A stretch of 64,000 nucleotides of DNA. It comes from Dehalococcoidia bacterium (GTDB taxonomy: Bacteria; Chloroflexota; Dehalococcoidia; Bin125). The stretch spans positions 2,744,376-2,808,375 of the forward strand of contig OZ247431.1 in NCBI GenBank assembly GCA_965232875.1, given 5' to 3'. Every line of letters starts with the position of its first letter. Position 1 is the first letter of the stretch. The notes beneath the pieces were generated by a model. The model had not been told where the DNA came from. It ran no database searches and worked only from the letters and a program-made list of their open reading frames with translations. The position numbers were made by a program, and so were the translations under genes. Positions 1 to 64,000 of this stretch are shown here, piece by piece.

Positions 1-391
1 TCGAGAGCGGCGGTCGGGCGGCCATCGTCGTCCAATGGCGCGTCGGCCAACTGTCGCTGCACTGTTCCCGATGTACGCAGACCCCGCCAGGCATCGAATG
101 TCGCCGCCAGCAGGATGGCCTGGATCAGGATTGATGCGGCTCGTCCGCTTCCGCCTGGGCGGGAGCGCTCGATCAGCGCTGCGGCGCGGATTGAAGCGGC
201 TGAGGCGGCGAACGGGGCAAAGACCCGTAGCCGCGGAGGCAAGGAAGCAAGGTAGCGGCTGCGGGACATCGCCCAGGCCAGCCAGGTCGGCCGCCCGTCG
301 GGCGGCGGGCCGAGCAGGTACTGCAGTGCGGCTTGCAGGATCAGCGCCAGAGCGAAGACAGAGAGTCGGTCGGCTGTGCGTCGCATTGAGC
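1..391 (-). CDS. possible 5' part of a gene running off the window start (hydrophobic N-terminus, membrane-protein-like)
   Basis: Hand translation of the reverse complement from an ATG near 389-391 gives MRRTADRLSVFALALILQAAL... with no stop before the window edge. It is absent from the ORF track because it runs off the edge. The translation was not checked independently. Confidence 0.2.
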
Positions 392-637
392 TTTGAGCAT
401 ATCCCTCAGTCTGGCCGGCTCGTGAATGTGTTGTAGAACACACTATGGGCGAGGCGAGGATGGATTTCGAGGGGCGCTTTTCCACGAACACCCGCAATTC
501 CCGATCGAGTTCGTGAAAAAGTTGACAAGCTAGGCCTCATGGGCACATAATGTGCATTGTTTCACAAACTCCCGTACGTGCGGAGATTCACAAGCGCAAT
601 CCGCCATCCAGGTTGAGTCAGAAAGCGAGTTGGACCG

Positions 638-847
638 ATGCCCGTTACTCCTCCGTCGAAATGCCCGCGCTGCTCAGGCATGATGCTCGTCGAATCCGAT
701 GCGCATAGCGTCTATTCCAGTTGCCTGTCCTGCGGGTATGTCTACGAGAACAGCATCATCTCGGTTTTCGAGCTCGAGCGCGAGCAGGCCGTCGAGGAAG
801 GCCGCCAGCGTCGCCGACAGCCGTCGCACGGCAAGCTTCGCCTGTAG
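638..847 (+). CDS. small zinc-ribbon-like protein (CPRC...CLSC)
   Basis: 69-aa ORF with two CxxC pairs. No family was recognised. It sits directly upstream of a second Cys-rich ORF. Confidence 0.3.
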   Translation: MPVTPPSKCPRCSGMMLVESDAHSVYSSCLSCGYVYENSIISVFELEREQAVEEGRQRRRQPSHGKLRL

Positions 848-1020
848 GCGCACACCAGTAGGCGAACATCAGCCAACTGGCCCCAACCGATCCCCTTCCC
901 GCGCGCGGCACAGACAGCTCTCAATGGGGTATGTCGCTGCGCTGCTCCCACGCTAGCCTGAGGCAAGAACGCGCCCCATTCGCTGAGGGGCGGGCAGCGC
1001 GCTGAGCGAGGACCGGTCGC

Positions 1021-1446
1021 GTGGAGATTCGCGAATACCACAAGGCGACGCGCTGCGCCCATCGCGGCCGGCTGCGCCGCTGCCGCGAACCGCTACTCGG
1101 TCAATGTCAGTACTGCGCCAAGGGATTCTGCGCCCGTCACGGACGCATCCAGGACGACGGTCAAGAGATCTGCATCACCGATCGCTGTGAGCAGTTGCGC
1201 GTTGATGTCGAGCAACACCTGATCTTCAAGGCGGCCGCGAAAGCGCTCAACCAAGAACAACGCTGCGGCGAGCCCGATTGTCCCCAGCCGCACTCACTGA
1301 TTTGCGACCGCTGCAGTTGCCGCTACTGCGAGGATCACTTGCGCCAGGTGATCATGACCCGTCCCCGGGGCGGGGAACTGATGACCGAGGCAGTGGCGAT
1401 CTGCGACCACTGTCGCGCGCGGCTACCGCTCTGGAGCGAGGAATGA
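1021..1446 (+). CDS. cysteine-rich (multiple CxxC) putative zinc-finger protein
   Basis: 141-aa ORF with at least 6 CxxC/CxxxC motifs (CQYC, CDRC, CRYC, CDHC...). Hypothetical. Confidence 0.45.
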   Translation: MEIREYHKATRCAHRGRLRRCREPLLGQCQYCAKGFCARHGRIQDDGQEICITDRCEQLRVDVEQHLIFKAAAKALNQEQRCGEPDCPQPHSLICDRCSCRYCEDHLRQVIMTRPRGGELMTEAVAICDHCRARLPLWSEE

Positions 1447-1905
1447 CTGCAGGATCTCAGCGTCGTGCGGAAAGACCGGCCGGGGCAGTCGATCAGACGG
1501 GACCATCGGAATCCAGGCGGCGGCGAGCGCTTCGGGACCGGGTCTGAGCGATCCGCCGGAGACGACGGCTCGGTAAGCGACGACGACAACCTGTTCTCCG
1601 CTGGTAGACCAGACACCAAGTAGCTCGCCAATTTCGGCTTCGATTCCCGTCTCCTCACGAACTTCCCGCGCAGCGGCGTCCTCGACCCGCTCGCCGGCGT
1701 CAACGAACCCCGACGGCCAGCTCCATTGGAACATGGCGGGTTCGTGGTTGCGGCGGATGTACAGCAGTCGACCCTGGTCATCGCTGACCAGCACCACGGC
1801 GGCGACCTTGGGATCGCGATAGTTGATCCAGTCGCAGGACGCGCAGCCCTCCGCCGACTCCAAGGGAGTGGCGCATTGGGGGCAGAATCGCGGGGGCGGC
1901 GGCAT
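1423..1905 (-). CDS. NUDIX hydrolase with N-terminal zinc ribbon
   Basis: N-terminal CPQC...CASC zinc ribbon. Nudix box GFVDAGERVEDAAAREVREETGIEAE (GX5EX7REUXEEXGU pattern). Confidence 0.85.
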   Translation of the reverse strand: MPPPPRFCPQCATPLESAEGCASCDWINYRDPKVAAVVLVSDDQGRLLYIRRNHEPAMFQWSWPSGFVDAGERVEDAAAREVREETGIEAEIGELLGVWSTSGEQVVVVAYRAVVSGGSLRPGPEALAAAWIPMVPSDRLPRPVFPHDAEILQSFLAPER

Positions 1906-1951
1906 CGTGTCGTGTTGCGTCGTGTCGACCGGATCGGTCCGCAGCCTACGG

Positions 1952-2704
1952 CTAGAAGACCGGCAGCGAGACTCGCTCGAAGTGCTCGTAGTAGCGGCCG
2001 TCGGCCGAGCTCCAGCGCTTTTCGACGTTGGCGATGAAGTCCTCGCCGCGGTCGCCGAACTGCGACACGTGTCGAGTCAGGGCGCGAATCTTGGTCTGGA
2101 TCACATCGGTGATGTCGATGTCGTAGTTGGCCTGCTGGCTGCCCCAGATGAACAGCTCGGCCACCTTGTGGCACTCGAGCCCCTCTTCAAGATGCTCAGG
2201 GTAGTTCAGGCGGTCGCGGGCCGTAGGGTAGACCGCATCGACGGTCATTTCACCGGTGCAACGGTGGTCGCGGTGATTGATGAAGCCTCGCCACTCGGAG
2301 AGCGGGTCGGACGGGTCGGCCTCGAGCGCTCGGCGATGGACGACATCCATTGAGTGCGTGAACACCGCGTGCGGCTGGAACTTGCGGATCGCTTTGACGA
2401 TGCCGCCCAGGTACTCGCGCGTGTACTCAAGCTCGCCGTCTTCGCCACCGAGGAATGTGCAATCGACGACACCGAGTTCTTCAGCGGCGTTGCGCTGCTC
2501 GACTTCGCGCATCGGGACGAGGCGCTCGGAGGTCATCTCCGGATCAGCCGTGCCCTTGGCGCCGTTGGTCACGACCAGATAGTGCATCTCCCAACCGAGG
2601 CTGGTCCACAACGCGGCGGTGCCGCCCGCACCGAAGTCGGGATCGTCGGGATGGGCGGCAACCACCAGGCCGACCTTGTTGTCGGTTTCGGGAGGCATGT
2701 TCAT
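1952..2704 (-). CDS. PIG-L/LmbE family N-acetylglucosaminyl deacetylase
   Basis: N-terminal VVAAHPDDPDFGAGGT (the HPDD motif of the LmbE/PIG-L family); about 250 aa. Confidence 0.85.
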   Translation of the reverse strand: MNMPPETDNKVGLVVAAHPDDPDFGAGGTAALWTSLGWEMHYLVVTNGAKGTADPEMTSERLVPMREVEQRNAAEELGVVDCTFLGGEDGELEYTREYLGGIVKAIRKFQPHAVFTHSMDVVHRRALEADPSDPLSEWRGFINHRDHRCTGEMTVDAVYPTARDRLNYPEHLEEGLECHKVAELFIWGSQQANYDIDITDVIQTKIRALTRHVSQFGDRGEDFIANVEKRWSSADGRYYEHFERVSLPVF

Positions 2705-2785
2705 TGGGCTGGTCTTTCAGAACGGAGCTGTAGCGCAGGGGGTTGACAGGACAAGCGTATACGCGCAGAATGAACAGGAACACGC

Positions 2786-2799
2786 AGAACGGACGTTCC
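2786..2799. promoter_or_regulatory. Cheo/Gram-positive-type LexA box candidate AGAACGGACGTTCC (GAAC-N4-GTTC) in the lexA/LmbE divergent promoter
   Basis: Read directly from the sequence. It matches the CGAACRNRYGTTYC consensus at 12-13 of 14 positions and lies about 110 bp upstream of the lexA ATG, consistent with autoregulation. Confidence 0.5.
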
Positions 2800-2829
2800 G
2801 CACACGTGCGCGGAGAGATGATATAATAC

Positions 2830-2844
2830 CTTATGTCACATAAG
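2830..2844. promoter_or_regulatory. perfect 7-1-7 palindrome CTTATGT-C-ACATAAG immediately downstream of a TATAAT-like hexamer (2822-2827)
   Basis: Read directly from the sequence. Its position relative to a -10-like box suggests an operator overlapping the lexA transcription start. The binding protein is unknown. Confidence 0.35.
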
Positions 2845-2910
2845 CTATCTCAATCGAACCGGCGCGCGTGACACGTGAATGGCGATAGAGAACGATCGGG
2901 GGCGAGAGCA

Positions 2911-3639
2911 ATGACAGACCAGACGACTCCCAGCAACGACCCGGACAGCACGCTGCCTCCGCGACGAGGAAAGCGTGGCCCGCGCTCGGACAAGCCCGAA
3001 CGCATCCTGGCCTTCCTCCAGGACTATTTTGCCCGCTATCACTATCCGCCCTCGGTGCGCGACATCGTTGAGGGTTGCAAGCTGTCATCGACATCTGTGG
3101 CCGACTACAACCTCAAAATCCTTGAGCGTGAGGGTCACATCCGCCGTGACCGCGAACGCGCCCGCACCATCTCACTGACTCAGCCGGTCGACCCCATTCA
3201 GCCAGCGCGGCTCGAGCCCAGCCTGACGCCGCTGAACATCCCTTTGCTCGGCTCGATCGCCGCCGGTACTCGCTCTCTGGTCCCCGAGGGTGTTGATGTC
3301 GACCACGCCGAGGGCCGGATCAGCGTCACCTCAGACATGCTGGCTGGTCGCGACCCGGAGCGCGTGTTCGCACTGACCGTGCGCGGCGATTCGATGATCG
3401 ACGCGCTGATCGCCGACAACGACACTGTGATCCTGGAAGAGACGCCAAATGTCTCCAACGGCCAAATGGCCGCGGTCTGGTTGCGCGAAGAGAACATCTG
3501 CACGCTCAAACGGCTCTTCTACGAGCAGGGACAGGTTCGGCTGCAGCCCGAGAATCCGACCATGGATCCGATCTTCACCGACGAATCGAACATGCAGATC
3601 CAGGGACGCGTGGTCTCAATCATCCGTCGGCCACACTGA
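2911..3639 (+). CDS. lexA: LexA repressor (S24 peptidase)
   Basis: N-terminal winged HTH (ILAFLQDYFARYHYPPSVRDIVEGCKLSSTSVADYNLKILEREGHIRRD). C-terminal S24 domain with the VRGDSM catalytic Ser motif and a Lys in CTLKRL. The ORF track starts at a GTG at 2875; the ATG at 2911 is preferred. Confidence 0.9.
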   Translation: MTDQTTPSNDPDSTLPPRRGKRGPRSDKPERILAFLQDYFARYHYPPSVRDIVEGCKLSSTSVADYNLKILEREGHIRRDRERARTISLTQPVDPIQPARLEPSLTPLNIPLLGSIAAGTRSLVPEGVDVDHAEGRISVTSDMLAGRDPERVFALTVRGDSMIDALIADNDTVILEETPNVSNGQMAAVWLREENICTLKRLFYEQGQVRLQPENPTMDPIFTDESNMQIQGRVVSIIRRPH

Positions 3640-3671
3640 TCGACAGAGCCGAGCCTGACACACAGTGTTTC

Positions 3672-3772
3672 TTCGTCATTGCCGCTCTCCGTCGCGGCAA
3701 TCTCGCGGCGTCCAGCACGGACGTCATTGCAGCACACTACGAGATACCCGCGACAAGCGCGGGTATGACGAT
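3672..3772. repeat. about 100-bp two-hairpin intergenic repeat (family R2: CGTCATTGCCGCG..CGCGGCAATCTCGC ... GAGATACCCGCGACAAGCGCGGGTATGACGG)
   Basis: Near-identical copies at 11486-11587 and 31602-31702. The second hairpin alone recurs at 36046-36102 and 40527-40559. Confidence 0.8.
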
Positions 3773-3823
3773 GGTCTGCGGCGCAGAAGGAGCGGTTGCG
3801 CCACATGTGCTTAGACTGAGTCT

Positions 3824-4816
3824 GTGCCTCCTGTTCTGAGCATTGACGATGTGAGCATTGAGTATCGGACTCGCGAAGAGCCGGTTCGTGCTGTTCGCGG
3901 TGCCTCGTTGACCCTGGAGCGCGGAGAGATTGTCGCGCTGGTCGGCGAGAGCGGGTCCGGCAAGACCACGCTAGGCCTGGCTATCCTCCGAATCCTGCCG
4001 CGTAACGCCGAGCAGACCACGGGCACGATCCGTTACGAGCATCGTGACCTCGGCGAACTGGACCGCAACGAGTTGCAGCGCATCCGCGGCGACCAGATTT
4101 CGATGATCTTCCAGGACCCGATCGCCGGACTGAACCCGATCATCACGGTCGGCCAGCAGGTCGAGGAAGTGATCACATCGCACCGAGACGTGAGCAAGCA
4201 ACAGGCACGGGAACGCGCCCTCGAGGCGCTCAATGCGATGCAGTTGCCCGACCCGGTCAGAATCGCCAAGTCCTATCCCGGAGAGCTCTCCGGCGGCATG
4301 TGTCAGCGCGTGATGATCGCGATTGCGACCGCGCTTGACCCTCAGCTCTTGATCGCCGACGAGCCGACCGCATCGCTCGACGTGACCGTGCAAGCGCAGA
4401 TTCTCTATGAGCTCGAGCGTCTGCGCGACGAACGCGGCACGGCGATTCTGCTGATTACGCACGACATGGGCGTTGTCGCACAAATTGCCGAACGTGTCGC
4501 CATCCTCTATGCAGGCAAGATGATGGAAGTCGACGACGTCATTCCGCTCTATCGGCAACCTCGTCACCCATACACCTGGGCGCTGCTCGACACGTTGCCG
4601 CGCCTCGACCGCCGCCGGCGCTCGCGTCTGCGGCAGATTCCCGGTGGGCTGCCCGACTTGACCAGTGAAGAGATCGGCGAGCACTGCGCGTATCTCTCGC
4701 GCTGTCCCAAGGCATTGACCCAGTGCCGAACCGAGGCAGAGCCGAAGCTCTCTGAGGTGGTCGGCGGACGCATCGGTCAACGCGTCGCGTGTTACAACCC
4801 GGTACTCGAGATTTAG
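3824..4816 (+). CDS. ABC transporter ATP-binding protein, oligopeptide/dipeptide (OppD/DppD) type, orphan
   Basis: Walker A GESGSGKTT, signature LSGGMCQRV, Walker B LLIADEPT. Cys-containing Opp/Dpp-type C-terminal extension. No permease or substrate-binding protein gene is adjacent. Confidence 0.85.
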   Translation: MPPVLSIDDVSIEYRTREEPVRAVRGASLTLERGEIVALVGESGSGKTTLGLAILRILPRNAEQTTGTIRYEHRDLGELDRNELQRIRGDQISMIFQDPIAGLNPIITVGQQVEEVITSHRDVSKQQARERALEALNAMQLPDPVRIAKSYPGELSGGMCQRVMIAIATALDPQLLIADEPTASLDVTVQAQILYELERLRDERGTAILLITHDMGVVAQIAERVAILYAGKMMEVDDVIPLYRQPRHPYTWALLDTLPRLDRRRRSRLRQIPGGLPDLTSEEIGEHCAYLSRCPKALTQCRTEAEPKLSEVVGGRIGQRVACYNPVLEI

Positions 4817-5817
4817 CGGCCCGCCGCGCCCGCGAGTTCGGCGACCAGCAACTCCACCGCCACGTCCTCGGGCAATCCACCAGCATCCGTGCGGTACTCA
4901 ATGATCGCCACCTCAGCCTCGAGGATTCGAGCTAGCGCGGCATCGGCCGACGCCTGTGTGTAGGACTGGGCCTGGCGGCGCACGCGCCGTGCCAGCCAGT
5001 CCATGTTTGTTTTCAATGCCGTCTGGATATCTTCGTTCGAGCCTTTCCGGTCCAGCACCTCGCGCGTGATCACGATCTGCCGGTACGTCCGAGCCAACAT
5101 CTGGATGATGCGGGTCTCCGGTTCTCCCTCGGCCCGCACACCGTCGAGCGCGCGCATGGCGTCGGCCAGGCGGCGTTCCGCCACCGCGTCGATGAGATTG
5201 AAGATGGTCACCGAACGCACGGCCGGGACCATCATCTCGACGACCGTCTCATCGACGTTGGCGTCGCCGGCATAGAGCGCCAGCTTGTCCACCGCCTGCG
5301 TCAGGGCTCCGCGATCGCCGCCGGCACGATCGACCAGCACCTGCGCCGCATTGCGAGTCAAGTGCAACCCGCGACGCCGTACCTCGCCGCGTAGCCACTG
5401 GATCGCTTCCTGTGGCTTCAGCCGAGCAAACTCTCGGACATCGGCCAATGGTTGAATCAGTTGCAGCATCGGATTGCCGCGCCGCAGCTCCTCCTCGACA
5501 AAGACCAGCACCGTGGTCGGCGGGAGCTGCTGCAGGACATCGGCTAATCCATCCCAGTCGCCGAGCTGTCTGCCCCGGCGTCCGCCGGGCTGGAAGCCGA
5601 ATCTTCCGCACAATCCGTCGACTCGGACCCAGCGAACTCCACCGAGAAACGGCGCCGCCGACACAGCCGCACCTAGCTCACCCAGCGATACGCGCGCTCC
5701 GTCGAACGACATGGAGTTGTTGCTTAGTGCTCCGTCGCTGTCGTGCTCACGACGCAGGGCCGCCACAGCCTCAAGTCGCGCAAACCGGTCCTCGCCGTGG
5801 AAGAGATATACCGCCAT
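4813..5817 (-). CDS. holA: DNA polymerase III delta subunit
   Basis: N-terminus MAVYLFHGEDRFA matches the HolA start motif (M.YL.YGE..F). The length and C-terminal helical domain fit. The start was moved to the internal ATG; the ORF track extends to 5862. Confidence 0.7.
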   Translation of the reverse strand: MAVYLFHGEDRFARLEAVAALRREHDSDGALSNNSMSFDGARVSLGELGAAVSAAPFLGGVRWVRVDGLCGRFGFQPGGRRGRQLGDWDGLADVLQQLPPTTVLVFVEEELRRGNPMLQLIQPLADVREFARLKPQEAIQWLRGEVRRRGLHLTRNAAQVLVDRAGGDRGALTQAVDKLALYAGDANVDETVVEMMVPAVRSVTIFNLIDAVAERRLADAMRALDGVRAEGEPETRIIQMLARTYRQIVITREVLDRKGSNEDIQTALKTNMDWLARRVRRQAQSYTQASADAALARILEAEVAIIEYRTDAGGLPEDVAVELLVAELAGAAGR

Positions 5818-5867
5818 TGGCTCAGAGCCTATCGACACCAGATTCGAGGTAGCACCGGACACAACAC

Positions 5868-5881
5868 GTGAATGGGTTCAC
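5868..5881. promoter_or_regulatory. GTGA-N6-TCAC palindrome (CRP/FNR-family-like site) about 70 bp upstream of nirA
   Basis: cGTGAatgggtTCACa read from the sequence; a second TTCAC half-site follows at about 5888. It is the only notable dyad in the nirA leader. Confidence 0.25.
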
Positions 5882-5949
5882 ATGACGTTCACGAAGGGCA
5901 ATCTGACGGCAACTCAGGAAGCGTAGCTTGGCATTGACAGGAGCTGACC

Positions 5950-7488
5950 ATGCCTGTGAACAAGATCGAAGTGCTGAAGACGGCCAAGGATGGCCTCGAC
6001 GTCCTGCCCGACATCCAACGCTATGCCGCCATGGCTGCGGCGGGCGAGGATCCGCGGATTCCCGCTGAGGACTTCGAGCGATTCAAGTGGTACGGACTCT
6101 TCCATCGCAAGCCGACGCCGGGCTACTACATGCTGCGCATGCGGATTCCCGGCGGTGTTCTGACTGCCGAGCAGATGGCCGCCATTGGAGAGATTGCCAA
6201 CCAGGTCGGTCGCGGCCATGCCGACATTACGACGCGTATGAACATTCAGCTCCGCTGGATCACCATTGAGGATGCGCCCTGGGTGCTGCAGCGGCTCTCG
6301 GCCGCCGGACTGACTTCTCAGCAGTCGGGGATGGACAACGTCCGCAACATCGTGACCTGTCCGCTCTCCGGCTTGACCGAGGACGAGGTGCTCGACACCC
6401 GACCCCTGGCCGTTCGCATGCAGCAGGCGATTGTCGGCGGCAAGCGATTCTCCAACCTCCCACGCAAGTTCAATCTCTCGGTCGTGGGTTGTCGAGAAGA
6501 TTGCGGCCACGCCCAGACGCACGATCTCTCGTTCGTCCCGGCCGAGCACGACAGCCAGGTTGGGCTCAATGTGTTCGTCGGTGGCGCGCTTGGCGGGATG
6601 TCGCCTGAATACGCGCGACCACTAGATGCATTCGTGACCGAGGACGACGCCGTCGACCTGGCCACCGCCATCCTTGATGTGTTTCGCGACCACGGACTAC
6701 GCGAGAAACGCAAAGAATCGCGGCTCAAGTGGCTGTTGCGCGAGTGGGGCATCGAACGATTTCGCGAGGTGGTGGAGCAGCAGTTCGGACGCAGGTTGCT
6801 GCGTGCCGGAACGTCACTGACAGAACGGCACGGCGGCGACCACATCGGCGTCACCACGCAGAGCGATCCTGAGCTGCGCACGATCGGTTGTCTTGTGCCG
6901 GTTGGCCGGATCACGGGCGACGACCTGATCGAGTGTTCGCAACTGTCCAAGGCTTACGGCTCGGCCGAGCTGCGGCTGACCGTGCAACAAAACGTGTTGA
7001 TTCCGAACGTGCACGCCGAACGCGTCCCGGCGCTGCTGGCAGAACCTCTGCTGCAGAAGTACTCGCCCACGCCGTCGGCGTTTATCCGCTCGATGGTGAC
7101 TTGCACCGGCAACGACTACTGCGCATTCGCGCTGATCGACACGAAGGGCGAAGCGCTGAAGCTGGCCGATGAGCTCGAGCAGCGATACAGCGTCGACCCG
7201 GACGCTGCGCCGGTACAGATCCGGATGTCGGGCTGCCCGCATGCCTGCGGTGTTCATCGCTCGGGCGAGATCGGACTGCTGGGCGGACGCAAGCGAATCG
7301 ATGGGCAAATCGTCGATGTCGCCGACATCTTCGCCGGCGGACGGCTCGGCGACGACCCGAAGTTTGGCGAGGCCGCCGAGCAAGCGGTCCAAACCACAGA
7401 GCTGGCCGATCACGTCGCCGAGCAGATTCGCGCCGTGCGCGGCGACGACGCGCTGACCGACCGTCGAGCGCCGGCACTCCTGGACTGA
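5950..7488 (+). CDS. nirA: ferredoxin-nitrite reductase (sirohaem/4Fe-4S NirA family)
   Basis: The nitrite/sulfite reductase ferredoxin-like half-domain and the 4Fe-4S-sirohaem Cys cluster (CTGNDYC...SGCPHACG) are recognisable. The narB and narK context favours nitrite over sulfite. Confidence 0.85.
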   Translation: MPVNKIEVLKTAKDGLDVLPDIQRYAAMAAAGEDPRIPAEDFERFKWYGLFHRKPTPGYYMLRMRIPGGVLTAEQMAAIGEIANQVGRGHADITTRMNIQLRWITIEDAPWVLQRLSAAGLTSQQSGMDNVRNIVTCPLSGLTEDEVLDTRPLAVRMQQAIVGGKRFSNLPRKFNLSVVGCREDCGHAQTHDLSFVPAEHDSQVGLNVFVGGALGGMSPEYARPLDAFVTEDDAVDLATAILDVFRDHGLREKRKESRLKWLLREWGIERFREVVEQQFGRRLLRAGTSLTERHGGDHIGVTTQSDPELRTIGCLVPVGRITGDDLIECSQLSKAYGSAELRLTVQQNVLIPNVHAERVPALLAEPLLQKYSPTPSAFIRSMVTCTGNDYCAFALIDTKGEALKLADELEQRYSVDPDAAPVQIRMSGCPHACGVHRSGEIGLLGGRKRIDGQIVDVADIFAGGRLGDDPKFGEAAEQAVQTTELADHVAEQIRAVRGDDALTDRRAPALLD

Positions 7489-7495
7489 GTGACAC

Positions 7496-9643
7496 ATGCC
7501 ACGTCTGCAGCTTTTGCGACGCGAGGGCTGGAAACGCTCCGTCTGCTGCTACTGCGGCGTCGGTTGCGGGGTCAAGGTGCAAACCAAAGATGGCGTCGTC
7601 TCGGCGGTCAGGGGCGACGAGGACCATCCCGTCAACCGGGGCAAACTTTGCGCCAAGGGTGCGCTGCTCTCGGACATCTTCGGTGAAGAGGGTCGCCTGC
7701 TCTATCCGCACGTGCGGGATGAGAAGGGCACGACCGAGCGGCGGACATCGTGGGACGAGGCGATCGAGCGAGCCAGCGGCGCCATTCGCCGGGCCGTTGA
7801 CGAGCACGGGCCGCATAGCGTCATGCTCTACGGCTCGGGACAGCTCGTGACCGAGGACTACTACCTGTTCGGCAAGCTGGCCAAGGGTTACATCGGTACC
7901 AACAACCAGGACACGAACTCGCGACTCTGCATGGCCTCGGCCGTGACCGCGTACAACCTCAGCTTCGGCGCCGACGCCCCGCCGGCCAGTTACAGCGACA
8001 TTGAACAGGCCAACACCATTCTGATCGTCGGGGCGAACATGGAGGCCTGTCATCCCATCCTGTTCGAGCGCATCCGCGCCCGCAAACGCGCCGCCCGGAA
8101 TCAAGTCAAGGTCATCGTCGTTGACCCGCGAGCAACGCGAACATCGGAGATCGCCGACATCCACCTGGCTCTACGTCCGGGCAGCGACGTGGCGCTGCTG
8201 CAATCGCTGCTCTTCGAGGTACGACTCTCGGGCGGCATCGATGAGCACTATCTGAGCCATCACACCAACGGCTGGGACGATGTGGCGGCATCGCTGAGCG
8301 GCTGGTCGGCTGAGCGTGCGGTCGAGGAGACCGGTCTTGACGCGGTCGACATTCTTGAAGCGGCGCGGGTCATCGCCCACAACGGACCGATGCTCACGTT
8401 CTGGACGATGGGCGCCAACCAATCGACATCCGGCGTCGACAAGAACTTCGCCCTGATCAATCTGTCGCTCGCAACCGGCAACATCGGCAAGCCGGGCGCC
8501 GGCCCGTTCTCGCTGACCGGTCAACCGAACGCCATGGGCGGTCGCGAGCAGGGCGGTCTGGCGACGACGCTGCCTGGACACCGGCTCGTCGCCAATCCCG
8601 AGCATCGTGCCGAGATTGAGCGAGCTTGGGGAGTTGAGTCAGGCGCGATCTCCGAGAAACCGGGAGTGACCGCGATCGAGATGATCGAGCGACTGGAGCG
8701 CGGCGAGATCAAGGTTGTTTGGGTGGCTGCGACCAATCCCGTCGCGTCGCTGCCCAACAGCGAGCGCGTCCGCGCCGCCTTCGAGCAGGCAGAAACCGTG
8801 ATCGTTCAGGACGCCTATCACCCGACTGAGACATCGCAGCTAGCCGACATCCTCCTACCGGCAGCGCAATGGTCGGAGCGGGACGGCACGATGACCAACT
8901 CGGAGCGCCGCATCTGCCTGCTCGAGCAGGTCTCGGAACCGCCCGGAGAAGCGCTGGCCGACTGGCGAATCATCGTCAAGATGGCCCAGGCGCTGGGTCA
9001 CGGCGACGGCTTTCGCTATGACAGCATCGAGGAGATCTTCTACGAGTACCGCGAGCTCTCGCGCGGACGCGACATGGACATCACGGGACTCTCCTATCCG
9101 TTGCTGGCGCAACATCGAGCGGGTGTGCAATGGCCTTATCCCGTTGCGTTGCGGTCGGGTCCGCCTGAAGACAATCGACGTCTGTTCGAGGATGGTCAGT
9201 TCCACACGCCCGATGGTCGGGCGCAAATGCATGTCCCGGCCTGGACGCCGCCGGCGGAGTCGCTGGACGACGAGTACCCACTGGCCCTGATTACGGGGCG
9301 AGTCAAGGATCAGTGGCACACGATGACCCGCACCGGTCGCTCGGCCAAGTTGATGAAGTCGGAGCGCGAGCCGTTTCTCGAGATCAATCCTGCCGACGCC
9401 ACCGGACTAGAGGTTCGGGATCGCCAACCGGTTCGGGTCACCTCAAGACGCGGCAGCTTCGAAGCGCCGGCCAGGGTGACCGATGCGATCCGAGTCGGCT
9501 CGGTGTTCGCACCATTCCACTGGGGATCCCTCTGGACCAGCAATGGAGTCTCCAACGCCTCTGCCAGCGAAGCCGTCGATCCACGCTCGAAGCAGCCGGA
9601 GTTGAAGTTTGCGGCGGTCCGGGTTGAGCCGGTCGTCGCGTAG
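7496..9643 (+). CDS. narB: assimilatory nitrate reductase catalytic subunit (molybdopterin oxidoreductase)
   Basis: N-terminal 4Fe-4S motif CCYCGVGCG followed by a KLCAKG box. 715 aa with a C-terminal molybdopterin-dinucleotide-binding domain. Translationally coupled to nirA (8-bp gap). Confidence 0.85.
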   Translation: MPRLQLLRREGWKRSVCCYCGVGCGVKVQTKDGVVSAVRGDEDHPVNRGKLCAKGALLSDIFGEEGRLLYPHVRDEKGTTERRTSWDEAIERASGAIRRAVDEHGPHSVMLYGSGQLVTEDYYLFGKLAKGYIGTNNQDTNSRLCMASAVTAYNLSFGADAPPASYSDIEQANTILIVGANMEACHPILFERIRARKRAARNQVKVIVVDPRATRTSEIADIHLALRPGSDVALLQSLLFEVRLSGGIDEHYLSHHTNGWDDVAASLSGWSAERAVEETGLDAVDILEAARVIAHNGPMLTFWTMGANQSTSGVDKNFALINLSLATGNIGKPGAGPFSLTGQPNAMGGREQGGLATTLPGHRLVANPEHRAEIERAWGVESGAISEKPGVTAIEMIERLERGEIKVVWVAATNPVASLPNSERVRAAFEQAETVIVQDAYHPTETSQLADILLPAAQWSERDGTMTNSERRICLLEQVSEPPGEALADWRIIVKMAQALGHGDGFRYDSIEEIFYEYRELSRGRDMDITGLSYPLLAQHRAGVQWPYPVALRSGPPEDNRRLFEDGQFHTPDGRAQMHVPAWTPPAESLDDEYPLALITGRVKDQWHTMTRTGRSAKLMKSEREPFLEINPADATGLEVRDRQPVRVTSRRGSFEAPARVTDAIRVGSVFAPFHWGSLWTSNGVSNASASEAVDPRSKQPELKFAAVRVEPVVA

Positions 9644-9659
9644 TCCGACACCCCCATTC

Positions 9660-9960
9660 ACGATTTCCTCGCTTCCCCCTGTGCGGGGGAAGCTGTCCCG
9701 TAGGGACTGAAGTGGGGCGTTGCGTAGCCAACGAAGGTTCAGCTTGCTGCGCCCCCCCCCCCTCTGCCTTCGGCATCTCCCCCCGCAAGGGGGGGAGAGG
9801 GGATTTGGTGGTTATGCATCTCCTCCGCAGAGGGGCTAGTAGGGAACCCAGCCCGTCGGGACATGCATCTCCGACGTAGCTGGAGATACACGACACCAAA
9901 CGGCAATCTTCGGTTCACCGGTGCGAAACATGCTGCAACCGACGTGTAACCGCGCCTCCA
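9660..9960. repeat. hairpin-rich intergenic block
   Basis: GCTTCCCCCTGTGCGGGGGAAGC (about 9671-9693), a C11 homopolymer (about 9752-9762), and R1-family palindrome TCTCCCCCCGCAAGGGGGGGAGA (about 9776-9798) read directly. R1 cores recur at about 27223-27252, 27350-27378, 30030-30053 and 31723-31760. Confidence 0.75.
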
Positions 9961-10011
9961 TAGCGTTCATCCCAGTGACAAGCCGACGCGTGCAGCTATT
10001 GGAGGTGCCCC

Positions 10012-11358
10012 TTGAACCAGAATGAACTGACCGGCAAAGCAACGTCGATCAATCTCAAGAGCTTTGCCGGTCCACACATGCGGACGTTTCACCTGACCTG
10101 GCTGGCGTTTTTTCTCTGTTTCTTTGGCTGGTTTGGGATCGCCCCGCTGCTCGGCGAGGTGCGTGAGGACCTGGACCTGACCAATTCCCAGGTCTTCACC
10201 TCGCTGATCGCATCGGTCTTCATCACGATCTTCGCACGCGTCGCGATCGGCTGGGTGCTCGACCGGATCGGGCCGCGACGCACGTACACCGGACTGCTGA
10301 TTCTCGGCTCGTTCCCGGTGATGCTGATTGGACTGTCCCAGAACTTCGAAACGTTCGTCATGTTCCGCCTGCTGATTGGCGTGATCGGCGCGTCGTTTGT
10401 GATCACGCAGTACCACACGTCGGTGATGTTTGCGCCCAACGTGGTCGGCACCGCCAACGCGACGACCGCCGGCTGGGGCAACCTCGGCGGCGGCGTGACC
10501 CAGCTCCTGATGCCACTCGTGATGACCGGCGTGCTGTTCTTCGTCGCCAACGAGGAGCTTGGCTGGCGGGTCGCGATGGTGATTCCTGGCGTCGCGCTGT
10601 TCCTGATGGGCATCGTCTACTACAAGTTCACTCAAGACGCACCGGAGGGCGACTTCGCCGAGCTCCGCGCTCAGGGTAAGGTGACCAAACACACCGAATC
10701 TGGCGCGTTTGCAAACGCCGCGCGCGACCCTCGAGTCTGGTTGCTGTTTGTGATTTACGGCGCCTGCTTCGGGATCGAGCTCACGATCAACGGCATGGCC
10801 TCGCTCTACTTCCAGGACCGCTTCGGACTGGACATCGTGCTCGCTGGCGTGATTGCGTCGCTCTTTGGCCTGATGAACATCTTCGCTCGCACGACCGGCG
10901 GCATGTTCTCCGACAGGTTCGGCATCCGCGCCGGACTGCGCGGGCGCACGCTGCTCCTGGGCGGCTTGCTCCTGCTGGAGGGCCTGGCGCTGATCGCCTT
11001 CTCGCGGATGGAGGTGCTGATTCTCGCCATCCCGATGTTGATCGTGTTCAGTATCTTCGTGCAGATGTCCGAGGGCGCGACCTTCGGCGTCGTCCCCTTC
11101 GTCAACAAGAAGGCGCTGGGCGCGGTGGCAGGGATCGTCGGCGCTGGCGGTAACGCCGGAGCGGTCGCTGCCGGATTCCTGCTCCGAGCGGAAGGCGTGG
11201 CCGTGGAAGACGCCTTGCTCTACTTCGGCGTCATCGTCGTCTGCATCGCACCGCTAGCCCTCTTCGTGCGCTTCCCCAAGCGGGTCGAGGCTATCGAGCG
11301 GCGCCGCATCCGGGAAGCACTGGAAACACCGACGGCGCCCGCCAGCGTGCTCGACTGA
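10012..11358 (+). CDS. narK: nitrate/nitrite transporter, MFS NNP family (NarK/NrtP)
   Basis: 448 aa with 12 predicted TM helices. N-terminus FHLTWLAFFLCFFGWFGIAPLL and Gly-rich NNP signature segments. Clusters with nirA and narB. Confidence 0.85.
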   Translation: MNQNELTGKATSINLKSFAGPHMRTFHLTWLAFFLCFFGWFGIAPLLGEVREDLDLTNSQVFTSLIASVFITIFARVAIGWVLDRIGPRRTYTGLLILGSFPVMLIGLSQNFETFVMFRLLIGVIGASFVITQYHTSVMFAPNVVGTANATTAGWGNLGGGVTQLLMPLVMTGVLFFVANEELGWRVAMVIPGVALFLMGIVYYKFTQDAPEGDFAELRAQGKVTKHTESGAFANAARDPRVWLLFVIYGACFGIELTINGMASLYFQDRFGLDIVLAGVIASLFGLMNIFARTTGGMFSDRFGIRAGLRGRTLLLGGLLLLEGLALIAFSRMEVLILAIPMLIVFSIFVQMSEGATFGVVPFVNKKALGAVAGIVGAGGNAGAVAAGFLLRAEGVAVEDALLYFGVIVVCIAPLALFVRFPKRVEAIERRRIREALETPTAPASVLD

Positions 11359-11372
11359 GGTCGAACGTCCCA

Positions 11373-11393
11373 GTCCCCGCTTTACGCGGGGAC
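11373..11393 (+). terminator. GC-rich hairpin GTCCCCGC-ttta-GCGGGGAC after narK, followed by a pyrimidine-rich tract
   Basis: Read directly, 15 bp after the narK stop. The T-tract is weak (CTGCTCCTTCTCC). Confidence 0.4.
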
Positions 11394-11485
11394 CTGCTCC
11401 TTCTCCGCAAGGGACTACACCACCAGGTCGCACGTGTCGCCCGAGCAGGTCCCCGCGCAAAGGAGACCCTTGCAAAACTACGCTT

Positions 11486-11587
11486 TCCGTCATTGCCGCG
11501 CTCCGACGCGGCAATCTCGCAGCATTCAGCACAGACGTCTGTGCACGAATCAGCGAGATACCCGCGACAAGCGCGGGTATGACGGAG
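11486..11587. repeat. R2 two-hairpin repeat copy
   Basis: See 3672-3772; over 90% identity read directly. Confidence 0.8.
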
Positions 11588-11630
11588 TTGTTAGCGCGTG
11601 CTTGATTCATATCTGCCAGCGCTGGCGGAA

Positions 11631-14600
11631 TCAGTGTTCGCTCTTGAGCAGACTCCGCACCTCACCAAGCGCCCCACGCAGGTCTGAAATCTCTCGTGCC
11701 ACCTGTGGATGCAGGAAGAGCAGCACACAGCGCTCGACAGTTCGCTGCAGCGATTCCTCCAACATCAACGCGTAGGAGGCGGCCTGCAATCGGTAGCGGC
11801 TAACGGCCGCGTCGAGCGCTTCCCCTTCTCGTAGGGCGTCGGTTTTGTAGTCGACGACCACGAGATTGCCGTTGGGCAACTCGTAGAGCAAATCGACAAA
11901 CCCATCGAGCAGCACACCGTCAATCTCCACGGCTGCGTAGAGCTCGCGCCAGTATCGATCCTCACTTACTGCTTCACGCACCGTGTCGCTGCTTGCTGCC
12001 CAGACCGTGAGCCGCTCCACCTCTGCGGATGCTTGAGTGCCGAGTGATTCCGCCGCAGCCTGCGCTCTCGCGGCGTTCCTGATCTCGTTGTCATCGGGAT
12101 GCTTCAGGTCCACCACCTGCAGCGCACCATGCGTCGCACGACCGATCGCCGTACCGGCCCGGCCTCGGCGCCAGGGAGGCAGATCGTCGTCGGGCTCGAA
12201 GTTGCGGTCGGCGCCTCGCTCGGGCGGTTCCGACGCGTAGCCTGCGGCTCGCTTCGCCACGCCGGTGGCCGACTCTCGCGGCAAGGATGTCATCCGTTTG
12301 ATCAGTTCCTCGCGTCGCTCGATCCATGTCTCCCGGTCTGCGGAGGACCCGGACCCGTTGTCCGGCTCTGTGACACGCTCCACAATCGGTGGATTGGGAA
12401 TCTCCTTGGTCAGACGGCGATATGGCACGATCGCTGTTTCCAGGACTGCATCGATCAGTTTGCCATCGCTCTTGCCTGTGCCTCGATAGAGGCTCAGGAT
12501 CAGGTGATCTCTGGCCCGCGTCGCACCGACGTAGTTGCGCCGCACATACTCGTCTTCCTGCAGCTTCCGCTCACGTTCCCACAGATGCGCAAACCCCGGC
12601 GTTGCCAGACCCTTGCGGAACTGGATCTCCGGCCGGCCGCCGATGTCCCAGAGCAGGGTGGGCGCGTCGTTTCGCGGGGCGGAGTTGAGGCCGGTGAAGA
12701 CGACGATGGGAAACTCCAGCCCCTTCGCCGCGTGGATGGTCATGATCCGCACGGCGTCGTGATCTTCCTCGGGCACGACCGACTCGATCACGCGCGTGTC
12801 CGCCTCGGCTTGGTGTTGCGCCCAGGCGAGGAACTCGCTCAAGGTCGATCCGCCGCGATCGCAGAAGGCGCGGGCCTGATCGTGCAGGAATCGGTAGCGC
12901 GCCCAGTGTTCGCGCGGCTGACGCTCGATGACTGCCAATTCCATCAAGCGGCGGTCGCGAATCGTGTGACCGACCAACTCGCTGACGGTCATTTCCCAGC
13001 GTCGCGCAGCAGCGTCGCGCAGCCACGCCAGTGAATCGGCGACCGGATCGTCGGTCGGGATGGCGGCAGGCGCAGGTTGTCGATAATCCCACTGTCCTCG
13101 CGACTGCCTCCATCGATAGAGCGCGTCATCGGGACAGGCGAACGCCGGCGACTTGAGCGCCGCCACCAGCGCAATCTGGTCGGTCTGATCGTCAATCGCA
13201 CGAAGCAGGTTGAGCAGGTCGCGGATTTCACGCGTGTGATAGACCAGCGAACGGCTCTCAAGCCGATAGGGGATGTCGCGTTCCTCGAGCGCAGGCAGCA
13301 AGTGAGTCAGACCCGTCCGCGTGGGCACCAGGACCGCGATGTCGGCGAAGTGAGCGTCGCGACACCGGCCTTCACCCTTATCGAACACTTGCGTGTGTGA
13401 TGCCGTGACGTCTGCGATCATTCGCACCAGCGTGTCGGCTTCCGCTCTTCGGGTGGCGCTGATGGGTCCTTCATACTCCTCTCCGACGACGGTGACCGCG
13501 TGCTCCACACCTTCCATCGCCTCGCGATGAGCGTTGAGATCGTCCCATTCCGCCTGACCTTCACCGCCGTCCAGCATCAATGGCTGAAACACGGCATTGA
13601 CGAACTCCGTCACGCCTGGCGTGGAGCGGAAGTTCTGACTCAATCGGGTGAGTCCTTGGGCCTGTTGGCGCTTGACCTGGTTGAACTGCTGGATATCGGC
13701 GCGGCGGAAGCGATAGATGGATTGCTTCGGATCGCCGACGTAGAAGACTCGGCCGGCTTCGCCCTGCGCGATTGCGTCGATGATCCTGGTCTGTAGCGGA
13801 TCATTGTCCTGGAACTCGTCGATCAGCAGCCGCTTGAAGCGATCGCGTAGGGACGCTGCAACCGACTCGTCCTGCTCGAGCAACCCGCTGGCGCGGACCA
13901 GCAAGTCCTGGAACTCCAGGCGTCCTGCTCGCCGTCGCTCCTCCGAGTACTCGACCACAAACCGTCTGAGTTCGTTGTGGATCGGCACAAGCACCGGCTC
14001 GAGCGCCGCAGCGGTTAGTCGGGCAGGGATGTCCGCGAGCAGCCTGATCGCGTCCTTGATCTCCTTGACCCGCTCCGTACCACCCCAGTTCTTGCCTGAG
14101 CCTCCACGTCCGGGTCCCACTTTGAACTCAGACCCTGCAAGAAACTGGCGCAGCATCTCGCCGCTCGGATCGGCGTCGGCAGACTGACGGACTCGGTCAA
14201 GGACTTGTTCTATCTGTTCGAGGTTGACTGCGAGCTTGTCTTCCGATTCGCTGCACTCATGACGCAGGGCGGTGATTTCTCGCAACGGCGCCGAGATCTC
14301 GGCGACTGTCTGAGACAGCTTCGGAGGCGGCAGTTCAGCCGCATCAGCGGCAGCCCGATCCCAGTCCGTATGCAGTGCCTGGGCCAGGTCGCGCAGGTGC
14401 TTCAGCTCCAGACCGGCGTCGAATGCCGCCAGCAGCGGTTCGGCGAGATCGTCGTCCTCGAGTAGGAGGTCGAGCTCCTCCTCCCATCGCTCCGCAAACC
14501 TCAGCAGCGCATCCGATTCATCGACGATCTGAAATCCCGGCGGCAATCCTGCCTCGATCGGATACATCCTGAGGATGCGACCGGCGAAGGCGTGCAAGGT

Positions 14601-14906
14601 TTCAATCGCGGCATGATCGAGCTGCTCGGCCGCTTCCGCGAACAGGCGCTGCTGAACTGGATCGGTCTCTGCTTCGCGACGCTGATCCAGACGCTCCAGG
14701 ACTCGGTCGAACAGGTCGGCAGCGGCCTTCTCCGTGAACGTGATCGCCGCAATCTCGTTAGCCGCGATGGCGCCGCTTGCGATCAGGTTGACGATCCGTC
14801 CAACCAGCGCCTCGGTCTTGCCAGTGCCCGCACCTGCCTCGACGAACAACGTCTCGTCAAGATTGTTCGCAATGCGATCACGATCCTGCTGGTCGGCGAG
14901 CGTCAT
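11631..14906 (-). CDS. addA: ATP-dependent helicase/nuclease subunit A (UvrD-like helicase plus C-terminal nuclease)
   Basis: Helicase motif I AGAGTGKTEALV, UvrD/PcrA-like core, 1091 aa. Overlaps the upstream addB-like gene by 4 bp. Confidence 0.85.
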   Translation of the reverse strand: MTLADQQDRDRIANNLDETLFVEAGAGTGKTEALVGRIVNLIASGAIAANEIAAITFTEKAAADLFDRVLERLDQRREAETDPVQQRLFAEAAEQLDHAAIETLHAFAGRILRMYPIEAGLPPGFQIVDESDALLRFAERWEEELDLLLEDDDLAEPLLAAFDAGLELKHLRDLAQALHTDWDRAAADAAELPPPKLSQTVAEISAPLREITALRHECSESEDKLAVNLEQIEQVLDRVRQSADADPSGEMLRQFLAGSEFKVGPGRGGSGKNWGGTERVKEIKDAIRLLADIPARLTAAALEPVLVPIHNELRRFVVEYSEERRRAGRLEFQDLLVRASGLLEQDESVAASLRDRFKRLLIDEFQDNDPLQTRIIDAIAQGEAGRVFYVGDPKQSIYRFRRADIQQFNQVKRQQAQGLTRLSQNFRSTPGVTEFVNAVFQPLMLDGGEGQAEWDDLNAHREAMEGVEHAVTVVGEEYEGPISATRRAEADTLVRMIADVTASHTQVFDKGEGRCRDAHFADIAVLVPTRTGLTHLLPALEERDIPYRLESRSLVYHTREIRDLLNLLRAIDDQTDQIALVAALKSPAFACPDDALYRWRQSRGQWDYRQPAPAAIPTDDPVADSLAWLRDAAARRWEMTVSELVGHTIRDRRLMELAVIERQPREHWARYRFLHDQARAFCDRGGSTLSEFLAWAQHQAEADTRVIESVVPEEDHDAVRIMTIHAAKGLEFPIVVFTGLNSAPRNDAPTLLWDIGGRPEIQFRKGLATPGFAHLWERERKLQEDEYVRRNYVGATRARDHLILSLYRGTGKSDGKLIDAVLETAIVPYRRLTKEIPNPPIVERVTEPDNGSGSSADRETWIERREELIKRMTSLPRESATGVAKRAAGYASEPPERGADRNFEPDDDLPPWRRGRAGTAIGRATHGALQVVDLKHPDDNEIRNAARAQAAAESLGTQASAEVERLTVWAASSDTVREAVSEDRYWRELYAAVEIDGVLLDGFVDLLYELPNGNLVVVDYKTDALREGEALDAAVSRYRLQAASYALMLEESLQRTVERCVLLFLHPQVAREISDLRGALGEVRSLLKSEH

Positions 14907-17900
14907 GCCTCGGCGTCTGCTTCAGCTTCGTCCACGTCCTCGTTCTTGTCGGGACCTTCGCTGAGGCGCACATAATCGGTCAGACGCGGATCAAGCTTGA
15001 TCTGCTGCCAGTGCGTGCGGCGGTCGGCGGGACAGATTGCGTCGAAGCTGCAATAGGCGCAGTTCTCGGCCACTGCGCGGTAGTGATCGCCTCCCGGATT
15101 CGCCGGGAAGTGGCCTGCCCGTATGTTCTCGACGATCAGATTGATCGCGTCTCCAAAACTCTGAACGTTCTCCTCGTCCCAGTCCACAGGGCTGTACTTG
15201 AACTCACCCCGGCTTGTGATGTACCAGTAGGCCGATTGCACGGGCGACTCGTCATTCCGCGCGTACAACTGGCGAGCCGCATGAGCGTAGATCGGCAACT
15301 GCAGGAACCGGCCTCCGACGATGGCGTCCTTGTTCAATTCGCTGCCTCTGGGAAACTCGCCGCCGGTCTTGTAGTCGATCACGATCAGTTGCTGGCCCTC
15401 ATTCGATCTGTCGATCCGATCGATCATGCCGCGCAACTCAAGCGTGCTGCCATCGTTCAGCGTGAACGCGACCCGACCTTGGCTCTCCTCCAGTGCGCCA
15501 AAGACCAGTTCGCTGGCGATCTGCTCCGCCTTGAATCTCGCCCGATGCGTGTCGTCCTCGTCCAGCAACGTCTCCAGGTCGTCGAGGATCCGACGACTGT
15601 CACGCTGCCAAAGCAGATCGCGCCCGGTCACCCCTCGATCATGAGCCTGTTTCAACTCGGTTTCGGCGATGCCTTTGAGGCGTGTTCGAGCTTCGTCCGA
15701 CCAGCGCTGACCGGGCGCTGGTTGGTCATTGCCTTGCTTGAAAAAATGCTCAAGGATTCCGTGGATCAGCGAGCCCTTGTCGAGCGGCGTGATCTGTAGA
15801 TCATCGCGAGGTTCGTCGCGCTCTTCAATGCGCAACACGCGACCAAGGAAGTACCGATACGGGCAGGTCGCCCAGTCCTGTAGGGCTCCGGCAGAGTGCG
15901 GACGAGCAGTTGCTCCGGCTGCGCCATCGGCGATCAGTCCATCCCAGCGGGTCATCTGCCCTGTCCAACGTTCACGTCTCTGGATGAATCCCCGCTCCAA
16001 CGAGGGGTGTCCGTTGGTCAGATAGTGGGTGAAGACACTCTGGCTCGACCGAATCTGCCGTAGGTCATACTCGTGGATATCGGCAGACACTCCGGGACGC
16101 ATCACCGCCGATTCGAACGACGGCGTCGGCTGCAACACCTCACCGGCGGCCTCATCGACCTTTGATGCGTAGACCCGCTCGCCGGCGTTCAACGCCGTCG
16201 CCGATTCGAGTAGCCATCGGCCCGGCAACCTAGCCTGTTGAGCTCGGACATCGGCTCGCGGATAACTGAGCACTCGGTGTTCCGCGGCGTGCATGGCGAT
16301 CAGGTAATCGGACCGCTCGCGACGCAGATGGTCGCTGCCCACCGGCAGCGACGCCCGACGCCGCAGCTCATCGGGCAACAGCGGATCGTCGCTCCGTGTC
16401 TGGGGCAACGACCGCTCGGCCGCGCCGACGATATAGACCGCGTCCCACTCCATCCCGACGGCCGATCGCAGCGAACCCACGTAGACGCCGTCGCCGACCC
16501 GACCGTGGTGTCCGGTCGGCCGTTCGAGTCGCCGCCGCAGGGCGGAAACGAACCGATCGCGCGGAGCTTCTCCGAGTTCGTCGAGCCACTCGAGCGAGTC
16601 GAGCAGAGACTGGACATCATCCCAGCGCGCCAATTGCAGATCGTTCTCACCGGTCTCGGTTGACAACGCAAATCTGGTCCGGTCGCCAAGCAGCAAGCTC
16701 AGTTGCCGACGCAGTCGTTGCGCATAGTCGGACCAGAGCGCCCGCTCTGGGGTCTCGTCGATGAACTGGTTCAGTTGATTCGTGAACGCCATCAGGTCCT
16801 TGACCTGCTGGACCTCGGCCCGGACCCAGGGCAACCGACCGGGCTTGTCGTCGTCGGGCACTCGCGAGAGCCGCTGAAGATCGTCTTCACAGGTGGACAG
16901 ATACTGTCGCAGCCGCTCATCCCAACGATCGGATCCTCGATGCAGGTTGGCCCGGCGCGCCAACTGATTCCATCGAGCCGTGGGCGATGGTTCGCCCTTG
17001 GCATCCAGAATCGGCGCTGCGGCAAGCCAGGGCGCGACATCCACAAGCCAACTCATTGTCGACCCGGACATCAGCCCCAACAGCCCATCGAGCGTGCGGC
17101 CGGCGATCGATTGCTTCAGCGTTTGCGCATTGACGCCGTTCCAGGGAAGGCCTGCGGCATCGAGCTGCTCGGCGCAGATCCGGGCATACGGGTGTTCCTG
17201 TCGATAGAGAATCGCCGTGCGATGCAGCGGTGTCGGCGGAACCGAGTGCAGCGCCGAGACGATCGCACGGATCGCTGAGCGAACTTCCTCCTCGGAATCG
17301 GGCGACTGCACGATGTGTTGGGCAGTTGGAACCTGTTCCCTGTCTCGGTCACTTTGTGGGTCACTGGGCGGTTCATTGGGCGGGTCAGGGGGCTGGTCCC
17401 AACTCTGCAATGCGTGCTCGTCGACCGCCTCAGCGTCGCCGGTCAGCCCCAGGATGACCTCGATAGCAGCGTGCCCCGACAATGCGTCGAGAAACTCACG
17501 CTGCGCCGTTGTCAGGTCAGCAGGCAGATAGACGATGACCGAGCCAATGTCCTTGAGCACACTGGGCTGGGAGTCGAGCGCCATTCTTGCCGATTCAGCC
17601 AGGTCTTGGTTCGTGTAGAACTTCGCCGTGCGTCGCTGGTACTCGCGATATCTGTCGACCAGGTACGTGGCGTTTCTGCCACCGGCTGCTATAGCTGCCA
17701 GATCATCATTCTCGCAGCGATCAAACTCATCAAACGCCGACTCCAGCGTTTGCAGGACCGGTCCGTCGATAGGAACGTCACCAAAGATCGAACCCCCAGC
17801 CTCGGCCACATCACGAATCGCCTCTGAGCGATACGTCTCGGGCAGTGGACGGCGGCCGGCATTGGCCAGCGACGCCGCACCGATAAGCTCCAGCAAGGCC

Positions 17901-18112
17901 TGCAGCGGTTTGAACTGCACATTGACAATGCCGCCGCGCTGTCGGCCCAGCGTGCGTCTGATGTGATAGCCCGCCAAGGAGGACGGAACCACAATCGTGA
18001 CCGGCGCGAGCGGATCGTATGTGCCGCCGGCAGACTTGACCCGGCGCACCGCTTCCGACAGCGCCGTTTGCGCTGCGTTGCCATAGAGATGCGCCGACAC
18101 GTTCAGAGACAT
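14903..18112 (-). CDS. addB: helicase/nuclease subunit B with C-terminal PD-(D/E)XK nuclease and Fe-S cluster (AddB/AdnA-like)
   Basis: 1069 aa. C-terminal LIVIDYKTG (PD-D/ExK) and CAYCSFDAICP Cys cluster typical of the AddB iron-staple nuclease domain. Gene order addB-addA as in Bacillus. Confidence 0.8.
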   Translation of the reverse strand: MSLNVSAHLYGNAAQTALSEAVRRVKSAGGTYDPLAPVTIVVPSSLAGYHIRRTLGRQRGGIVNVQFKPLQALLELIGAASLANAGRRPLPETYRSEAIRDVAEAGGSIFGDVPIDGPVLQTLESAFDEFDRCENDDLAAIAAGGRNATYLVDRYREYQRRTAKFYTNQDLAESARMALDSQPSVLKDIGSVIVYLPADLTTAQREFLDALSGHAAIEVILGLTGDAEAVDEHALQSWDQPPDPPNEPPSDPQSDRDREQVPTAQHIVQSPDSEEEVRSAIRAIVSALHSVPPTPLHRTAILYRQEHPYARICAEQLDAAGLPWNGVNAQTLKQSIAGRTLDGLLGLMSGSTMSWLVDVAPWLAAAPILDAKGEPSPTARWNQLARRANLHRGSDRWDERLRQYLSTCEDDLQRLSRVPDDDKPGRLPWVRAEVQQVKDLMAFTNQLNQFIDETPERALWSDYAQRLRRQLSLLLGDRTRFALSTETGENDLQLARWDDVQSLLDSLEWLDELGEAPRDRFVSALRRRLERPTGHHGRVGDGVYVGSLRSAVGMEWDAVYIVGAAERSLPQTRSDDPLLPDELRRRASLPVGSDHLRRERSDYLIAMHAAEHRVLSYPRADVRAQQARLPGRWLLESATALNAGERVYASKVDEAAGEVLQPTPSFESAVMRPGVSADIHEYDLRQIRSSQSVFTHYLTNGHPSLERGFIQRRERWTGQMTRWDGLIADGAAGATARPHSAGALQDWATCPYRYFLGRVLRIEERDEPRDDLQITPLDKGSLIHGILEHFFKQGNDQPAPGQRWSDEARTRLKGIAETELKQAHDRGVTGRDLLWQRDSRRILDDLETLLDEDDTHRARFKAEQIASELVFGALEESQGRVAFTLNDGSTLELRGMIDRIDRSNEGQQLIVIDYKTGGEFPRGSELNKDAIVGGRFLQLPIYAHAARQLYARNDESPVQSAYWYITSRGEFKYSPVDWDEENVQSFGDAINLIVENIRAGHFPANPGGDHYRAVAENCAYCSFDAICPADRRTHWQQIKLDPRLTDYVRLSEGPDKNEDVDEAEADAEA

Positions 18113-18140
18113 GAGCGACCAATGTTCACTCAGTCGTTAG

Positions 18141-18401
18141 TCAACATGGTGGAAGTTGCGGCAATAGATCGTCGCCGACGCTGGGATCGGAGCGAATGAT
18201 CTTGCCTCGTTCGGAGACTTCGGTCACGACCTCGACGCGTTGCCCATATGCGCCCGTCACAAAATAGGTGTGACGCCGACCCTCGATGTCGTCGATGATG
18301 TCGTGGATCCACACCGTCCAGCGAAACGGATCGTCGCCGCGATAGGCCAGCGCATTCCCGGCAGGATCACGGGACACACACTTGATTTCCCAGTCACCCA
18401 T
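18141..18401 (-). CDS. DUF3892-like small protein
   Basis: 86 aa. The pattern ...HDII..IEG...YFVTGAYGQRVEV...DDLLPQLPPC resembles DUF3892 family members. The family assignment is from memory. Confidence 0.45.
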   Translation of the reverse strand: MGDWEIKCVSRDPAGNALAYRGDDPFRWTVWIHDIIDDIEGRRHTYFVTGAYGQRVEVVTEVSERGKIIRSDPSVGDDLLPQLPPC

Positions 18402-18431
18402 TGCGCGACCTCAGATCGACCTCAGGCCGTC

Positions 18432-19580
18432 CTAGGCGTCCTCCCACTGGACGAACATCGGCATCAGCACATGTACGTAGTTGTCGCGGCCCACGACCCG
18501 GAAGACGCCGGGATTGCTGGGCCCGCTGGTCTCCATGGCAATCTCGGCCGCCGCCGGACCGCTGGCAATCTGCAGTACATCTTGCAGGTAGCGCACGTTG
18601 TAGGCGATTCTTGAGGTCTCGCCTTCGATCACCGCATCAACGCGGCCTCGGTGATTGCCTAGCTCCTCGGCACGGGCCGTCAGCGTGATGCTCTGGTCGG
18701 AGGCTTCGCCGCTGAAGATCAGCCGGATAATCCCGCTCGACTCGCGAGCAAAGACCGCCGCCGAGCGGACGCCGCCTTGCAGGACCGCACCTGGCAGAAT
18801 TGCCCGCGTCTGGTACTCGGCGGGAATCAGTTGGTCGTAGCTGGGGTAGTTGCCCTGGATCAACTGCGCCGTCATCTGCACTGATCGGATGTGGAATCGG
18901 ACGTAGGTGCGGTCGGCGTGGATGTACATCTCGACAGCGGAGTCGTCGTCGGTCAGCAAGCGCTCGAGCTCTGTCAGCGCCCGAGCCGGAACCGTGATCT
19001 CCAGCCGCTCGGTCAGCTCGGAGGCGACATTCATGTCGTACACCGCGAGGCGGAAGCCGTCGGCTGCCGCCAGCGTCATCTTGTCCGCCTCAAATCGGAA
19101 ATGGACACCGGTCAGCACCGGACGACCATCGTCGGTCGCGGCGGCAAACACTACGTGACGCAGGGCGTCGCGCAGATCGCGCGCAACAATCTTGATCCAA
19201 TCGCCGTCGCCGATGCCGGGGATGTTAGGATACGTCGTTGCCGACATGCCGTGAATCGACGACTCATTCGCATCCGAGGCGCGGATCTGTGCGACGAGCG
19301 AGTTCTCGGCAACGTCAATCGTGATCTCGGCGGAGGACAACGCCGAAACGAGGTCGTTGATGAACCGGTGCGGAATCGTGATCGAGCCGGGCTCCGAGAC
19401 CACGGCATCGATACCGCAGATCATCGCGATCTCAGTATCGGTTGCAGTCAGGCGCACGCCGTCGTCGTCGGCCTGCAAGTGAACGTGGCGAAGTTGATCG
19501 AGCGAATGACGAGCCGCCACTGCCCGCGAGACAACGCTGAGCCCATGCTGCAGCGCCGCCTGAGATGTTTGAATACGCAT
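18432..19580 (-). CDS. dnaN: DNA polymerase III beta subunit (sliding clamp)
   Basis: Three-domain clamp, about 380 aa. The start was moved to MRIQTSQAALQHGL (the ORF track starts 17 codons earlier). Typical clamp segments (LTATDTEIAM, LAAADGFRLAV, NVRYLQDVL) are present. Confidence 0.9.
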   Translation of the reverse strand: MRIQTSQAALQHGLSVVSRAVAARHSLDQLRHVHLQADDDGVRLTATDTEIAMICGIDAVVSEPGSITIPHRFINDLVSALSSAEITIDVAENSLVAQIRASDANESSIHGMSATTYPNIPGIGDGDWIKIVARDLRDALRHVVFAAATDDGRPVLTGVHFRFEADKMTLAAADGFRLAVYDMNVASELTERLEITVPARALTELERLLTDDDSAVEMYIHADRTYVRFHIRSVQMTAQLIQGNYPSYDQLIPAEYQTRAILPGAVLQGGVRSAAVFARESSGIIRLIFSGEASDQSITLTARAEELGNHRGRVDAVIEGETSRIAYNVRYLQDVLQIASGPAAAEIAMETSGPSNPGVFRVVGRDNYVHVLMPMFVQWEDA

Positions 19581-19848
19581 CGCGCCGCTCCGCTCCAATG
19601 TCGATCCTGCGATCCTGTGATCCGTGTTCAAGTATTGATCACTTAGGTTATCGATATATTTTCATTTTAGCTGATACATGCGCTACGTCAGCTTTCAGGG
19701 CCGTCCTCGGTTGATGCTCGGTGGACAGGCTGTGGAAATGCTGGCTGCAGCCACACTTCGCTCACCCGATTTGCGACAAACTCGCGAGAAACTTGCGAGA
19801 AACTCGTCGGCAGCCGGACTGGGAGTGCAACTGCGCTCCGATGTTGAC

Positions 19849-20661
19849 CTACGCCGGAGCCTGTTCCGGCAACGCCTCGAGGATTCCCGTCAGATCGGGA
19901 CCGCTCCATGTGGGATGCGAGCGCATCATCTTCTCGCGGTCGGGATCGGGATAGCGCGAGACCCAATAGACCGGCAAGCCGGCGTGATTGGCTCCGGTAA
20001 CGTCGGCCCAGGGGCTGTCGCCGACATAGAGCACTTCGCAGGGCTCAAGTTCCAGCCGCTCGCAGAGCTGCTCGAAGAACGGCTTGCGCGGCTTGTAGGA
20101 CTGCGCCTCTTCCGAGGACAACACCATTTCAACTTCAATGCCGGCTTGCTCGAGTGCATGTTCCAGGTGGTCATCGTCGGCATTGCTGCCAATCGCCACG
20201 CGGTAGCCGCGCTTGTTCAGCTCCGAGAAGACGCCATCCACTTCGGGATATGCCGGCGCCATCGAGAGCACATCCCAGAGATGCTGGAATGCCGTCGCCG
20301 GCGGGATCGTTTCGACCGAGTGATGCTTGAAGGCTTCGCCGAAGAAGTAAGGCCAGGTCTCGGAAAACGGACGGAATGTAGGCTCAGGACCCTCTAGCGG
20401 GCGCTCCGGATTGCGGCCTTCGCGCTTGGACATTTCTCTTGAGGCCTCGAGCCAGGCCGCCCAGACATCCTCACCGGTCGCGTGCTCGACGCCGTGCTCG
20501 TGCAGCATCTCCTGGATCAGCGAGGCGAACTCGCGCTCCTCGAGCTTGAGCAACGTCCCATAGCAGTCGAATGCGACGGCGCGGACCGTGCTCACCGCCT
20601 CATCGGGGCCGACCGACGGCGCAGCAGGTTCGGCAGGCGTTTCGGCGGTTGTTTCGCTCAT
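19849..20661 (-). CDS. HAD-superfamily hydrolase
   Basis: Motif I VAFDCYGTLL (DxYGT), a later K, and motif IV YVGDSPWADVTGA. Confidence 0.75.
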   Translation of the reverse strand: MSETTAETPAEPAAPSVGPDEAVSTVRAVAFDCYGTLLKLEEREFASLIQEMLHEHGVEHATGEDVWAAWLEASREMSKREGRNPERPLEGPEPTFRPFSETWPYFFGEAFKHHSVETIPPATAFQHLWDVLSMAPAYPEVDGVFSELNKRGYRVAIGSNADDDHLEHALEQAGIEVEMVLSSEEAQSYKPRKPFFEQLCERLELEPCEVLYVGDSPWADVTGANHAGLPVYWVSRYPDPDREKMMRSHPTWSGPDLTGILEALPEQAPA

Positions 20662-20717
20662 GACGAGTCCTCAGAGTGTGCTGTGTGTAGGGGGTCGAAG
20701 TGTCGGTGAATGATGGC

Positions 20718-21746
20718 TCAACCCGCATGACGCGCGAGCCAGCGGGCGGCATCCTTGGCGTGATAGGTCAGAATCAGGTCTGCGCCGGCCCGGCGGATGC
20801 CGGTCAGGGTTTCCAGCACGACCCGCTCTTCGTCGATCCAGCCATTCTCTGCTGCCGCCTTCAACATCGCGTACTCACCGCTGACGTTGTAGGCCGCCAA
20901 CGGCGCGTCGAAGCGTTGCCGCGCCTCTCGTACCAGGTCGAGATAGGCAAGCGCCGGCTTGACCATGATCATGTCCGCGCCTTCGGCCAGGTCGCGCTCG
21001 ATCGCGCGCATCGCCTCGCGTCCGTTCGGCGGATCCATCTGATACGCGCGACGGTCGCCAAACTGCGGCGCCGAGTCGGCGGCGTCGCGGAAGGGACCGT
21101 AAAACCCCGAGGCGAACTTGGCGGAGTAGGCCAGCAGCGTGCGATCGTCGAATCCGCTCTCATCGAGCGACTGGCGAATGACGCCGATTCGGCCGTCCAT
21201 CATGTCGGAGGGAGCGATCACGTCTGCGCCGGCCTCGGCCTGACTCAAGGCCGTTGTGGCCAGCACCTCGACCGACGCATCGTTGAGCACCGAGCCGTCA
21301 TCGGCCAGGACGCCGCAGTGCCCGTGGTCGGTGTACTCGCAGAGGCAGACATCGGTCACGACGACCAACTCCGGTTGTGCGTCCTTCAGCGCGCGGGTCG
21401 CCTGCTGAACGATCCCGTCGGTAATCCACGCCCCACTGCCCTCTGCGTCCTTCGTTTCGGGGATGCCGAACAGGAGAATGGCGGGAACATCGAGGGAGCG
21501 CAGCTCGGCGGCTTCCTGCGCGAGCTGATCGACCGACAGGCGGGATTGTCCGGGCATCGAGGAAATCGGCTCGCGCACGCCCTGTCCGGTGGTGACGAAC
21601 ACGGGGTAGATGAAATCGGTCGGAGCGAGCCGCGTTTCGCGCACCATTCGTCGCAAACCATCCGAGCGCCGCAAACGGCGCATCCGATGAGCCGTCGAGA
21701 TGCGACTCGTGTCGGCGGAGATTGAGGGGGGTTGAGCGCTGATCAC
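20718..21746 (-). CDS. hemB: porphobilinogen synthase (delta-aminolevulinate dehydratase)
   Basis: Metal-binding Cys triad region [14 protein letters not shown]; ALAD family length (342 aa). Confidence 0.9.
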
Positions 21747-23287
21747 GCGGACTCCAGTCGGGAATCACCTAGTGGTGGCAGGCTCGCCAGATATCGTCCG
21801 ACAGCCTGCGCCAATCCTTCAATCGTGTGCGTGTCGGCAGTCGCGACGACGCGAAATCCGAGCTGCCGCGCGGCGTCTGCCGTGACCGGGCCGATGCACA
21901 CCGTTTGCAACGAGTCTAAATCGACCGCCGCGCCGACTATGTCGGCCAGGCCGCGAGCGGTCGATGGCGATGTCAACGTCACCACATCCACCCCGCGTTT
22001 CAGTTCCGACAGCGCCATCTCGTCAACCGGCGGCGTGACAACGTCGTACAGGGCGAGATCCTCGACGGTTGCGCCGTGTTCCTGCAATCGTTCTCTCAAT
22101 AGTGGGCTGCCTTGCGCCGCGCGTGCCAGCAACACGCGCTGCCCACCGAGGCCATCCGCGATCAACGCATCGGCTAGAGCATCAGACGTGAACACCTGAG
22201 GCACAAGATCCGCGCTGATGCCATGCAGCTCAAGCGCGCGAGCGGTCTCGCTGCCGATTGCGGCAACTCGCACATCCCCTAGCGCTCGAGCGTCGAGGCC
22301 ATGGTGTCGCAGCGCCTCCCAGAGCTGATGCACGCCGTTGACGCTGGTTAGAGCGAGGATGTCGTATGCGCCCGACTGGAGTCGCATGATTGCCCGGTCG
22401 ATTGGCTCTGGATCGGCCGACTGGACCACGATCGTGGGCAGCTCAATCACTTCGGCGTGCAGGGCTCGAAGCCGTTCGACGAGCGGTTTCGCCTGAGCCG
22501 CTGCACGAGTGACCAAGACGCGGCGGCCCATGATCGTCCAGGACAGTTCAGGCGTGGCCAGCAATGTGGTGTGTCCAATGACGACCGTCACCGGGGGACG
22601 CATGGCTTCGGCGCGAACTCGCAGGAGGTTCAGCGGCGCGAAGACAGCGCGTTGCTCGGGCGTCCAGGCCTGTTGAATGGCAGCCGCCGGTGTCTCGGGC
22701 GACAGCCCGCCTGCGATCAGACGCTCGACGATCTCATCCAGGCGCCGCCAACCCATCATCACTACGATTGTCCCGCCGACAGTTGCGACGGCATTCCAGT
22801 CGATCTCCGCTGCGTCGCCATCGCCTTCGGAACCGGTGACCACGGTGACGGCCGAGGCTGCGCGCCGGTCGGTCACTGCAATACCAACAGCGGCGGCCGC
22901 AGCGGACGCGCTCGACACGCCCGGGACGAGCTGAATGGGAATTCCAGCCGCGACCAAGGCCGACGCCTCTTCGCCGCCGCGTCCGAAGACCAACGGATCA
23001 CCACCCTTGAGACGAACGACTCGTCGTCCCGATCGCGCCAGGTCGATCAGACGCGCATTGATATCCGCCTGGGAGGTCGACGGGCCGCCGGGCGTCTTGC
23101 CGACCGCGATCAGCTCCGCATCCTTGGCCAGCGACAGCAAGGCCGGAGACACCAACCGATCATGGAGCACAACGTCGGCTGTTTGCAGTGCTTCGACGCC
23201 GGCGACCGTGATCAGTCTTGGATCGCCTGGTCCTGCCCCCACGAGCAGCACCGGAAGAATCTTGGGCGAGGACTGTGTCACGACCAT
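21743..23287 (-). CDS. cobA/hemD: bifunctional uroporphyrinogen-III C-methyltransferase / uroporphyrinogen-III synthase (CobA-HemD fusion)
   Basis: N-terminal SUMT domain (VGAGPGDP...[13 protein letters not shown]) followed by a HemD-like domain. The start was set at MVVTQSS (internal ATG); the ORF track extends to 23581. Confidence 0.85.
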
Positions 23288-24183
23288 CGATCCGCTTCCA
23301 TCAGCCGCGCCCCGCCGCGTTCGAGCAGTGTCTCGGCTACCTCGGCACCAACCTCTTCGGGATCTTCGCTCGTTCGCTGCAGTTCGATCCGTTCGCTTCC
23401 ATCTGCGCTCATCAGCCGGCCCGCCAGGATGATCTCGCCGAAACGCACCCCGCCAAGCGCGGCCAGCGGCAGCGAACAGCCTGCACCGAGCGCGCGCAGC
23501 ATGGCCCGCTCGGCGCTCACGGCCTGAGCTGTGGACGGGTGATTGATCAGGCCAAGCAAATCGGCATCCTCGACCCGACACTGGATGACCAGCGCTCCCT
23601 GCCCCGGCGACGGCATCATCAGGTCAATCGGAATCAGTTGCGACGGAGCGCGCCCCAGCCGCTGTAGGCCGACTGCAGCCACGATGACGGCGTCGTACTC
23701 GCCTCGCCCCATCTGTTCTAGGCGAGTGTCGACATTGCCGCGTATGTCGGCGAGCTCCAGGTCGGGACGCAGATGTAGGGCCTGCGCCGCCCGACGCCGC
23801 GAACCGGTGCCGACTCGCGCTCGCTGCGGCAGCTCCAACAGCCCAGCCCCTGACCTGCTGACCAGTGCGTCTCGGACATCGCCGCGCGGAAGATACGCAG
23901 CCAGAACTGTTCCGTCGGCGATTTCCGGTGGCACGTCCTTGGCTGAGTGCACGGCCAGATCAATCTCCCCAGTCAGAAGAGCCGATTCGACCGCTCTGAC
24001 GAATACGCCCTGGCCGCCGATGGTGCGCAGGCTGGATTGCTGGTCGCGGTCGCCTTGCGTCGTGATCGGAACGAACTCCGTCTCGATGCCAATCGTCGAC
24101 AGAGCATCGGAAGCCAGTTGCGCCTGCACTCTCGACAGTGCACTGCCACGCCCACCGAGTTTCATCGAGCGGGACACGGTCAT
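23278..24183 (-). CDS. hemC: hydroxymethylbilane synthase (porphobilinogen deaminase)
   Basis: KLGGRGSALSRVQA...HSAKDVP, the characteristic HemC N-terminus; 301 aa. Confidence 0.9.
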   Translation of the reverse strand: MTVSRSMKLGGRGSALSRVQAQLASDALSTIGIETEFVPITTQGDRDQQSSLRTIGGQGVFVRAVESALLTGEIDLAVHSAKDVPPEIADGTVLAAYLPRGDVRDALVSRSGAGLLELPQRARVGTGSRRRAAQALHLRPDLELADIRGNVDTRLEQMGRGEYDAVIVAAVGLQRLGRAPSQLIPIDLMMPSPGQGALVIQCRVEDADLLGLINHPSTAQAVSAERAMLRALGAGCSLPLAALGGVRFGEIILAGRLMSADGSERIELQRTSEDPEEVGAEVAETLLERGGARLMEADRWS

Positions 24184-24836
24184 GCCCCTGTAGCCCTGAT
24201 TGGCTGACCCAACCTGGACATCAGCAGCGCCTTGGCCTGACCTCGGCGTCGTTGGGCCAGGAGAATCCGCACCTGTCCGTCCATCGCCGCCTGCCAGGCA
24301 TCCGCCGGAATCGGCTGGAACACGTTCAGCCGGCGCAGATCGGCGCGAACCTCAGCAACCAGCTCCGCCAGCGTGGACGTGTCGGCATCGAGGTAGTCGG
24401 TCAACTCCTCACGCACCCTTCGGGCAACCGCCGGGCTGCCGCCGCCGGTGGAGATCGCGAGGGTGAGGGGCGGCTGGCGCACGACCGCAGGAAGGATGAA
24501 ATCGCAATGAGCCGGATCATCGGCGGCATTGAGCAAGACGCTGGCCGAGCGCGCGTCCGACCGAAGACGCGCATTGTCTGCAGGATCGTCGTTCGCTGCC
24601 ATCACGACTGCGCGTCCGAACATATCGCCCGACTCATACGCACGCGCCAGATGCTCAATCCGGCCGCAATCGCGCAATGATGCCAGTTCCTCGTTCAGCG
24701 TCGGCGCGACGACGGTGATTCGAGCCTCAGCGGCGAGCAAGCCGGTGACCTTCTCGAGCGCCAGGCGCCCTCCACCGATCACCAGTACGGGCCGATCGCT
24801 GAGGTCGAGAAAGACCGGGTAGTACGGGCGCGTCAC
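24180..24836 (-). CDS. precorrin-2 dehydrogenase / sirohydrochlorin ferrochelatase (SirC/CysG N-terminal type)
   Basis: Rossmann motif VLVIGGGRLALEKV. 218 aa. 4-bp overlap with hemC. Confidence 0.7.
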   Translation of the reverse strand: MTRPYYPVFLDLSDRPVLVIGGGRLALEKVTGLLAAEARITVVAPTLNEELASLRDCGRIEHLARAYESGDMFGRAVVMAANDDPADNARLRSDARSASVLLNAADDPAHCDFILPAVVRQPPLTLAISTGGGSPAVARRVREELTDYLDADTSTLAELVAEVRADLRRLNVFQPIPADAWQAAMDGQVRILLAQRRRGQAKALLMSRLGQPIRATGA

Positions 24837-24855
24837 GTCGACTCTGGGGCCTCAA

Positions 24856-25800
24856 CTATCCATGATCGAGGGACGCGATGCCGATGCCAAACTCGCCCTG
24901 CACGGTGTACAGCAAGTAGGCGTCGCCACCGTCCTCAAAGATCGCTGGGTCTCTCAGCTCATGCACCGGAACGGGCGAGTACCCCCGGACGCTGGGCGCG
25001 ATTGGCAAGGACGTGCCCTCCCACTCGTAGGACGGACGCAACACCTCGCGGTGCTCACCGGCGGTCCATGATCGCCAGTCTCCGCTCAGCTCAATCGGTG
25101 AAACATAGATGCGTTCGGGGGCGTCGCCGACGTTGGTCCAGAACACCCACAGCGTGTCGCCACGACGAAGCAGCGCACAGTGACGCATCGTGTCGGGGAA
25201 GAGCTGCGGCCCTTGCTCAAATCCGCATAGACCGTCCTCGGACCGATAGATGATGCCCGGCATCGACATGCCGTACCAGCCGGGCTGCTCGACATCGTCC
25301 AGTTGGATCACGCGCAAATAGCTGGTCGAGAGGATCTCCTCGTCCGGCTCGAACCTAACGCCGTCGTTGGACGTGGCCACCCTCGAGACCTGACGACCGT
25401 CATAGAGCTGGCCATGAAAGTAGAGCCGAATCTGTTGCGCTTCATCGTCGACAATCGCGTCCGGGGAAGCGATATGTGGATAGACGCGCCCCTGTTTCTG
25501 CGCCGGACCCAGTTTGGGATCAAACTCACCATCGGACTTGGAAAAGACCGTCTGCGATAACTGGAGCGCGCCCGGCTCGTGCATGCGCCAGGGTCCGAGC
25601 AGGTCGTCGGCAGCCGCCAGCCGGATGTAGGAGCCCTTGTGGTCGGCGAAGTAGAGATAGAACTCGCCCAACCGGTTGGGCAACCACTCGGGCGCGCGGA
25701 TCAACGATGGACCGTTGATGTTGTCTCCCATTCGCTCATCCATGTGGGGCCGGATGATCGGACCCTCAGTCGACAGCCGGACAGCTCGCATCTCAAACAC
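24856..25800 (-). CDS. hypothetical protein, possibly a beta-propeller glycosidase-like fold
   Basis: 314 aa with no signal peptide. Repeated W/Y-rich blade-like segments. No catalytic motif was assigned with confidence. Confidence 0.4.
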   Translation of the reverse strand: MFEMRAVRLSTEGPIIRPHMDERMGDNINGPSLIRAPEWLPNRLGEFYLYFADHKGSYIRLAAADDLLGPWRMHEPGALQLSQTVFSKSDGEFDPKLGPAQKQGRVYPHIASPDAIVDDEAQQIRLYFHGQLYDGRQVSRVATSNDGVRFEPDEEILSTSYLRVIQLDDVEQPGWYGMSMPGIIYRSEDGLCGFEQGPQLFPDTMRHCALLRRGDTLWVFWTNVGDAPERIYVSPIELSGDWRSWTAGEHREVLRPSYEWEGTSLPIAPSVRGYSPVPVHELRDPAIFEDGGDAYLLYTVQGEFGIGIASLDHG

Positions 25801-25823
25801 TCCGTAAACCTTGGGGCGTCGTC

Positions 25824-26486
25824 ATGCAGCGCCCACGCTTGCTCATGGTAGAGGCGGATAAGCTCGATCTTATGAGGCTGCAATACGGGGCGCTGCGGGA
25901 GATCATCGAGACCGCCATCCTGGGCCTGATCGTCTTCCTGCTGGCTCGTGAAGCCGTGCAGAACTTTCAGGTCGAGGGCCGCTCGATGCAACCGACCCTG
26001 GCCAGTTCCGAGCTAGTGTTGGTCAACAAGATCGGCTACTGGGAAGTCGATTTGGGACCGTTCGACGCCCTGCTGCCCGGCCGCAGCAACGGCGACTTCC
26101 TGCTTTCGGGGCCGCACCGGGGTTCGGTGATCATCTTCCGTCCGCCGTATCAGAGCGCGCACGATTTCGTCAAGCGAGTGATCGGTCTGCCCGGCGACAC
26201 GGTGGAGGTGATTCGCGGGCGCGTCTTCATCAACGGCGTGGAACTAAACGAACACAACTACATCTTCGAGCCGCCCAGTTATCAGTGGGGACCGGCAGTG
26301 ATCCCGCCTGAGCACTATTTCGTCCTTGGCGACAACCGCAACAGCAGCCAGGACTCGCACGCCTTCGGGCCGATCCATGAAGATCAGATCGTCGGCGAGG
26401 TCATGCTCCGCTGGTTCCCATTCGACAAGATCTCCAGCAACATTTCGCTCCAGACCACCGACTACGAGGGGAACATCCTGCCATGA
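25824..26486 (+). CDS. lepB: signal peptidase I
   Basis: N-terminal TM helix, catalytic GRSMQPTL (Ser), KRVIGLPGD (Lys box) and GDNRNSSQDS (box E). Confidence 0.85.
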   Translation: MQRPRLLMVEADKLDLMRLQYGALREIIETAILGLIVFLLAREAVQNFQVEGRSMQPTLASSELVLVNKIGYWEVDLGPFDALLPGRSNGDFLLSGPHRGSVIIFRPPYQSAHDFVKRVIGLPGDTVEVIRGRVFINGVELNEHNYIFEPPSYQWGPAVIPPEHYFVLGDNRNSSQDSHAFGPIHEDQIVGEVMLRWFPFDKISSNISLQTTDYEGNILP

Positions 26487-27067
26487 GCGACCATCCTTCA
26501 GATCCTTCCGGGGCGCTGACGTTGTTGGAAGAGGCGGGAGCGGTGTTGAAGGGTCACTTCCAGTATGCATCGGGACGCCACGGCGACACCTACATCGAAA
26601 AGTTCCGCCTACTGGAGAAGCCGCGCGTGACCGAAGCGCTCTGCTCGCAGTTGGCTGACCATTTCCGGGAGTTGCAACCGGACCTCGTTGTGGGTCCGAC
26701 GACCGGGGGCATTCTGCTCGCGCACGAGACGGCCAAGCACCTCGGCGAGGGCATCAATGCATACTTCGCCGAACGTCGCGAGGACGGCGGGCGCTACATC
26801 GGTCGAGGATTCGCCGTCGAGCCGGGCCAGTCCGTACTGGTCGTCGACGACGTGCTGACCACCGGTGGTTCGGTCAGGGACACGCTGGACGCCGTCGTTG
26901 AATCAGGTGGTACGCCGATCGGGGTCGGGCTGGTCGTTGATCGCACGAACGGCGCAACCGGCTTCGGAGAACTTGAGACCTTCGCCTGTCTCGAAATCGA
27001 CGTGGCCAGCTACAGCCCCGACGACTGCGCACTCTGCGTCGAGGGCGTCGAATTGACTGTGACGTAA
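26483..27067 (+). CDS. pyrE: orotate phosphoribosyltransferase
   Basis: PRPP-binding motif VLVVDDVLTTGGS; 194 aa; OPRTase family N-terminus. 4-bp overlap with lepB. Confidence 0.9.
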   Translation: MSDHPSDPSGALTLLEEAGAVLKGHFQYASGRHGDTYIEKFRLLEKPRVTEALCSQLADHFRELQPDLVVGPTTGGILLAHETAKHLGEGINAYFAERREDGGRYIGRGFAVEPGQSVLVVDDVLTTGGSVRDTLDAVVESGGTPIGVGLVVDRTNGATGFGELETFACLEIDVASYSPDDCALCVEGVELTVT

Positions 27068-27222
27068 GGGAAACTCACCTAACGATACTCACGTTACGCC
27101 CCCGCACCATCGCGGAGCCTGCCCCAGCTTGAACGGGGGTACTCGTAGCGCTCTACATGAAGGCCTCGGGCCGGATGCATCCCAGTCCCCGCGTGAAGGA
27201 GGCCTTTGCAAGACTTCCAAAT

Positions 27223-27378
27223 CCCCTCTCCCCCCCTTGCGGGGGGAGATGTCACGGAGTGACAGAGGGGGCGGCGGCGAATGATGAGCAGATAGGGCTC
27301 CCGAACAGCAGACCCCCCTGCCCCCGGGTCAAGCCCGGGGCAGGCTTTCGGCATCTCCACCGCAAGGGGGGAGAAAGG
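27223..27378. repeat. cluster of palindromic REP-like elements (R1 core GGCATCTCCCCC..GCAAGGGGGGAGA twice, plus CCTGCCCCCGGG-tcaag-CCCGGGGCAGG)
   Basis: Read directly in the pyrE 3' intergenic region. The same core occurs at 9776, 30030 and 31740. Confidence 0.75.
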
Positions 27379-27453
27379 GAGTTCTTCAATGCTTTCCATG
27401 AAGCGGGGACTGGAACTTGCGAAATCTGGGGCACACTCGCCCGATACCTGAGA

Positions 27454-28155
27454 CTAGCCCAGCCCGTGGACGAAGATACCCGAGCCGACACCGGTCAGAT
27501 CGGCCAACAGCGACATCAGCAGCGCGTAGACACCAAACCCGATGCCTACGCTGATCACGGCGGCTCGCTCGTCGGCCTGAGCTGTGGCCGCCCGAACAGC
27601 AATGACCGCGAGCAGCACGCCCGCGATGGTCACCAACAACCCCACTGCGAAACTGGCTGGCCCGGCCAGCATGAAGAACTGCCAGACAGCGAATCCGCTG
27701 GCGATGGCCATTGAACGCATCAAGGCCTTGATTGGCACCGACACCTCAAAAATCGCACGCAAGGTGTGCCAGGTCAGGCCAACCATCAGCGCCCAGCCCA
27801 GGATCGACGCGACTGATCCCAGAAGCAGGACCTTCAGGGCCAGCTCACCGAGTAAGGCGCCGCGTGAATCGATCACCAGCCAGAGCCACGCGCCCAGGCT
27901 GGCCAGCAACACGCCGAGCACCATCACCGCTAACGAGGGCAGCATGTCGCTCTCGTTCTCACTGGCCTCGCGCATCACGCCCAGCTCGCCTGCAAGCAGT
28001 CGTCGATGCAGGCTCAATGATCGCCGCCAGTCGAATGGCGCATCGAGCTTCGGTAGATAGTCGGAGATCGATACCCGCTCCCCGCGCCCGAAGGTGCGAG
28101 AGAAGATTGCCGCCGGCTGCGGTCTCGTTTGAGTCATAGCTCTACCTCTGGACAT
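27454..28155 (-). CDS. integral membrane protein (Yip1-like topology?)
   Basis: 233 aa. Hydrophilic N-terminus followed by about 5 hydrophobic helices. Family uncertain. Confidence 0.5.
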   Translation of the reverse strand: MSRGRAMTQTRPQPAAIFSRTFGRGERVSISDYLPKLDAPFDWRRSLSLHRRLLAGELGVMREASENESDMLPSLAVMVLGVLLASLGAWLWLVIDSRGALLGELALKVLLLGSVASILGWALMVGLTWHTLRAIFEVSVPIKALMRSMAIASGFAVWQFFMLAGPASFAVGLLVTIAGVLLAVIAVRAATAQADERAAVISVGIGFGVYALLMSLLADLTGVGSGIFVHGLG

Positions 28156-28183
28156 CGCTTCGCCATGGCTTCACTATGGGCCA

Positions 28184-28891
28184 ATGGCCCAATTCGACAA
28201 TCGGCAAGTCAGTAAATTAGACATCGGGGAGCTTAACGATCTCGCCCAGGTCGTCTCAGAGTGCCGCCTGTGCAAACGACTCGTCGAATGGCGCGAACAG
28301 GCGGCGACCGAAAAGCGCGCATCGTTCCGCGACGACTACTACTGGGGCCGCGCCGTTCCATCGTTTGGTCCAGCGGACGCGAGCATCCTGGTCGTCGGCC
28401 TGGCGCCGGCCGCACACGGAGCCAACCGCACCGGTCGGATGTTCACCGGAGACCGCTCCGGAGACTGGCTCTATCGAGCGGTCTGGCAGGCCGGGCTGGC
28501 GAATCAACCCGAGTCGACGGCGGCGGACGACGGCTTGGAACTGATCAAGACGAGAATCACATCAATTGTCCGCTGCGCCCCGCCGGCAAACAAACCCACC
28601 GTGCAGGAGCGCGACCAGTGTCTGCCCTACTTCAGGCGAGAAATTGAATTACTGGCCCAGGTTCGGGTGATCGTCTGTCTCGGTTCGTTCGCCTGGGAAA
28701 ACTGCGCCCGTGTACTCGGCGTCCGGCCGCGACCCAAGTTCGCCCACGGCCTGGAGCACGAAGTGGGCGGTGTCACGCTGCTCTGCTCATACCATCCAAG
28801 CCAGCGAAACACCTTCACCGGTCTCCTGACCGAGGAGATGTTGGGCGAGGTCTTCCTGCGGGCTGAAGAGCTGGCGAGAACGAGCGGCTAG
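28184..28891 (+). CDS. uracil-DNA glycosylase superfamily protein (family 4/5-like, Fe-S type)
   Basis: CRLCKRL Cys cluster, GLAPAAHGANRTGRMFTGD (GLAPA motif of UdgB-like enzymes), C-terminal HPS motif (SYHPSQRN). The stop codon lies inside the left IR of the adjacent IS. Confidence 0.8.
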   Translation: MAQFDNRQVSKLDIGELNDLAQVVSECRLCKRLVEWREQAATEKRASFRDDYYWGRAVPSFGPADASILVVGLAPAAHGANRTGRMFTGDRSGDWLYRAVWQAGLANQPESTAADDGLELIKTRITSIVRCAPPANKPTVQERDQCLPYFRREIELLAQVRVIVCLGSFAWENCARVLGVRPRPKFAHGLEHEVGGVTLLCSYHPSQRNTFTGLLTEEMLGEVFLRAEELARTSG

Positions 28892-30021
28892 AGTGTCCTA
28901 TCCCCGAGTTGTGGCGACAGGTATGGGTCTGGTGAAGTGAGGGGCCAGGCGACGATCCTGCTGTGTGTAGGAGCACAGGAGGGACAGGCGCCATGACCCC
29001 GGAGGACGCAATCTACCGCTTTCGTCTGCGCACGTTGGCCTTGGCCAAGGAGCTGGGCAACGTGCGCGCGGCGTGTCGCGCGATGGGCATTCACCATTCG
29101 ACGTTCTACCGCTGGAAACGGCAGGCGGAGCAGTACGGTCCGGAGCTGCTGCGCCCGCGCGAGCGACGCCGACCGCAGATGGCCAACGCGACCAGTCCAT
29201 TGGTCGAGCAGCGGGTGGTCGCGTTTGCGTTGGGCCAGCCGGGCTTCGGACCGGCGCGGATCGCGGCCGAGTTGGCGCGGCCGAAGTGGGGCGGCATCCG
29301 GCTCTCGGCGAACGGCGTCTGGCGCGTGCTCAAGCGTCACGGGCTGAACACCCGGGCCAAGCGTCTGGGCCTGGTCGCCGGCTACGCCGCGGCGCCTGAA
29401 CCGGCGCCCCGCGAGCCGCAGCCGGAGCGCCACCTGGAGGTCGCTCGACCAGGTGAGCTGGTGCAGTTCGATTGCTTCCACGTGGGCCGGCTCTCGGGGA
29501 CCAAGGGCACCGTCTGGCAGTACACCGCGATCGATGTCGCCTCGGCCTACACCTGGGCGGAGCTGCACACCACGCCGCGCAATCCGGCAGCCAAGTGGAC
29601 CTCGCAGCTGGCCCGCCGTGTGGCCCGCGACTTGGCCGAGCGCGGCTGGCAGCTGGAGCCCGCGATGAGCGACAACGGCTCCGAGTTCCGCTCGCGCGAG
29701 TTTGGCCGGACGGTGCAAGCGTTCGGCGCCCGCCAGCGCTTCATCCACGCCGGCCGGCCGCAAACCAACGGTTGCGTCGAGCGCGTCCAGGGCACGATCC
29801 TTGAAGAATGCTGGAAGCCCGCCTTCGCCCGCTACCTGATCCCCAAGCAAACTGGCCTCAAACGCGAACTCGAACGCTATCTCCGCTACTACAACGAAGA
29901 CCGCGCTCACACCGGTCGCTGGACGCGCGGCCGCACCCCCGACACCGTGATCGGCAAGGCCAAGCTATGGTCCTAACGCAGAGCAGGATGAGTCGCCAGA
30001 TCTTGGGGATAGGACACTCTA
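28889..30021 (+). mobile_element. complete IS481-family insertion sequence (about 1133 bp) with 17-bp terminal inverted repeats
   Basis: IRL TAGAGTGTCCTATCCCC (28889-28905) is the exact reverse complement of IRR GGGGATAGGACACTCTA (30005-30021). A single DDE transposase ORF lies inside. Confidence 0.85.
28963..29976 (+). CDS. IS481-family transposase (rve integrase-core DDE)
   Basis: N-terminal HTH (AACRAMGIHHSTFYRWKRQ). DDE residues in FDCFHV ... SDNGSEF ... TNGCVERV. Typical IS481 length of 337 aa. Confidence 0.9.
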   Translation: MCRSTGGTGAMTPEDAIYRFRLRTLALAKELGNVRAACRAMGIHHSTFYRWKRQAEQYGPELLRPRERRRPQMANATSPLVEQRVVAFALGQPGFGPARIAAELARPKWGGIRLSANGVWRVLKRHGLNTRAKRLGLVAGYAAAPEPAPREPQPERHLEVARPGELVQFDCFHVGRLSGTKGTVWQYTAIDVASAYTWAELHTTPRNPAAKWTSQLARRVARDLAERGWQLEPAMSDNGSEFRSREFGRTVQAFGARQRFIHAGRPQTNGCVERVQGTILEECWKPAFARYLIPKQTGLKRELERYLRYYNEDRAHTGRWTRGRTPDTVIGKAKLWS

Positions 30022-30029
30022 GCGCTCCC

Positions 30030-30053
30030 CATCTCCCCCTTGCGGGGGAGATG
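30030..30053. repeat. R1 palindromic element CATCTCCCCCTTGCGGGGGAGATG directly abutting the IS481 right end
   Basis: Read directly. Confidence 0.7.
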
Positions 30054-30101
30054 CCGGAGGCAGAGGGGGACACGTCAGAGCGCGGGAACAACGATCAGCA
30101 G

Positions 30102-31496
30102 CTAGCGAGATTTCGTCGCCTGAGGCTTTGTCACCGAGTTCAATGTGATAGCAAACGCCGCCTGCTCCCGACCGTGCAGCCGACGCCAAACCATTGCGAA
30201 GACGCCTCCGGCAACCAGGAGAATCAGCAACAATGAGCCGAACGACGCCTGAAAGCCGACCATATCTGCAACGGTGCCTGCGATCGGCATGATGATGGCG
30301 ATCATCAATGCGGTCGAGAGTTGGAACATCGACAGTACCGTCGCGCGCTGGTCTGATGGAATGCGGCGATTGATGTAACCCGTCGCGATCGGGCGGGTCA
30401 TGCCCCGGATCGCTGCCAGCATGCCAAATCCGACCACGACCCAGAGCGAATCCCAGAGCGCCGGCGCGAGGAACAGGACCGCTCCCGCGAACAGCAGGAC
30501 CATGAGCGAGCGCCGTTCGCCAAATCGGCTCGCCACCCAGGCTGCCAGCAGCGAGCCCACAACCATCCCGGCGACCGGCGACATCAGCATGCCCGAGTAT
30601 GTGAATCCGGTCGTCACGCCGGCAGACGGGTCAACGCCGTGCTGAACGACGAAGGGTTGCAACAGGAACTCGGTAATCGTGATGACCGCGACAATCACCG
30701 TGCCAAAGAGGATGTACCAGAAGAGCGTCTTGCGTCGCCAGACCACCATGACACCTGTCAACATGTTGGCCAGCAATCCGCTCCGGCTCGCAGCGATCTG
30801 ACCTGTACGGCCGGACTGGTCGCCAGTCCCATTCGTCCCAGCCTCGCTGACCTGCAGCGAGGAAATCTCCGCCTCACTACGCGGCGGTTCACGTAGCAAC
30901 AGGGCGATACAACCCGCGACTCCCATAGCGATCGCGCCCAGAAGGATCGTGACCGAATAGCCAACCAACGCGACCAACGGCCCGCCCAGCAACGTAGCGA
31001 TCAACATTGAGCCAAAGGCCATTGCGTCAGAGCGTCCGATGTGTTTCTCGTAGTCCCTGGTGCGGCCGGTCTGTCGCAACGTGTCATAGATCAACGCATG
31101 TCCAGCGCCGGAGTACAACGTAATAGCAATCGCAACCATGACATAAGCCGCCAACAGTACAACATAGGTCGAACTAAACGCAAAGACGACCGATCCCAGG
31201 CAGAAACACGCGCCGCCCATCACCAGCGAGGTACGACGCCCCCAGCGGTCGGCCACTGCTCCTGTCGGCACTTCAGCCAGCACGACCGTCAGCCAGAAGA
31301 GCGACTCGATGGTCGAAATCTGGGTCAGGCTCATGCCCCGGAACTCCTGCAGGTAGATGACCCAGATCGGCATCCAGATCAGAAAGCCGCTGACGCCATT
31401 GAACAGGTAGTAGACGGGAATATTCCGGGCAAAGCGTCGGCGGATCAGGTGAACATCATCGGGACCGGCGTTCACGCCGTTCGAGGCAATCGCCAT
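30102..31496 (-). CDS. MFS transporter
   Basis: 464 aa with 12-14 TM segments. MFS signature-like GAVADRWGRR between TM2 and TM3. Confidence 0.8.
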   Translation of the reverse strand: MAIASNGVNAGPDDVHLIRRRFARNIPVYYLFNGVSGFLIWMPIWVIYLQEFRGMSLTQISTIESLFWLTVVLAEVPTGAVADRWGRRTSLVMGGACFCLGSVVFAFSSTYVVLLAAYVMVAIAITLYSGAGHALIYDTLRQTGRTRDYEKHIGRSDAMAFGSMLIATLLGGPLVALVGYSVTILLGAIAMGVAGCIALLLREPPRSEAEISSLQVSEAGTNGTGDQSGRTGQIAASRSGLLANMLTGVMVVWRRKTLFWYILFGTVIVAVITITEFLLQPFVVQHGVDPSAGVTTGFTYSGMLMSPVAGMVVGSLLAAWVASRFGERRSLMVLLFAGAVLFLAPALWDSLWVVVGFGMLAAIRGMTRPIATGYINRRIPSDQRATVLSMFQLSTALMIAIIMPIAGTVADMVGFQASFGSLLLILLVAGGVFAMVWRRLHGREQAAFAITLNSVTKPQATKSR

Positions 31497-31601
31497 AGCG
31501 TTTCGAGTCTACGCGGTGCCCACATCAGTTCCTTCAGCCCAATCGAACCACATTTGACCTCCGTACTTTCCCTTCCGGAGAATTTGGCAAGAGCACCTAT
31601 T

Positions 31602-31760
31602 CCGTCATTGCCGCGCTCCGACGCGGCAATCTCGCAGCATCCAGCACCAACGTCTGTGCTCGTATCAGCGAGATACCCGCGACAAGCGCGGGTATGACGG
31701 AGCTGCTCCCGCGGACTTGACTCTCTTTGCGGGGTCTCGGCAAGGGGGAGAAGGGGAGTT
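31602..31760. repeat. R2 two-hairpin repeat (31602-31702) followed by a degenerate R1 element (about 31723-31760)
   Basis: Read directly; over 90% identical to the copies at 3672 and 11486. Confidence 0.8.
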
Positions 31761-31870
31761 AGGCATCAGCCCCTCGCAACGAGACTTGCCCAACGCTGAG
31801 GTGTCCCGCTTCTCATCGGCGCAGCTCAGGAACGTCCATCCGCTGCTCGGCCGCGTCAAACGAGCACGCC

Positions 31871-33064
31871 CTAGGCCCGGTCAGAGCTGAACCGATCCCG
31901 ATCAGGTATCGCGTTGCCCCGAGTCAGCGGGGGCAAACCGAGCATGTGGCGGGATCCTGCGTCCCAGTTGAAATCGAGTCCCGCGTTGTGACGGCGCGCG
32001 ACTTGCAGATCGCGGAAGCGACGCTCAAGCGTCCAGCGTCGATGAATCGCATTGGTGCCCGCGGCCGGAAAGAGCATCTCGACCGCTTCGGTCGCAGCAT
32101 GGACGGCGTTCACATTGGCCAGACGCCATTGCGCGACGGCATCGAGGTCCGGATCGCCGGCAACGACCGACTCCCAGGCCCGAGAGCCCATCTCGCGAAC
32201 ATACGAGCGCGCCGAGCCAACCCGAGCCTGCGCTCGGCCAACCGCGACGCGGAAGTGCTCGCGGTCGGCAAGCGAGCGCGAGTCGCTCTTGCTGTCGACG
32301 TGCTTGGCAAACCGGACGACTTCGTCGATCGCACCCTGAGCTGCCCCGACCGCCTGCCCGCCATTCTGCAGCCAACTGGCGATACCACCGTCGGGAATTC
32401 GCCAATTCGGACCAGGAGCGACTGGTCTGGATCCGAACTTCATCGTCCGCTGATCGGCAGCAAAGACGTTCTCGTTGCGATAGTCGTGCGAGCCGGTGCC
32501 ACGCAGGCCCATGGTGTCCCAAGTGCGTAGGATTTCGCCCTGCTCCGGGTCGACGAACGACATGTACTGGTCGCTCGGATTCGCCTCATCTTTGAATGCA
32601 ATCACAACGTGAGTCGCATGATCGATACCGCTCGCGAAGGTCGAGATCCCGTTGACCAACCATCCGCCTTCAACTCGAGTGCCCAGATTGGTGGGACGGC
32701 TCGATCCGGCAATCCGACAACGCGGGCCGCCTGGCTCATCTGAACCAATCATCTCACGCAAGTGCTCGGTCTCCAGGAATCCGCTGACTAGCGAGAGTTC
32801 GGACGCCAACATCACGACCCAGCCGGTCGAGGGATCAGCGGCAGCCAGCGCCTCGATCGCATGGAACACGACCAGCGGCGGGACTTCCTCGCCTCCGGCG
32901 GCTTTGGGGATGAACAGTCGGTACAGCCCGGCGTCGGTGATGGTCTCAATCAGGTCGGGCGGCGGACTTCCGTTCGCCTCGGTTTCGTCCGCGCGCGCAG
33001 CGATCTGCGGTTGTAGCGCTCTCGCGCGTTCGACCATCGGGTGCTCGGCGGGATCAACTTGCAT
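31871..33064 (-). CDS. acyl-CoA dehydrogenase family protein (possibly DszC/SfnB-like flavin oxygenase type)
   Basis: 397 aa, ACAD three-domain layout. The C-terminal helical domain has the conserved R..N dyad. No substrate assignment is possible. Confidence 0.7.
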   Translation of the reverse strand: MQVDPAEHPMVERARALQPQIAARADETEANGSPPPDLIETITDAGLYRLFIPKAAGGEEVPPLVVFHAIEALAAADPSTGWVVMLASELSLVSGFLETEHLREMIGSDEPGGPRCRIAGSSRPTNLGTRVEGGWLVNGISTFASGIDHATHVVIAFKDEANPSDQYMSFVDPEQGEILRTWDTMGLRGTGSHDYRNENVFAADQRTMKFGSRPVAPGPNWRIPDGGIASWLQNGGQAVGAAQGAIDEVVRFAKHVDSKSDSRSLADREHFRVAVGRAQARVGSARSYVREMGSRAWESVVAGDPDLDAVAQWRLANVNAVHAATEAVEMLFPAAGTNAIHRRWTLERRFRDLQVARRHNAGLDFNWDAGSRHMLGLPPLTRGNAIPDRDRFSSDRA

Positions 33065-33133
33065 TGGAACAGGCTAGGGCTTGAACGCCAGCTATGGCTG
33101 CTGTTCAGCGGGCGGGGAAATCTGTGGCGGGCG

Positions 33134-33515
33134 ATGGTTAGCCAACCTTTTTTTCCTAGCCGAAAAAATGAATGGCGGCGACGATCTTCAGCGTACTGCT
33201 GAGGATCGTGTGGTTGGGGTGGTTGGAAGTGGTTAGGTTTGGACGGTTTTGGACGGTTTGGGTTGGACGGTTTTGTTCGGATTTGTTCGATCCTGGGGGG
33301 ATATGCGCGGGTGGGGACGAACGTGGAGGATCGGGGGTGGGTCTGTGCGGGGGGTTGGTGCGTGGTCATCGGGGTTGCTTTCGGAAGTGGGTTGTCGGCG
33401 GGGCGCGACCGATTATATCCGGACAGATGTTCTGTCAGGGTTGGCTGTGGGTGTCGGGAGTGACACGTTGGTTGAAGGGAGAACGGTCATACGGAATAGG
33501 GAGTGTCTTGGCAAC
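33134..33515 (+). repeat. long GT-rich direct repeat A1 (about 385 bp). Partner A2 at 37506-37896
   Basis: Shared blocks: TTTTTTCC-N-GCCGAAAAAATGRATTGGCGGCGACGATCT, TGTTGGGGTGGTTGGAAGTGGTTAGGTTTGGA, GGTGGTCATCGGGGTTGCTTTCGG..GTGGGTTGTCG and GGACRGATGTTCTGTCRGGGTTGGCTGTGGGTGTCGGGARTGACA. Roughly 75-80% identity overall. Strong G+T strand bias. ORF-track ORFs inside (33172-33534 and others) look non-coding. Confidence 0.8.
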
Positions 33516-33707
33516 CGCCGCCCGGGCAAAGTGATCTCGCGGTACGTCGGCTGGACCGAAATTTACCGCCCCGCCTCTAAGAAGAAGACCCAGCTCGGCT
33601 CGACGGGCATCCTGCGCGACCGCCGAGACACTGCCAACGCTGAACGCCTCAACCGCCGCCTCCAGTTGGCCAGCGCGCACTGAGCCAAGCGGAATTGACG
33701 GCTTCTG

Positions 33708-34232
33708 TTAGTCAGGAAGGCTCTGGCCAGTTCGCTCGAGCAAGGCGTCCCTCAGAACCACCCTCAGCACGTCGCGGACGCCTTCTTTGTTGATTCCGAA
33801 TTCGAAGGCACACTCGGCCATCTGTTGATCCATATGGCCGTCAAGGTTCTCTTTGGTGTAGCGCTCCGCGACGGCGTCGAGTTGGAATGGTTTCTCGCCA
33901 CCGGCCAGCGGCACGGTTGGAGCGACACTAGCGGCCCAAGCATGGGCATTGATCCAGGCTGACAGTTCCTCGCCGAACTCCGTAAGCCGCAACGGGCTTG
34001 AACCTGCTACAGGGACTGGCGGCATACGTCGAAGAATCTCCTTAATGTCGGCCCGCACCTCAGTCATGAACTCACGAAAATTGCCACGGTCGGTGTCCAC
34101 TTTGGATTGCCATCTGATGAAGGCCGCGAACATTGTGAGGATGAAAATTGCGCCGACGATGATCGGGGCCCACATCCAATCATCCAACGTGACAGCTAGG
34201 AACATGACAGACATCCTTCCTAGTCCCTGCAC
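33708..34232 (-). CDS. hypothetical membrane-anchored protein
   Basis: 174 aa. N-terminal TM (MSVMFLAVTLDDWMWAPIIVGAIFILTMFAAFI). No family recognised. Confidence 0.4.
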   Translation of the reverse strand: MQGLGRMSVMFLAVTLDDWMWAPIIVGAIFILTMFAAFIRWQSKVDTDRGNFREFMTEVRADIKEILRRMPPVPVAGSSPLRLTEFGEELSAWINAHAWAASVAPTVPLAGGEKPFQLDAVAERYTKENLDGHMDQQMAECAFEFGINKEGVRDVLRVVLRDALLERTGQSLPD

Positions 34233-34353
34233 GGATAGCGTACGCCTCAGCGACGCACACTGGTGGCACTGTGGATTGAGTCTCTCCTCAACGCAATGCT
34301 GACCACATGTTCTCTCAACCGTTTATCAGGACTGACGGCAAGATCTTCTTCGC

Positions 34354-35562
34354 CTAGCTCACCAACTGCAGCTTCGACTTTAGGTACTCCATCCCGCGGT
34401 TGCCCTTGATGCTGTTGCAGTGGCCGCAGAGGAGCTGGAGGTTCTGGATGTGGTCGGTACCGCCTTTGGACTGGGCGATGATGTGGTCGACTGTCAGGTG
34501 CTGGGGCTGGAAGTGTGTGCCGCAGCCGGCGCAGTCGCCGCCTTGCTGACCGTAGAGCTGCTGCTTGTTGGCGGCCGAGTTGTAGGCAGGCAGCGGCCCG
34601 AGGTCGGTGCGCTGGGGGATGTCCTCGCGGTGCACGATGTTGCGCCACAGGCCCTGGTCGGCCTCGACGCGCTCGACGACCAACTCGGCCGCCTTCGCTG
34701 ACAGGTCGATGCCGACCCAATGCCTGTCGATGCGGTCGGCGGCGACCAGCGTCGTCGCACAGCCGCAGAACGGGTCCAGCACCATGTCGCCCTCGTTCGA
34801 TGAGGCCCTGATGATGCGGTCAAGTAGAGCAAGTGGTTTCTGTGTTGGGTAGCCGACGCGCTCTTTGGCAGAGGGCATGATCGGCTGCATGACCCACCAA
34901 TCCTCAGGGTGCTTGCCCCTCTGGTTCGGCCTATAACCGCTGTACACCTTGTTGGTTCGGTACGATTTGTCATATCGGCTCGGTAGTGAGTCTGTGACTG
35001 AGTCCGAATAGGGAATCCTCACGTCGTCAACGTTGAACGTCGGATCGCTGAGGGAGTATCGCAAGATGACATCGTGCTTCCGTGCGAAGTCGCGTCGCGG
35101 CACTCCGCCGCCTCGGTAAGCCCAGATGATCTCATTGCGGAATCTGCGCCGCCCAAAGATCGCGTCCATGAGTAGCTTGAGGTAGTGGCTCATCGTTGGG
35201 TCGCAGTGCAGGTAGATGGAACCTGTGGGCTTGAGCAGGCGGGGCATCTCCAACAGGCGGGCCGCCATGTAGGCCAGGTAGGACTTGTCTGAGTCGGTCA
35301 TCGCGGCCAGCAATACTCGATGCACGGTGGGGTGCTTCTGCTCGATCAGGTTGATCCACTCGGCGTCGACGTCGGAGAGCGACCAAGTGTCCTTGAACGC
35401 GGCGCCGGCGGCGGCCGAGCCGATCGGCGCGGCGTAGTTGGCGTTCGAGTTGAACGGCGGATCGAGGTAGATCAGGTCGACGGTCTCGGAGTTCATGCCT
35501 CGCATGATTTCGAGGCAATCGCCCGTCCAGACCGTGTCGGAGGCGAAGTTTGGTGTTGCCAT
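34354..35562 (-). CDS. DNA methyltransferase (N6_N4_Mtase, beta-class, DPPF motif IV then FxGxG motif I) fused to C-terminal HNH endonuclease; copy 1
   Basis: LIYLDPPFNSNANY (motif IV), VLDPFCGCATT (motif I), C-terminal CAGCGTHF...DHIIAQSKGG...NLQLLCGHCN (zinc-finger HNH). Central residues about 150-240 differ completely from paralog 2. Confidence 0.85.
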   Translation of the reverse strand: MATPNFASDTVWTGDCLEIMRGMNSETVDLIYLDPPFNSNANYAAPIGSAAAGAAFKDTWSLSDVDAEWINLIEQKHPTVHRVLLAAMTDSDKSYLAYMAARLLEMPRLLKPTGSIYLHCDPTMSHYLKLLMDAIFGRRRFRNEIIWAYRGGGVPRRDFARKHDVILRYSLSDPTFNVDDVRIPYSDSVTDSLPSRYDKSYRTNKVYSGYRPNQRGKHPEDWWVMQPIMPSAKERVGYPTQKPLALLDRIIRASSNEGDMVLDPFCGCATTLVAADRIDRHWVGIDLSAKAAELVVERVEADQGLWRNIVHREDIPQRTDLGPLPAYNSAANKQQLYGQQGGDCAGCGTHFQPQHLTVDHIIAQSKGGTDHIQNLQLLCGHCNSIKGNRGMEYLKSKLQLVS

Positions 35563-36045
35563 AGGGGTTAGGCTATCGGGCGATGCTCTGGCGGGGCCGG
35601 AGAGGGAATCGGATTCTTTCCGCTGCTATTGCCAATTATCGAGCGCAGCACCCACAAGCGCCGCTGCGTCGCCGTCCGTCCCTCCACGCTGGTGTGCCAC
35701 ACCGGGGTTTGGACACGACGTTGGTTGGATCGGATACGCTGTCGGTGGAACCTGGGCAGGACTAGGGGGACGATAATGCTAATTATCGAGCACCTGCCCT
35801 TCCAGGACTCCAAGGGCGGGCGAGCGGACGTAGGTTGCGGTTGCGCCGTCCACTCGCCCTAGCGCGGGATCGTCTGTTACCGATTCCCGCGCTGCGCCCT
35901 ACCTTACCGACGCTCGCTGGCCCCACGCCACTTTCTTGACATGCCCACAGGCCGTTGACCCACTGAGCTGTCGTCGGCATACTTCCGGCTGCTCTGGGGA
36001 TGGCTGGTTGTTTGCTTGGTTCCAGTCGGTAGTCGTGGACTCGGC

Positions 36046-36102
36046 GAGATACCCCCGTTCAAGTCGGGGGCAGGCTCCGCGGCAAGCGCGGGTATGACGG
36101 AG
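36046..36102. repeat. partial R2 element (second hairpin) with an inserted CCCCCG-ttcaagt-CGGGGG hairpin, in the leader of MTase-HNH copy 1
   Basis: Read directly. The same GTAGTCGTNGNCTCGNCGAGATACCC context precedes copy 2 at 40500-40559. Confidence 0.7.
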
Positions 36103-36236
36103 GGAGAGGCAACATCCAGTAACTGCCGCGGTGCAGCCGCAGTTCTGCCGCAGTTCAGCCGTGGGGCACTCGCTACCAACTCTCTACGTTGAGGCGGGAA
36201 TAGACTCGAACGCAGAGACCTGTTGGTTCGCCGGGA

Positions 36237-37454
36237 GTGTTCGACTTGCCGCCTGCGTTCGTCTTCAACTGGCTGCACGAGGCCGTCATTGGGATTGAGG
36301 TCTGGCAGTTCGTCGGGCTGGGCGTGATGGCGGTGATCATCGTCGTCGCGCGGTTTGCGATTGTCTGGTCGCTCAACCTGGCCATCATGCGACGCACGGT
36401 TCCCGAGCGTCATGAGTTCTGGCGATTTGAGCTCAGTCGGCTGCAACGTCCGCTCTTGCTGATGCTGGGCGCTGTGACGCTGGCGATCGGTTTTCCCGTG
36501 CTTGACTTCGATTCCGATGTCGAGGATGTGGTCGCGATCTTCGCCAACTTCGCCTCGACCTTCGCCGGCGTACTGGTCGGCTTCCGCCTGGTCGACGCGG
36601 CCGCCGACTACTGGCGCGAGATTGCGCTGGAGACCGACTCCAAGCTCGACGATCAGTTGGTCCCGCTGGCGCGAACTACGGGCAAGATTTTCGTCGGGGC
36701 CATCGGCGCGATCTTCGTGCTGCAGAACCTCGACATCAACATTACGTCGCTGATCGCGGGGCTCGGCATCGGCGGCGTGGCCGTTGCGCTGGCGTCGCAG
36801 GACACGCTGAAGAACTTGCTGGGCGGCGCGACCATCCTGGCCGACAAGCCGTTCCAAGTTGGCGATTGGGTGATCGTCGGCGACATTGAGGGCACGGTCG
36901 AGCAGGTCGGATTCCGCTCGACCAGAGTGCGCACGTTTGCCGACTCGTTGATTACCGTGCCCAATGCGCGGATGACCGACACCGCTGTCAACAACATGGG
37001 ACAGCGCACCTGGCGGCGGTACTACACGACGGTCGGGCTTGCGTATCACACCGACCCGGACCGGATCCAGGCGTTCGTCGAGGGCGTGCGGGCGATTGTG
37101 CGCTCGAACTCGAACATGCGGCATGACTACTACATCGTCGAGTTGCATAGTTTCGGCGACTCGGGCTTGAACATCATGATCTACACGTTCATCGCGGCGT
37201 CGACGTGGAACGAGGAGCTGCGCACCAGGCACGTGTTCAACATCGACATCATCCGCCTGGCGCAGGAGCTGCAGGTCGAGTTCGCCTTCCCCACGCAGAC
37301 GCTGCACATCGCTAGTCAGCACCAGGGTCCCGAGCAGATTCCCCCGCCCAGAGATCGGGACGACCTGAGCAACACCATCGAAGACTTCGCCCCCGAGGGA
37401 TCGGCCGGCCAACGCCAAGACAACCCCATCACCGGCGGCTACGACAACGGCTAG
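36237..37454 (+). CDS. mscS: small-conductance mechanosensitive channel (MscS family)
   Basis: Three N-terminal TM helices followed by the conserved MscS core (LLGGATILADKPFQVGDWVIVGDIEGTVEQVGFRSTRVRTFADSLITVPN). Confidence 0.85.
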   Translation: MFDLPPAFVFNWLHEAVIGIEVWQFVGLGVMAVIIVVARFAIVWSLNLAIMRRTVPERHEFWRFELSRLQRPLLLMLGAVTLAIGFPVLDFDSDVEDVVAIFANFASTFAGVLVGFRLVDAAADYWREIALETDSKLDDQLVPLARTTGKIFVGAIGAIFVLQNLDINITSLIAGLGIGGVAVALASQDTLKNLLGGATILADKPFQVGDWVIVGDIEGTVEQVGFRSTRVRTFADSLITVPNARMTDTAVNNMGQRTWRRYYTTVGLAYHTDPDRIQAFVEGVRAIVRSNSNMRHDYYIVELHSFGDSGLNIMIYTFIAASTWNEELRTRHVFNIDIIRLAQELQVEFAFPTQTLHIASQHQGPEQIPPPRDRDDLSNTIEDFAPEGSAGQRQDNPITGGYDNG

Positions 37455-37505
37455 CGCGGAGCGCCGGAGTCGCCGTTGGCGGGAGCGGTCGCGTGAATTT
37501 CGGGC

Positions 37506-37896
37506 CGATGGGTGGTTGGTCAACTTTTTTTCCGGCCGAAAAAATGGATTGGCGGCGACGATCTCACGCGTATTGCTGGAGATCGTGCGTGTTGGGGTGG
37601 TTGGAAGTGGTTAGGTTTGGAAGATTTTGGAAGGTCTTGGTGTTCAGATTTGTCCAGGTTTGTCCAGGAACGTCTGGATTCGTCCAGCTTTCGGCGGTGT
37701 GATTCTGTGCGGCTCCAGGTTGATCCAGAGGATGTCGGGACGGGGTTGGTGGTCATGTCGGTCGCTTTCGGGTGTGGGTTGTCGATTGGGCGCGACTGAT
37801 TGTATGCGGACGGATGTTCTGTCGGGGTTGGCTGTGGGTGTCGGGAATGACAGTCGGTTCAGCGGAGTACTGTCAGAGGGAACAGGGAGTGTGTGA
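37506..37896 (+). repeat. long GT-rich direct repeat A2, partner of A1
   Basis: See A1. It ends at the start codon of the phosphotransferase gene. Confidence 0.8.
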
Positions 37897-38891
37897 TGTC
37901 CGACGCGACGGTGCCTTCCATCCAGGTCGATGGCTGGAACGATTGGATTCGGATCTACAACGACGCCTCGGTCTGGCGGCCGCTGATTGACGCGATCTGT
38001 GCGAGGGAGGGGATCGGCTATCGGCAACTGCGCGCTGCCAGTGCCAACACCAACGCCGTCTTCCTCCTGGACCGGGCCTACGCGCTCAAGATCCACAGCC
38101 CGTTCTGGGACGAGTTCGAGTTTGAGCGGACGCTGCTCGAAGCGCTCAACGATCATGAGGAGATCCCCGTATCCGATGTCTTGGGCTACGGATACATCGC
38201 GGACGGTGGAGGAGGCTCCTGGCCTTACCTGATAACTCGCTACTGCGAGGCGCGGCCTTTCTCGGAGATTCGCGGCGAACTCTCCGACGAGGACGCCAGG
38301 TCGCTGGCAGCGCAACTCGGCGGAATCGTGCGAGCGCTTCACGACCTGGATGCAGGGCAGTTGACCAGCGACACGACTGAGCGGGTCTGGACCGATGTCG
38401 TATCAGAGCGGCGGCGGAAGGCGCTCGCAGAACTGACCGAGGCCGGGGTCCTGGAAGACGGCCTCGTTGAGCCGCTTGAGTCCCTGTTGGACAAGGCGAT
38501 TGCGGCTGACGTCCCAGGGTCACGGATCGTCGTGCATGGAGACCTCGGCGCGGATCACGTGCTCTGCGCGCGGGTCGAGGGCGGTTGGACGATTGACATG
38601 CTGATCGATTTTGGGGATGCCAAGATCGGGGTGTTGGAGTATGAGTGGATGCCGGTCTGGATGGGGTTTTGCGGGCGCGATCCTGCTCTCGCTCGCGCTG
38701 TGCTCGAGGGATGTGGGCCGGGCTTGCTTGTTGACGGTGACTTCCCGACACGGGCGGTCGCCTGGACTCTGTTGCATGACTTCGGCGCCGATGAGCTGAT
38801 CAGCCAATGGCGAGAACGGGGTCAGCCGACGCCCATCGAGACGATGGAGGAGCTTGGAGCATTCCTCTGTCCAGCGTCGATCTTGCGATGA
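37893..38891 (+). CDS. aminoglycoside/choline-kinase-like phosphotransferase (APH family)
   Basis: Catalytic loop VVHGDLGADHVL (HGD motif) and IDFGDA (DFG). 332 aa. The start is either GTG 37893 or ATG 37896. Confidence 0.75.
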   Translation: MMSDATVPSIQVDGWNDWIRIYNDASVWRPLIDAICAREGIGYRQLRAASANTNAVFLLDRAYALKIHSPFWDEFEFERTLLEALNDHEEIPVSDVLGYGYIADGGGGSWPYLITRYCEARPFSEIRGELSDEDARSLAAQLGGIVRALHDLDAGQLTSDTTERVWTDVVSERRRKALAELTEAGVLEDGLVEPLESLLDKAIAADVPGSRIVVHGDLGADHVLCARVEGGWTIDMLIDFGDAKIGVLEYEWMPVWMGFCGRDPALARAVLEGCGPGLLVDGDFPTRAVAWTLLHDFGADELISQWRERGQPTPIETMEELGAFLCPASILR

Positions 38892-39103
38892 CTCAGGCCA
38901 GCCTCGCGATGGTGGTGATCTCGGGGCTGGTCTCAGTGAGCGGCTGGATGTGTTCTGCAGCATCGAGCAGTTGCCTGAGTCGATTTCGCGAGACGCTCTT
39001 TCAAGGCAGCCGCAATGACGACGGCGAGTTCGGTGACCATGGCAACACGGACAGCAGTTGAGCCGGCAAGCTGGCGAATCCCGTTAGTGAGCGCGTTTCA
39101 CAC

Positions 39104-40492
39104 TTAGGCCGTTGCCAGTTGCAGTTTCGACTTCAGGTACTCCATCCCGCGATCACCCTTGATGCTGTTGCAATGACCGCAGAGGAGCTGGAGGTTCTCG
39201 ATGTGGTCGGTGCCGCCCTTTGATTGGGCGATGATGTGGTCGACTGTCAGGTGCTGGGGCTGGAAGTGCGTGCCGCAGCCGGCGCAGTCGCCGCCCTGCT
39301 GACCGTATAGCTGCTGCTTGTTGGCGGCCGAGTTGTAGGTAGGCAGCGGCCCCAAGTCGGTGCGCTGGGGGATGTCCTTGCGGTGCACGATGTTGCGCCA
39401 CAAGCCCTGGTCGGCCTCGACACGCTGGACGATTAGCTCGGCTGCCTTGGCCGACAGGTCGATGCCGACCCAGTCGCGCTGCAGGCGGTCGGCGGCGACC
39501 AGCGTCGTCGCGCAGCCGCAGAACGGGTCAAGCACCATATCACCCTCGTTCGATGATGCCTTGATGATCCGTTCAAGCAGTGCGAGCGGCTTCTGTGTCG
39601 GATAGCCCATCCGCTCCTTGGCCTGTGCGCTTACCGGGTTGATATCGGTAATCACGTCGCCAGCCGCTCGTCCTTGTTGTTCATCAAGGTAGCGCTTCAG
39701 TCTTGGCCGTCGGTCCGTAGATGCCGGATACCAGATGCGCCCTTCGTCGTGGAGGCGCTGCATCGTTTCCCGCTCATAGCGCCAGCCCTTCTCCGGGGGC
39801 GGGAAGCCGCGCCAGGTGTAGGTCATGTTTGGTCTTGGGTTGGGGCTGGTCATATTGTCCAGCATGTAACGCCTGCCAGACTCATCGCTGTGGCGATAGA
39901 ACCGATTCACGTACTCCTCGTCGTGAGGTTCCCACGCTCCGTTCCAGGTCGCCTCCGAACCGCGAACGTAGTACAGCAGCGTGTCGTGGATTCGGCCATA
40001 TCGTCTGGCGTCAGATCGACTGCTCGTCCGTTTCCAAGAGATCTCATTCTTGAAGTTCCGACGTCCGAACACAGCGTCCATGAGCAACTTGAGGTAGTGG
40101 CTCATCGTTGGGTCGCAATGCAGGTAGATCGAGCCGGTCGGCTTGAGCAGGCGGGGCATCTCCAACAGCCGCGCCGCCATGTAGGCCAAGTAGCTTTTGT
40201 CCGAGTCTGTTAACGCTGCCAACAGCACGCGATGCACGGCAGGGTGCTTCTGCTCGATCAGGTTGATCCACTCGGCGTCGACGTCGGAGAGCGACCAGGT
40301 GTCCTTGAACGCGGCGCCGGCGGCGGCCGAGCCGATCGGCGCGGCGTAGTTGGCGTTCGAGTTGAACGGCGGGTCGAGATAGATCAGGTCGACGGTCTCG
40401 GAGTTCATGCCTCGCATGATTTCGAGGCAGTCGCCCGTCCAGATCGTGCCGGTGGCGAAGTTCTGCGAACTGCTGTGGGGGTTGCTGGTCAC
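39104..40492 (-). CDS. DNA methyltransferase (N6_N4_Mtase) fused to C-terminal HNH endonuclease; copy 2 with a different, longer central segment
   Basis: The N-terminal about 150 aa and C-terminal about 160 aa are over 90% identical to copy 1 at protein and DNA level. The central segment of about 140 aa is unrelated. The start was set at GTG about 40492 (MTSNPHSSSQNFATGTIW...); the ORF-track ORF extends to 40729 through a non-coding R2 repeat. Confidence 0.8.
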   Translation of the reverse strand: MTSNPHSSSQNFATGTIWTGDCLEIMRGMNSETVDLIYLDPPFNSNANYAAPIGSAAAGAAFKDTWSLSDVDAEWINLIEQKHPAVHRVLLAALTDSDKSYLAYMAARLLEMPRLLKPTGSIYLHCDPTMSHYLKLLMDAVFGRRNFKNEISWKRTSSRSDARRYGRIHDTLLYYVRGSEATWNGAWEPHDEEYVNRFYRHSDESGRRYMLDNMTSPNPRPNMTYTWRGFPPPEKGWRYERETMQRLHDEGRIWYPASTDRRPRLKRYLDEQQGRAAGDVITDINPVSAQAKERMGYPTQKPLALLERIIKASSNEGDMVLDPFCGCATTLVAADRLQRDWVGIDLSAKAAELIVQRVEADQGLWRNIVHRKDIPQRTDLGPLPTYNSAANKQQLYGQQGGDCAGCGTHFQPQHLTVDHIIAQSKGGTDHIENLQLLCGHCNSIKGDRGMEYLKSKLQLATA

Positions 40493-40526
40493 TTGTCCGG
40501 TTCCTGTTAGTAGTCGTCGTCTCGTC

Positions 40527-40559
40527 GAGATACCCGCGGCAAGCGCGGGTATGACGGAG
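40527..40559. repeat. partial R2 element (second hairpin) just upstream of MTase-HNH copy 2
   Basis: GAGATACCCGCGGCAAGCGCGGGTATGACGGAG read directly. Confidence 0.7.
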
Positions 40560-40613
40560 CGTGGGAGGAAAACGACGAGAAGACAGACCTTCCTGCCGAA
40601 CCTCGCTTTGAGG

Positions 40614-41363
40614 CTAGCCAGCAGCATCCGGAGCGGCGTCAGCCACGGACTGATGCGGTGGATCGGCGATGCGGGGCGGGGCGACCATCTTCTGCGCGTC
40701 CAGCAGCTTCTTGATGACCTCGAAGTCATCTTCGGTCAACGGCTTGACCGAAGTAAGGGTGAACGAATTCCCGTCGTACAGCGCACCCGAGATTGGTGGG
40801 GCAATAGTCGTGTCCCTACCAATACTGTTTGGCTCCTGTTGGGGTGCCACCGTCTCTGCTTTCTCTTCGGGGCTCGGAGCGGAGCTTCTGTGAGCCATTC
40901 TTGACGCCATGAAGCGCTCCGTCTCAAGATATACACGAGCGCACTTGGGCGCAGAGCTCGCGGTGAAATTCTGGCGCACCAGCCAAGCCTCCAGGCTCTT
41001 AGGTTGGGGCGTCTTGGAACCAGCGAATTGCTTGCGAATCCTCTGGAACAACGGAGGCGAGTCCGCAGCGCGCACCAAAGCTTCCCATTGTTCCTCTCCC
41101 TCCGCGAGGAGTATGTCCTTGGCAAGGTCGCTCACCCGATACGATCCTTGGCTGGGTGTATCGATCAGTGCATACTGCCTCAAGGTGGAGATCCACGCTA
41201 GAGCTGCCCCACCTCGGGGCGAGTCGTAGCCTGCCGCAGCCGCCAGCGCTGGCGCGTCGATCTCGATAGAACTGTGAGACTGGAACACTTCGTTGATCTT
41301 CGCGATCGAAGCCTCGAGGCTATGACTCGGGTGCTTTGGGCTGCGCGGTCTCTTGCTTGGCAT
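40614..41363 (-). CDS. hypothetical protein immediately upstream of (same strand as) MTase-HNH copy 2
   Basis: 249 aa, Pro/Ala-rich low-complexity stretches, no recognised domain. May or may not be real. Confidence 0.35.
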   Translation of the reverse strand: MPSKRPRSPKHPSHSLEASIAKINEVFQSHSSIEIDAPALAAAAGYDSPRGGAALAWISTLRQYALIDTPSQGSYRVSDLAKDILLAEGEEQWEALVRAADSPPLFQRIRKQFAGSKTPQPKSLEAWLVRQNFTASSAPKCARVYLETERFMASRMAHRSSAPSPEEKAETVAPQQEPNSIGRDTTIAPPISGALYDGNSFTLTSVKPLTEDDFEVIKKLLDAQKMVAPPRIADPPHQSVADAAPDAAG

Positions 41364-41717
41364 GTTGCTCTCCTTGTGCTTATGCCGTCCTGGATATTGT
41401 GCCTACAAGTTAGCCACAAGTTCAGGATCTTGTCAAGAGCACACGGGCGCAAATCAGAAAATCAGTCAGAAAGCAGGCTAGGTCGGCACAATCCACTACT
41501 CGTCACTATCCGCCGCGATGGGGGTCGGTCGTGGATCTCCAACGTTGCATTGGTGGGCCCTCGAAGACCGTGTTGCGAACTTTTTCTTGGGACGCGACTC
41601 TCTGACGGCCCTCGCCTGAGGACCGTTGCCTCACCGGCCGGGTAGGTACTCCCTGAAGCGAGCGTACACACGTAGTCGCCGATTGCGATGTGCGTCGGAG
41701 TGGCGTACATTGCCTGC

Positions 41718-41996
41718 ATGAAAACTGAGACCAAGGTGGAACGTTGGACAATCCGAGTCTCGCCGTCCGACGACATGATTGTCCGCAGAGTCGTGGCGGA
41801 GAGCGGAATGTCGCTCAGTGAGTACGTGGTTCGTCACACGGTGTCAGCCGCGACCGCAGACCTTGCGGACCGGCGCGTCTTCGCGCTGTCGGCAGAGTCC
41901 TGGTCAGAGCTTCAAAACCTCCTCGATCAGCCGGTGTCGCCCAAACCCCGGCTCCGCACGCTGCTTGCACAGCCCTCCATCTTGGAGTCCGAGTGA
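41718..41996 (+). CDS. tacA: DUF1778 (TacA-family, RHH) type II antitoxin
   Basis: ERWTIRVSPSDDMIVRRVVAESGMSLSEYVV...ADRRVFALSAESWSELQNLLDQPVSPKPRLRTLL matches the DUF1778 family pattern (RxxxFxLxxxxWxxFxxxLdxP....LrxLL). 4-bp overlap with the downstream GNAT stub. Confidence 0.7.
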   Translation: MKTETKVERWTIRVSPSDDMIVRRVVAESGMSLSEYVVRHTVSAATADLADRRVFALSAESWSELQNLLDQPVSPKPRLRTLLAQPSILESE

Positions 41997-42262
41997 GCGG
42001 CTACCGCGGGCCTGTACTCCTCACGCCAAACCATCTGCTGGATCGTTTCGACTGCGACGACGACGCGCCGGTGCTTACGATCTCGGGCGGTAGCGCGATT
42101 ACGGCCAGAAAGGCGGTTCGCTCCCGTTGTGCGGGTCGGCGCTCCGATGGTGGGGCGACGGTTCCTCAGTACAGATCGCCCGAAAGAAGCCGACTTTCCC
42201 TCCGCGTCGCTGCTACCTTGGGTGTCCTTGAACGCGATATCGGGTCCTTGGGTCTTGCTTGA
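41993..42262 (+). pseudogene. truncated GNAT-family (TacT-like) toxin gene; only about 30 N-terminal residues remain recognisable
   Basis: VLLTPNHLLDRFDCDDDAPVL resembles a TacT N-terminus (...H..s.FDCG...L). The remainder has no GNAT acetyl-CoA motif, and the ORF collides with the convergent CD-NTase gene. Confidence 0.4.
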
Positions 42263-43856
42263 ATCGCTTGATCTCTCCGAGATGGCAACGTTTGTACTTT
42301 CGTCCGCTGCCGCAAGCGCAGGGATCATTCCTCCTCAAACACTGCATGGCGATATCGGCAAGGGAAGACAGATACTGCTGGAAACCGAGCTCGCCATGGC
42401 CGTACTCGTCCCAGAGGTGCTGCCTGGCAGCCTGAATGCCGTATCGGTCGGTGTACCCCAATCGGTAGAAGAATGGGGTCACCATTTCATCCATAAACTC
42501 CCTGAGCGTCGTGCGACGGTCCGCCAACAGCTGAAGGCCCAGACAGCAAGAGCCGTCCCGATAGACGTGGAGATCGAAGCTGTCAATGCGTTCCCTTACA
42601 GCGATTCGCTCATGATCTCCGCCAACCTCGTAGACCTTCGGCCAACCATTCTGGTCAAAGGAGTCCAGGTCGATCCGGATCGAGAATGAGTCGCAGAGGA
42701 ACGTTTCCATTCTCTCGGTTGCATCGTCGCAGCCAATCAACAGCTTCCCTGCTTCCCCGTCGTACGCGGCACGCAACTCCAACTCACCTTCGATGAGCGC
42801 GGCCTCCGAGTCGCAACTGAGGCCGGGGAATTCCGAAGTCAACCACTCGAGCTCAACAGGGCTCAAGCTGAGCCGCCCTCGGGATGGAATGGCGCCCACA
42901 GCGGCATACGGCCTGCTCGGCGTGACTGTTCTCGGTGCCGTCTTCGCCACGGAGCGGTTTGCTGAGACAGCCACGCTGCCGAAGCCGTCCCCGAAGAGCG
43001 CCCGCCACTTTCTGACGCTCGACTGCTCGTCTTGGTCCTCGTATGCCTCCCTTACTCTCGTGGCATAGCTGGAGATCATGTCCCTGAAGCGGTCGTACTT
43101 GTCCTGATCCCAGTGCCGCGTGAAGGTCTCGCTTGGCAGAACGGGATTACGGATATCGGGCATGAATGGATGAGACTGGAGATATCTGTCGAGCCGTGTG
43201 ATCACGGTCAGCAGCGCATCGGGAATGGTCTTGAACTCTGTGTCGTCTTCCCAGTCGTAGACCGTGCTGCCAATCAGCATGGTGAGCAGGATCGACGGTG
43301 CCGTGAAGGTCTTCTTGTGGTCTCTCAGGTACTTCAGCAATCGCGTGACCAGCTTGAGATTGCCGTTGGTGATCCGGTTCTTCTGGTTGAACCAGTCGCG
43401 GTATCCGTTACCGTCCGTTGGCTCGAACCCGTTGGTCTTGCGGTTGCAGATGAAGTGGCTGCCGTTGAGGGTGATGCAGGGAACTAAGTCGATATTGAAA
43501 TCGTCCGCATAGTTGACGGTGATGCACCTAGTCTTCCTCTGAGCTTTGTCGGTATAGTTGCCGTTGTCCTTGAGACACTCGTACACGTCGTCGATGTAGT
43601 CCTTCGCTGACTTGGTTTCATCGAACTCCAAGTAAACGAGGCGGTCCACATCGAACTCGTCGCTGTCTTTGACCGGTCTGATCGTTGTGCGGAGGGCGTA
43701 TGAGCCTTGCCTCTCGGTCGTCTCGAACCCGACCAGATGCTGGGCCAGGTAATCGCTGACGGCCTTGTCGCTCCTCTTCAACCGCTCGTACCGAGTAGGG
43801 TTGAGATTCACGTGTCCGCTCATGAATTGACGGAAGTCGTCGACTCGCCTTGTCAT
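42213..43856 (-). CDS. CBASS cyclic oligonucleotide synthase (SMODS/CD-NTase-type nucleotidyltransferase) with about 250-aa unrecognised Cys-rich C-terminal extension ending in a SEC-C-like motif
   Basis: NTase signature GSYALRTTIRPVKDSDEFDVDRLV (GS...SDxDxxV) plus the downstream acidic residue in NYADDFNIDLVPC. 547 aa against a typical 300-400. C-terminal CACGSGRKYKRCH. 4-bp overlap with the patatin gene upstream. Confidence 0.7.
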   Translation of the reverse strand: MTRRVDDFRQFMSGHVNLNPTRYERLKRSDKAVSDYLAQHLVGFETTERQGSYALRTTIRPVKDSDEFDVDRLVYLEFDETKSAKDYIDDVYECLKDNGNYTDKAQRKTRCITVNYADDFNIDLVPCITLNGSHFICNRKTNGFEPTDGNGYRDWFNQKNRITNGNLKLVTRLLKYLRDHKKTFTAPSILLTMLIGSTVYDWEDDTEFKTIPDALLTVITRLDRYLQSHPFMPDIRNPVLPSETFTRHWDQDKYDRFRDMISSYATRVREAYEDQDEQSSVRKWRALFGDGFGSVAVSANRSVAKTAPRTVTPSRPYAAVGAIPSRGRLSLSPVELEWLTSEFPGLSCDSEAALIEGELELRAAYDGEAGKLLIGCDDATERMETFLCDSFSIRIDLDSFDQNGWPKVYEVGGDHERIAVRERIDSFDLHVYRDGSCCLGLQLLADRRTTLREFMDEMVTPFFYRLGYTDRYGIQAARQHLWDEYGHGELGFQQYLSSLADIAMQCLRRNDPCACGSGRKYKRCHLGEIKRFKQDPRTRYRVQGHPR

Positions 43857-44821
43857 TCGTTGTCCTCCAAACTGGTCAATATGGTCTCGCCGTACAGGCT
43901 GAAATCTCGGTTGGCTAGCGCTTTGAGGGTCTGCAGGTGCGTCGTGTCATCCAGCCTCCAGGACTGAATCTCTGGGTCGAGCCGTATGTGGCGATCGCCG
44001 AGCAGCAGCTTTGCCATGTTGGTTGACGCCTGAGACTGCAGGCCCAGCACGTAGCCGACCAGTTTTTCGCCGCCCCAGCCGGTCAGCAAGCCCCAGGATC
44101 TGCCCTCAGTGAAGAAACTGGCAGTGCGCCCGGTTCCGAGAGAAAGCACGCGTATCTGCCCGAGCGGTCGGCCGAATCTGGACAGCGCCTCCGTGACCGC
44201 AATGATCGTGGGGTTATTGGCCCAGAGTCCGCCATCTGCGAGGAGGTATTCGCCGACCTGCCTGGGGTCGAAGTATGCTGGCGCGGCGCAGGACGCCAAG
44301 ATTGCGTCTCTCAGTCGAACATCACCGTCCCGCAGGTAGGGACCGCCCAAGTCCTTCAGGTACCGAGACTTGAAGACATGCGCATTGCCGGTCGAAATGT
44401 CTGAGCTGGTGATCATCAGAGGGGTTGTGATTTCCCCCATGGTGACTGACGGCAGGTATTCGCCGATTGCATTGTGAAGGGGTTCAGTCGAATAGCGGCT
44501 GCGCAGAAAGGGAAAGCAGCTGAATCTCTTCGTCTTGAAAATGCGGTCGGCCTGACTCTCGAAGAGCTCGACGACAGTCCGCATCGGGATCTCTGTCGCT
44601 GCTGCGCCCGCCAATATCGATCCGGTGCTGGTTCCCGCGATAAGGTCGAAGCACTCACTCACGGGCGCCATGAGCGCGTCTTCCAGTTTCGCGAGTACGT
44701 GCGCGGCATACACCCCTCTGATGCCGCCCCCGTCTAACGCAAGAATGCTGAACGAGTCGTTGCGTCGCATCACGAGCCACTCGTTCTCCGATTCGCTGCC
44801 GGTAGCCGGCCGAGCATCCAC
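43853..44821 (-). CDS. capV: patatin-like phospholipase (CBASS effector CapV-like)
   Basis: LALDGGGIRG (oxyanion), GTSTGS (GxSxG nucleophile), DGG (catalytic Asp). Alternative starts GTG 44821 or ATG 44770. Confidence 0.85.
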   Translation of the reverse strand: MDARPATGSESENEWLVMRRNDSFSILALDGGGIRGVYAAHVLAKLEDALMAPVSECFDLIAGTSTGSILAGAAATEIPMRTVVELFESQADRIFKTKRFSCFPFLRSRYSTEPLHNAIGEYLPSVTMGEITTPLMITSSDISTGNAHVFKSRYLKDLGGPYLRDGDVRLRDAILASCAAPAYFDPRQVGEYLLADGGLWANNPTIIAVTEALSRFGRPLGQIRVLSLGTGRTASFFTEGRSWGLLTGWGGEKLVGYVLGLQSQASTNMAKLLLGDRHIRLDPEIQSWRLDDTTHLQTLKALANRDFSLYGETILTSLEDNE

Positions 44822-44908
44822 GAAGGATTTTCCTCTCGTCTACTCTGGGCAGATCGCGGCAAGAATCCGGTGATTCCGACATAATCCAGAAGATGGGCGG
44901 GCTCGATC

Positions 44909-44947
44909 GGTTTACACATGTTGAGAGTGTACCATGATTTGTAAACC
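44909..44947. promoter_or_regulatory. 8-bp inverted repeat GGTTTACA-N23-TGTAAACC in the capV / regulator divergent promoter, just upstream of the regulator RBS
   Basis: Read directly. A GGAGGAA RBS and the ATG at 44964 follow. Confidence 0.45.
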
Positions 44948-44963
44948 GAATGGAGGAACTCCA

Positions 44964-46016
44964 ATGTTCAGTGAACGTCTCAAGCTCGCCCGAAGACGCA
45001 GTGGCCTGTCGTTACGCGCACTGTCCTCGGTCGCAGGGGGCATCGTCTCGGCCCAAGCAATCGGCAAGTATGAGCGGGGAGAGATGATGCCGAGTTCGAC
45101 CGTGACGATCGCCCTCGCGGAAGCCCTCGACGTACCCGTGAGCTATCTCTTGAGTCCGACGAAAGTCTCTTTGAACTCGGTCGAGTTCAGAAGGCCGACC
45201 TCAATCAAGGTTCGGGAGAGCGCGTCAGTGGAGGCAGAGGTCCTCGATCAGGTGGATCGTTACTTGCAGGTCGAGGAGATCCTCGGGATTGACACCTCCC
45301 GGCACGACAACCCAGTTGGTGCTCCATTTCCGATCGCCTCCGTGGAAGAGGTGGAAGTGGCCGCCCAGCGTCTTCGCGACGCATGGAACCTTGGTGGCGG
45401 CCCGATCCCGGATATGCCTGAGCTGCTGGAGGAACGCGGCATTAAGGTGTTCAGGCTTGACCTGCCTGGATCGGTAGATGGCCTCAGTTGCCGAGTGCGT
45501 CAAGCGGACGGAGACGACATTCCTGCAGTGGTCTACTCGACGGGAACCTCCCTCGAACGAGAACGATTCACAATCGCGCACGAACTGGGTCACATGGTCA
45601 TGGATATCCCGTCCTCATTGGACAAGGAGCGAGCCTGTCAGCGCTTTGCCGGTGCGTTCATAGCGCCCGCAGAGGAGTTGGTTCGCGAGCTCGGACGCCA
45701 CCGGCACAACTTCGGATTCGCCGAGCTCATCGAGATCAAGCACATGTTCGGCATCAGCGCCGCCGCGCTCGTCATGCGGATGCGGGACCTGCGGATCATC
45801 ACGGACACCACCGTTAGCGCCATTTTCGACGGCATCGGAAGCAGTTGGAGAACAGATGAACCGGCGCCACTAAAGGAAGCCGAGAGCCATTCACGGTTCC
45901 GGCGCCTGTGTCTCAGAGCTCTTGCTGAGAATGAGATTTCTCAATCCAAGGCTTCGGAGCTGTTGAGGCTCAAAGTCAGCGAGATCGAGAAGATCATGGC
46001 TGGCTCGAACATCTAG
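44964..46016 (+). CDS. fused XRE-family HTH / ImmA-IrrE zinc metallopeptidase (CapH-CapP-like CBASS regulator)
   Basis: N-terminal HTH (RLKLARRRSGLSLRALSSVAGGIVSAQAIGKYERGE), HEXXH in FTIAHELGHMVMD. Divergent to the capV-NTase operon. The ORF track starts at 44934; the ATG with an RBS at 44964 is preferred. Confidence 0.8.
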   Translation: MFSERLKLARRRSGLSLRALSSVAGGIVSAQAIGKYERGEMMPSSTVTIALAEALDVPVSYLLSPTKVSLNSVEFRRPTSIKVRESASVEAEVLDQVDRYLQVEEILGIDTSRHDNPVGAPFPIASVEEVEVAAQRLRDAWNLGGGPIPDMPELLEERGIKVFRLDLPGSVDGLSCRVRQADGDDIPAVVYSTGTSLERERFTIAHELGHMVMDIPSSLDKERACQRFAGAFIAPAEELVRELGRHRHNFGFAELIEIKHMFGISAAALVMRMRDLRIITDTTVSAIFDGIGSSWRTDEPAPLKEAESHSRFRRLCLRALAENEISQSKASELLRLKVSEIEKIMAGSNI

Positions 46017-46024
46017 GCGAACCG

Positions 46025-46525
46025 ATGAAAGTCCTGGTCAGCGACAGTTCCATCTTGATTGAGTTCTCGAAGCGGGACATCTTGCACAAGATGTTCGAGC
46101 TGGAGTTTCAGTTTGCCGTGCCTGATCTGCTGTTCCACGAGGAACTGATTGACCTCGGTTCCTACAGCCGACAAGACCTGCTGGGTTTCGGACTGAGGGT
46201 GGAAGCGCTGGGTGCGGACGGCGTGGCGATGGCCGTTGGCTACCAAGCAGAACGAGCGGCACTCAGCCTGGTAGACGCATTTGCGCTCGCGCTTGCCGGA
46301 ACTCATGGATGGCGCATCCTGACCGAAGACAGGACCATGCGTCGCTTCGCAGAGACTAAGAGCATTGCGCACTTGGACGCGCTCTGGGTCTTCGACAGGA
46401 TGCTTGACACGAGTGTGCTATCTGGTCCTCAAGCCTTGGTTGTGTTGGAAGCGATGCTCAACGATCCAAGATGTCCTGTGCCCAACCCTGAACTAGCCAG
46501 CCGCATTGAGACTCTTCGAGATTGA
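46025..46525 (+). CDS. PIN-like domain protein (DUF4411-like partner of ImmA/IrrE regulators)
   Basis: N-terminal MKVLVSDSSILIEF (PIN-like acidic residue in a beta-strand). 166 aa. 9 bp downstream of the regulator stop. The DUF4411 assignment is from memory of the family pattern, not an alignment. Confidence 0.45.
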   Translation: MKVLVSDSSILIEFSKRDILHKMFELEFQFAVPDLLFHEELIDLGSYSRQDLLGFGLRVEALGADGVAMAVGYQAERAALSLVDAFALALAGTHGWRILTEDRTMRRFAETKSIAHLDALWVFDRMLDTSVLSGPQALVVLEAMLNDPRCPVPNPELASRIETLRD

Positions 46526-46945
46526 GTTGCTAGAGCGCGATCGAAGCGCGCAAGAGGATGTTGCGAAATAATCTCCGAGCCGTTGCCCCTAACGCGGAAG
46601 ATGACCGAGGAGCCATTTGGTTGGAATCAGGCTGCTTTACAGGGCATCGCTCGCTCGCGGGTTGCTCGCCACATCGCTTGCGCCGCTCAACACACCTCCC
46701 CACCAAACTGGACAAAATCAAGAACCTTCGAGATTCGATTCGCGCTGGAACGTTGATTCGCTGCCGACGTCAGGTCCCCAGATTCGTCCGGATCAGGCTC
46801 CGGTGCTCCTGGCACACGATTACGCAGCGTCGCAATACCGCCATTTGGGCGACCCAAGAGCGCAAGGCCCTGAGTGCTTCTTCGAAGTCTCGATTTAGCC
46901 TTTCAAGAGGTTCTCGTCCGAAGAACATCGAAGAAGAGGCGCCGG

Positions 46946-49240
46946 ATGAAAATAGAGCGGATTGACAAACTCCACGGGTGCGGAGTGTTTCGAGACTTCA
47001 CATGGTCGGACGTTCCAGACCTGCAAGAGTTCGGCCGATTCAACCTCATCTACGGATGGAATGGTTCTGGCAAGACCACCCTCAGCCGCATCCTCCGGAG
47101 CCTGGAACTGCGGAGAAGGCCTCAAGGCGAGGACGTCGCGCTGCGCGTCACTGGGCGCAGGATCGAAGGCTCGGAATTCGGCGAAGTCCAGCCGGAGACA
47201 ATTGCCTTGAAGGTCTTCAATCAAGACTTCGTCAAAGACAACGTCTTTCGTCCTGACGACGATGGTATGACCCCCATTGTGGTGCTGGGCAAAAGGAGCA
47301 TTGAGGCACAGCAGAAGATTGACCAGCTCAAAGCAGAGCTCGAGACATTGAATCAGGAACTGGCCGCCTCCGAAAGGAAAGAACGCGACTTCCTGCGTGA
47401 CCTGGACAATCACTCCAAGACAAATGCGCGCACATTGAAGGATCTGCTCGGCAACCAACCGAAGAGCGCTTACCGGAACTACAACCGGGGCCATTACGAG
47501 ACGCGCGCCGACACAATGATCGCCGCTGGTGCTCCTGAGATTCTTCGACTCAGCGACGAGGAACGCATCGCGCTCGTTCAACGCCAGGCTGAGACACAGA
47601 GGGACACAGTCTCCCTGCCTGACTTCGACCCAGTCGATCTTGCTGAATCGGAAACAGAGGCCTCCGTCCTTCTGGCGACGACCGTAACGTCGACAGCACT
47701 AGATTCACTCGCTCGCGATCCGGCCCTCGCTGAATGGATACGCGACGGTCTTCACATCCACGCCGATCGATCTGCCGGCGAATGCTTGTATTGCAGCCGC
47801 CCCATGCCAAATGAGCGCTTAGAGACTCTGCGAGACTACTTCGATGGCGCTCACGGAAAACTCATGAGGGACATCGAGTCCGCAATCTCGAAGTGTCAGG
47901 CCGAAGCCGAAAGGATGAGGGCGCTTCGCTCTGCACTGCCAATTGCCGACCAGCTCTATGCCGATCTGTCAGAGCCTTTTGAGGAAGCAAAGGAGCGACT
48001 ATATGCGGAAACGGATCAGGCTGACTCCTTCTTGCACCGGCTGACCGATGATCTGGGCAGCAAGAAGGAGCGGGCGTTCGAGTCGCTCAGTTTGGGATAT
48101 CAGGCACCCTCGAGTGGTGTCGACAGTTTTGCGTCGGTTGCAGGGATCATCGAAAAACACAACGAGGTGTGCGCCGAGTTCCAAGCCAGCGTCGAGCGGG
48201 CACGGGAGTCAATTGAATCGGATTTCATTGCCGAACGTCTTGACGCCTACAAGAGCCTCAAGTTTGGACTCAAGACGACTCAAGTCACCCAAGAACGGGT
48301 CAATCGACGAGTGAGAGAGATCCGAGAGGAAATCGCTCGGCTCGAATCCGACATCTTGGACCATCGCCCTCCCGCAGACGACTTGAATGCTGATTTACGC
48401 AACTACCTGGGTCCTGGAGCGATGCAACTGGCTGTCAATGAACACGGGTACACGCTCATGCGCGACGGCTGGCCGGCGGAAAACCCGAGCGAAGGGGAGA
48501 TGACCGCCATTGCGCTCTTGTATTTTCTCAGATCGTTGAATAGCCATGGATTTGACCTCAAGCAGGGGGGCGTCGTTCTCGATGACCCAGTGTCGAGTCT
48601 CGACGAAAACGCGCTCTTCACCGCGGCTTCTTACATACGTCGGAGGACTCAGGGCGCCGGGCAACTCATCATTTTGACGCACAACTTCGCCTTCTTTCGT
48701 GAGATGCGGAACTGGCTCAGGAATGTCAAAGAACCACGCAAGAAGGGCCCAGCGAAGCGGCCGGCGCGGTTCTACATGTTGAGGTGCAGCGTCATTGACG
48801 GAAAGAGGGCTGCTGTGTTGCGGCCGTTAGACCGGTTGCTAGCGCAATACGAATCCGACTATCACTATCTCTTCAGCCGCATCTATCGCGCGGCGAACAC
48901 TCCCAGCAATATTCTAGAAGACAACTACGCTCTACCGAACATGGCGCGTAGGATGCTCGAGGCGTTTCTGGCATTCAAGCACCCGCAGTCGGACAGCCTG
49001 TGGAACAAAGTCAACAGGTTGAGTTTCGACGAAGTCAAGAAAACGCAGGTGTTGCGCTTTCTGAATGTCTATTCCCACGACGAGACGATTGGAACCCCGC
49101 AGCATGATCCCACCCTGTTGGCGGAGTCAAACACAGTATTGGGGAATCTTCTGGAGCTTATCCAAGCTGTAGACCGCGAACACTACGACGCGATGATCAC
49201 ATTAATCGAGCAAGCAGGCGCAGGAGATGTCGACAGTTGA
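46946..49240 (+). CDS. AAA_13-family ATPase (PrrC/RloC-like, Rad50-like coiled-coil insert with CxxC hook)
   Basis: MKIERIDKLHGCGVFRDFTW...FNLIYGWNGSGKTTLSRIL (AAA_13 N-terminal hallmark plus Walker A), CLYCSRPM (CxxC), Walker B-like VVLDDPVSSLDE, C-terminal LPNMARRMLEAFLAFKHPQ. The start was moved to the ATG with RBS at 46946. Confidence 0.7.
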   Translation: MKIERIDKLHGCGVFRDFTWSDVPDLQEFGRFNLIYGWNGSGKTTLSRILRSLELRRRPQGEDVALRVTGRRIEGSEFGEVQPETIALKVFNQDFVKDNVFRPDDDGMTPIVVLGKRSIEAQQKIDQLKAELETLNQELAASERKERDFLRDLDNHSKTNARTLKDLLGNQPKSAYRNYNRGHYETRADTMIAAGAPEILRLSDEERIALVQRQAETQRDTVSLPDFDPVDLAESETEASVLLATTVTSTALDSLARDPALAEWIRDGLHIHADRSAGECLYCSRPMPNERLETLRDYFDGAHGKLMRDIESAISKCQAEAERMRALRSALPIADQLYADLSEPFEEAKERLYAETDQADSFLHRLTDDLGSKKERAFESLSLGYQAPSSGVDSFASVAGIIEKHNEVCAEFQASVERARESIESDFIAERLDAYKSLKFGLKTTQVTQERVNRRVREIREEIARLESDILDHRPPADDLNADLRNYLGPGAMQLAVNEHGYTLMRDGWPAENPSEGEMTAIALLYFLRSLNSHGFDLKQGGVVLDDPVSSLDENALFTAASYIRRRTQGAGQLIILTHNFAFFREMRNWLRNVKEPRKKGPAKRPARFYMLRCSVIDGKRAAVLRPLDRLLAQYESDYHYLFSRIYRAANTPSNILEDNYALPNMARRMLEAFLAFKHPQSDSLWNKVNRLSFDEVKKTQVLRFLNVYSHDETIGTPQHDPTLLAESNTVLGNLLELIQAVDREHYDAMITLIEQAGAGDVDS

Positions 49241-49274
49241 ACGAGGCAGTTTCCGTTGAGCATTGTGGGCGAAC

Positions 49275-51125
49275 TCAATGCCAGTCGTGGGCGTCGGGCA
49301 GGGGGATATCGGCGCCGACGGCTTCGATGCGTTCGGCGGCGAGGTTGGTAGTACCGTCCCAGCGGTTGATCCGGCCGCTGATGATGATCAGCGGATTTGA
49401 GAGGGCTCGGCGGCACTGGGCAAAGACCTGGGGGCGGATGATCGCCTGGACATCGCCGGTCTCGTCTTCGATGGTGACGAAGACGATGCCGTCCGCGCCT
49501 TGGGGGTGCTGTCGAGCGATCACCCAGCCGGCGACGTGGATGCGCTCGCCGTCCCCGGCTTGGTAAGTATCGGACGTCGTGAGCACATCGGGGTCCAGCG
49601 TCGGACGGATGAACTCCATCACGTGGCCACGGGGGTAGATGTCCAGCGCCTGGTACTCGCCGACCATCTTGTCGTAGTCGCTGAGGTCGTCGAATCTGGG
49701 CGGCGGCTCCGCTCCGATCACGGGGAAGGCGCGTTGACCGTTGCGCGCGGACGGAATCGAGAGACCGGCTTCCCAGAGCGCCTCGCGTCGGTTGGGTGTG
49801 AGCGCTTCGAACGCGCCCGCCTCGATCAGCGAGCGCACGGCCCGCGGCTTGAGTCCGGTGCGGCGCACGAGCTCGCCCGCGTCGGCGTAGGGGCCGTGGC
49901 GCTCGCGCTCTGTCACGATCAGCTTGGCCGACTCTGCGCCGATGTCCTTGATCATGCCCAGTCCGAGCCGCACTGCGCCGTCCTCAGGCTGCGCCCGCAC
50001 GTCGCTGCGGTTGACGCAGGGATTGAGGAAGGGGACGCCGAAGCGGCGGGCGTCCTCTTTCAGCGTCTCGACGGGATAGAAGCCCATCGGCTGTTGGTTG
50101 ACCAGCGAGACGAAGAACTCCAGCGGGTAGCGGCGCTTGAGCCAGGCGGCCTGATAGGCGGTGATTGCAAACGCGTGCGAGTGCGACTCGGGGAACATGT
50201 AGTGACCGTTGATCTTGGCGAAGATGCGCTCTGCCGCGTCCGTCGGGACGCCGTTCGTTTGCGCCCCTTCGAGGAATCGCTGGCGGTGCATCGCGAGCGG
50301 ATGCTCATTGTTCTGCCGCGCGAAGGCGCGGCGCACCTCGTCGGCTTCGGCCGCGGTCATCCCGGCCACATCCATGATCAGCTGCACGACCTGCTCCTGC
50401 CAGACGATGATCCCGTAGCCCCGCTCCAACGCGCGCCGCTCCAGCGGATGGTCGTAGTCCCACTCGGCCCCGTGTCGGTAGCGCTCGACGAACTGCGAGA
50501 CGGCGCTGCCCTGCGTGCCGACGCCGGGTCGGATCAGCGCCACCTGGTAGGCGAGGTCGCGCAGGTTGCGCGAGCGGAGCCGCTGGCCCATCTTCAGTTG
50601 GGCCGGCGACTGGAGCAGAAAGACGCCTTTCGACTGGCCCGCGTTGATCAGGTCGTAGACGCCGTCGTCCTCGGGGTCGATCCGGCTGAGATCGGGCCGC
50701 TGTCCCGTGCGCCGCTCGATCAGCTCCAGCGCCTCCTCAAGCTGGTCCAGGACCGGTAGGGACAAGAGGTCGATCTTGGCGAAGTTGGCGTCGGCGACGC
50801 TGTCCTTGTTCCAGTCCATGATCTAGCGGCCGTCCATCGCGGCGGCGCGGATGGGAACCAGTTCGGGGATCGGCGTGTCCGAGAGGATCATCCCGCCGAC
50901 GTGCTGGCCGAGTCCGCGCGGCGCGTTCATCAAGTCGGGCGCCAGCGCGATCAGGTCGCGCCAACCGTGCGCCCCGACCTTGTCGCGGAAGTCGGGCAGG
51001 AAGCGCTCGAGCGTCAGGTTCCACTTGAGCGGATCGATGTGGCTGATGCCGATCAGGTAGCCGACCAGCAGCGCCACCGAGGACCCACGCTCAGCCGAGC
51101 AGCCAGGGGCAGATGATCGACGACC
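49275..51125 (-). pseudogene. dnaE2: decayed dnaE2-type (error-prone) DNA polymerase III alpha gene: C-terminal about 515 aa intact, upstream part frameshifted, internally deleted and 5'-truncated
   Basis: ORF 49275-50819 carries DnaE finger/thumb/OB regions (KIDLLSL, GYGIIVWQEQV, ...). The adjacent ORF 50823-51350, in another frame, carries LLVGYLIGISHIDPLKWNL..ERFLPDF and then, after only about 30 aa, HVGGMILSD..PIPELVPI. These segments are about 200 aa apart in intact DnaE. No PHP domain is upstream. Confidence 0.7.
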
Positions 51126-51371
51126 ACCGCGTGGCGGCGCGAACGATCCACGACCAGGCCCGGGCAATCCGCCAGCTCGGGCCGTCGCGCCAGCTCCAGA
51201 CGCGCCCGGAAATGATTCACCAGGACGCAGCCGATCGCGCGGTCGCCGGTCATCTCCCTCTCCTGTTCTCGAGTCGAACGCGAAGTACATAGTACAGATG
51301 TTCCCATCGCGGTGCCGCACTCGCCCGGGAATGAGGTGGTAGGCTCCCATGACACCGCGAAAGGCTTCACG

Positions 51372-52337
51372 ATGGCGGCAAGATGGCGGAGATTGCGACC
51401 ACGGGACGTCGCGCTGTTCGTGGCTGTCGCTGCGGTCGTGGCGGTGCTGGGTGTGATGATCGGCCGTGAGTTGGGCATCGGACAGCAGACCGGTGCGAGC
51501 GTTGCGTCTTCTCCGGCCGACGAATCCCCTCCGCTCCCCCAGCAGCAGTCTGAAGAAACCACCGCGCTGACCCTGACCCTGTCCGCACCCGAGATTTGCG
51601 AAACGGAGCGTGGGCGAGGCTACGCCGGAGACGAGTTCATTTACGATGACGATGGCAAGGCAATCGGCACCCGGGACATCAGTACAGGTTGGGATGGCGT
51701 CGCCGAAATCCCTGTCAGGTGGGAGGTGACCGGCGGAACAGCGCCATTCACCCTAGTAATCGACAACGAGAGCCGCGATGGCGATGGTCCGTATGAGGGA
51801 GCATCTGGCATAGCTTCGGTCAGTTGCGCCGTGACCTCGGCTGAGGTGTTTTACACCTCCTACAACGAGCGTCGCTTCCGCGGCGACCCAGAGATTGATT
51901 CCGGACCAAAGACGATTCGCGCCACTGTGACCGACGCGAACGGCGTCACTGGGGAAGCATCAGTGCACATCTACGCGATCCTGGTTATCGGCGGTGGGGT
52001 GTATGAGCGTGGAGGGGAGGATGTTGCACATCGACTCCTTCCTGGTAGAACATACCGCTACGATGGTCACCTATTCACCATTCCCGAAAGCATCACGCTT
52101 GTGGCGAGCCATGCTTGGGATGCAGATGGAGGTGGGTCTGCCCAAGTCCTGCTCATCGAGGGCACTGAGTCCAGACTTGCGATCAACATCCATGGCGAAG
52201 AGGTTCAACGTATTATCCGCGTGCCTGCTGATGCTGTCTTCGGGTCATCTACGGAAGCGTCATCAACAATAGACGATGCTCTCAATGAATTCTTCGCGTC
52301 GCGCGGTAAAGCGCCGAGCGTCGGCCGCAACGAATAG
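51372..52337 (+). CDS. secreted or membrane-anchored protein with a domain related to the repeats of the downstream giant protein
   Basis: Signal-anchor AARWRRLRPRDVALFVAVAAVVAVLGVMIG. Segment WEVTGGTAPFTLVIDNE resembles the (V/W)TGGSG..VTVDG repeats in the 52343-59755 protein. Confidence 0.5.
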   Translation: MAARWRRLRPRDVALFVAVAAVVAVLGVMIGRELGIGQQTGASVASSPADESPPLPQQQSEETTALTLTLSAPEICETERGRGYAGDEFIYDDDGKAIGTRDISTGWDGVAEIPVRWEVTGGTAPFTLVIDNESRDGDGPYEGASGIASVSCAVTSAEVFYTSYNERRFRGDPEIDSGPKTIRATVTDANGVTGEASVHIYAILVIGGGVYERGGEDVAHRLLPGRTYRYDGHLFTIPESITLVASHAWDADGGGSAQVLLIEGTESRLAINIHGEEVQRIIRVPADAVFGSSTEASSTIDDALNEFFASRGKAPSVGRNE

Positions 52338-52342
52338 TACGC

Positions 52343-55300
52343 ATGACGCTCCGTCTCTTCCTCTTTGCTGTAGTGGTCGGTCTCGCCACGGCGCTAGGCG
52401 TCTTGGGCGGCTTCGCGCACAAGATCGAAAGCAGGGTGACTCTTGGGCCCAATCGCAGTGAGACCTTGTCGCAACCCCACCAACCTGCCTGGCATGCCGA
52501 CGCCAGCACCTGGACTGGTGCCAAGCGCTTACTCAATCCAAATGTCATAGAGGGTAGGTCAACCACAATCTGTACCGAAGACGCGACTTTGGTCGGCGCT
52601 CTCAATACCGCCGCACAACGTTGGAAAGACGCCCTCAAACAATCGTACATCCTCCTCGCAGTGGTGGACGATGGATCCGATGGCCCTCTCACGCCATGCA
52701 CATCAAGCGTGGACTTCGACGTGTTGCTCCGTCGTGCGGATGACTCCGACATGGATTGCATAGAGGCTCCCGCGTGCTACGTGTATATTCCCAAGAAGAG
52801 CAAACATCGACGGCTCTTCTCGCACGAAGGCAGCAGCGAATATTCGCTGCTCCTATGGCGGCGTGCCGACGCATCGGTTTCGACGATGGTGCACGAACTG
52901 GGCCATGTGCTCGGACTTGACGACTATGCAGAGTCCGACAAGGTGGAAACGAACAATTGCGACCACTTTCGTGATGTAGCTGTCGATTCGCTTGGAGATC
53001 ACTTTTCGGTGATGACCTACAGCGGAGACACACCGGAGTGCCGCACCCATGGCGTGATCACGGGCCGTGACCTTCGGGACTTCTATGAGGCCTACCATGT
53101 TGGGCCCTTGACTGGGGTGAAGATGAAGGGAGCGGTGACGGTGACATCGAGCAAACGTGTCAACGCCACCTTCTATTGGGGCGAGACGGGCGCACTGGAA
53201 CTCAGTCACAATGCGAAGTACGTTTTGGCTCAGCGCAAGCGCGGAGAGGGCTGGGATACTGTGGGGTCGGCCGAGGCATTCAAGAAAAATGGCGAACCAC
53301 GAGAGATGATTAGTATCATCCACTGCGATGGAATTGCGAGTCAGTATCGGTTGGTCGGCGCCTCGGCATTTCGTATGGGGCTGAAGAGGTTCGTAGACCA
53401 AGACTCGCTGGCGGCTCCGTTGGCCACGCTGGTCGAAGATCCACCATCAAGTTGCGGTACCAGCTTGGAGTCGGATGAGTCCAGTACCGGAGCGCAGGTG
53501 GCGATCGGTGACGCTTCCTTTGTCGTTGGCGTTGCTGCCTGGAACGGGAAGGATGACGGTGATGATTGGTGTACAGGCAAAGATAACTGCCCACTGGTGT
53601 TGAGCGCCAGCGTGACACGATCCTACTGCTACACAGGTGCGGTCAGGCCAAAGATCATTTTCACGCCGTCCGGTGGGGAGAGCGACAGCGACCCGTATAT
53701 TGCGATTACCGGCGGGCATGTGCCTCCTCCGACCCTGAAGGCTCCTCCTCCAGTACCGCAGTGCCATCTCACGGAGGGCACTGCGAGTTTCACAGTGACC
53801 GCTCGCTGGGGGCTCAAAGCGGACGATCCTTCACGTTCGATTGTCCTACCGGTGCGAGTGATTGCAAGACCTAAGCCTATAGGGGCGATCAACGAGAGTG
53901 GCGGAATCGGCGTTTCCGTATTGACAGTGCCTGCGCACGAGTCGCCGAGCGGTGAGGACGTACTGCTGAGGACGACTTACTGCCTAGCAGGTGAGGAGGT
54001 CAGAATCGTCAATAGCGAACACGCTATGTCGCTGTGGCTCGACGGTGATTTGCAAACGGGGACCTCCGTTGTCACTCAGTGCCCTGTCCAGGATGCGAGT
54101 CTGGACATTCTGTCGCTGAGACGCGATGGAGGCGGACGAGAGGTTCAAGTACCGAGCTTGGAACAGCTAGGTGCTCCCTTCCTCAATTCGTCAGTGACCT
54201 GCATGGCCGGCGGGATGACCACTGCGGTGTTCACCATCTCTGGGGGACAACCTCCCTATGGTGTAACACTTAGGGGCGGGCTGGCTGAAGTCGTTCGCTC
54301 CACCCAGAGAGATGGTCTCACTACTGTGCCAATCGAATGTCCACGACGCTCAGTGAGTGGCCAATCGCTATCCGTTCATGTAGTCGACAACGGCAGCCGA
54401 TCGGCAAGGGCTGATACTCAGCTGAGGGTGAGTTGCCCTGGAACGATTGGTATGCCCTCAACGCCTTCCGTGGAACCTGGGACGATAAAGTCCAGCAGTG
54501 TAGCTCTCTCTTGGACGGAGGTGCTGTGTGCTGAAGAGTACGAGGTGAGCTACGAGAAGGTCGGTGGAGACGGCCAGCTGATGACGAAAAGGACAGCGCA
54601 CTTGTCTGTCCCAGTGGACGGCTTGCTGGCGAACACGGCGTATCGGTTTGTTGTGCGAGCTCGCGTTGGCTCCAGTTGGAGCGCACCAAGTGCTGGCGTG
54701 AGCGTCCAGACGGCCCCTGCTGCGCCCAGCTTGAAAGTTGATTTTCGGAGCTGGGCGGGGGATGAAGGCGGCAGTTATAGGGTCGATGTGTCCTGGCCGC
54801 AGGTACCGGGAGCGACTTCGTACTCGGACGTGTCCGATGTGAGTCCCGGCGAGGTGAGTCCTGCACGCATCGGGGCATCGCAGGGGCCAAACTGCCGCAA
54901 AGGAGCGTCTGACGTCGAGTGGATATGCGAGAATCTCGCGCCGGACCAGATGTATGAGATTGCGGCGCGGGCGGTCAACAGCAATGGCGATGCGTCGGAC
55001 CCGGGCACGGTGGCATTCTGTCTCGGCCCGTGCGAAGTGCGGGTGAGCGAGATCTCGGCGAGCGGCGTTCGGGTGGATTGGGAAGGGCTGTTCGACCCGG
55101 CGTACTTCCAAGAGGTGCGGATTTTGGAGAACGGCGGCGCGGTCGCCAACCACGGGGGGCGGAGCATCGGGATCACGATTCCGAGTTCGAAGATCGATAA
55201 GGGCAAGGGGCTCAAGGCGGAGACCACGTACCGGGCCGAGGTGCGCACCTGGTACACGCCCAAATCGGGCTGGGGGGCGTGGGCGGGCGTCGAGTTCACG

Positions 55301-58300
55301 ACCCCGGCGGCGCCTCCGCCGGAGCCGCTCATGTTGAGCGTCACTCCGAGCGCGACGACCTGCCTGACGGGCGGATCGGTCACAGTGGATTGGAGCGTGA
55401 CGGGCGGCTCCGGCAAGTACGAGGTCAGCGTCGACGGCGATCAGCAGTCGGGCGCCTCGGCGGAGGTGACGTGTCAGGCGACGGCGGGCGAGCAATCAGT
55501 CACGGTGGTAGCCAAGGACAAGGAGCACGCGACGCTGACCGATACGCAAACGATCACGCTGACCGTGACTCAGCCCACGGTGGAAGCGCCGACGATGCTC
55601 AGGTTCGTCGCGGAAGCGACCAAGTTGACGCTGACATGGGAGGGTCCGGACGATGCGACCGGCTACGGCGTGCGGATCGACGGCGGCGCAGAGATGAAGG
55701 TTTCGGCGAAGACCAAGAGCCATCCGTTCCGAGATCTGACGCCGAGCACGAAGTACCAGCTGGAGGTGCGCGCCTACATCGACGCCGACTATTCGGTCTG
55801 GTCGAGCATCGAAGAAACGACGCTGGCGCCGCCGCCGCTGGTCTTGACCGCTAAAGTCAAGCCGACCAGTTGCGAGACCGGAGGCGAGGTCACGGTGAGC
55901 TGGACGGTGACGGGCGGCTCGGACTCGTACACGGTGAGCGTCGACGGCAAGAAGAAGTCGGGCGCCTCAGCGAAGGTGACGTGTCAGGCGACGGCCGGGA
56001 CGCAGAGCGTCAAGGTGAAGGCGACCGACGCGACCTATCTGCAGCTGACGGCGACCCGGACGCTCAGTCTGACGGTGACGAAGCCGGCCCCGCCGACCAC
56101 GGCGACGGCGCAGATTCAGGCGCGTCGGCTGACCGATCACCGGGTCGAATTCCGCCTGCGCCTCGCGGACGGCACGGAGGAGACAACGGCCAAGCGGTAC
56201 CTCAAGCTGCCTGAGATTACAGCGGGACGTTGGTACTTGAGCAGCGCCTTCACCACGTCGATTGAAGGGGTCGAGTACGCGCTCGGCGTGGTCTCAGCGA
56301 GGCTGGACAACACGGTCTGTCCGGCGTTCGTTGCAGTGACATTCATCCCCACGGGCGGCGAGCGGATCACGCCGACGCAGTACAAGCTGCCGGTCAATCG
56401 CGCGGCGGACCTGTGGGGGAAGACATCGGAGTTCGCCGTGCCGCTGAAGCCCGCCTCGGCAGCGCTCCAACTCGCTCAGTCGGACGCGGGTTACCGGATG
56501 GTTGCAGCGCCCGAGGAAGCCAAAGACGGTCCCGGCCGCGAGGGCGGACTGATGCTGGGCGACGCGCCCGATGCGCTCACCGCCGCTCAAGGCGACAAGG
56601 CCGAGACCATCTGTACCGCTCAGCCGACGGGTCTACAGATCGGCGCCCTGACCAGCAGCAGTGTGCGGCTGAGCTGGCAAGCGGTCAGCGGCGCGAGTGA
56701 GTATGACGTTGCAGTCGATCAGGAAACGTCACAGATGGTGGCATCGACTCAGCGATATCACGACTTCACAGGACTGGCCGCCGATACGGATCACATGCTG
56801 CGGGTGCGCGCTCGCAGTTGGCGGGGTTCCTCGGAGTGGAGCAGCAAGGCCATCCGCACAACAGTGTCGAGTGTTCCGGTGGTCACGATCACGAGTGGCG
56901 CATCGCCGATCGATGAAGGCGACAACGCGAGCTTCACGGTCGCGACTGACCGAGCGGCAACGACGGCGTTGACGGTCAAGCTGTCAGTCACCGAGAGCGG
57001 GGCGATGATCAGCGGCGCGCCGCCAGCGGAGGCGACGATTGCATCTGGTGCGCGCACCGCGAGCGTAACGGTTGCGACTGAGGACGATGAACGAGACGAG
57101 TCCGACAGCGTCGTCACCGCGAAGCTGGTCGCGGGAAGCGGCTACCGTCCGGGTTCGCCCAGTAGCGCTGCGGTGACGGTGAGCGACGACGATGGCCAGG
57201 TGTCCGCGCTCACGCTGACCATTTCCGCGTCGCCAACTGGTTGCGAGACCGGCGGTGAGGTGACGGTCAGTTGGGCCGTGACCGGCGGCTCCGGCTCGCA
57301 CGTGGTCACGGTCGACGGCGATGCGCAAACCGGCTCGTCAACCAAGGTGACTTGTCAGGCGACGGCGGGCACGCAGACGGTCACCGTACAGGCGACCGAT
57401 CAGACTCACACCGATTTGACTACGACCGAAACGCTCACGTTGACGGTAACGGACCCGCTCACGCTGACTGCTACGGCGTCGCCGACCAGTTGCGAGACGG
57501 GCGGCGAGGTGACGGTCAGTTGGACCGTGAGCGGCGGCTCCGGCTCGCACGCGGTGACGGTCGACGGCGATGCGCAAACCGGCTCGTTAACCAAGGTGAC
57601 GTGTCAGGCGACGGCGGGCACGCAGACGGTCACCGTACAGGCGACCGATCAGACTCACACGGATTTGACTACGACCGAAACGCTTACCTTGACAGTGGCG
57701 GACCCGGTCACGCTGACCGCTTCGGCGTCGCCGACCAGTTGCGAGACCGGCGGTGAGGTGACGGTCAGTTGGACCGTGAGCGGCGGTTCGGGCTCGCACA
57801 CCGTGACCGTTGATGGTACGGCGCGGAGTGGTTCTTCAACCAAGCTGACCTGTCAAGCGACGGCGGGCACGCAGACGATCACGGTGAAGGCAACCGATCA
57901 GACTCACACCAATCGATCCGCCACGAAGACGCTCAACTTGACCGTGACGAAGCCAGCGCCGCCCAGCACGGTCGAGGCCAAGCTGTGGGCGCGGCGGCTG
58001 TCGGACAATCGGATCGAGCTAGATCTGCGCGTTGCGCGCGGCGCCCTAAGCGCTCTGAGCAAGCGTTTCGCCCAGCCTCCCAAGATGACCGATCTCAGGT
58101 GGAAGCAGGGCGAGACGCTGAGCGTCACGATCGACGACCGCGAATATACGCTCGGCCGAATCTCAGCGCGGCTGCAGAATGACCGCTGCCCGTCCCGGGT
58201 GGAGGTTGGATTCTTGCCGACCAGCGGCGCGCGGCTGCTGCCGGGCATGCGATTCATCGAGACCAACTCGACCGTGAACGCATGGCGGTCCAGCGCCGCG

Positions 58301-59755
58301 TTCGAGATCACGCTGGCGGCTCCAGCGTCGGACTCGTTGGTCGACGCCGCCGATGATCAGGGGCGTGCCGGCGACTGGCTCGACGACACGCCCGATGCGA
58401 CGAATGCGGGACCGGGCACGGACGGCGGACTGATGAGCGGCGAGGCGCGGAGCGATGAACAGGTCGAGCGCGCGAGGAGCGAGGCGCAGGCGAACGGGAC
58501 GCCGGTCTGTCCGTCGGCGCCGGCCGGGCTGAGCGCGAGCGACGTGCAGACCGACCGGATCACGCTGAGTTGGACCGCCGTCTTAGGCGCGAGTCAGTAC
58601 GACGTTCAGCGCGACGGCGTCGGCATCGGTTCGGCGACGACGAACTCCATTGAGTCCACCGGGTTGCGTCCCAACCGCAGCTATAGCTTCCGGGTGCGGA
58701 CGCGGGACGCCTGGGGCGCGTCCAGCTGGAGCAGCTGGTCCGAGACGACGCTTCCGTTGGCTCCAGCAAAGCCGTCCGGCCTGCAGGCGACGGAGACGAC
58801 CGACAGCATCACCCTGACGTGGAGCTCGGCTCTGCGCGCGACTGGCTACCAAGTACGACTTGAGTCGGGTAGCGCCAAGTCGCCCAGCGATCCTCCCCGC
58901 CGTCACACGTTTGGCGGACTGAATCCCGACAAACAGTACAGACTGTACGTTCGGGCCACGAATCGCGGCGGCGAGTCGGGCTGGGTTCCGATAGTAGGAA
59001 CGACCAAACCGACCCCGGTATCACTCTCCGCTTCGGTCAGTCCGACCGGTTGCGAGTCTGGCGAGTCGGTCACAGTGCAGTGGAGCGTCTCCGGCGGTTC
59101 GGGCTCATACCGGGTGACGGTCGGCGGGGTCGCGAAGACGGGTGGTTCGGCCAAGGTGATCTGTCGGCAGACGGCGGGGACGCAGACGATCGCCGTCGTG
59201 GCGACCGATACCAAGCACACGACCCTGAGCGACTCCGAGAGCTTGTCCGTCACAGTTAAGTCTCCGCCGACGGTGACCGGGCAGGTCGCAGCGAGGTTGC
59301 TGAGCTCGGGAAGAGTCGAATTGGCCTTCAGACCGACGGGCGGCAGCCGGATCTTACCGACGTTACGGTTCTACACGCCCGACACGACGAAGCTGACCAA
59401 GTGGACGTCGTCCAGCGACGTCAATGGCCCGGCGGGGACAGAAAAGAACCGGCTGCTGGGCCAGATCACGGTCAAGCACATTAAGACGACGAGCAGCTAC
59501 TACGTGGATGTCTGCTTCCGGCCGGCCGGTTCCAGTCAGCGCATCTGTCCGTCCAAGAACAACTTCTACTACAAGACGGCAACCGTAGATCGTTGGTTGT
59601 ACACGGGCACGGTCACATTCAAGCCGCTGCGAGTGTCCGCCATCAGCGTGGAGAGCGTCCAAGACGGCGCGGCGGACGCGCAAATGCAACCAATTGCCGA
59701 CGGCGAAGCCGACAGCGTAGGCGCAGAAGGCGGCTTGATGTCCGACGAAGAGTGA
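52343..59755 (+). CDS. giant (2470 aa) secreted multidomain protein with metzincin-like HEXXHXXGXXD motif, fibronectin-III-like domains and tandem Ig-like repeats
   Basis: N-terminal TM/signal (MTLRLFLFAVVVGLATALGVLGG). HELGHVLGLDD (snapalysin-type HExxHxxGxxD). FN3-like segments (LSASDVQTDRITLSWTAVLGASQYDVQRDG...). Three near-identical 83-aa tandem repeats plus three diverged copies. Three copies of a second about 110-aa module. Confidence 0.85.
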   Translation: MTLRLFLFAVVVGLATALGVLGGFAHKIESRVTLGPNRSETLSQPHQPAWHADASTWTGAKRLLNPNVIEGRSTTICTEDATLVGALNTAAQRWKDALKQSYILLAVVDDGSDGPLTPCTSSVDFDVLLRRADDSDMDCIEAPACYVYIPKKSKHRRLFSHEGSSEYSLLLWRRADASVSTMVHELGHVLGLDDYAESDKVETNNCDHFRDVAVDSLGDHFSVMTYSGDTPECRTHGVITGRDLRDFYEAYHVGPLTGVKMKGAVTVTSSKRVNATFYWGETGALELSHNAKYVLAQRKRGEGWDTVGSAEAFKKNGEPREMISIIHCDGIASQYRLVGASAFRMGLKRFVDQDSLAAPLATLVEDPPSSCGTSLESDESSTGAQVAIGDASFVVGVAAWNGKDDGDDWCTGKDNCPLVLSASVTRSYCYTGAVRPKIIFTPSGGESDSDPYIAITGGHVPPPTLKAPPPVPQCHLTEGTASFTVTARWGLKADDPSRSIVLPVRVIARPKPIGAINESGGIGVSVLTVPAHESPSGEDVLLRTTYCLAGEEVRIVNSEHAMSLWLDGDLQTGTSVVTQCPVQDASLDILSLRRDGGGREVQVPSLEQLGAPFLNSSVTCMAGGMTTAVFTISGGQPPYGVTLRGGLAEVVRSTQRDGLTTVPIECPRRSVSGQSLSVHVVDNGSRSARADTQLRVSCPGTIGMPSTPSVEPGTIKSSSVALSWTEVLCAEEYEVSYEKVGGDGQLMTKRTAHLSVPVDGLLANTAYRFVVRARVGSSWSAPSAGVSVQTAPAAPSLKVDFRSWAGDEGGSYRVDVSWPQVPGATSYSDVSDVSPGEVSPARIGASQGPNCRKGASDVEWICENLAPDQMYEIAARAVNSNGDASDPGTVAFCLGPCEVRVSEISASGVRVDWEGLFDPAYFQEVRILENGGAVANHGGRSIGITIPSSKIDKGKGLKAETTYRAEVRTWYTPKSGWGAWAGVEFTTPAAPPPEPLMLSVTPSATTCLTGGSVTVDWSVTGGSGKYEVSVDGDQQSGASAEVTCQATAGEQSVTVVAKDKEHATLTDTQTITLTVTQPTVEAPTMLRFVAEATKLTLTWEGPDDATGYGVRIDGGAEMKVSAKTKSHPFRDLTPSTKYQLEVRAYIDADYSVWSSIEETTLAPPPLVLTAKVKPTSCETGGEVTVSWTVTGGSDSYTVSVDGKKKSGASAKVTCQATAGTQSVKVKATDATYLQLTATRTLSLTVTKPAPPTTATAQIQARRLTDHRVEFRLRLADGTEETTAKRYLKLPEITAGRWYLSSAFTTSIEGVEYALGVVSARLDNTVCPAFVAVTFIPTGGERITPTQYKLPVNRAADLWGKTSEFAVPLKPASAALQLAQSDAGYRMVAAPEEAKDGPGREGGLMLGDAPDALTAAQGDKAETICTAQPTGLQIGALTSSSVRLSWQAVSGASEYDVAVDQETSQMVASTQRYHDFTGLAADTDHMLRVRARSWRGSSEWSSKAIRTTVSSVPVVTITSGASPIDEGDNASFTVATDRAATTALTVKLSVTESGAMISGAPPAEATIASGARTASVTVATEDDERDESDSVVTAKLVAGSGYRPGSPSSAAVTVSDDDGQVSALTLTISASPTGCETGGEVTVSWAVTGGSGSHVVTVDGDAQTGSSTKVTCQATAGTQTVTVQATDQTHTDLTTTETLTLTVTDPLTLTATASPTSCETGGEVTVSWTVSGGSGSHAVTVDGDAQTGSLTKVTCQATAGTQTVTVQATDQTHTDLTTTETLTLTVADPVTLTASASPTSCETGGEVTVSWTVSGGSGSHTVTVDGTARSGSSTKLTCQATAGTQTITVKATDQTHTNRSATKTLNLTVTKPAPPSTVEAKLWARRLSDNRIELDLRVARGALSALSKRFAQPPKMTDLRWKQGETLSVTIDDREYTLGRISARLQNDRCPSRVEVGFLPTSGARLLPGMRFIETNSTVNAWRSSAAFEITLAAPASDSLVDAADDQGRAGDWLDDTPDATNAGPGTDGGLMSGEARSDEQVERARSEAQANGTPVCPSAPAGLSASDVQTDRITLSWTAVLGASQYDVQRDGVGIGSATTNSIESTGLRPNRSYSFRVRTRDAWGASSWSSWSETTLPLAPAKPSGLQATETTDSITLTWSSALRATGYQVRLESGSAKSPSDPPRRHTFGGLNPDKQYRLYVRATNRGGESGWVPIVGTTKPTPVSLSASVSPTGCESGESVTVQWSVSGGSGSYRVTVGGVAKTGGSAKVICRQTAGTQTIAVVATDTKHTTLSDSESLSVTVKSPPTVTGQVAARLLSSGRVELAFRPTGGSRILPTLRFYTPDTTKLTKWTSSSDVNGPAGTEKNRLLGQITVKHIKTTSSYYVDVCFRPAGSSQRICPSKNNFYYKTATVDRWLYTGTVTFKPLRVSAISVESVQDGAADAQMQPIADGEADSVGAEGGLMSDEE
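57205..57960 (+). repeat. three near-identical tandem copies of an about 250-bp (83-aa) domain-coding unit inside the giant gene
   Basis: The units start at about 57207, 57458 and 57707 (..CACGCTGAC..GCGTCGCCRACYGGTTGCGAGACSGGCGGYGAGGTGACGGTCAGTTGG..) with over 90% nucleotide identity. Diverged copies lie at about 55320-55570, 55830-56080 and 59020-59280. Confidence 0.85.
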
Positions 59756-59811
59756 GCAACCGACTTTTCGCATCGTCCGCAGGCACGAAAAAAGACGGTC
59801 ACATATGGACC

Positions 59812-59857
59812 GGGGGAGGCCGCCGCGCATCGGTTGATGCGCGACGACCTCCCCCCC
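59812..59857 (-). terminator. GC-rich hairpin (GGGGGAGGCCGCCGCGCATC-ggtt-GATGCGCGACGACCTCCCCC) between the convergent giant gene and the SNF2 gene
   Basis: Read directly. On the minus strand it is followed within about 15 nt by TCTTTTTTCG. Likely terminator for the SNF2 gene and possibly bidirectional. Confidence 0.45.
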
Positions 59858-59887
59858 GATCAAGACGGGGGCAGCCTTCCCTCCCAG

Positions 59888-62251
59888 CTACCCGCCCGCA
59901 GCGGCGAGGCCGGCCTGCTGCTCGCGTTCGAGCGCCCACTCGAAGAGTGAGGTCGAGGGTTGGGCCTGCTTGCGCGCGCGACGCCTGGTCGGCTGGGGCT
60001 TGTCGGCGAGGAACTCGGCCCAAGAGAATAAGTCCTGCTGCTGCGGTCCGTTGCCTGTGTGATGCTCGCATGGGATGACCGCGACGCTGGACTCTGCGTC
60101 GACCGTTGCGCCGACCGGCGGCGCGAGCGGTTCCGGCGTTGGTTCGACCGGTCGCCAGGAATCGTCGACCAGCAGCGCATCAGCGTCCGCCGCGACCTGC
60201 TGCGTTTGAGCGAAGATCGACTCGACCGATTCCGAGTCGTCCTCTTCCCCCGAGACCAGCTTGCGGGCCAGGGCCATCATCAGGTCGTCGCCGGTGTCGC
60301 CGTAGGCGGCCAGCCCGTCCTCGGGCAGCTCGCCCTCGACCGCGAGCGAGGATTGCAGCTTCTGCGCCACGAGCTTGAGCGCGTCGGCCTGCAGCGTGTT
60401 GCGGTAAGCCATGAACACGACCTTGACCGGTCGCGTCTGGCCGATGCGCCAGCTGCGGCGCGAGGCCTGGCGCATGGTGTAGACCGAGTAATCGGTTTCG
60501 TACCAACAGATGGTCGGAAACGCGATCAGGTCGAGCCCGGTCTGAACCAGCCTGGGGTGGCAGATGAGGACATCGACGCCTTCGGCGACCCGCTTGGCGA
60601 CCCAGGCCTCGCGTTGCTTCGGCTCAACCCGGTCGGCCTTCATCACCGCCGTCTTGAAGCCGTGCCGGGTGAGCAGCGTCTCCAGCCGTCCGCTGATGTC
60701 GCGTGTCCCGGTGTGGGTGGCGTAGACGAGCACACGTCGCCCGGCCAGACGCTCCTGGGCGACCAGATCAATCAGCTGCTGCTCCTTGGGATAGACGCGC
60801 TCGGCGTCGAGCGGCGGCAGTTGCACGATCAGGTCGCCCGTGTCGGGGTCGAACACCGACTCGCCCCTGGCGCAGCCCTCGGGATAGGCGAGCAGCGCCT
60901 GCAAGTAGGTCGAGAGCAGCCGCGCCGAGCCGCGCTCGATCGCCTGCAGCAACGCCCGCTTGAGGTCCGTGGCGAGGAGCCGGTAGGCCGAAGCCTGTGA
61001 GAGGCCGTGGACGCCTGCCTCGGTGTCCATGCTCGCGACCTGGATCTGCTCCTCGTAGGCGGGCAGCGCATCGGCGACGTCGGCCAGCCTGAGGAAGAGC
61101 GAGTGGCCGATGATGTGGAACAGCGCCGCCGGCGCCATCCCCGGCCGCTCCTTGACCTGCTTGCGGTAGTTGCGCCGCCGCGAGACGGAGCCGTCTTCGG
61201 TCGGGTCGTCGTCGCGGTCGTGGCGCACGCGCTGCTCGAGGAAGCCGTATCGCTCGACCCACTTGCGCTCCTCTGAGTGTCCGAACTCCGAGCGGATCTC
61301 GGGCGAGAACCGATAGAGCAGGTGGAAGAGGGTGGAGGCGTAGCCGCCCATCAGGGTGCCCGACAGGGCCAGCGACTTGCCGCAGGCGTCGGCCAGGATG
61401 CCGGCCGAGACGCCCTGGGCCGAACCGCGACCCTTGTGTTCGTGCACCTCGTCCACGATCAAGAGGTCGAAGTAACCGCGCATGCGCTGCTTGACGTAGT
61501 CGGCCAGCGGGTACTTGCGCGGACCCTGGCCGGGTGTTCGGCGGGCGATCAGACCGGCGTTGTCGTCGGTCGTCACGGTCTGCGCCGGCCGCGCCTCCGC
61601 CGTCCACAGGGGCGTCCCACAGTTAGGACAGGTGTGACGCTTCTTGTCCAACTGCTTGTGCGGGACGGGGACGCCTTCGGCGTCCACGATCTGCTGGGTG
61701 CAGTCGGGGCAGGCCGGAGTCATGATGAACTCCCCGGTCTCCTCGTCGTGGACGAGGTTGCCGTCTTCATCCTTGAGCCGGCGCATCCAATAGGCGGGAC
61801 GGAAGCGGTGCCCGAGCTTGGCCCGCGAGTGCGACATGACCACATACTGAGGGCCGGAGCCCTCTTGGCGCTGCAGCTGCTCCAAATCGGTGATCGAGTC
61901 GGCAATGCCGGTGCGGACCAACGGGATGGTCTCTTCGATCTCGCGCTGCCACTTGCCGACCAAGTGCGGCGGGCAGAGCACGAGCACACGCCGGAAGCCG
62001 GCCAGCTGGGCGGCGGCGATGGCGATGAACGTCTTGCCCACGCCCATCTCGCCGACCACGGTGGTGCCGCGCTGCTCGGTCAGGCTCAGCGCGGCGCCGC
62101 GGATCGCGGTCTCCTGGGCGCCCATCGGCCGGCGCTTGAGTTGGGGCATCGGGCGGTCGTCGGCCGCCGGGCGGTACTTGGGTGGGTAGCTGTGGACGAT
62201 CCGCTTCGTGATCGCCTCGCGGTAAGTGTCGATGAACTCTGAGAGGTTCAC
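59888..62251 (-). CDS. SNF2/RAD54-family helicase with a zinc-ribbon insertion
   Basis: Motif I GEMGVGKT, motif II DEVHEHKG (DExH), C-terminal helicase domain, and an inserted CPDC...CPNC zinc ribbon between motifs Ia and II. The exact start is uncertain. Confidence 0.8.
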   Translation of the reverse strand: MNLSEFIDTYREAITKRIVHSYPPKYRPAADDRPMPQLKRRPMGAQETAIRGAALSLTEQRGTTVVGEMGVGKTFIAIAAAQLAGFRRVLVLCPPHLVGKWQREIEETIPLVRTGIADSITDLEQLQRQEGSGPQYVVMSHSRAKLGHRFRPAYWMRRLKDEDGNLVHDEETGEFIMTPACPDCTQQIVDAEGVPVPHKQLDKKRHTCPNCGTPLWTAEARPAQTVTTDDNAGLIARRTPGQGPRKYPLADYVKQRMRGYFDLLIVDEVHEHKGRGSAQGVSAGILADACGKSLALSGTLMGGYASTLFHLLYRFSPEIRSEFGHSEERKWVERYGFLEQRVRHDRDDDPTEDGSVSRRRNYRKQVKERPGMAPAALFHIIGHSLFLRLADVADALPAYEEQIQVASMDTEAGVHGLSQASAYRLLATDLKRALLQAIERGSARLLSTYLQALLAYPEGCARGESVFDPDTGDLIVQLPPLDAERVYPKEQQLIDLVAQERLAGRRVLVYATHTGTRDISGRLETLLTRHGFKTAVMKADRVEPKQREAWVAKRVAEGVDVLICHPRLVQTGLDLIAFPTICWYETDYSVYTMRQASRRSWRIGQTRPVKVVFMAYRNTLQADALKLVAQKLQSSLAVEGELPEDGLAAYGDTGDDLMMALARKLVSGEEDDSESVESIFAQTQQVAADADALLVDDSWRPVEPTPEPLAPPVGATVDAESSVAVIPCEHHTGNGPQQQDLFSWAEFLADKPQPTRRRARKQAQPSTSLFEWALEREQQAGLAAAGG

Positions 62252-62257
62252 GGTCGG

Positions 62258-62443
62258 TTACTCCTCGATGTGGGCCCGCGCGCCTCTGACGCAGTCGGGC
62301 AGGCTCTCGTAGTCGTCTTGGCTGCGGTTGCAGGCGCACCACCAGGAGAAGGCGCCCCTGCCGGTCTCGTTGCCGTGCTCGTCGATGGGCACGGTCTTGT
62401 CGAAGTAGATGTGGCAACCTTCGTCGTTCAGCCAGGGGTTCAT
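62258..62443 (-). CDS. small hypothetical protein (61 aa), immediately upstream of the SNF2 gene
   Basis: ORF only. Contains Cys and His residues. Plausibly translationally coupled. Confidence 0.3.
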   Translation of the reverse strand: MNPWLNDEGCHIYFDKTVPIDEHGNETGRGAFSWWCACNRSQDDYESLPDCVRGARAHIEE

Positions 62444-62502
62444 GGTTGTGGTTCCGTTCTAGCCCGACCCGCGCGGAGGCGGATCGGGCGGGTTGTGATG
62501 GT

Positions 62503-62694
62503 CTAGGCCGTGAGCGCCAGCGTCAGCTGCCGCTCGGGGGCGACGGCATCGAGGCGTTGGGCCAGGAGCTGGGCGTCCTTGCGATCGGCCAGGTCGTCAG
62601 GATCGATCCACTCGAGTGCGAGCAGTTCGGTGATGACCTGGCCGATCGTGACGTAGGCGTTGAGGTCCGGTAGCGACGGCGTGCGCTCAGGCAT
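62503..62694 (-). CDS. small hypothetical protein (about 64 aa from internal ATG)
   Basis: Only the C-terminal part of ORF 62503-62844 looks protein-like (MPERTPSLPDLNAYVTIGQVITELLALEWIDPDDL...). It overlaps the upstream small ORF by about 8 nt. Confidence 0.25.
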   Translation of the reverse strand: MPERTPSLPDLNAYVTIGQVITELLALEWIDPDDLADRKDAQLLAQRLDAVAPERQLTLALTA

Positions 62695-62920
62695 CGGCGG
62701 CCAGCCAGACCAGGTCGCTGGGCTGCCAGTCGACCAGTTCGACGCGGTCGTCGGGCCGCCAGTCGAACATTGGGCGCTCGCGCTCGCGGCCGCCGCGGGC
62801 CTCCTGCCGCGCGCAGGTCGCGCACTGGTCGAGGGGCAGGGCATCAGCGTCCGGCGTGTACGTCTGGTCGCCGACCTCGTAGGTCTCGCGGCAGAAGCCG
62901 CACTGGGTAGTCTGGGTCAT
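62687..62920 (-). CDS. small Cys-containing hypothetical protein (77 aa)
   Basis: ORF; CGFC...CATC pairs. Confidence 0.3.
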   Translation of the reverse strand: MTQTTQCGFCRETYEVGDQTYTPDADALPLDQCATCARQEARGGRERERPMFDWRPDDRVELVDWQPSDLVWLAADA

Positions 62921-62982
62921 GTCAGGTCTCCAAATCTGACTAGAGCGGGCGAGGGGTCACATCCCTCGCCCGCTCGCTTGGT

Positions 62983-63273
62983 TCAGTGGTTGCAATCGCA
63001 GGGGTCGGGCGACGCCAGCGACTGTTCGATCCGGCCGCAGTCCGAACACTCCCAGCGGGTGAATCCGTGCTGGTAGAACTGCCGCCAGGACTGGCGCTTC
63101 GGTTCGTCGTCCGTGATCCGGTCGACACTGCTAGGCGTGTGCTGCGTCATGTAGCCGCAACCGCCGCAGGGCGCTCGGACGACCTCGGTCTCGTGATAGC
63201 GGTAGTCGAAGTACTCGGCGGACGACTGGCGCCCGCAGCGGTCGCAGGCGTAGTGAACTCTGAGTCGGGGCAT
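62983..63273 (-). CDS. small multi-CxxC zinc-ribbon protein (96 aa)
   Basis: CDRC, CGGC, CSDC and CDC motifs. Typical of small phage/plasmid-borne zinc-binding proteins. Confidence 0.35.
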   Translation of the reverse strand: MPRLRVHYACDRCGRQSSAEYFDYRYHETEVVRAPCGGCGYMTQHTPSSVDRITDDEPKRQSWRQFYQHGFTRWECSDCGRIEQSLASPDPCDCNH

Positions 63274-63365
63274 GGTCGGTCTCCATTCAGGTGTGGGCGG
63301 TGTGGGCGGCTACGTGCGTCCGCCCGGCCGCGCTGAGGTCGTGAGCTTGGGTTCGTTCGGTCCCG

Positions 63366-64000
63366 CTACGCCTCGATCCGTTCGATCCGGCCCGAGTCGA
63401 GGTCGAGCGTGACCACGCTGGTCTGCAGCTGCTCGCGGTAGACGTCGTGCGTTTCTCCCTCCTCGACCAGGACCATTTCTTTGGTCGTGCGTCCCTTGAC
63501 CAGGACGCGGGACTCCGGCGTCTCCAGTTCGAGGTTGTCGAGGAAGCCGGCCGCGACCAGCATCGCCAGGTGACCCTTACGCAAGGGCATCAAGGGGCGC
63601 GTCGAGCGGTCCGTGGGCGGCCAGAAGGCCTCGGTGATCTCGTCCTGGGTCCAGAGCCCGCGCTTGCGAGCCTCGGCGACCGCCTTCGAGAAGTCGATCA
63701 CCCGGGTCGTGAACATCACCGGACCCGGCGCCGACATACCGATGTCGTACTCAGGCCGTAGGTCGTGGCGCAGCGGTTCCAGCTCCTGGATGCTGGCCAG
63801 CAGATCGTTCATCGCCCGTGCGTCGGGCCGCGGTTGCGGCTTGCGCACACCGAGCACGACGACCTGGTCGAACTGGTCGCGCTCGGGCTCGGGGAAGGCC
63901 CAGGCCCGGACGCGCCGGTAGTTGGTCGTCAGGAAGCGCGCCGAGGTCGCGATCTGCGCGCGCGGGATGATGTAGACCAGCACCCCGTCCGGCTCCAGGT
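63366..64000 (-). CDS. C-terminal part of a larger hypothetical protein whose 5' part lies beyond the window end
   Basis: The reading frame stays open to the window edge (..LEPDGVLVYIIPRAQIATSARFL...). The ORF-track ORF 63366-63983 is its tail. No domain was assigned with confidence. Confidence 0.5.
   Translation of the reverse strand, partial: LEPDGVLVYIIPRAQIATSARFLTTNYRRVRAWAFPEPERDQFDQVVVLGVRKPQPRPDARAMNDLLASIQELEPLRHDLRPEYDIGMSAPGPVMFTTRVIDFSKAVAEARKRGLWTQDEITEAFWPPTDRSTRPLMPLRKGHLAMLVAAGFLDNLELETPESRVLVKGRTTKEMVLVEEGETHDVYREQLQTSVVTLDLDSGRIERIEA

Follow-up and report, generated by a model that had tools for sequence, protein, structure and literature searches.

Diverged copies of a non-coding region beside methyltransferase-HNH genes in a Dehalococcoidia genome: a possible portable upstream region

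Homologous non-coding sequence before unrelated genes has been described under the name of putative mobile promoters (PMPs; Matus-Garcia, Nijveen and van Passel 2012; PMC3575422). PMPs are defined by similarity alone, their function being putative, and the operational cut-off is an identity of 80% or more across 50 nt or more between -150 and -50 relative to the translation start (PMC3575422). A 64,000-nt stretch of a Dehalococcoidia bacterium genome (the window) contains two direct repeats, A1 and A2, that resemble PMPs in placing homologous non-coding sequence before unrelated coding sequences, within and across genomes, with no Rfam match. Measured relative to positions 33508 and 37896, respectively, A1 and A2 are 85.4% identical over 96 nt, which exceeds that cut-off, and the coding sequences that follow are not paralogous (the Zn-ribbon ORF family after A1 has no similarity to the APH gene after A2; E > 2). 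The A1/A2 family differs from PMPs in its greater length (about 400 nt), its recognisable internal architecture and its tie to islands with genes encoding a DNA-methyltransferase fused to an HNH domain (MTase-HNH). Correia, ERIC and REPIN/MITE elements are likewise small, discrete intergenic non-coding units able to bring regulatory signals to neighbours, whereas the A1/A2 family has few copies in the sequence compared, always faces a downstream start, and lacks terminal inverted repeats (TIRs) and target duplications. Regulatory regions of R-M and TA systems (C-box, methylation-sensitive R-M promoters, omega/ParR-type) offer a further parallel, as the element lies beside MTase/nuclease and Doc genes and has a conserved palindrome and, ahead of a putative weak promoter, an array of short direct repeats; it has, however, no C protein or C-box, and its palindrome shows hairpin-type covariation. 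The HEARO/IscB omega RNA is similar as a non-coding region of a few hundred nt that recurrently adjoins an HNH-domain gene, but here the wobble-supported strand is opposite that of the HNH gene, the two are separated by other genes, the HNH domain is fused to an MTase with RuvC absent, one genome has the gene without the element, and Rfam again gives no match.

The two repeats are real and lie where a sequence-only reading had placed them. A blastn alignment pairs 33134-33515 (A1) with 37513-37892 in direct orientation (E 1e-56); of its 390 columns 73.6% are identical, slightly below the 75-80% first estimated, and the homologous blocks are as that reading described. Homology begins ~36-40 nt further 5' than first drawn (at about 33098 and 37468) and stops at the Shine-Dalgarno (SD) sequence. 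The best matches of the repeats to the rest of the window are 14-22-nt chance matches, and the copy-number search, run within the 64 kb, gave two copies only. A1 and A2 share identical blocks of 31 nt and 22 nt, and the 3' 109 nt of A1 is 84% identical to A2. The strong G+T skew noted earlier was borne out: in a window of unskewed composition (62.6% GC), the top two G+T excursions are A1 and A2, with maxima per 150 nt of 0.81 and 0.74, respectively (window mean 0.505, sd 0.052). Base fractions for A1/A2 are G 0.41/0.39, T 0.28/0.30, C 0.15/0.16 and A 0.16/0.15. A2 indeed ends at the APH start, with GGGAG at 37885-37889 followed by ATG 37896, and A1 ends shortly before a small ORF, its SD lying ~28 nt ahead of the GTG of 33531-33683.

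No coding signal was found in any frame of A1 or A2. The dN/dS values of the three frames are 1.56, 0.94 and 0.91, the first belonging to the sole long open frame, and differences between the copies by position mod 3 number 20/15/12. ORFs called over the element in two other genomes (L017 and L020) have no Pfam match. Neither purifying selection nor codon periodicity is seen in the repeats, which speaks against coding sequence of a duplicated gene, a possibility raised beforehand.

The segment between the repeats had been taken for an MTase-HNH/mscS cassette. It is not one, because mscS is native and syntenic in L012, the closest relative compared, where the gene plus 90 nt upstream is 92% identical. 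Nor is 33516-37505 absent from L012 as a unit, since mscS is kept there and the missing block ends at 36110. A1 edges a separate replacement: at this position L012 has ABC-transporter genes (SBP_bac_5 and two permease genes), the last 13 nt of a permease gene persist in the window at 36111-36123, and synteny breaks (33084/85) 13 nt from the element start. Island 1 (~3 kb, with A1 at its left edge) therefore appears to have replaced the three ABC-transporter genes. By the same comparison A2 itself would have been inserted: it is absent from L012, where 24 nt separate the mscS stop from the APH start, and the break in synteny (37456/37899) falls within about 10 nt of the bounds of element-family homology (37468/37892). 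With L012 as the sole relative used, without an outgroup, to distinguish insertion from loss, we infer an insertion of A2. The start of the APH ortholog aligns with GTG 37908, and the first 4 APH codons may have been supplied by the element.

Two further copies occur in other genomes. A3 (L017) is 76% identical to A1 over 306 columns, and A4 (L020), a full-length copy, is 71% identical over 532 columns; both adjoin MTase-HNH genes at a tRNA-Ala/rimM-tmk locus in the same convergent layout as in the window, 0.6-1.3 kb from the gene. After A4 the same strand carries a 76-aa Zn-ribbon-like ORF, itself with no family match, and next a Doc toxin gene. The sequence after A1 (33500-33683), earlier suspected to be the remnant of a lost gene, is a decayed homologue of this Zn-ribbon-like ORF: 33531-33683 has 54% amino acid identity to it (E 9e-19), without the CxxC/C/H residues and without the original start. 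More distant relatives of the 5' module precede, at a distance of ~120 nt, a type IIG R-M gene (L001/L002) and a different gene (L003). Every copy is co-oriented with a gene start at its own 3' end, and this end always carries an SD. The closest homologue found for MTase-HNH1 (95% identical) is in another genome at a different locus, adjoining A3, and MTase-HNH2 is closest to a homologue in a third genome; A1 and A2 are not a local duplication, each belonging to a different MTase-HNH island lineage. The linkage of element and gene is not obligatory, because the MTase-HNH of L019 (84% identical) has no element nearby and the L001-L003 copies have no MTase-HNH within the flanking sequence compared.

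Table 1. Features of the two element copies and adjoining genes (window coordinates).
Feature	Coordinates	Strand	Basis
A1, copy 1 of non-coding element; left edge of ~3-kb island	33098..33507	+	blastn, synteny
A1 T7-N8-A6 inverted repeat	33148..33168	+	sequence
A1 hairpin P2, GACGATCTTCAGC-GTACT-GCTGAGGATCGTG, 12 bp, -20.1 kcal/mol, z -5.0	33180..33210	+	folding
A1 tandem repeats, period 9-10: GTGGTTGGA, TTTGGACGGT, CGGATTTGTT	33210..33289	+	repeat analysis
A1 G-rich block (31 nt), GTTGGGGTGGTTGGAAGTGGTTAGGTTTGGA, identical in A2	33213..33243	+	alignment
A1 weak promoter-like pair TTGTCG-N16-TATATC, 8/12, within conserved block	33392..33419	+	by eye, below scan threshold
A1 small conserved hairpin GGACAGATGTTCTGTC, directly 3' of -10-like hexamer	33421..33436	+	alignment
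A1 SD-like AGGGAG, end of A1/A2 homology	33498..33503	+	sequence
Decayed small ORF	33531..33683	+	homology to L020 ORF
Island 1, absent from L012	33085..36110	.	synteny
174-aa ORF, no family match, downstream of MTase-HNH1 on same strand, part of island 1	33708..34232	-	
MTase-HNH1 (N6_N4_Mtase + HNH), convergent with A1	34354..35562	-	domain search
mscS, native core gene, 92% DNA identity and syntenic in L012	36237..37454	+	synteny
A2, copy 2; discrete indel between mscS stop and APH start	37468..37898	+	synteny with L012
A2 T7-N7-A6 inverted repeat	37525..37544	+	sequence
A2 hairpin P2, -16.7 kcal/mol, z -2.7	37557..37587	+	folding
A2 G-rich block, same sequence as in A1	37591..37621	+	alignment
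A2 tandem repeats, period 10: AGGTTTGGA, TGTCCAGGTT	37613..37668	+	repeat analysis
A2 weak promoter-like pair TTGTCG-N16-TGTATG	37779..37806	+	by eye, below scan threshold
A2 small conserved hairpin GGACGGATGTTCTGTC	37808..37823	+	alignment
A2 SD GGGAG and ATG 37896	37885..37898	+	sequence
APH-family phosphotransferase, native, 88% DNA identity to L012	37896..38891	+	synteny
MTase-HNH2, convergent with A2/APH, absent from L012	39104..40492	-	domain search, synteny

The internal features of the element are listed in Table 1. Conservation peaks at the A-run and P2, and again at the -10-like hexamer and the hairpin after it. The T-run/A-run inverted repeat noticed at the start of each repeat is present in both; the A-run is retained in every copy and the T-run is degenerate in A3. 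Among the blocks of the family, P2, which contains GATC, is the best conserved. The inner 27 nt of the G-rich block is identical in L001-L003 also, and A3 and A4 have other sequence there. The middle of the element is a fast-changing array of 9-10-bp repeats, and the lack of conservation of the units among copies argues against a sequence-specific repeat-binding protein. The G-quadruplex potential once suggested for these blocks was not confirmed: no canonical motif (four G3+ runs, loops of 1-7 nt) occurs in any of the 6 copies, and the number of two-tetrad G2-type motifs differs by no more than about 2 sd from that in composition-matched shuffles (i.e., no enrichment), leaving base composition as the one point in favour.

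A1 and A2 are, at about even confidence, best explained as diverged copies of a ~400-430-nt non-coding upstream/leader region of small accessory islands. In sponge-type Chloroflexota this region would accompany small islands of methylase-nuclease genes, and its copies now stand before unrelated genes, a fairly ordinary instance of a reused regulatory region and not the ends of a cassette. From the order of the conserved parts we infer promoter, insulator and leader functions, the element being most likely a self-contained expression front end for any downstream gene. Its 5' boundary module (a small palindrome with the T-run, the A-run, and the strong 12-bp GATC-containing hairpin) may insulate it from neighbouring transcription; after this would come 9-10-bp tandem repeats forming a spacer that evolves fast, then a weak sigma-70-like promoter, and a short leader that opens with the small hairpin and ends in the SD. 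An island would then combine the upstream region with a small cargo that varies and is co-directional with it, and with a convergent DNA-methyltransferase/HNH-nuclease gene. In L020 the element would head an operon of the Zn-ribbon ORF and the Doc toxin, and in the window A1 would head the decayed remnant of that ORF. A2 would have landed between mscS and APH, uncoupling their ancestral 24-nt junction and giving APH a new upstream region, an RBS and possibly a new start codon. A duplicated promoter or leader was among three options offered by the sequence-only reading, and it fares best of the three, the copies being non-coding, co-oriented, SD-ended and similar to the degree seen in PMPs; the part of it that fails is local duplication.

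A sigma-70 consensus scan found no passing promoter in A1, A2, A3, A4 or L001, which speaks against the front-end function; the proposed hexamers score 8/12 at best, and the -10-like TGTATG of A2 and A4 is without the key A at position 2 and T at position 6. Terminator-like calls at the T-run arise in A2 and A4 only, under permissive settings and not above shuffle expectation, that in A2 comprising 37503-37521 plus the T-run, ahead of T7-N7-A6. P2 itself is strong, and its nearest T-run (minus strand) is ~12 nt away. The upstream neighbour is divergent at 3/4 loci, where an upstream terminator is not obviously needed.

P2 could be read differently, as an operator or epigenetic switch of 27-31 bp with a GATC in each arm, bound or methylated by an island protein (the Zn-ribbon ORF product or the MTase domain) that would tune the expression of toxic cargo, as at R-M promoters under the control of a C protein or of methylation. 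In 6/6 distinct sequences the outer half-sites CGATCT/AGATCG are unchanged and at fixed spacing while the inner part varies, the exact palindrome is confined to element copies among all loci compared, a small Zn-ribbon-like ORF lies directly 3' of the full-length copy, and DNA-methyltransferase genes adjoin all copies. Yet 88.9% of the cells for P2 are paired, two stem positions co-vary so that pairing is kept, and U-G wobbles occur on the plus strand, as would be expected of a nucleic-acid hairpin and not of a duplex protein site. Moreover, A2, L001 and L003 are without the Zn-ribbon ORF, that ORF matches no family, and the window shows no avoidance of GATC (O/E 0.92). The switch is unlikely, though the least so of the alternatives.

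The compensatory changes and plus-strand-specific G-U pairs of P2, together with its great stability, would fit a structured RNA leader or stand-alone ncRNA whose plus-strand transcription begins near the T/A-run and in which P2 and the downstream hairpins are functional. The small hairpin after the -10-like hexamer (where substitutions in other copies are G-U compatible) and a third hairpin near the SD also keep pairing, through one-sided or shifted changes. If P2 acts as plus-strand RNA, transcription must start upstream of it, at odds with a promoter downstream of P2. Against such an RNA, neither the window nor the loci gave a gathering-score match to Rfam 15 (including HEARO and riboswitches), and with E allowed up to 10 no match overlapped the element, so the proposed Rfam/Infernal scan identified no known family. 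Whole-element MFE z-scores are -2.6 (A1) and +0.5 (A2), RNAalifold returned isolated hairpins only with a covariation term near zero, and the C- and A-poor composition leaves few pairing partners. With two local hairpins conserved, the middle third a hypervariable tandem array whose unit differs among copies, and Rfam empty, the structured RNA family considered at the outset is weakly favoured at most, and a functional RNA is quite unlikely.

A mobile element, small and non-autonomous, or a generic repeat of intergenic regions, in either case devoid of regulatory function and only incidentally in front of genes, would account for a discrete unit with sharp bounds at two synteny breaks, for its presence in at least four genomes and at four loci that are unrelated, and for the L003 contig, which ends exactly at the element's T-run, as at assembly-breaking repeats. 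No inverted repeat joins the element ends, however, and the junctions show no target duplication against the empty L012 site; a MITE, Correia or REPIN-type assignment finds no support in these features, and no mechanism for mobility is apparent. Copies are few: the 64 kb has two, and the related loci compared have none except beside MTase-HNH genes. Orientation to the downstream start is the same in 5/5 independent cases, with the SD always at the 3' end. An element without a regulatory role is rather improbable.

Very improbable is an obligate functional partnership of the element with the MTase-HNH gene, in place of a passive upstream region, the two forming a new kind of selfish cargo-swapping module with a cargo slot; the GATC hairpin could then be a recognition or homing site or a methylation-sensed switch, or the element could give rise to an RNA acting together with the enzyme. 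That A1 and A2 are att-like or recombination ends of a 4.4-kb cassette (33516-37505) is scarcely credible, and att sites of an integrated element were rejected: direct repeats do flank MTase-HNH, and the identical 31-nt and 22-nt blocks could allow rare homologous recombination, but identity is only 74% over 390 nt, no integrase or recombinase was found between the copies, the element occurs singly at other loci, and synteny of the native mscS already refutes the cassette.

As for the MTase-HNH proteins themselves, the HNH domain gives weak matches to IscB/Cas9 HNH models. MTase-HNH2 probably starts at 40492 (462 aa), and the 3' 300 nt of its gene is 93% identical to MTase-HNH1, while the central part differs.

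The two G+T-rich repeats picked out by the sequence-only reading, A1 and A2, are real: a blastn alignment of A1 (33134-33515) with 37513-37892 spans 390 columns, of which 73.6% are identical (E 1e-56). Both were found where that reading had placed them, but the homology starts about 36-40 nt further upstream. They share a T7/A6 inverted repeat, a 31-nt G-rich block without a single difference, and a 3' block of 109 nt at 84% identity, and both stop at a Shine-Dalgarno-like AGGGAG. Their composition (G ~0.40, T ~0.29, C ~0.15 and A ~0.15) is extreme here, the window as a whole being unskewed at 62.6% GC, and they form its two largest G+T excursions in 150-nt windows, peaking at 0.81 (A1) and 0.74 (A2) against a mean of 0.505 (sd 0.052). 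No further copy occurs in the 64-kb window, where A1 and A2 otherwise match only chance stretches of 14-22 nt (blastn).

The repeats had been thought to bracket an inserted cassette, a proposal that fails on comparison with L012, the mscS locus of the closest retrievable relative. MscS is a core gene product with many orthologues, the nearest retrievable (L012) being 96% identical, and the MFS, acyl-CoA dehydrogenase, mscS and APH genes are syntenic between L012 and the window at 88-92% DNA identity. A2 is itself the insert: the mscS stop and APH start are 24 nt apart in L012 versus 444 nt in the window, the extra being A2. The interval between acyl-CoA dehydrogenase and mscS holds an SBP_bac_5 gene and two permease genes in L012, and in the window (33085-36110) A1, a small ORF (sORF), a 174-aa ORF, the methyltransferase/HNH gene MTase-HNH1 and a 550-nt spacer. 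The permease gene's final 13 nt (caacatccagtaa) survive at 36111-36123, followed by 3.4 tandem copies of an 11-nt repeat, GCCGCAGTTCA, that is single-copy in L012; together, remnant and tandem repeat mark where the replacement ends on the right. For A1 as for A2, synteny breaks within ~10-13 nt of the boundaries of inter-copy homology; such agreement speaks for the arrival of a discrete unit and against two deletions in L012 that were precise by coincidence. That the polarity is one of insertion rather than loss we infer from one relative and no outgroup; MscS relatives of 85-87% identity, considered as an outgroup for the A2 indel, were ruled out by their different synteny.

Of the MTase-HNH1 homologues that could be retrieved, the nearest, at 95% identity, belongs to a different genome, where it has tRNA-Ala/rimM on one side and tmk on the other (L017/L018); 0.6 kb past its stop in L017 is a convergent element copy, A3, 76% identical to A1 over 306 columns. 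The same locus of a related genome (L020) carries a different MTase-HNH gene and a full-length copy, A4, 71% identical to A1 over 532 columns. A1 and A2 have this same layout, with 838 nt from the MTase-HNH1 stop to A1, and 1207 nt, including APH, from the MTase-HNH2 stop to A2. As MTase-HNH1 is like the L017 gene and MTase-HNH2 like the L020 gene, the window's pair of islands represents different lineages and not a local duplication. The MTase-HNH paralogues are mosaics, 87-93% identical in their 5' and 3' parts (93% over the last 300 nt of MTase-HNH1 and MTase-HNH2) with the central part swapped, which looks like exchange of the target-recognition region. For MTase-HNH2 the probable start is 40492, giving 462 aa, rather than the ORF's first ATG at 40729. 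Weak matches of the HNH domain to IscB/Cas9 models are generic. The A3/A4 island begins directly 3' of tRNA-Ala(CGC), and the 3' end of a tRNA gene is a classic island insertion site; no tRNA gene lies in the window. A REP-like hairpin repeat (core CCGCGGCAAGCGCGGGTATGACGGAG), separate from the element and recurring intergenically in the clade, lies at the right end of island 1 (33085-36110). It precedes the start of MTase-HNH2 and that of the L020 MTase-HNH by 35-70 nt, and the start of MTase-HNH1 by ~480 nt. Linkage of element and MTase-HNH is not absolute: at L019 an 84% identical MTase-HNH has no element within the sequence available, and at L001-L003 a 5' module of the element is present with no MTase-HNH nearby.

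This 5' module comprises the T-run/A-run, a CGATCTCC...GGAGATCG hairpin and the 27-nt GGGGTGGTTGGAAGTGGTTAGGTTTGG, and is followed after ~120 nt by a type IIG restriction-modification gene in L001/L002 and by an unannotated gene in L003. Among species-representative genomes, a 20-mer of the G-block was found at three loci, all in Chloroflexota/Dehalococcoidia MAGs; an 18-mer scan of metagenomes gave 8 matches, every one an unrelated chance match, and a viral scan gave none. The 245-kb L003 contig (JAPPNI010000029.1) ends exactly at the element T-run (position 1), which hints that the MAG holds more copies or a repeat that breaks the assembly. In all five independent cases (A1, A2, A3/A4, L001/L002 and L003), the gene that begins at the element's 3' end has the G+T-rich strand as its sense strand. 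Downstream of A4 on the same strand are an adjoining 76-aa ORF with a CPDC...C...H pattern, an ORF of ~53 aa that is uncalled in the annotation, and a Doc-family toxin gene (TIGR01550, HPFVDGNKR) tail-to-tail with MTase-HNH. The sORF after A1, suspected earlier of being a gene remnant, is indeed one: it is homologous to the 76-aa ORF (54% identity, E 9e-19), its cysteines, histidine and original start having been lost; its reading as an N-terminal APH fragment, from a by-eye likeness of HVGWTEVY to HVDGWDDWTRIY, gets no support from BLASTP. Through a deletion, A3 has lost the element's 3' quarter and kept no more than the last 17 codons of the sORF homologue.

Features of the window and of related loci (positions are those of the named locus)
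Feature	Locus	Position	Strand	Remark
A1	window	33098-33507	+	
A-run and P2	window	33165-33204		70-75% of columns invariant
GGTCATCG	window	33350-33369		invariant-column cluster
GATTaTAT-CGGACnGATGTTCTG	window	33410-33449		invariant-column cluster
A2	window	37468-37898	+	
sORF	window	33531-33683		
MTase-HNH1	window	34354-35562	-	mosaic
Permease remnant and tandem repeat	window	36111-36161		
mscS	window	36237-37454	+	
APH	window	37896-38891	+	
MTase-HNH2	window	39104-40492	-	mosaic
MTase-HNH	L017	10001-11230		mosaic
MTase-HNH	L020	10001-11428		mosaic
tRNA-Ala(CGC)	L017	9786-9861		
tRNA-Ala(CGC)	L020	9785-9860		
REP-like repeat	window	31601-31701, 36044-36101, 40526-40558		
REP-like repeat	L012	4534-4634, 12599-12656		
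REP-like repeat	L017	920-977		
REP-like repeat	L020	9925-9958		
158-aa ORF over element	L017	11837-12313	-	
202-aa ORF over element	L020	12647-13255	+	
CGATC-N13-19-GATCG, other examples	window	10226-10270, 30386-30412, 56886-56912		
rve-family transposase gene	window	28963-29976		
TacA-like antitoxin	window	41688-41996		
CBASS cyclase	window	42213-43856		fused to E2-like domain
Patatin effector	window	43853-44821		
HTH and Peptidase_M78 gene	window	44934-46016		
2470-aa ORF	window	52343-59755	+	

In a four-way alignment of A1-A4, invariant columns cluster at three places (Table). The first includes P2, a 12-bp GATC-containing hairpin (-20.1 and -16.7 kcal/mol, z -5.0 and -2.7, in A1 and A2 respectively). 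Its pairing is kept in 88.9% of cells across six distinct sequences, with C-G changed to U-A on both sides at two positions and one U-G pair in two sequences, which becomes an A-C mismatch if the opposite strand is read. RNAalifold returns only P2 and a small hairpin directly after the -10-like hexamer, with a negligible covariation term, and whole-element folds are unremarkable. The middle third consists of tandem repeats of period 9-10 whose unit varies by copy (GGACGG in A1, GTCCAGG in A2, TTCAGG and TCGAT in A3/A4). The G-block is not invariant family-wide, A3 and A4 carrying other sequence there, and its invariance in the remaining copies is partly an ascertainment effect, a 20-mer having been used for the search. 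Across the window, CGATC-N13-19-GATCG occurs at 13 sites, including A1 and A2, versus 3.0 (sd 1.9) in dinucleotide-preserving shuffles.

On positional and comparative grounds, the element is best read as a portable upstream region, in which a boundary module would be followed by a variable spacer, a weak promoter, a short leader that opens with a hairpin, and finally a Shine-Dalgarno sequence. Putative promoter hexamers, TTGTCG-N16-TATATC or TGTATG, were read by eye. Against this reading, no element copy passes a sigma-70 consensus scan, and terminator-like calls in the element are marginal. The same anatomy may instead be that of an operator, or of a switch set by methylation, with the GATC palindrome at its centre, or else of an RNA leader that acts in cis and whose transcription begins upstream of P2. 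The portable upstream region has a counterpart in putative mobile promoters, for which a published operational definition considers positions -150..-50 (PMC3575422); there A1 and A2 are 85.4% identical over 96 nt, with unrelated downstream genes, and so come under that definition. Unlike Correia/REPIN-type elements, the A1/A2 element shows no terminal inverted repeats and no target duplication, and its copy number is low in the DNA covered, at two in the 64-kb window; what characterises att sites is missing as well, and neither HNH-associated RNAs nor the rest of Rfam offer a counterpart. The finding is real and belongs to a loosely defined kind that is already known, that of upstream regions reused on mobile islands.

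A structured RNA family and G-quadruplex potential had also been suggested; the first has at best weak support and the second none apart from base composition. Rfam gave no gathering-score match in the window and four related loci, and even at E up to 10 no match touches the repeats; no element copy has a canonical G3+ quadruplex motif, and two-tetrad motifs are not commoner than in composition-matched shuffles. Coding constraint is absent on either strand and in any frame, since the sole long frame open in both A1 and A3 has a dN/dS of 1.56, with differences of 20/15/12 over the three codon positions. A conserved micro-ORF (frame ...ISSVLxEI...GVVGSG and stop in A2, L001 and L003, with seemingly synonymous P2-loop changes) was ruled out, as A1 has stops and a frameshift, A3 and A4 are without the G-block, and no frame has a coding signal. 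The annotated 158-aa and 202-aa ORFs, on opposite strands over the element, have no Pfam or other family match and, lying in DNA without coding signal, are probably spurious; six-frame translations of the element, used as a protein query for spurious ORF calls elsewhere, gave no match at E up to 10. A helical phasing of T-tracts, or curved DNA, was rejected, with TT periodicity not significant and peaks inconsistent (8-12 nt), as was a phage origin, actinophage methylases being matched by the MTase domain only and the repeats matching nothing.

If the portable upstream region is the right reading, it would be a clean natural case of regulatory rewiring, in which a 430-nt unit in a 24-nt junction parts APH from mscS and supplies a new leader and ribosome-binding site. 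It would also define a type of small island, made up of the upstream element, a variable cargo and a mosaic MTase-HNH, whose occurrences lie at various chromosomal sites of uncultured sponge-type Chloroflexota, and could aid annotation of defence and toxin islands and avert spurious ORF calls over the element. The finding opens no long-standing question, and the function is one that we infer; its interest is modest unless the element turns out to be a functional partner of the MTase-HNH gene. Elsewhere in the window, the transposase gene lies ~3 kb upstream of A1, a 2470-aa ORF occupies the plus strand further downstream (Table), and 41688-46016 holds a run of defence and toxin-antitoxin genes that L012 does not have at this place.

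Follow-up and report, generated by a model that had tools for sequence, protein, structure and literature searches.

We suggest, with moderate confidence, that genes A and B of the 64-kb stretch of DNA analysed here (the window) encode mobile, self-contained restriction-modification-like enzymes which diversify their specificity by recombination in their conserved flanks; in this proposal we infer the nuclease function. Each gene joins a beta-class DNA methyltransferase to a C-terminal HNH nuclease, and the two genes share their N- and C-terminal blocks and differ in the segment between them (Table 1).

Table 1. Features of the region around genes A and B (window coordinates).
Feature	Position	Strand	Description
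Gene A	34354..35562	-	beta-class N6_N4 DNA methyltransferase with C-terminal HNH nuclease; 402 aa; ATG start; short-type centre
N block of A	35162..35550	-	DPPF (motif IV) 35452-35463 through motifs V-VII; pairs with 40074-40462
Centre of A	34870..35161	-	motif VIII NEIIW 35122-35136 and short target-recognition module; 97 aa
C block of A	34367..34869	-	motif X 34834-34851; motif I DPFCGCATT 34750-34776; linker; HNH core CxGCG...DH...N...CGHCN 34414-34533
Gene B	39104..40492	-	methyltransferase-HNH fusion paralogous to A; 462 aa; starts with GTG; long-type centre
N block of B	40074..40462	-	DPPF 40364-40375
Centre of B	39623..40073	-	motif VIII NEISW 40034-40048 and long target-recognition module; 150 aa
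C block of B	39120..39622	-	motif X 39587-39604; motif I 39503-39529; HNH core 39167-39286
Leader of B	40493..40568	-	9-bp-stem hairpin at about 40530-40552, CCGTC before it, then conserved 38-nt 5' leader
Displaced (relic) leader copy	35989..36102	-	427 nt before the ATG of A; also contains about 7 codons; hairpin broken by 22-nt insert
Spacer, relic leader to gene A	35563..35988	-	unique within the window; conserved in L085
Repeat A1	33128..33471	-	about 340 nt; downstream of gene A, past the variable ORF
Repeat A2	37485..37854	-	downstream of gene B, past the APH gene
Variable ORF	33708..34232	-	directly downstream of gene A; 174 aa; matches no family
mscS-type mechanosensitive channel gene	36237..37454	+	between the two repeats; Pfam MS_channel domains
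APH-family phosphotransferase gene	37893..38891	+	between the two repeats; Pfam PF01636

Gene A is identical to database protein P0001 and gene B to P0029 (462 aa); a longer ATG reading frame of gene B, reaching up to 40729, gains no support from homologues. Pfam recognizes N6_N4_Mtase (PF01555) in A and B with E values of 1.8e-46 and 1e-43 (159 and 150 bits against a gathering cut-off of 26.7) and HNH (PF01844) with 1.4e-13 and 1e-13 (51 bits against 21.4). Because both domains lie within one ORF in each gene, and because a strict single-frame pattern running from N block to HNH recurs in 78 of 90 copies at related loci, the fusion described in the earlier note is a true one and not a product of overlapping reading frames. 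Among the 12 copies outside this pattern five are full-length and about seven truncated, which leaves full-length ORFs in about 83 of the 90.

The motifs of A (DPPF at aa 34-37, NEIIW at 143-147, YPTQKP at 238-243 and DPFCGCATT at 263-271), as well as their equivalents in B, follow the beta-class order of IV (DPPY/F), VIII, recognition region, X and I (FxGxG-like), and the target is probably N6-adenine. In motif I both proteins read FCGCA, with Ala replacing the second Gly, which counts against a restriction-modification function. A linker of about 45 aa leads to the zinc-finger HNH, whose core CAGCG...VDHI...NLQLLCGHCN is present in both A and B, with CxxC...CxxC zinc ligands and Asp-His...Asn...Asn catalytic residues; its subtype is nearest to the HNH domains of IscB, Cas9 and group II introns. 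The AF2 model of A (pLDDT 80.9, pTM 0.83) is closest in PDB to M.BceJIV, M.RsrI and M.MboIIA (Foldseek E 1e-18 for M.BceJIV and RsrI), while the best match for the model of B (pLDDT 74.6, centre 88-96) is EcoP15I Mod (4zcf, E 8e-20). M.RsrI, M.MboIIA and M.BceJIV are also the best sequence matches of the methyltransferase part of A, with the same motif order and a DPPF/Y catalytic motif; they differ from A in being stand-alone proteins of 230-320 aa, either orphan or accompanied by a separate nuclease gene, and none is fused to HNH. Assignment to known orphan methyltransferases fails for the CcrM type (81-85 bits against an NCBIfam equivalog cut-off of 830) as well as for the PRK11524 type (103-111 bits against 292).

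In blastn, the N blocks of A and B match over 389 nt at 92.0% (E 9e-159) and the C blocks over 505 nt at 89.5% (E 0), so an identity of over 90%, as once claimed for both flanks, holds for the former and not for the latter. The flanks are 91-96% identical in amino acids yet 76-79% identical at third codon positions, a difference which indicates purifying selection. The centres (292 nt in A, 451 nt in B) give no match in blastn, nor do they match alone in BLASTP, and in a codon alignment they share about 43% of nucleotides beside flanks of 88-90%. They had been described as unrelated segments of about 90 and about 140 aa. Their actual lengths are 97 and 150 aa, and the description as unrelated stands for direct comparison and falls at the level of profiles: short-type and long-type centre profiles align in hhalign with 98% probability (E 3e-13, 27% identity over 94 columns), along the first ~55 aa (motif VIII, NEIxW...HDxxLxY) and the last ~30 aa, and relative to the short type the centre of B carries an insertion of about 50-75 aa. 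Motif coordinates place the centre between motifs VIII and X, that is, in the target-recognition region, in agreement with the earlier note. According to the structural models, A and B carry structurally different recognition modules.

The two genes lie in direct orientation with a start-to-start spacing of 4753-4912 nt, close to the 4.7 kb given before. Perfect identity runs of 74, 56 and 50 nt in the N block and of 44 and 31 nt in the C block are long enough to make the suggested recombination between the repeats feasible, and these two direct repeats of 0.4-0.5 kb would thus be substrates for formation of chimeras or for deletion of mscS and APH. Specificity switching of the shufflon type, as in type I hsdS, does not apply: the repeats are direct, no inverted repeats were found in 32000-43000, and no site-specific recombinase was found among the neighbouring ORFs scanned.

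Evidence for cassette exchange comes from related genomes. One of them (L085) is syntenic with window positions 31864-38914 at 90-93% nucleotide identity, but the methyltransferase-HNH gene at this place has a centre of 145 aa against 95-97 aa in A. Two others (L086 and L001) share a rimM/tRNA-Ala locus at 91-96% and have centres of 162 and 96 aa, respectively. Allelic replacement of the centre in orthologous genes is thus seen at two independent chromosomal loci. The centres also travel between loci: that of A is 87% identical in nucleotides to the centre of P0002, which sits at another locus in L001, and that of B is 94.6% identical in amino acids (88.7% in nucleotides) to the centre of P0048, a protein from a Chloroflexota MAG. 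Conversely, B and P0018 are 98, 93 and 96% identical in their flanks and 33% in the centre. Proteins with flanks near to those of A (amino acid identity of at least 92% in the N block and at least 87% in the C-terminal methyltransferase part) have centres of 95, 143-148, 162, 167 and 173 aa, and the family as a whole contains at least six cassette types between highly conserved N- and C-terminal scaffolds. Tandem arrays occur as well. Three copies stand in line in L030 and four, with three centre types and three nearly identical inter-gene spacers, in L070, where flanks of copies 2-4 are 98-99% identical and copy 1, compared in its C-terminal 540 nt only, gives 97.6-98.1%. These alignments show that cassettes swap by recombination in the conserved flanks, both between alleles of one locus and between loci. 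The allelic replacement and the arrays strongly back the specificity diversification which had been suggested from the two copies in the window.

A plain local duplication, followed by rapid divergence of the centre in place and with no cassette exchange, is hardly credible. The direct orientation, the short distance and the distant common framework of the centres would all suit it, but centres of about 43% nucleotide identity beside flanks of 88-90% do not, nor do close relatives of each centre in other genomes (87% of nucleotides; 94.6% of amino acids) or the different centres at orthologous loci, and we regard this origin as already refuted by the comparative data. At third codon positions the flanks of A and B are as alike as those of orthologues from different genomes, so a recent local duplication is rejected too, and there is no sign in these sequences of ongoing exchange between A and B. 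Gene B moreover stands at the edge of a variable region which is absent from the syntenic relative L085, and B itself is missing there. Of the sequence flanking the two genes, only the displaced leader and repeat A are duplicated.

The leader had been taken to precede both copies and to mean that the duplication included upstream sequence. It lies directly upstream of B only; the copy near A is displaced, with a spacer before the gene, and therefore does not show this. The relic matches the leader of B in blastn over 26 nt at 100% and over 82 nt at 75.6%. Its arrangement upstream of A is found also in L085, and the leader of type B is kept upstream of homologous genes in L001 and L086. A REP-like palindrome, which occurs also at three unrelated sites elsewhere in the window, has this hairpin (-17.2 kcal/mol, z -3.8) as its left arm; the hairpin is therefore no particular mark of A and B. 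In L001, L085 and L086 the methyltransferase-HNH gene has a homologue of repeat A downstream.

The fusions make up a large family, so far uncharacterised, whose members are solitary enzymes of a single polypeptide. The fused architecture is present in 118 of the best 120 matches, linker plus HNH is matched by 765 clusters at 50% identity (E<=1e-10), and at least 588 loci are found in GTDB species genomes. The family spans many phyla, mostly in MAGs of sponge symbionts, and its alignments (30, 98 and 52 members) have invariant columns at DPPF, DPFCGCATT, CxxC, DH, N and CxxCN. No conserved partner gene was found among 80 loci; the sole recurrent neighbour, at 18 of them, is an IS1595 transposase. 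In relatives of A and B, the transposase and the methyltransferase-HNH gene lie together between terminal inverted repeats that begin with GGG(G)A(A)TTAT, and six of seven such units, 2.4-2.9 kb long, are flanked by perfect 8-bp target duplications (L006, L023, L032, L053, L064 and L081; the duplication in L031 is ambiguous). Relatives of A and B thus ride as passengers in elements of IS1595 family, whereas the window copies show no transposase relic, terminal repeats or target duplications, and mobility of their own is therefore not supported. We found neither a published description of the fusion family nor a report of such an IS1595 passenger in the literature searched.

If A and B act as restriction-modification enzymes, the methyltransferase with its recognition module, probably as a dimer like other beta-class enzymes, would read a short DNA motif and methylate it in the host chromosome, and on unmethylated incoming DNA the tethered HNH would cut at or near the bound site. 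One module would set both protection and restriction, as in types IIG, I and III; a swap of the centre would for this reason be tolerated and create a new specificity in one step. A, with its short RsrI/BceJIV-like centre, and B, with its long centre like that of type III Mod, might then give the genome two specificities. One polypeptide indeed combines nuclease and methyltransferase, and across the 80 loci no separate partner gene is conserved. Known one-polypeptide restriction-modification enzymes (types MmeI, BcgI and Eco57I) pair PD-(D/E)xK nucleases with gamma-class methyltransferases, so that to our knowledge the methyltransferase-HNH architecture has no characterised precedent, a point against the proposal.

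Known systems resemble this proposal in parts. Type IIG/IIC enzymes (MmeI family, Eco57I, BcgI) are likewise encoded by solitary genes and carry nuclease and methyltransferase in one chain, with a single module setting both activities so that specificity changes in one step, which for A and B is only predicted. The layout of MmeI and Eco57I, with N-terminal PD-(D/E)xK nuclease, gamma-class methyltransferase and C-terminal recognition domain, differs from that of A and B, which are beta-class with an internal recognition module and C-terminal HNH. Type III Mod proteins (EcoP15I Mod; phase-variable modA of Haemophilus and Neisseria) are likewise beta-class, and their alleles recombine to exchange the recognition region in the middle while the N- and C-terminal parts are conserved; A and B, however, have a small fused HNH in place of an adjoining Res helicase-nuclease gene. 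The sole ResIII-like helicase lies about 20 kb off (59888-62251), no Res-like neighbour recurs among the 80 loci, and simple-sequence repeats for phase variation, as in modA, were not seen at A and B. KpnI, McrA, SRA-HNH and EVE-HNH use the same beta-beta-alpha-metal nuclease with CxxC...CxxC zinc site, likewise as a C-terminal cleavage module on a DNA-targeting domain; there, however, targeting is done by a reader with no catalytic role or by a binding domain of the enzyme itself, and in A and B by a methyltransferase which is catalytically intact by its motifs.

For a genome not yet methylated, acquiring a restriction-modification fusion should be toxic if methylation does not keep ahead of cleavage, and yet the family has crossed phyla freely; further, PADLOC picks up only the methyltransferase part. 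Both points count against the proposal, and there are rival functions to weigh. An orphan methyltransferase, regulatory or protective, might carry an HNH that aids its own spread or retention, as a homing-like or transposon-retention nuclease whose breaks would promote gene conversion among the copies or help to restore the IS1595 element. Such a protein poses no toxicity problem on reaching a new host, and the cross-phylum distribution, the passenger status in IS1595 units with target duplications, the near-identical flanks in arrays, which suggest frequent gene conversion, and the HNH subtype all agree with it. We nevertheless consider it unlikely, since the DDE transposase already supplies mobility, the window copies and many others stay intact with no transposase, and the flanks of A and B are not homogenised. 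Moreover, diversification of modules fits frequency-dependent selection on restriction specificity, and homing needs none.

It is still less probable that the HNH is a methyltransferase-guided nickase or toxin, acting in abortive infection when methylation fails or marking strands for repair or replication. Many stand-alone HNH proteins are nickases (PMC3592412). The defence-island context of gene B would also suit this function, but there is no conserved sensor or regulator partner, and some copies sit in housekeeping contexts, for example beside rimM and tRNA-Ala. The earlier note also considered a modification-dependent nuclease. In such a type IV-like enzyme the methyltransferase-like domain would do no more than recognise modified bases, and HNH restriction enzymes are indeed often fused to a modification reader, as in SRA-HNH, EVE-HNH and McrA (PMC6765204, PMC12707154). 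That class requires a non-catalytic reader. Here the catalytic motif DPPF is intact and invariant, as is the SAM-binding motif, and since DPPF is kept in 88 of 90 copies, the host genome itself would be methylated; an active methyltransferase that marks the DNA of its own host as a target for the nuclease fused to it would be suicidal, and we find this function very improbable.

Returning to the restriction-modification proposal, we tentatively extend it to a class that has so far escaped notice, of minimal one-protein restriction-modification systems borne by transposons or of selfish epigenetic nucleases, which would swap cassettes of 95-175 aa and spread on IS1595 elements across phyla in sponge holobionts; this extension is doubtful. 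In its boldest version, the HNH would serve the transposon as a protein-guided analogue of the TnpB/IscB retention nucleases. PF01555 and PF01844 have long been noted to be enriched together in sponge metagenomes, and such a class, if real, may explain this.

The neighbours of A and B are the variable ORF174, mscS, APH and ORF249. In place of the variable ORF, the syntenic locus L085 has an unrelated ORF of 186 aa. Genes nearby include CBASS, an RmrA-like gene, PDC-S06 and TacA, and B stands at the edge of a defence island. A third paralogue, P0061, is apparently present elsewhere on the same 3.33-Mb contig.

Genes A and B form a real feature of the window and no artefact. Both are single open reading frames that match the N6_N4 DNA methylase family of Pfam (E 1.8e-46 for A, 1.3e-43 for B) and an HNH endonuclease (E about 1e-13 in both). 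The HNH part is not a separate overlapping reading frame, a case for which the earlier note had allowed; each gene encodes one polypeptide, a true fusion. The proteins align end to end with 69% identity and gaps confined to the middle. Pairwise blastn alignment maps the breakpoints of two collinear conserved blocks, and no match is detectable by blastn between the centres of 292 nt (A) and 451 nt (B) that they enclose. The resulting repeats are in direct orientation at a spacing of 4753-4912 nt, and between them lie a 426-nt spacer, a leader relic, a gene of an mscS-type channel, a 340-nt repeat and a gene of an APH-family kinase. The reading frames, Pfam matches and blocks confirm two paralogous fusions arranged as direct repeats, as the earlier note had it. 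Its centres of about 90 and 140 aa need only small numerical corrections, and its flank identity above 90% applies to the N block, the C block being slightly below that figure.

Coordinates of features in the window and, where a contig is named, in related genomes
Feature	Location	Strand	Description
Gene A	34354-35562	minus	402 aa, ATG start; single ORF, methyltransferase and HNH
Gene B	39104-40492	minus	462 aa, GTG start; single ORF, methyltransferase and HNH
N block pair	A 35550-35162 = B 40462-40074	minus	389 nt, 92.0% nucleotide identity (blastn)
Variable centres	A 34870-35161; B 39623-40073		
C block pair	A 34869-34367 = B 39622-39120	minus	505 nt, 89.5% nucleotide identity (blastn)
Leader relic	35989-36102		
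Repeat A	33128-33471, 37485-37854; L001 11846-12150; L086 8547-8895; L085 8140-8503, 3700-4079		~340 nt
REP-like palindrome	3674-3771, 11488-11585, 31603-31700	minus (all)	intergenic
TacA-type antitoxin, then short ORF	41688-41996		defence island
CBASS cyclase	42213-43856		defence island; C-terminal E2-like and SEC-C region
Patatin effector of CBASS	43853-44821		defence island
RmrA-like HTH-M78 gene	44934-46016		defence island
PIN gene	46025-46525		defence island; paired with RmrA-like gene
PDC-S06 AAA_13 gene	46874-49240		defence island
Bracketed IS1595 units	L006, L023, L031, L032, L053, L064, L081; examples L053 8878-11493, L023 9660-12266		seven units

Motif mapping places motif IV (DPPF) of both genes within the N block, and motif VIII (NEIxW) and the recognition region lie in the variable centre. 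The C block contains, in this order, motif X (YPTQKP), motif I (DPFCGCATT), a linker of ~45 aa and the HNH core CAGCG...VDHI...NLQLLCGHCN. A and B pass all sequence and fold tests for beta-class methyltransferases and for HNH nucleases. The DPPF motif, like the best family matches, points to N6-adenine methylation.

The earlier claim that the two centres are unrelated holds at the DNA level and for BLASTP of the centres alone, which gives no similarity. It does not survive profile-profile comparison of short-type (~95 aa) and long-type (143-175 aa) centres, which reveals a shared framework (probability 98%, E 3e-13, 27% identity over 94 columns): the two types match in their first ~55 and last ~30 residues and differ by 50-75 aa inserted in the long type. 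The AlphaFold model of A (pLDDT 80.9, pTM 0.83) finds its best structural matches in M.BceJIV, M.RsrI and M.MboIIA, small type II beta-class adenine methyltransferases; that of B (pLDDT 74.6, with 88-96 in the centre) is closest to the type III Mod subunit of EcoP15I. The centres are of ancient kinship, yet they represent different structural classes of recognition module, and in-place divergence cannot have produced them beside flanks that are ~90% identical.

Such divergence after duplication is also refuted by comparative data. We regard two comparisons of orthologous loci as decisive for a mosaic evolution of the centre. Positions 31864-38914 of the window are 90-93% identical in nucleotide sequence to the related contig L085, and both share an acyl-CoA dehydrogenase, repeat A, a methyltransferase-HNH gene, the spacer with leader relic, mscS and APH; the L085 gene nevertheless has a long-type centre of 145 aa in place of the 95-aa short type of A, and the small ORF downstream is swapped for an unrelated one. 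Contigs L086 and L001, 91-96% identical in nucleotide sequence along the ffh-rpsP-rimM-tRNA-Ala ... tmk locus, differ in the same manner (centres of 162 and 96 aa) and in their downstream cargo. The centres of A and of the L001 gene are 87% identical in nucleotide sequence although these genes occupy different loci, which implies that cassettes move between loci too. Among members closest to A in their flanks (amino-acid identity of at least 92% in the N and 87% in the C block), centres of 95, 143-148, 162, 167 and 173 aa occur. The centre of B shares 94.6% of its amino acids with the centre of P0048, a protein from a Chloroflexota MAG; compared with another database protein, P0018, the flanks of B are 98, 93 and 96% identical and the centre 33%. 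Tandem arrays show the same pattern. A Flammeovirgaceae MAG (L070, 8430-14350) has four tandem genes with three centre types, the flanks of copies 2-4 being 98-99% identical and the three inter-gene spacers nearly so, and a Bacteroidia contig (L030, 27-3738) has three tandem genes with differing short centres. Taken together, these comparisons show that cassettes of the recognition module have been exchanged at and between loci, and they lend good support to the specificity diversification that had been proposed for A and B.

The flanks of A and B (88-90% nucleotide and 91-96% amino-acid identity, 76-79% at third codon positions) are diverged to the level found between orthologues of different genomes. 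This points to purifying selection and against any recent homogenisation of the two genes. Perfect-match runs of 74, 56, 50, 44 and 31 nt would still permit homologous recombination, and the direct repeats could plausibly recombine to delete mscS and APH or to form chimeric alleles.

The fusion belongs to a large family. Both PF01555 and HNH are present in 118 of the 120 best database relatives of A; the linker and HNH alone, used as query, match 765 clusters at 50% identity (E<=1e-10), and a scan of one genome per species yields at least 588 loci. The source genome apparently holds a third paralogue (P0061) outside the window, in addition to A (P0001) and B (P0029). The best 80 loci of the scan are from MAGs that span many phyla, among them Poribacteria, Chloroflexota and Dehalococcoidia, Acidobacteriota, Acidimicrobiia, Alpha- and Gammaproteobacteria, Gemmatimonadota, Bacteroidota, Cyanobacteria and Spirochaetia, and amino-acid identity to A of 42-74% across phyla implies horizontal spread. 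A strict single-frame pattern from N block to HNH is found in 78 of 90 copies from related loci; of the remaining 12, 5 retain a full-length ORF and about 7 are cut short. DPPF is kept in 88 of the 90, and alignments of 30-98 members show no variation in the zinc ligands, Asp-His and Asn of the HNH. A frame change occurs at the same position of the linker in two loci (L080 ~10709-10915, L081 ~10697-10908), which may reflect either an error of assembly or a decay by which the nuclease becomes uncoupled. Many ORFs of 93-193 aa (P0278-P0396), some on megabase contigs, comprise C-terminal methyltransferase motifs and HNH, or HNH alone; fragments of genes, copies with frameshifts and incomplete cassettes are possible explanations. 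The searches do not support an origin of the family in phages or plasmids, relatives in cultured phage and plasmid collections and in IMG/VR being almost all methyltransferase-only (3 full-length matches among the best 80 of 421 IMG/VR relatives).

No conserved partner gene was found among the neighbours in the best 80 loci. The sole recurrent neighbour is an IS1595-family transposase (PF12762 and PF12760), which lies 6-620 nt from the methyltransferase-HNH gene in 18 of the 80; with the copy in locus L003 as query, these transposases reach only 33-41% identity. In seven loci, terminal inverted repeats of 18-38 nt, starting with GGG(G)A(A)TTAT, enclose the transposase together with the methyltransferase-HNH gene, in no case the transposase by itself, and six of the seven units are surrounded by perfect 8-bp target-site duplications. 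In these loci, therefore, a transposon of 2.4-2.9 kb that looks active carries the methyltransferase-HNH gene as a passenger. In the window, A and B have neither a transposase relic nor IS1595-type terminal repeats.

What we have shown is a true fusion with intact catalytic motifs under purifying selection, without a partner gene and carried by a transposon in relatives. We propose that A and B are each a self-contained restriction-modification enzyme whose specificity is switched in one step by a swap of the centre, a reading to which we give about an even chance. The HNH nuclease would be guided to its targets by the methyltransferase and recognition module and would cut unmethylated DNA. 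The shuffling of recognition domains known from type I, type III and type IIG systems follows the same logic of a one-step change. A and B resemble type IIG/IIC enzymes in this logic, but they fail the typical layout of PD-(D/E)xK nuclease, gamma-class methyltransferase and C-terminal recognition domain; their central-cassette pattern resembles that of type III Mod, although, unlike type III, they have no Res gene. For CcrM-type orphans, the scores of A and B are far below cut-offs. The main rival explanation sees in them an orphan methyltransferase, with an HNH that serves the element's own spread or retention. The modification-dependent nuclease that the earlier note also suggested is unlikely, because the methyltransferase is, judged by its motifs, catalytically intact.

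Neither a beta-methyltransferase-HNH fusion nor a methyltransferase-HNH gene as IS1595 passenger is described in the literature that full-text searches brought up or in the reviews consulted. If the HNH cuts where the methyltransferase reads, the self-contained enzyme would represent a new and very compact restriction-modification architecture, and natural cassette swaps would be a guide to re-targeting both activities together, of use in enzyme discovery and engineering. The family would extend natural diversification of specificity through recombination of paralogues and alleles beyond the classical type I and type III systems, and as IS1595 passenger it is a clear marker of gene flow across phyla.

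From sponge-specific taxon names (Poribacteria, Poriferihabitaceae, Porisulfidus) and from isolate codes that we take to be those of marine-sponge studies, we infer that many of the best 80 loci are sponge-associated. The family offers a concrete gene for the DNA-methylase and HNH domain enrichment reported in sponge microbiomes. An enrichment of both PF01555 and PF01844 has been noted in sponge metagenomes (PMC12284385), and lateral transfer of restriction-modification genes among sponge symbionts has been described (PMC8163846). Both observations fit the family, which may be behind the enrichment.

The assumption that the duplication included the upstream leader turned out only partly right. 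Directly upstream of B lie CCGTC, a hairpin with 9-bp stem and a conserved leader of ~38 nt; hairpin and leader also precede the homologues in L001 and L086. The copy belonging to A, with about 7 codons, is displaced to 427 nt upstream, and 22 nt inserted into its hairpin split it in two, an arrangement that L085 shares. The hairpin is the left arm of a REP-like palindrome of ~100 nt, which has three other sites in the window and forms a single long hairpin (-65.5 kcal/mol, z -8.4); a variant with a 22-nt insert is present in L001 (920-977). Insertion of A and B into this palindrome was rejected, its right half being missing downstream of both genes, and no tRNA-derived direct repeats bounding a unit were found at the tRNA-Ala locus. 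The 426-nt spacer is conserved in L085 and has no other copy in the window and related loci compared, so it is not a recent mobile insert. That the small ORF downstream of A might be a conserved partner was rejected as well: the ORF matches no family, is unlike the L085 ORF there and lacks homologues in the loci compared. In the window, and likewise on three related contigs, each methyltransferase-HNH gene is followed by variable cargo and then by repeat A, which may include a small ORF (MTTHQPP...) and whose end is formed by a hairpin and T-run. Rfam has no match to it or elsewhere in the window, and promoter and terminator scans of the window stay at or below chance level.

Synteny with L085 stops 23 nt past the APH stop codon (window 38915-64000 against L085 1-2680), and gene B with everything to its right has no counterpart at that position; the region is probably variable over 25 kb or more. 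Next to B, positions 41688-49240 are a defence island. On its far side, a 514-aa ORF (49275-50819, minus strand) has only the finger, HhH and OB domains of DNA polymerase III alpha, without PHP and palm parts, and may be a split or truncated dnaE-like gene. An ORF of 2470 aa at 52343-59755 carries many fibronectin type III repeats; proteins with such repeats have been reported as enriched in sponge symbionts. At 11631-18112 (minus strand) lies a pair of large UvrD-like helicase / PD-(D/E)xK nuclease genes, AddAB/AdnAB-like.

Follow-up and report, generated by a model that had tools for sequence, protein, structure and literature searches.

The patatin and nucleotidyltransferase (NTase) genes in the window, a 64,000-nucleotide stretch of a Dehalococcoidia bacterium genome, very probably form a short type II (E2-only) CBASS operon with an anti-phage role. 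The original prediction had given the NTase an "unknown Cys-rich domain" at its C-terminus, and this false lead can now be removed: the mystery tail is a known ubiquitin-E2-like regulator domain, which is fused to the cyclase. Taken as a whole, the locus is probably best explained as an E2-CBASS operon whose cyclase carries a fused E2 and a SEC-C zinc knuckle, because of the domain identities, the fold, the operon type, the spread of the fusion, the tail motif and the invariant His, Cys and His. The operon is an ordinary one of its type, with a few details that seem to be undescribed.

Four open reading frames had been claimed at this locus, and all four are present where they were placed, with slight corrections to two starts (Table 1). 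The patatin most likely starts at the ATG at 44770, which gives a product matching the length of its homologues; the mechanical reading frame, 43853-44821, begins at a GTG at 44821. The HTH-M78 gene starts at its ATG rather than at the edge of the reading frame (44934-46016), and its 350-residue product is an exact database entry. The predicted 4-bp overlap of the patatin and NTase genes was found, as were the divergent HTH+HEXXH gene (with HTH_3 and Peptidase_M78 domains and the motif HELGH) and the PIN-like gene, both of which lie on the upstream side of the patatin-cyclase operon. The CBASS operon consists of the patatin and cyclase-E2 genes only. There is no E1 (ThiF) domain or JAB peptidase in the operon, and the neighbours that were scanned are TacA, the HTH-M78 protein, the PIN protein and AAA_13. 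The reading frame at 41993-42262 was considered as a truncated TacT and rejected, being without Pfam or NCBIfam support.

Table 1. Features of the CBASS operon and the divergent HTH-M78 and PIN genes (positions in the window)
Feature	Positions	Strand	Basis or remark
Cyclase-E2 fusion gene (NTase), 547 aa	42213-43856	-	Start overlaps patatin stop by 4 bp (ATGA)
CD-NTase (SMODS) catalytic core, aa 1-293	42978-43856	-	Pfam, PADLOC, Foldseek
Variable linker, partly disordered, aa 294-331	42864-42977	-	AF2 pLDDT; 79 fused homologues
Cyclase tail motif VTPSRPYA, aa 311-318	42903-42926	-	A318 is the predicted cleavage/conjugation residue
E2 (UBC-fold) domain, aa 332-504	42345-42863	-	Candidate catalytic C438, codon 42543-42545
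SEC-C zinc-knuckle motif RNDPCACGSGRKYKRCHL, aa 509-526	42279-42332	-	Pfam PF02810
CapV-type patatin phospholipase effector, 305 aa	43853-44770	-	Pfam, NCBIfam, PADLOC, motifs
Inverted repeat TCGGTTTACACAT-N17-ATTTGTAAACCGA	44907-44949		Candidate operator in the 193-bp divergent intergenic region
HTH (XRE) + M78/ImmA-IrrE metallopeptidase (HELGH), one polypeptide, 350 aa	44964-46016	+	Pfam, PADLOC
PIN-like (DUF3368) protein, 166 aa	46025-46525	+	Pfam PIN; homologues with PF11848

The first half of the NTase has the SMODS core and the CD-NTase fold that were expected of it. Residues 5-160 match Pfam SMODS (E 2.4e-28), a DncV-like NTase model is also matched, and PADLOC calls the protein a Cyclase (7e-109). 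The motifs QGS (50-52), D69xD71 and D123 are present, and G51-S52, D69, D71 and D123 are invariant across the homologue alignment. Foldseek matched the core to CdnD (7d4j, E 4e-16, TM 0.74) and CdnB (TM 0.78). The nearest solved proteins are BcCdnD (1e-14), SmCdnG (1e-8) and BfCdnB (6e-8) by sequence, and CdnD, CdnB and CdnC by fold. Sequence and predicted structure together indicate a CD-NTase/SMODS cyclase with a GS...DxD...D active site. The patatin protein was matched by Pfam Patatin (2.4e-30), by the NCBIfam model for CBASS cGAMP-activated phospholipases (237 bits against a cut-off of 200) and by the PADLOC phospholipase effector model (5.5e-81), and has the motifs GGGIRG, GTSTG and DGG, so that the operon appears to hold a CapV effector which is predicted to be activated by the cyclase's nucleotide. 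The pair had been taken for a minimal type I CBASS, and this did not hold: a type I operon has a cyclase and an effector only, and here the cyclase also carries a fused E2 domain.

The E2 region has a UBC fold with its candidate active-site Cys on a loop past the last beta-strand. E2-only CBASS proteins are marked by a catalytic His close to this Cys and by a second His, which in SmE2 are H87 and H152. H430, C438 and H487 are invariant over 96 E2-family sequences, down to 22% identity. H430 lies 8 residues before C438 and H487 lies 49 after it, and in SmE2 the step from C101 to H152 is 51, which is a likeness in spacing and not a residue-level alignment. The domain is only 12% identical to SmE2, and no link between the two E2s emerges from sequence profiles: single-sequence and profile searches of the C-terminal region against solved structures found only SEC-C peptides (SecA, YchJ) and never reached SmE2 or any E2, so the equivalence of residues to SmE2 C101, H87, H152 and K159 is not established. 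No acceptor Lys is conserved. The AF2 model of the fused protein has a pTM of 0.56, which concerns the packing between domains. The SEC-C-like knuckle that had been noticed at the end of the protein is supported by PF02810 (6.4e-8, 32.8 bits against a gathering cut-off of 20.4) and by matches to SecA C-terminal peptides in the PDB (3e-5), and its C513, C515 and C524 are invariant.

The same architecture is shared by more than 100 cluster representatives (530-590 aa), which come from independent assemblies, including complete chromosomes, and therefore the fused reading frame is not an assembly artefact. The relatives belong to Dehalococcoidia/Chloroflexota genomes assembled from metagenomes. 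According to PMC12948482, Burroughs et al. 2015 had already noted CD-NTase-E2 fusion proteins. No experimental work on any CD-NTase-E2 fusion was found in the literature.

One of these details is a motif, VTPRKPYA, near the C-terminus of the cyclases in relatives with a separate E2, which is kept inside the linker of the fused proteins, where it ends in A318. The linker varies in length and sequence among the 79 fused homologues, and AF2 gives residues 296-305 a pLDDT below 50, yet the block 311-320 reaches a pLDDT of 82 between disordered flanks. V311 is conserved in 78 of the 79 fused homologues, P313 and an aromatic residue at 317 in all 79, and A318 in 77. Of 24 intact cyclases from the separate-E2 relatives, all but one stop precisely one residue past KPY[A/S]. 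The tail covaries strictly with the type of accessory gene: KPYA plus one residue goes with the SEC-C E2, and ...RFG is found where the SEC-C E2 is absent, and the single downstream gene scanned in the ...RFG loci is of the ThiF/Cap2 type. This covariation points to the tail being a specificity element, as far as can be read from the sequences. The conserved C-terminal Gly that is linked to the E2 Cys in other E2-CBASS systems is missing here; the conserved residue is an Ala, internal in the fusion and penultimate in the split relatives. Linkage chemistry would still be possible with an Ala, because SmcGAS G406A still links. Also missing is the ubiquitin-like C-terminal helix and three-stranded sheet which recruits the E2 in CdnG and CdnH: after the helix at 277-288 the AF2 model has a disordered linker with a strand of just three residues, and the cyclases of the split relatives are only 317-346 aa long; in one such pair the cyclase has 323 aa and the separate E2 205 aa.

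The closest studied system is the E2-CBASS of Serratia marcescens (SmCdnG and SmE2; PDB 8HSB/8YJY; Yan et al. 2024, Xiao et al. 2026), where the E2 is a separate protein, the tail residue is Gly and the effector is 2TM-SAVED. The E2 described here is fused and has extra helices and the SEC-C zinc knuckle, its operon uses CapV, and the cyclase is not clade G-like, judging by its nearest solved relatives (BcCdnD, EcCdnD and BfCdnB). Type II CBASS operons with Cap2 (E2-E1) and Cap3 (JAB), such as those of E. cloacae CdnD-Cap2 and V. cholerae DncV, differ in having an E1 adenylation domain, a JAB protein and another tail motif; the chemistry in the operon described here is presumed to be ATP-independent.

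By analogy with SmCdnG-SmE2, the E2 domain may be a cysteine transpeptidase, with C438 acting together with H430. Acting in cis or between protomers, it would attack the retained tail motif at the peptide bond that follows A318, so that the linker is cut and the cyclase C-terminus is re-attached as a thioester, and then as an isopeptide or in cyclase chains. This re-linking would need neither E1 nor ATP, and would tune or activate the synthesis of a cyclic nucleotide, which in turn would activate the co-transcribed CapV phospholipase and kill the infected cell. Self-processing at A318 in the manner of SmE2 is possible, at somewhat less than an even chance. A more tentative proposal is the full scheme, in which the fusion works as a one-chain ubiquitin-like system that processes itself: it cleaves after an Ala in place of a Gly, re-ligates in the absence of a docking domain, switches signalling on through cyclase chains or a branched adduct of cyclase and E2, and uses the SEC-C knuckle as a localisation or sensing input. 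If self-processing is true, nature would offer in these fusions single-chain models of ubiquitin-like conjugation that does without E1. The family offers a concrete, testable prediction, centred on the residues A318, C438, H430 and H487, for an experimentally unstudied branch of E2-CBASS: a fused or split SEC-C-tailed E2, a CapV effector, an Ala-ended tail and no docking domain.

The fusion may instead be a permanent tether that is never cleaved, with the linker replacing the covalent bond between cyclase and E2, the tail motif docking in the E2 groove, and the Cys/His site acting on other substrates or on lysines of other protomers. In published work the fusions were read as a hint that the functional state is the covalently linked one, and a tether could stand in for the docking domain because the cyclase lacks the one seen in CdnG; the want of a conserved acceptor Lys also fits. 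However, an uncleaved chain has no free carboxylate at A318 with which to form a thioester; H430, C438, H487 and the exact tail motif are equally conserved in fused and split forms; and SmE2 readily cleaves C-terminal extensions, so that a permanent tether seems unlikely. That the E2-like domain has decayed into a structural appendage with no catalytic activity is very improbable: it is highly divergent from characterised E2s, as its identity to SmE2 illustrates, but the His-Cys-His set is invariant even in distant members and the cognate tail motif is conserved. Least credible of all is the reading in which the last ~250 residues are a novel, uncatalogued Cys-rich sensor or regulatory domain of a minimal type I CBASS, for although Pfam and NCBIfam have no model for residues 300-508 and PDB sequence searches do return SEC-C only, the domain can be named after all, and its identification as an E2 refutes the idea.

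The HTH-M78 protein matches Pfam HTH_3 (1e-12) and Peptidase_M78 (1e-10), and in PADLOC it matches RmrA (PDLC03949) over its full length at 2.7e-53, capP at 1.8e-12 and capH at 7e-4; by sequence it seems to resemble both RmrA and a CapH-CapP fusion. A gap of 8 bp separates the HTH-M78 stop from the gene of the PIN protein (Pfam PIN, 2e-5), a putative partner with a toxin or nuclease role. The fused HTH-M78 gene is paired with PIN in 13 of 14 such loci. The two genes make up a portable cassette with its own operator (the candidate palindrome), found also beside non-CBASS cargo: its neighbours elsewhere are a TMP-kinase/ThyA/ThsB-TIR cluster, an Lhr helicase and a TA-rich island, with PIN proteins 71-74% identical.

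Whether the cassette also controls CBASS expression in the manner of CapH/CapP (Lau et al. 2022) is an even call. As in that system, an HTH repressor and an M78 metallopeptidase are encoded upstream of a defence operon and are read away from it. In 62 of 79 related CBASS loci an M78 gene lies directly upstream of the patatin gene; most of these are split HTH+M78 pairs that lack PIN, and examples were confirmed individually. The cassette therefore fills the CapH/CapP slot. In every case it diverges from its cargo at a distance of about 200 bp, as described for CapH/CapP-like regulators, and fused forms are known: a vapC-like gene with a CapH-CapP fusion was reported beside DISARM. Just as plausibly, the pair stands on its own as a toxin-antitoxin or defence cassette of the RosmerTA type and merely adjoins the CBASS operon in a defence island. 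In RosmerTA the toxins vary and their partner is an ImmA-protease antitoxin (PMC10440598), and here an RmrA-type HTH + ImmA protein is followed by a small putative toxin, with the order and short gap typical of toxin-antitoxin pairs; the RmrA match is far stronger than that to capP, and the cargo elsewhere is not CBASS. Against this independence, beside the occupied slot and the constant divergent spacing, the PIN/DUF3368 partner is hit by no PADLOC model, including those for RmrT, the toxin that RmrA neutralises; that same partner, the non-CBASS cargo and the PADLOC scores in favour of RmrA also set the cassette apart from CapH/CapP. A CapH/CapP role here would mean that the CBASS promoter is repressed and that the peptidase lifts the repression on DNA damage.

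The palindrome was also considered as a CBASS-specific operator, and this was rejected, as it travels with the HTH-M78 cassette and not with CBASS, which is in keeping with an independent cassette. A single copy of its core, GTTTAC-N20-30-GTAAAC, is present in all 18 loci with the HTH-M78 cassette, and none in the 66 loci without it. The candidate operator overlaps a promoter-like site, TTTACA-16-CATGAT.

The CBASS operon in the window had originally been predicted to have a type I layout, in which a CapV-like patatin gene adjoins a nucleotidyltransferase (NTase) with an unrecognised Cys-rich C-terminal domain. All four ORFs exist as predicted, and the calls of CBASS, CD-NTase, CapV, C-terminal SEC-C and a divergent HTH-M78 and PIN pair are borne out by Pfam and by structure comparison (table below). 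The unrecognised domain and the type I layout do not stand: the C-terminal half consists of an E2 domain and then SEC-C, which makes this a short type II (E2-only) CBASS whose cyclase and E2 are fused. The start of the fusion gene overlaps the patatin stop through ATGA. The patatin start was corrected, probably to ATG 44770, which matches the length of homologues, and the HTH-M78 start was corrected to ATG 44964, giving a product identical to a database entry.

Features of the window and of comparison loci (numbered L), with coordinates counted within each
Locus	Feature	Position (strand)	Product and matches
Window	MTase-HNH fusion	39104-40729 (-)	541 aa; N6/N4 DNA methyltransferase, C-terminal HNH endonuclease domain; PADLOC MTase_II 1e-68
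Window	ORF	40614-41363 (-)	249 aa; no Pfam, PADLOC or NCBIfam match
Window	TacA-type antitoxin	41688-41996 (+)	Pfam 2e-15
Window	ORF after TacA	41993-42262 (+)	89 aa; no Pfam or NCBIfam match
Window	Cyclase-E2 fusion	42213-43856 (-)	547 aa; Pfam SMODS aa 5-160 (2.4e-28), DncV-like NTase, SEC-C motif aa 509-526 (6.4e-8, above gathering cut-off)
Window	Patatin/CapV	43853-44770 (-)	305 aa; Pfam Patatin
Window	Inverted repeat, 13 nt	44907-44949	
Window	HTH-M78	44964-46016 (+)	350 aa; Pfam HTH_3, Peptidase_M78
Window	PIN	46025-46525 (+)	Pfam PIN
Window	AAA_13 ATPase	46874-49240 (+)	788 aa; Pfam 1.6e-144; PADLOC candidate PDC-S06, 1e-227
Window	DNA polymerase III alpha (DnaE-like), apparently split	49275-51350 (-)	At least 2 ORFs: 175 aa (NTPase-domain fragment), 514 aa (finger, HhH, OB domains)
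L001	Split cyclase and E2	6001-7602	
L057	AAA_16-SMODS protein	5910-8858	about 1000 aa
L080	Cassette and divergent operon	1-5992	
L084	Patatin remnant	3900-4745	281 aa

The original prediction had proposed comparing an AlphaFold model with known structures by Foldseek, and this comparison returned a CD-NTase first half and an E2/UEV-like second half. A standard CD-NTase makes up the N-terminal half, with Foldseek matches to CdnD (E 4e-16, TM 0.74) and CdnB (TM 0.78) and with G51-S52, D69, D71 and D123 invariant. The assignment of the second half rests on the following observations. PADLOC's model of the CBASS E2 family matches aa 337-534 at 2.3e-26, and three more PADLOC E2 and E1-E2 models also match this half. 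The AlphaFold2 model of aa 325-547 (37 homologues, mean pLDDT 89) runs from an N-terminal helix through a beta-meander and a long loop to further helices, and its top 50 Foldseek matches in the PDB are all E2/UEV, with weak E-values (best 9e-3). In the model, C438 is placed on the loop joining the last strand to helix alpha-2, which is where the literature puts the E2 active site. Conservation across 96 members of the family, with identity as low as 22%, is complete at H430, C438, H487 and the SEC-C residues C513, C515 and C524, and in no other column.

The linker between the halves (aa 294-331) is variable in length and sequence and partly disordered, with one conserved exception, the motif V-x-P-x-[KR]-P-[YWF]-A (V311 in 78/79 sequences, P313 and an aromatic at position 317 in 79/79, A318 in 77/79), which forms an island of raised pLDDT (82). 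Where the E2 gene is separate, 23 of the 24 intact cyclases end exactly one residue beyond KPY[A/S], typically as ...VTPRKPYAR; all 17 fused proteins keep the motif internally; and none of the 36 loci lacking a SEC-C E2 has it, about 29 of these ending ...RFG. Four of the five inspected among those 36 have an ORF of ~515 aa directly 3' of the cyclase, which in L035, the one scanned with Pfam, has a ThiF domain like that of Cap2. The sister cyclases of these loci (L034-L079) terminate ...NEARRFG or ...GFG, and the tail changes with accessory type even among close cyclases, such as L035 and L040-L059.

The window's operon therefore pairs a CapV effector with a CD-NTase joined to an E2 domain with invariant His-Cys-His, and the cognate tail is kept inside the fusion. 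In the published Serratia marcescens system (Yan et al. 2024, Xiao et al. 2026), the cyclase SmCdnG ends ...Y405-G406-E407, and SmE2 (C101 with H87) cuts off anything after G406, whether E407, MBP or GFP, then makes a G406~C101 thioester that goes on to give an isopeptide and also poly-cGAS chains; the reaction needs neither E1 nor ATP, and G406A is tolerated. The cyclases of the split relatives likewise stop just past a conserved tail residue. By analogy, the window's E2 domain may attack the A318-X bond within its own chain or across protomers, severing the linker and re-linking the cyclase C-terminus as a thioester and later as an isopeptide or chains, a proposal we hold tentatively and at slightly less than even confidence. 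Re-linkage would regulate cyclic-nucleotide synthesis, and the nucleotide would activate CapV, which would then break down membrane lipids and abort the infection.

Several points speak against simply carrying the SmE2 model over to the fusion. The window's E2 is linked to SmE2 through fold and PADLOC HMM only, sequence-profile searches finding no connection; unlike CdnG, the cyclase has no ubiquitin-like docking domain; its tail residue is Ala where SmCdnG has Gly; no acceptor Lys is conserved at the site corresponding to SmE2 K159; and the model of the full fusion (pTM 0.56) leaves inter-domain geometry uncertain. The main rival to cleavage and re-linkage is that the peptide linker merely stands in for the covalent bond and is never cleaved.

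CD-NTase-E2 fusions were already noted by Burroughs et al. 2015, as cited in PMC12948482. The cyclase-E2 fusion is not rare: >100 cluster representatives, 530-590 aa long and at 41-100% identity, all carry both SMODS and SEC-C. Scanning of genomes turned up 78 related loci, nearly all in metagenome-assembled genomes of Dehalococcoidia/Chloroflexota and one in Rhodothermales. A profile of the E2+SEC-C domain found 889 clusters (50% identity) at E ≤ 1e-10; the best 150 comprise ~13 fusions (476-607 aa) and otherwise stand-alone proteins (about 160-290 aa). Fused, split and SEC-C-E2-less loci interleave on a neighbour-joining tree of cyclase cores, built without bootstrap support, which suggests repeated fusion, fission and accessory exchange. 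L001, whose cyclase is 69-73% identical, has the same genes but encodes a 323-aa cyclase and a 205-aa E2+SEC-C protein separately. That cyclase ends KPYANTTSLDS, seven residues past the motif rather than one, the E2 gene begins 13 nt later, and the locus is nested in an otherwise fused clade; it looks like a recent fission through a stop codon in the spacer. The literature searched describes neither the retained KPYA tail, nor Ala as the tail residue of a cyclase that has no docking domain, nor the SEC-C knuckle, and no report tying a SEC-C motif to a CBASS E2 was found.

The HTH-M78 and PIN pair, here called the cassette, sits in the CapH/CapP slot, since an M78 gene lies immediately upstream of the patatin gene in 62 of the 79 cyclase loci. 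Fourteen of these 62 have a fused HTH-M78, 13 of them with a PIN gene; the others have separate M78 genes (about 185-245 aa) without a PIN gene, adjoined by an HTH gene in all three loci scanned with Pfam. Lau et al. described CapH-CapP fusions in 15 CBASS systems and a vapC-like gene beside such a fusion in a DISARM system. That the cassette regulates CBASS is about an even bet. We consider it equally probable that it is an independent RosmerTA-like module: in PADLOC the HTH-M78 protein matches the RosmerTA antitoxin RmrA (2.7e-53) far above capP (1.8e-12) and capH (7e-4), and the cassette occurs elsewhere, divergent to other cargo, its PIN proteins there sharing 71-74% identity with that of the window. 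The PIN protein matches no PADLOC model, and its homologues carry DUF3368. The inverted repeat overlaps a promoter-like site, and its core, GTTTAC-N20-30-GTAAAC, is present as a single copy in 18/18 cassette loci and 0/66 cassette-less loci, which marks it as a candidate operator of the cassette itself.

Elsewhere the cassette lies beside an Lhr-type helicase (L081) and a TA-rich island (L082). In L080 it is divergent to an operon of TMP-kinase/HMUDK_hel, thymidylate synthase (ThyA), two ThsB-type TIR proteins and Nmad2, which resembles a nucleotide-modification or TIR defence cluster. In L084 it adjoins the patatin remnant; the cyclase gene is absent and transposase genes are close by, and the locus is apparently a CBASS system that has decayed but retained the cassette.

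The region of the window is read as a defence island because the neighbours (the MTase-HNH fusion, TacA and the AAA_13 protein) are defence-type genes; G+C is 0.57-0.60 at 40-50 kb and 0.61-0.68 across most of the remaining window. The AAA_13 gene is directly 3' of the PIN gene and is not present in the flanks of any related CBASS locus. No separate restriction gene was seen for the MTase-HNH gene, and the 249-aa ORF lies between it and TacA. TacA has no recognisable TacT partner. The ORF after it reaches into the 3' end of the cyclase gene. It starts ...HLLDRFDCDDD, a sequence we take to resemble the N-terminus of TacT, and is perhaps a toxin gene cut short at the arrival of the CBASS genes. 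The apparent split in the DnaE-like gene could reflect a frameshift, decay to a pseudogene or a misassembly. Finally, L057, L067, L070 and L076 encode proteins of ~1000 aa in which a same-clade SMODS cyclase is preceded by a STAND-like AAA_16 ATPase, winged helix and TPR repeats, and these could be sensor-fused CD-NTases. In L057 this gene is followed by HTH, M78, patatin and second cyclase genes and by an ORF of ~517 aa at the position of the Cap2-type gene of L035.
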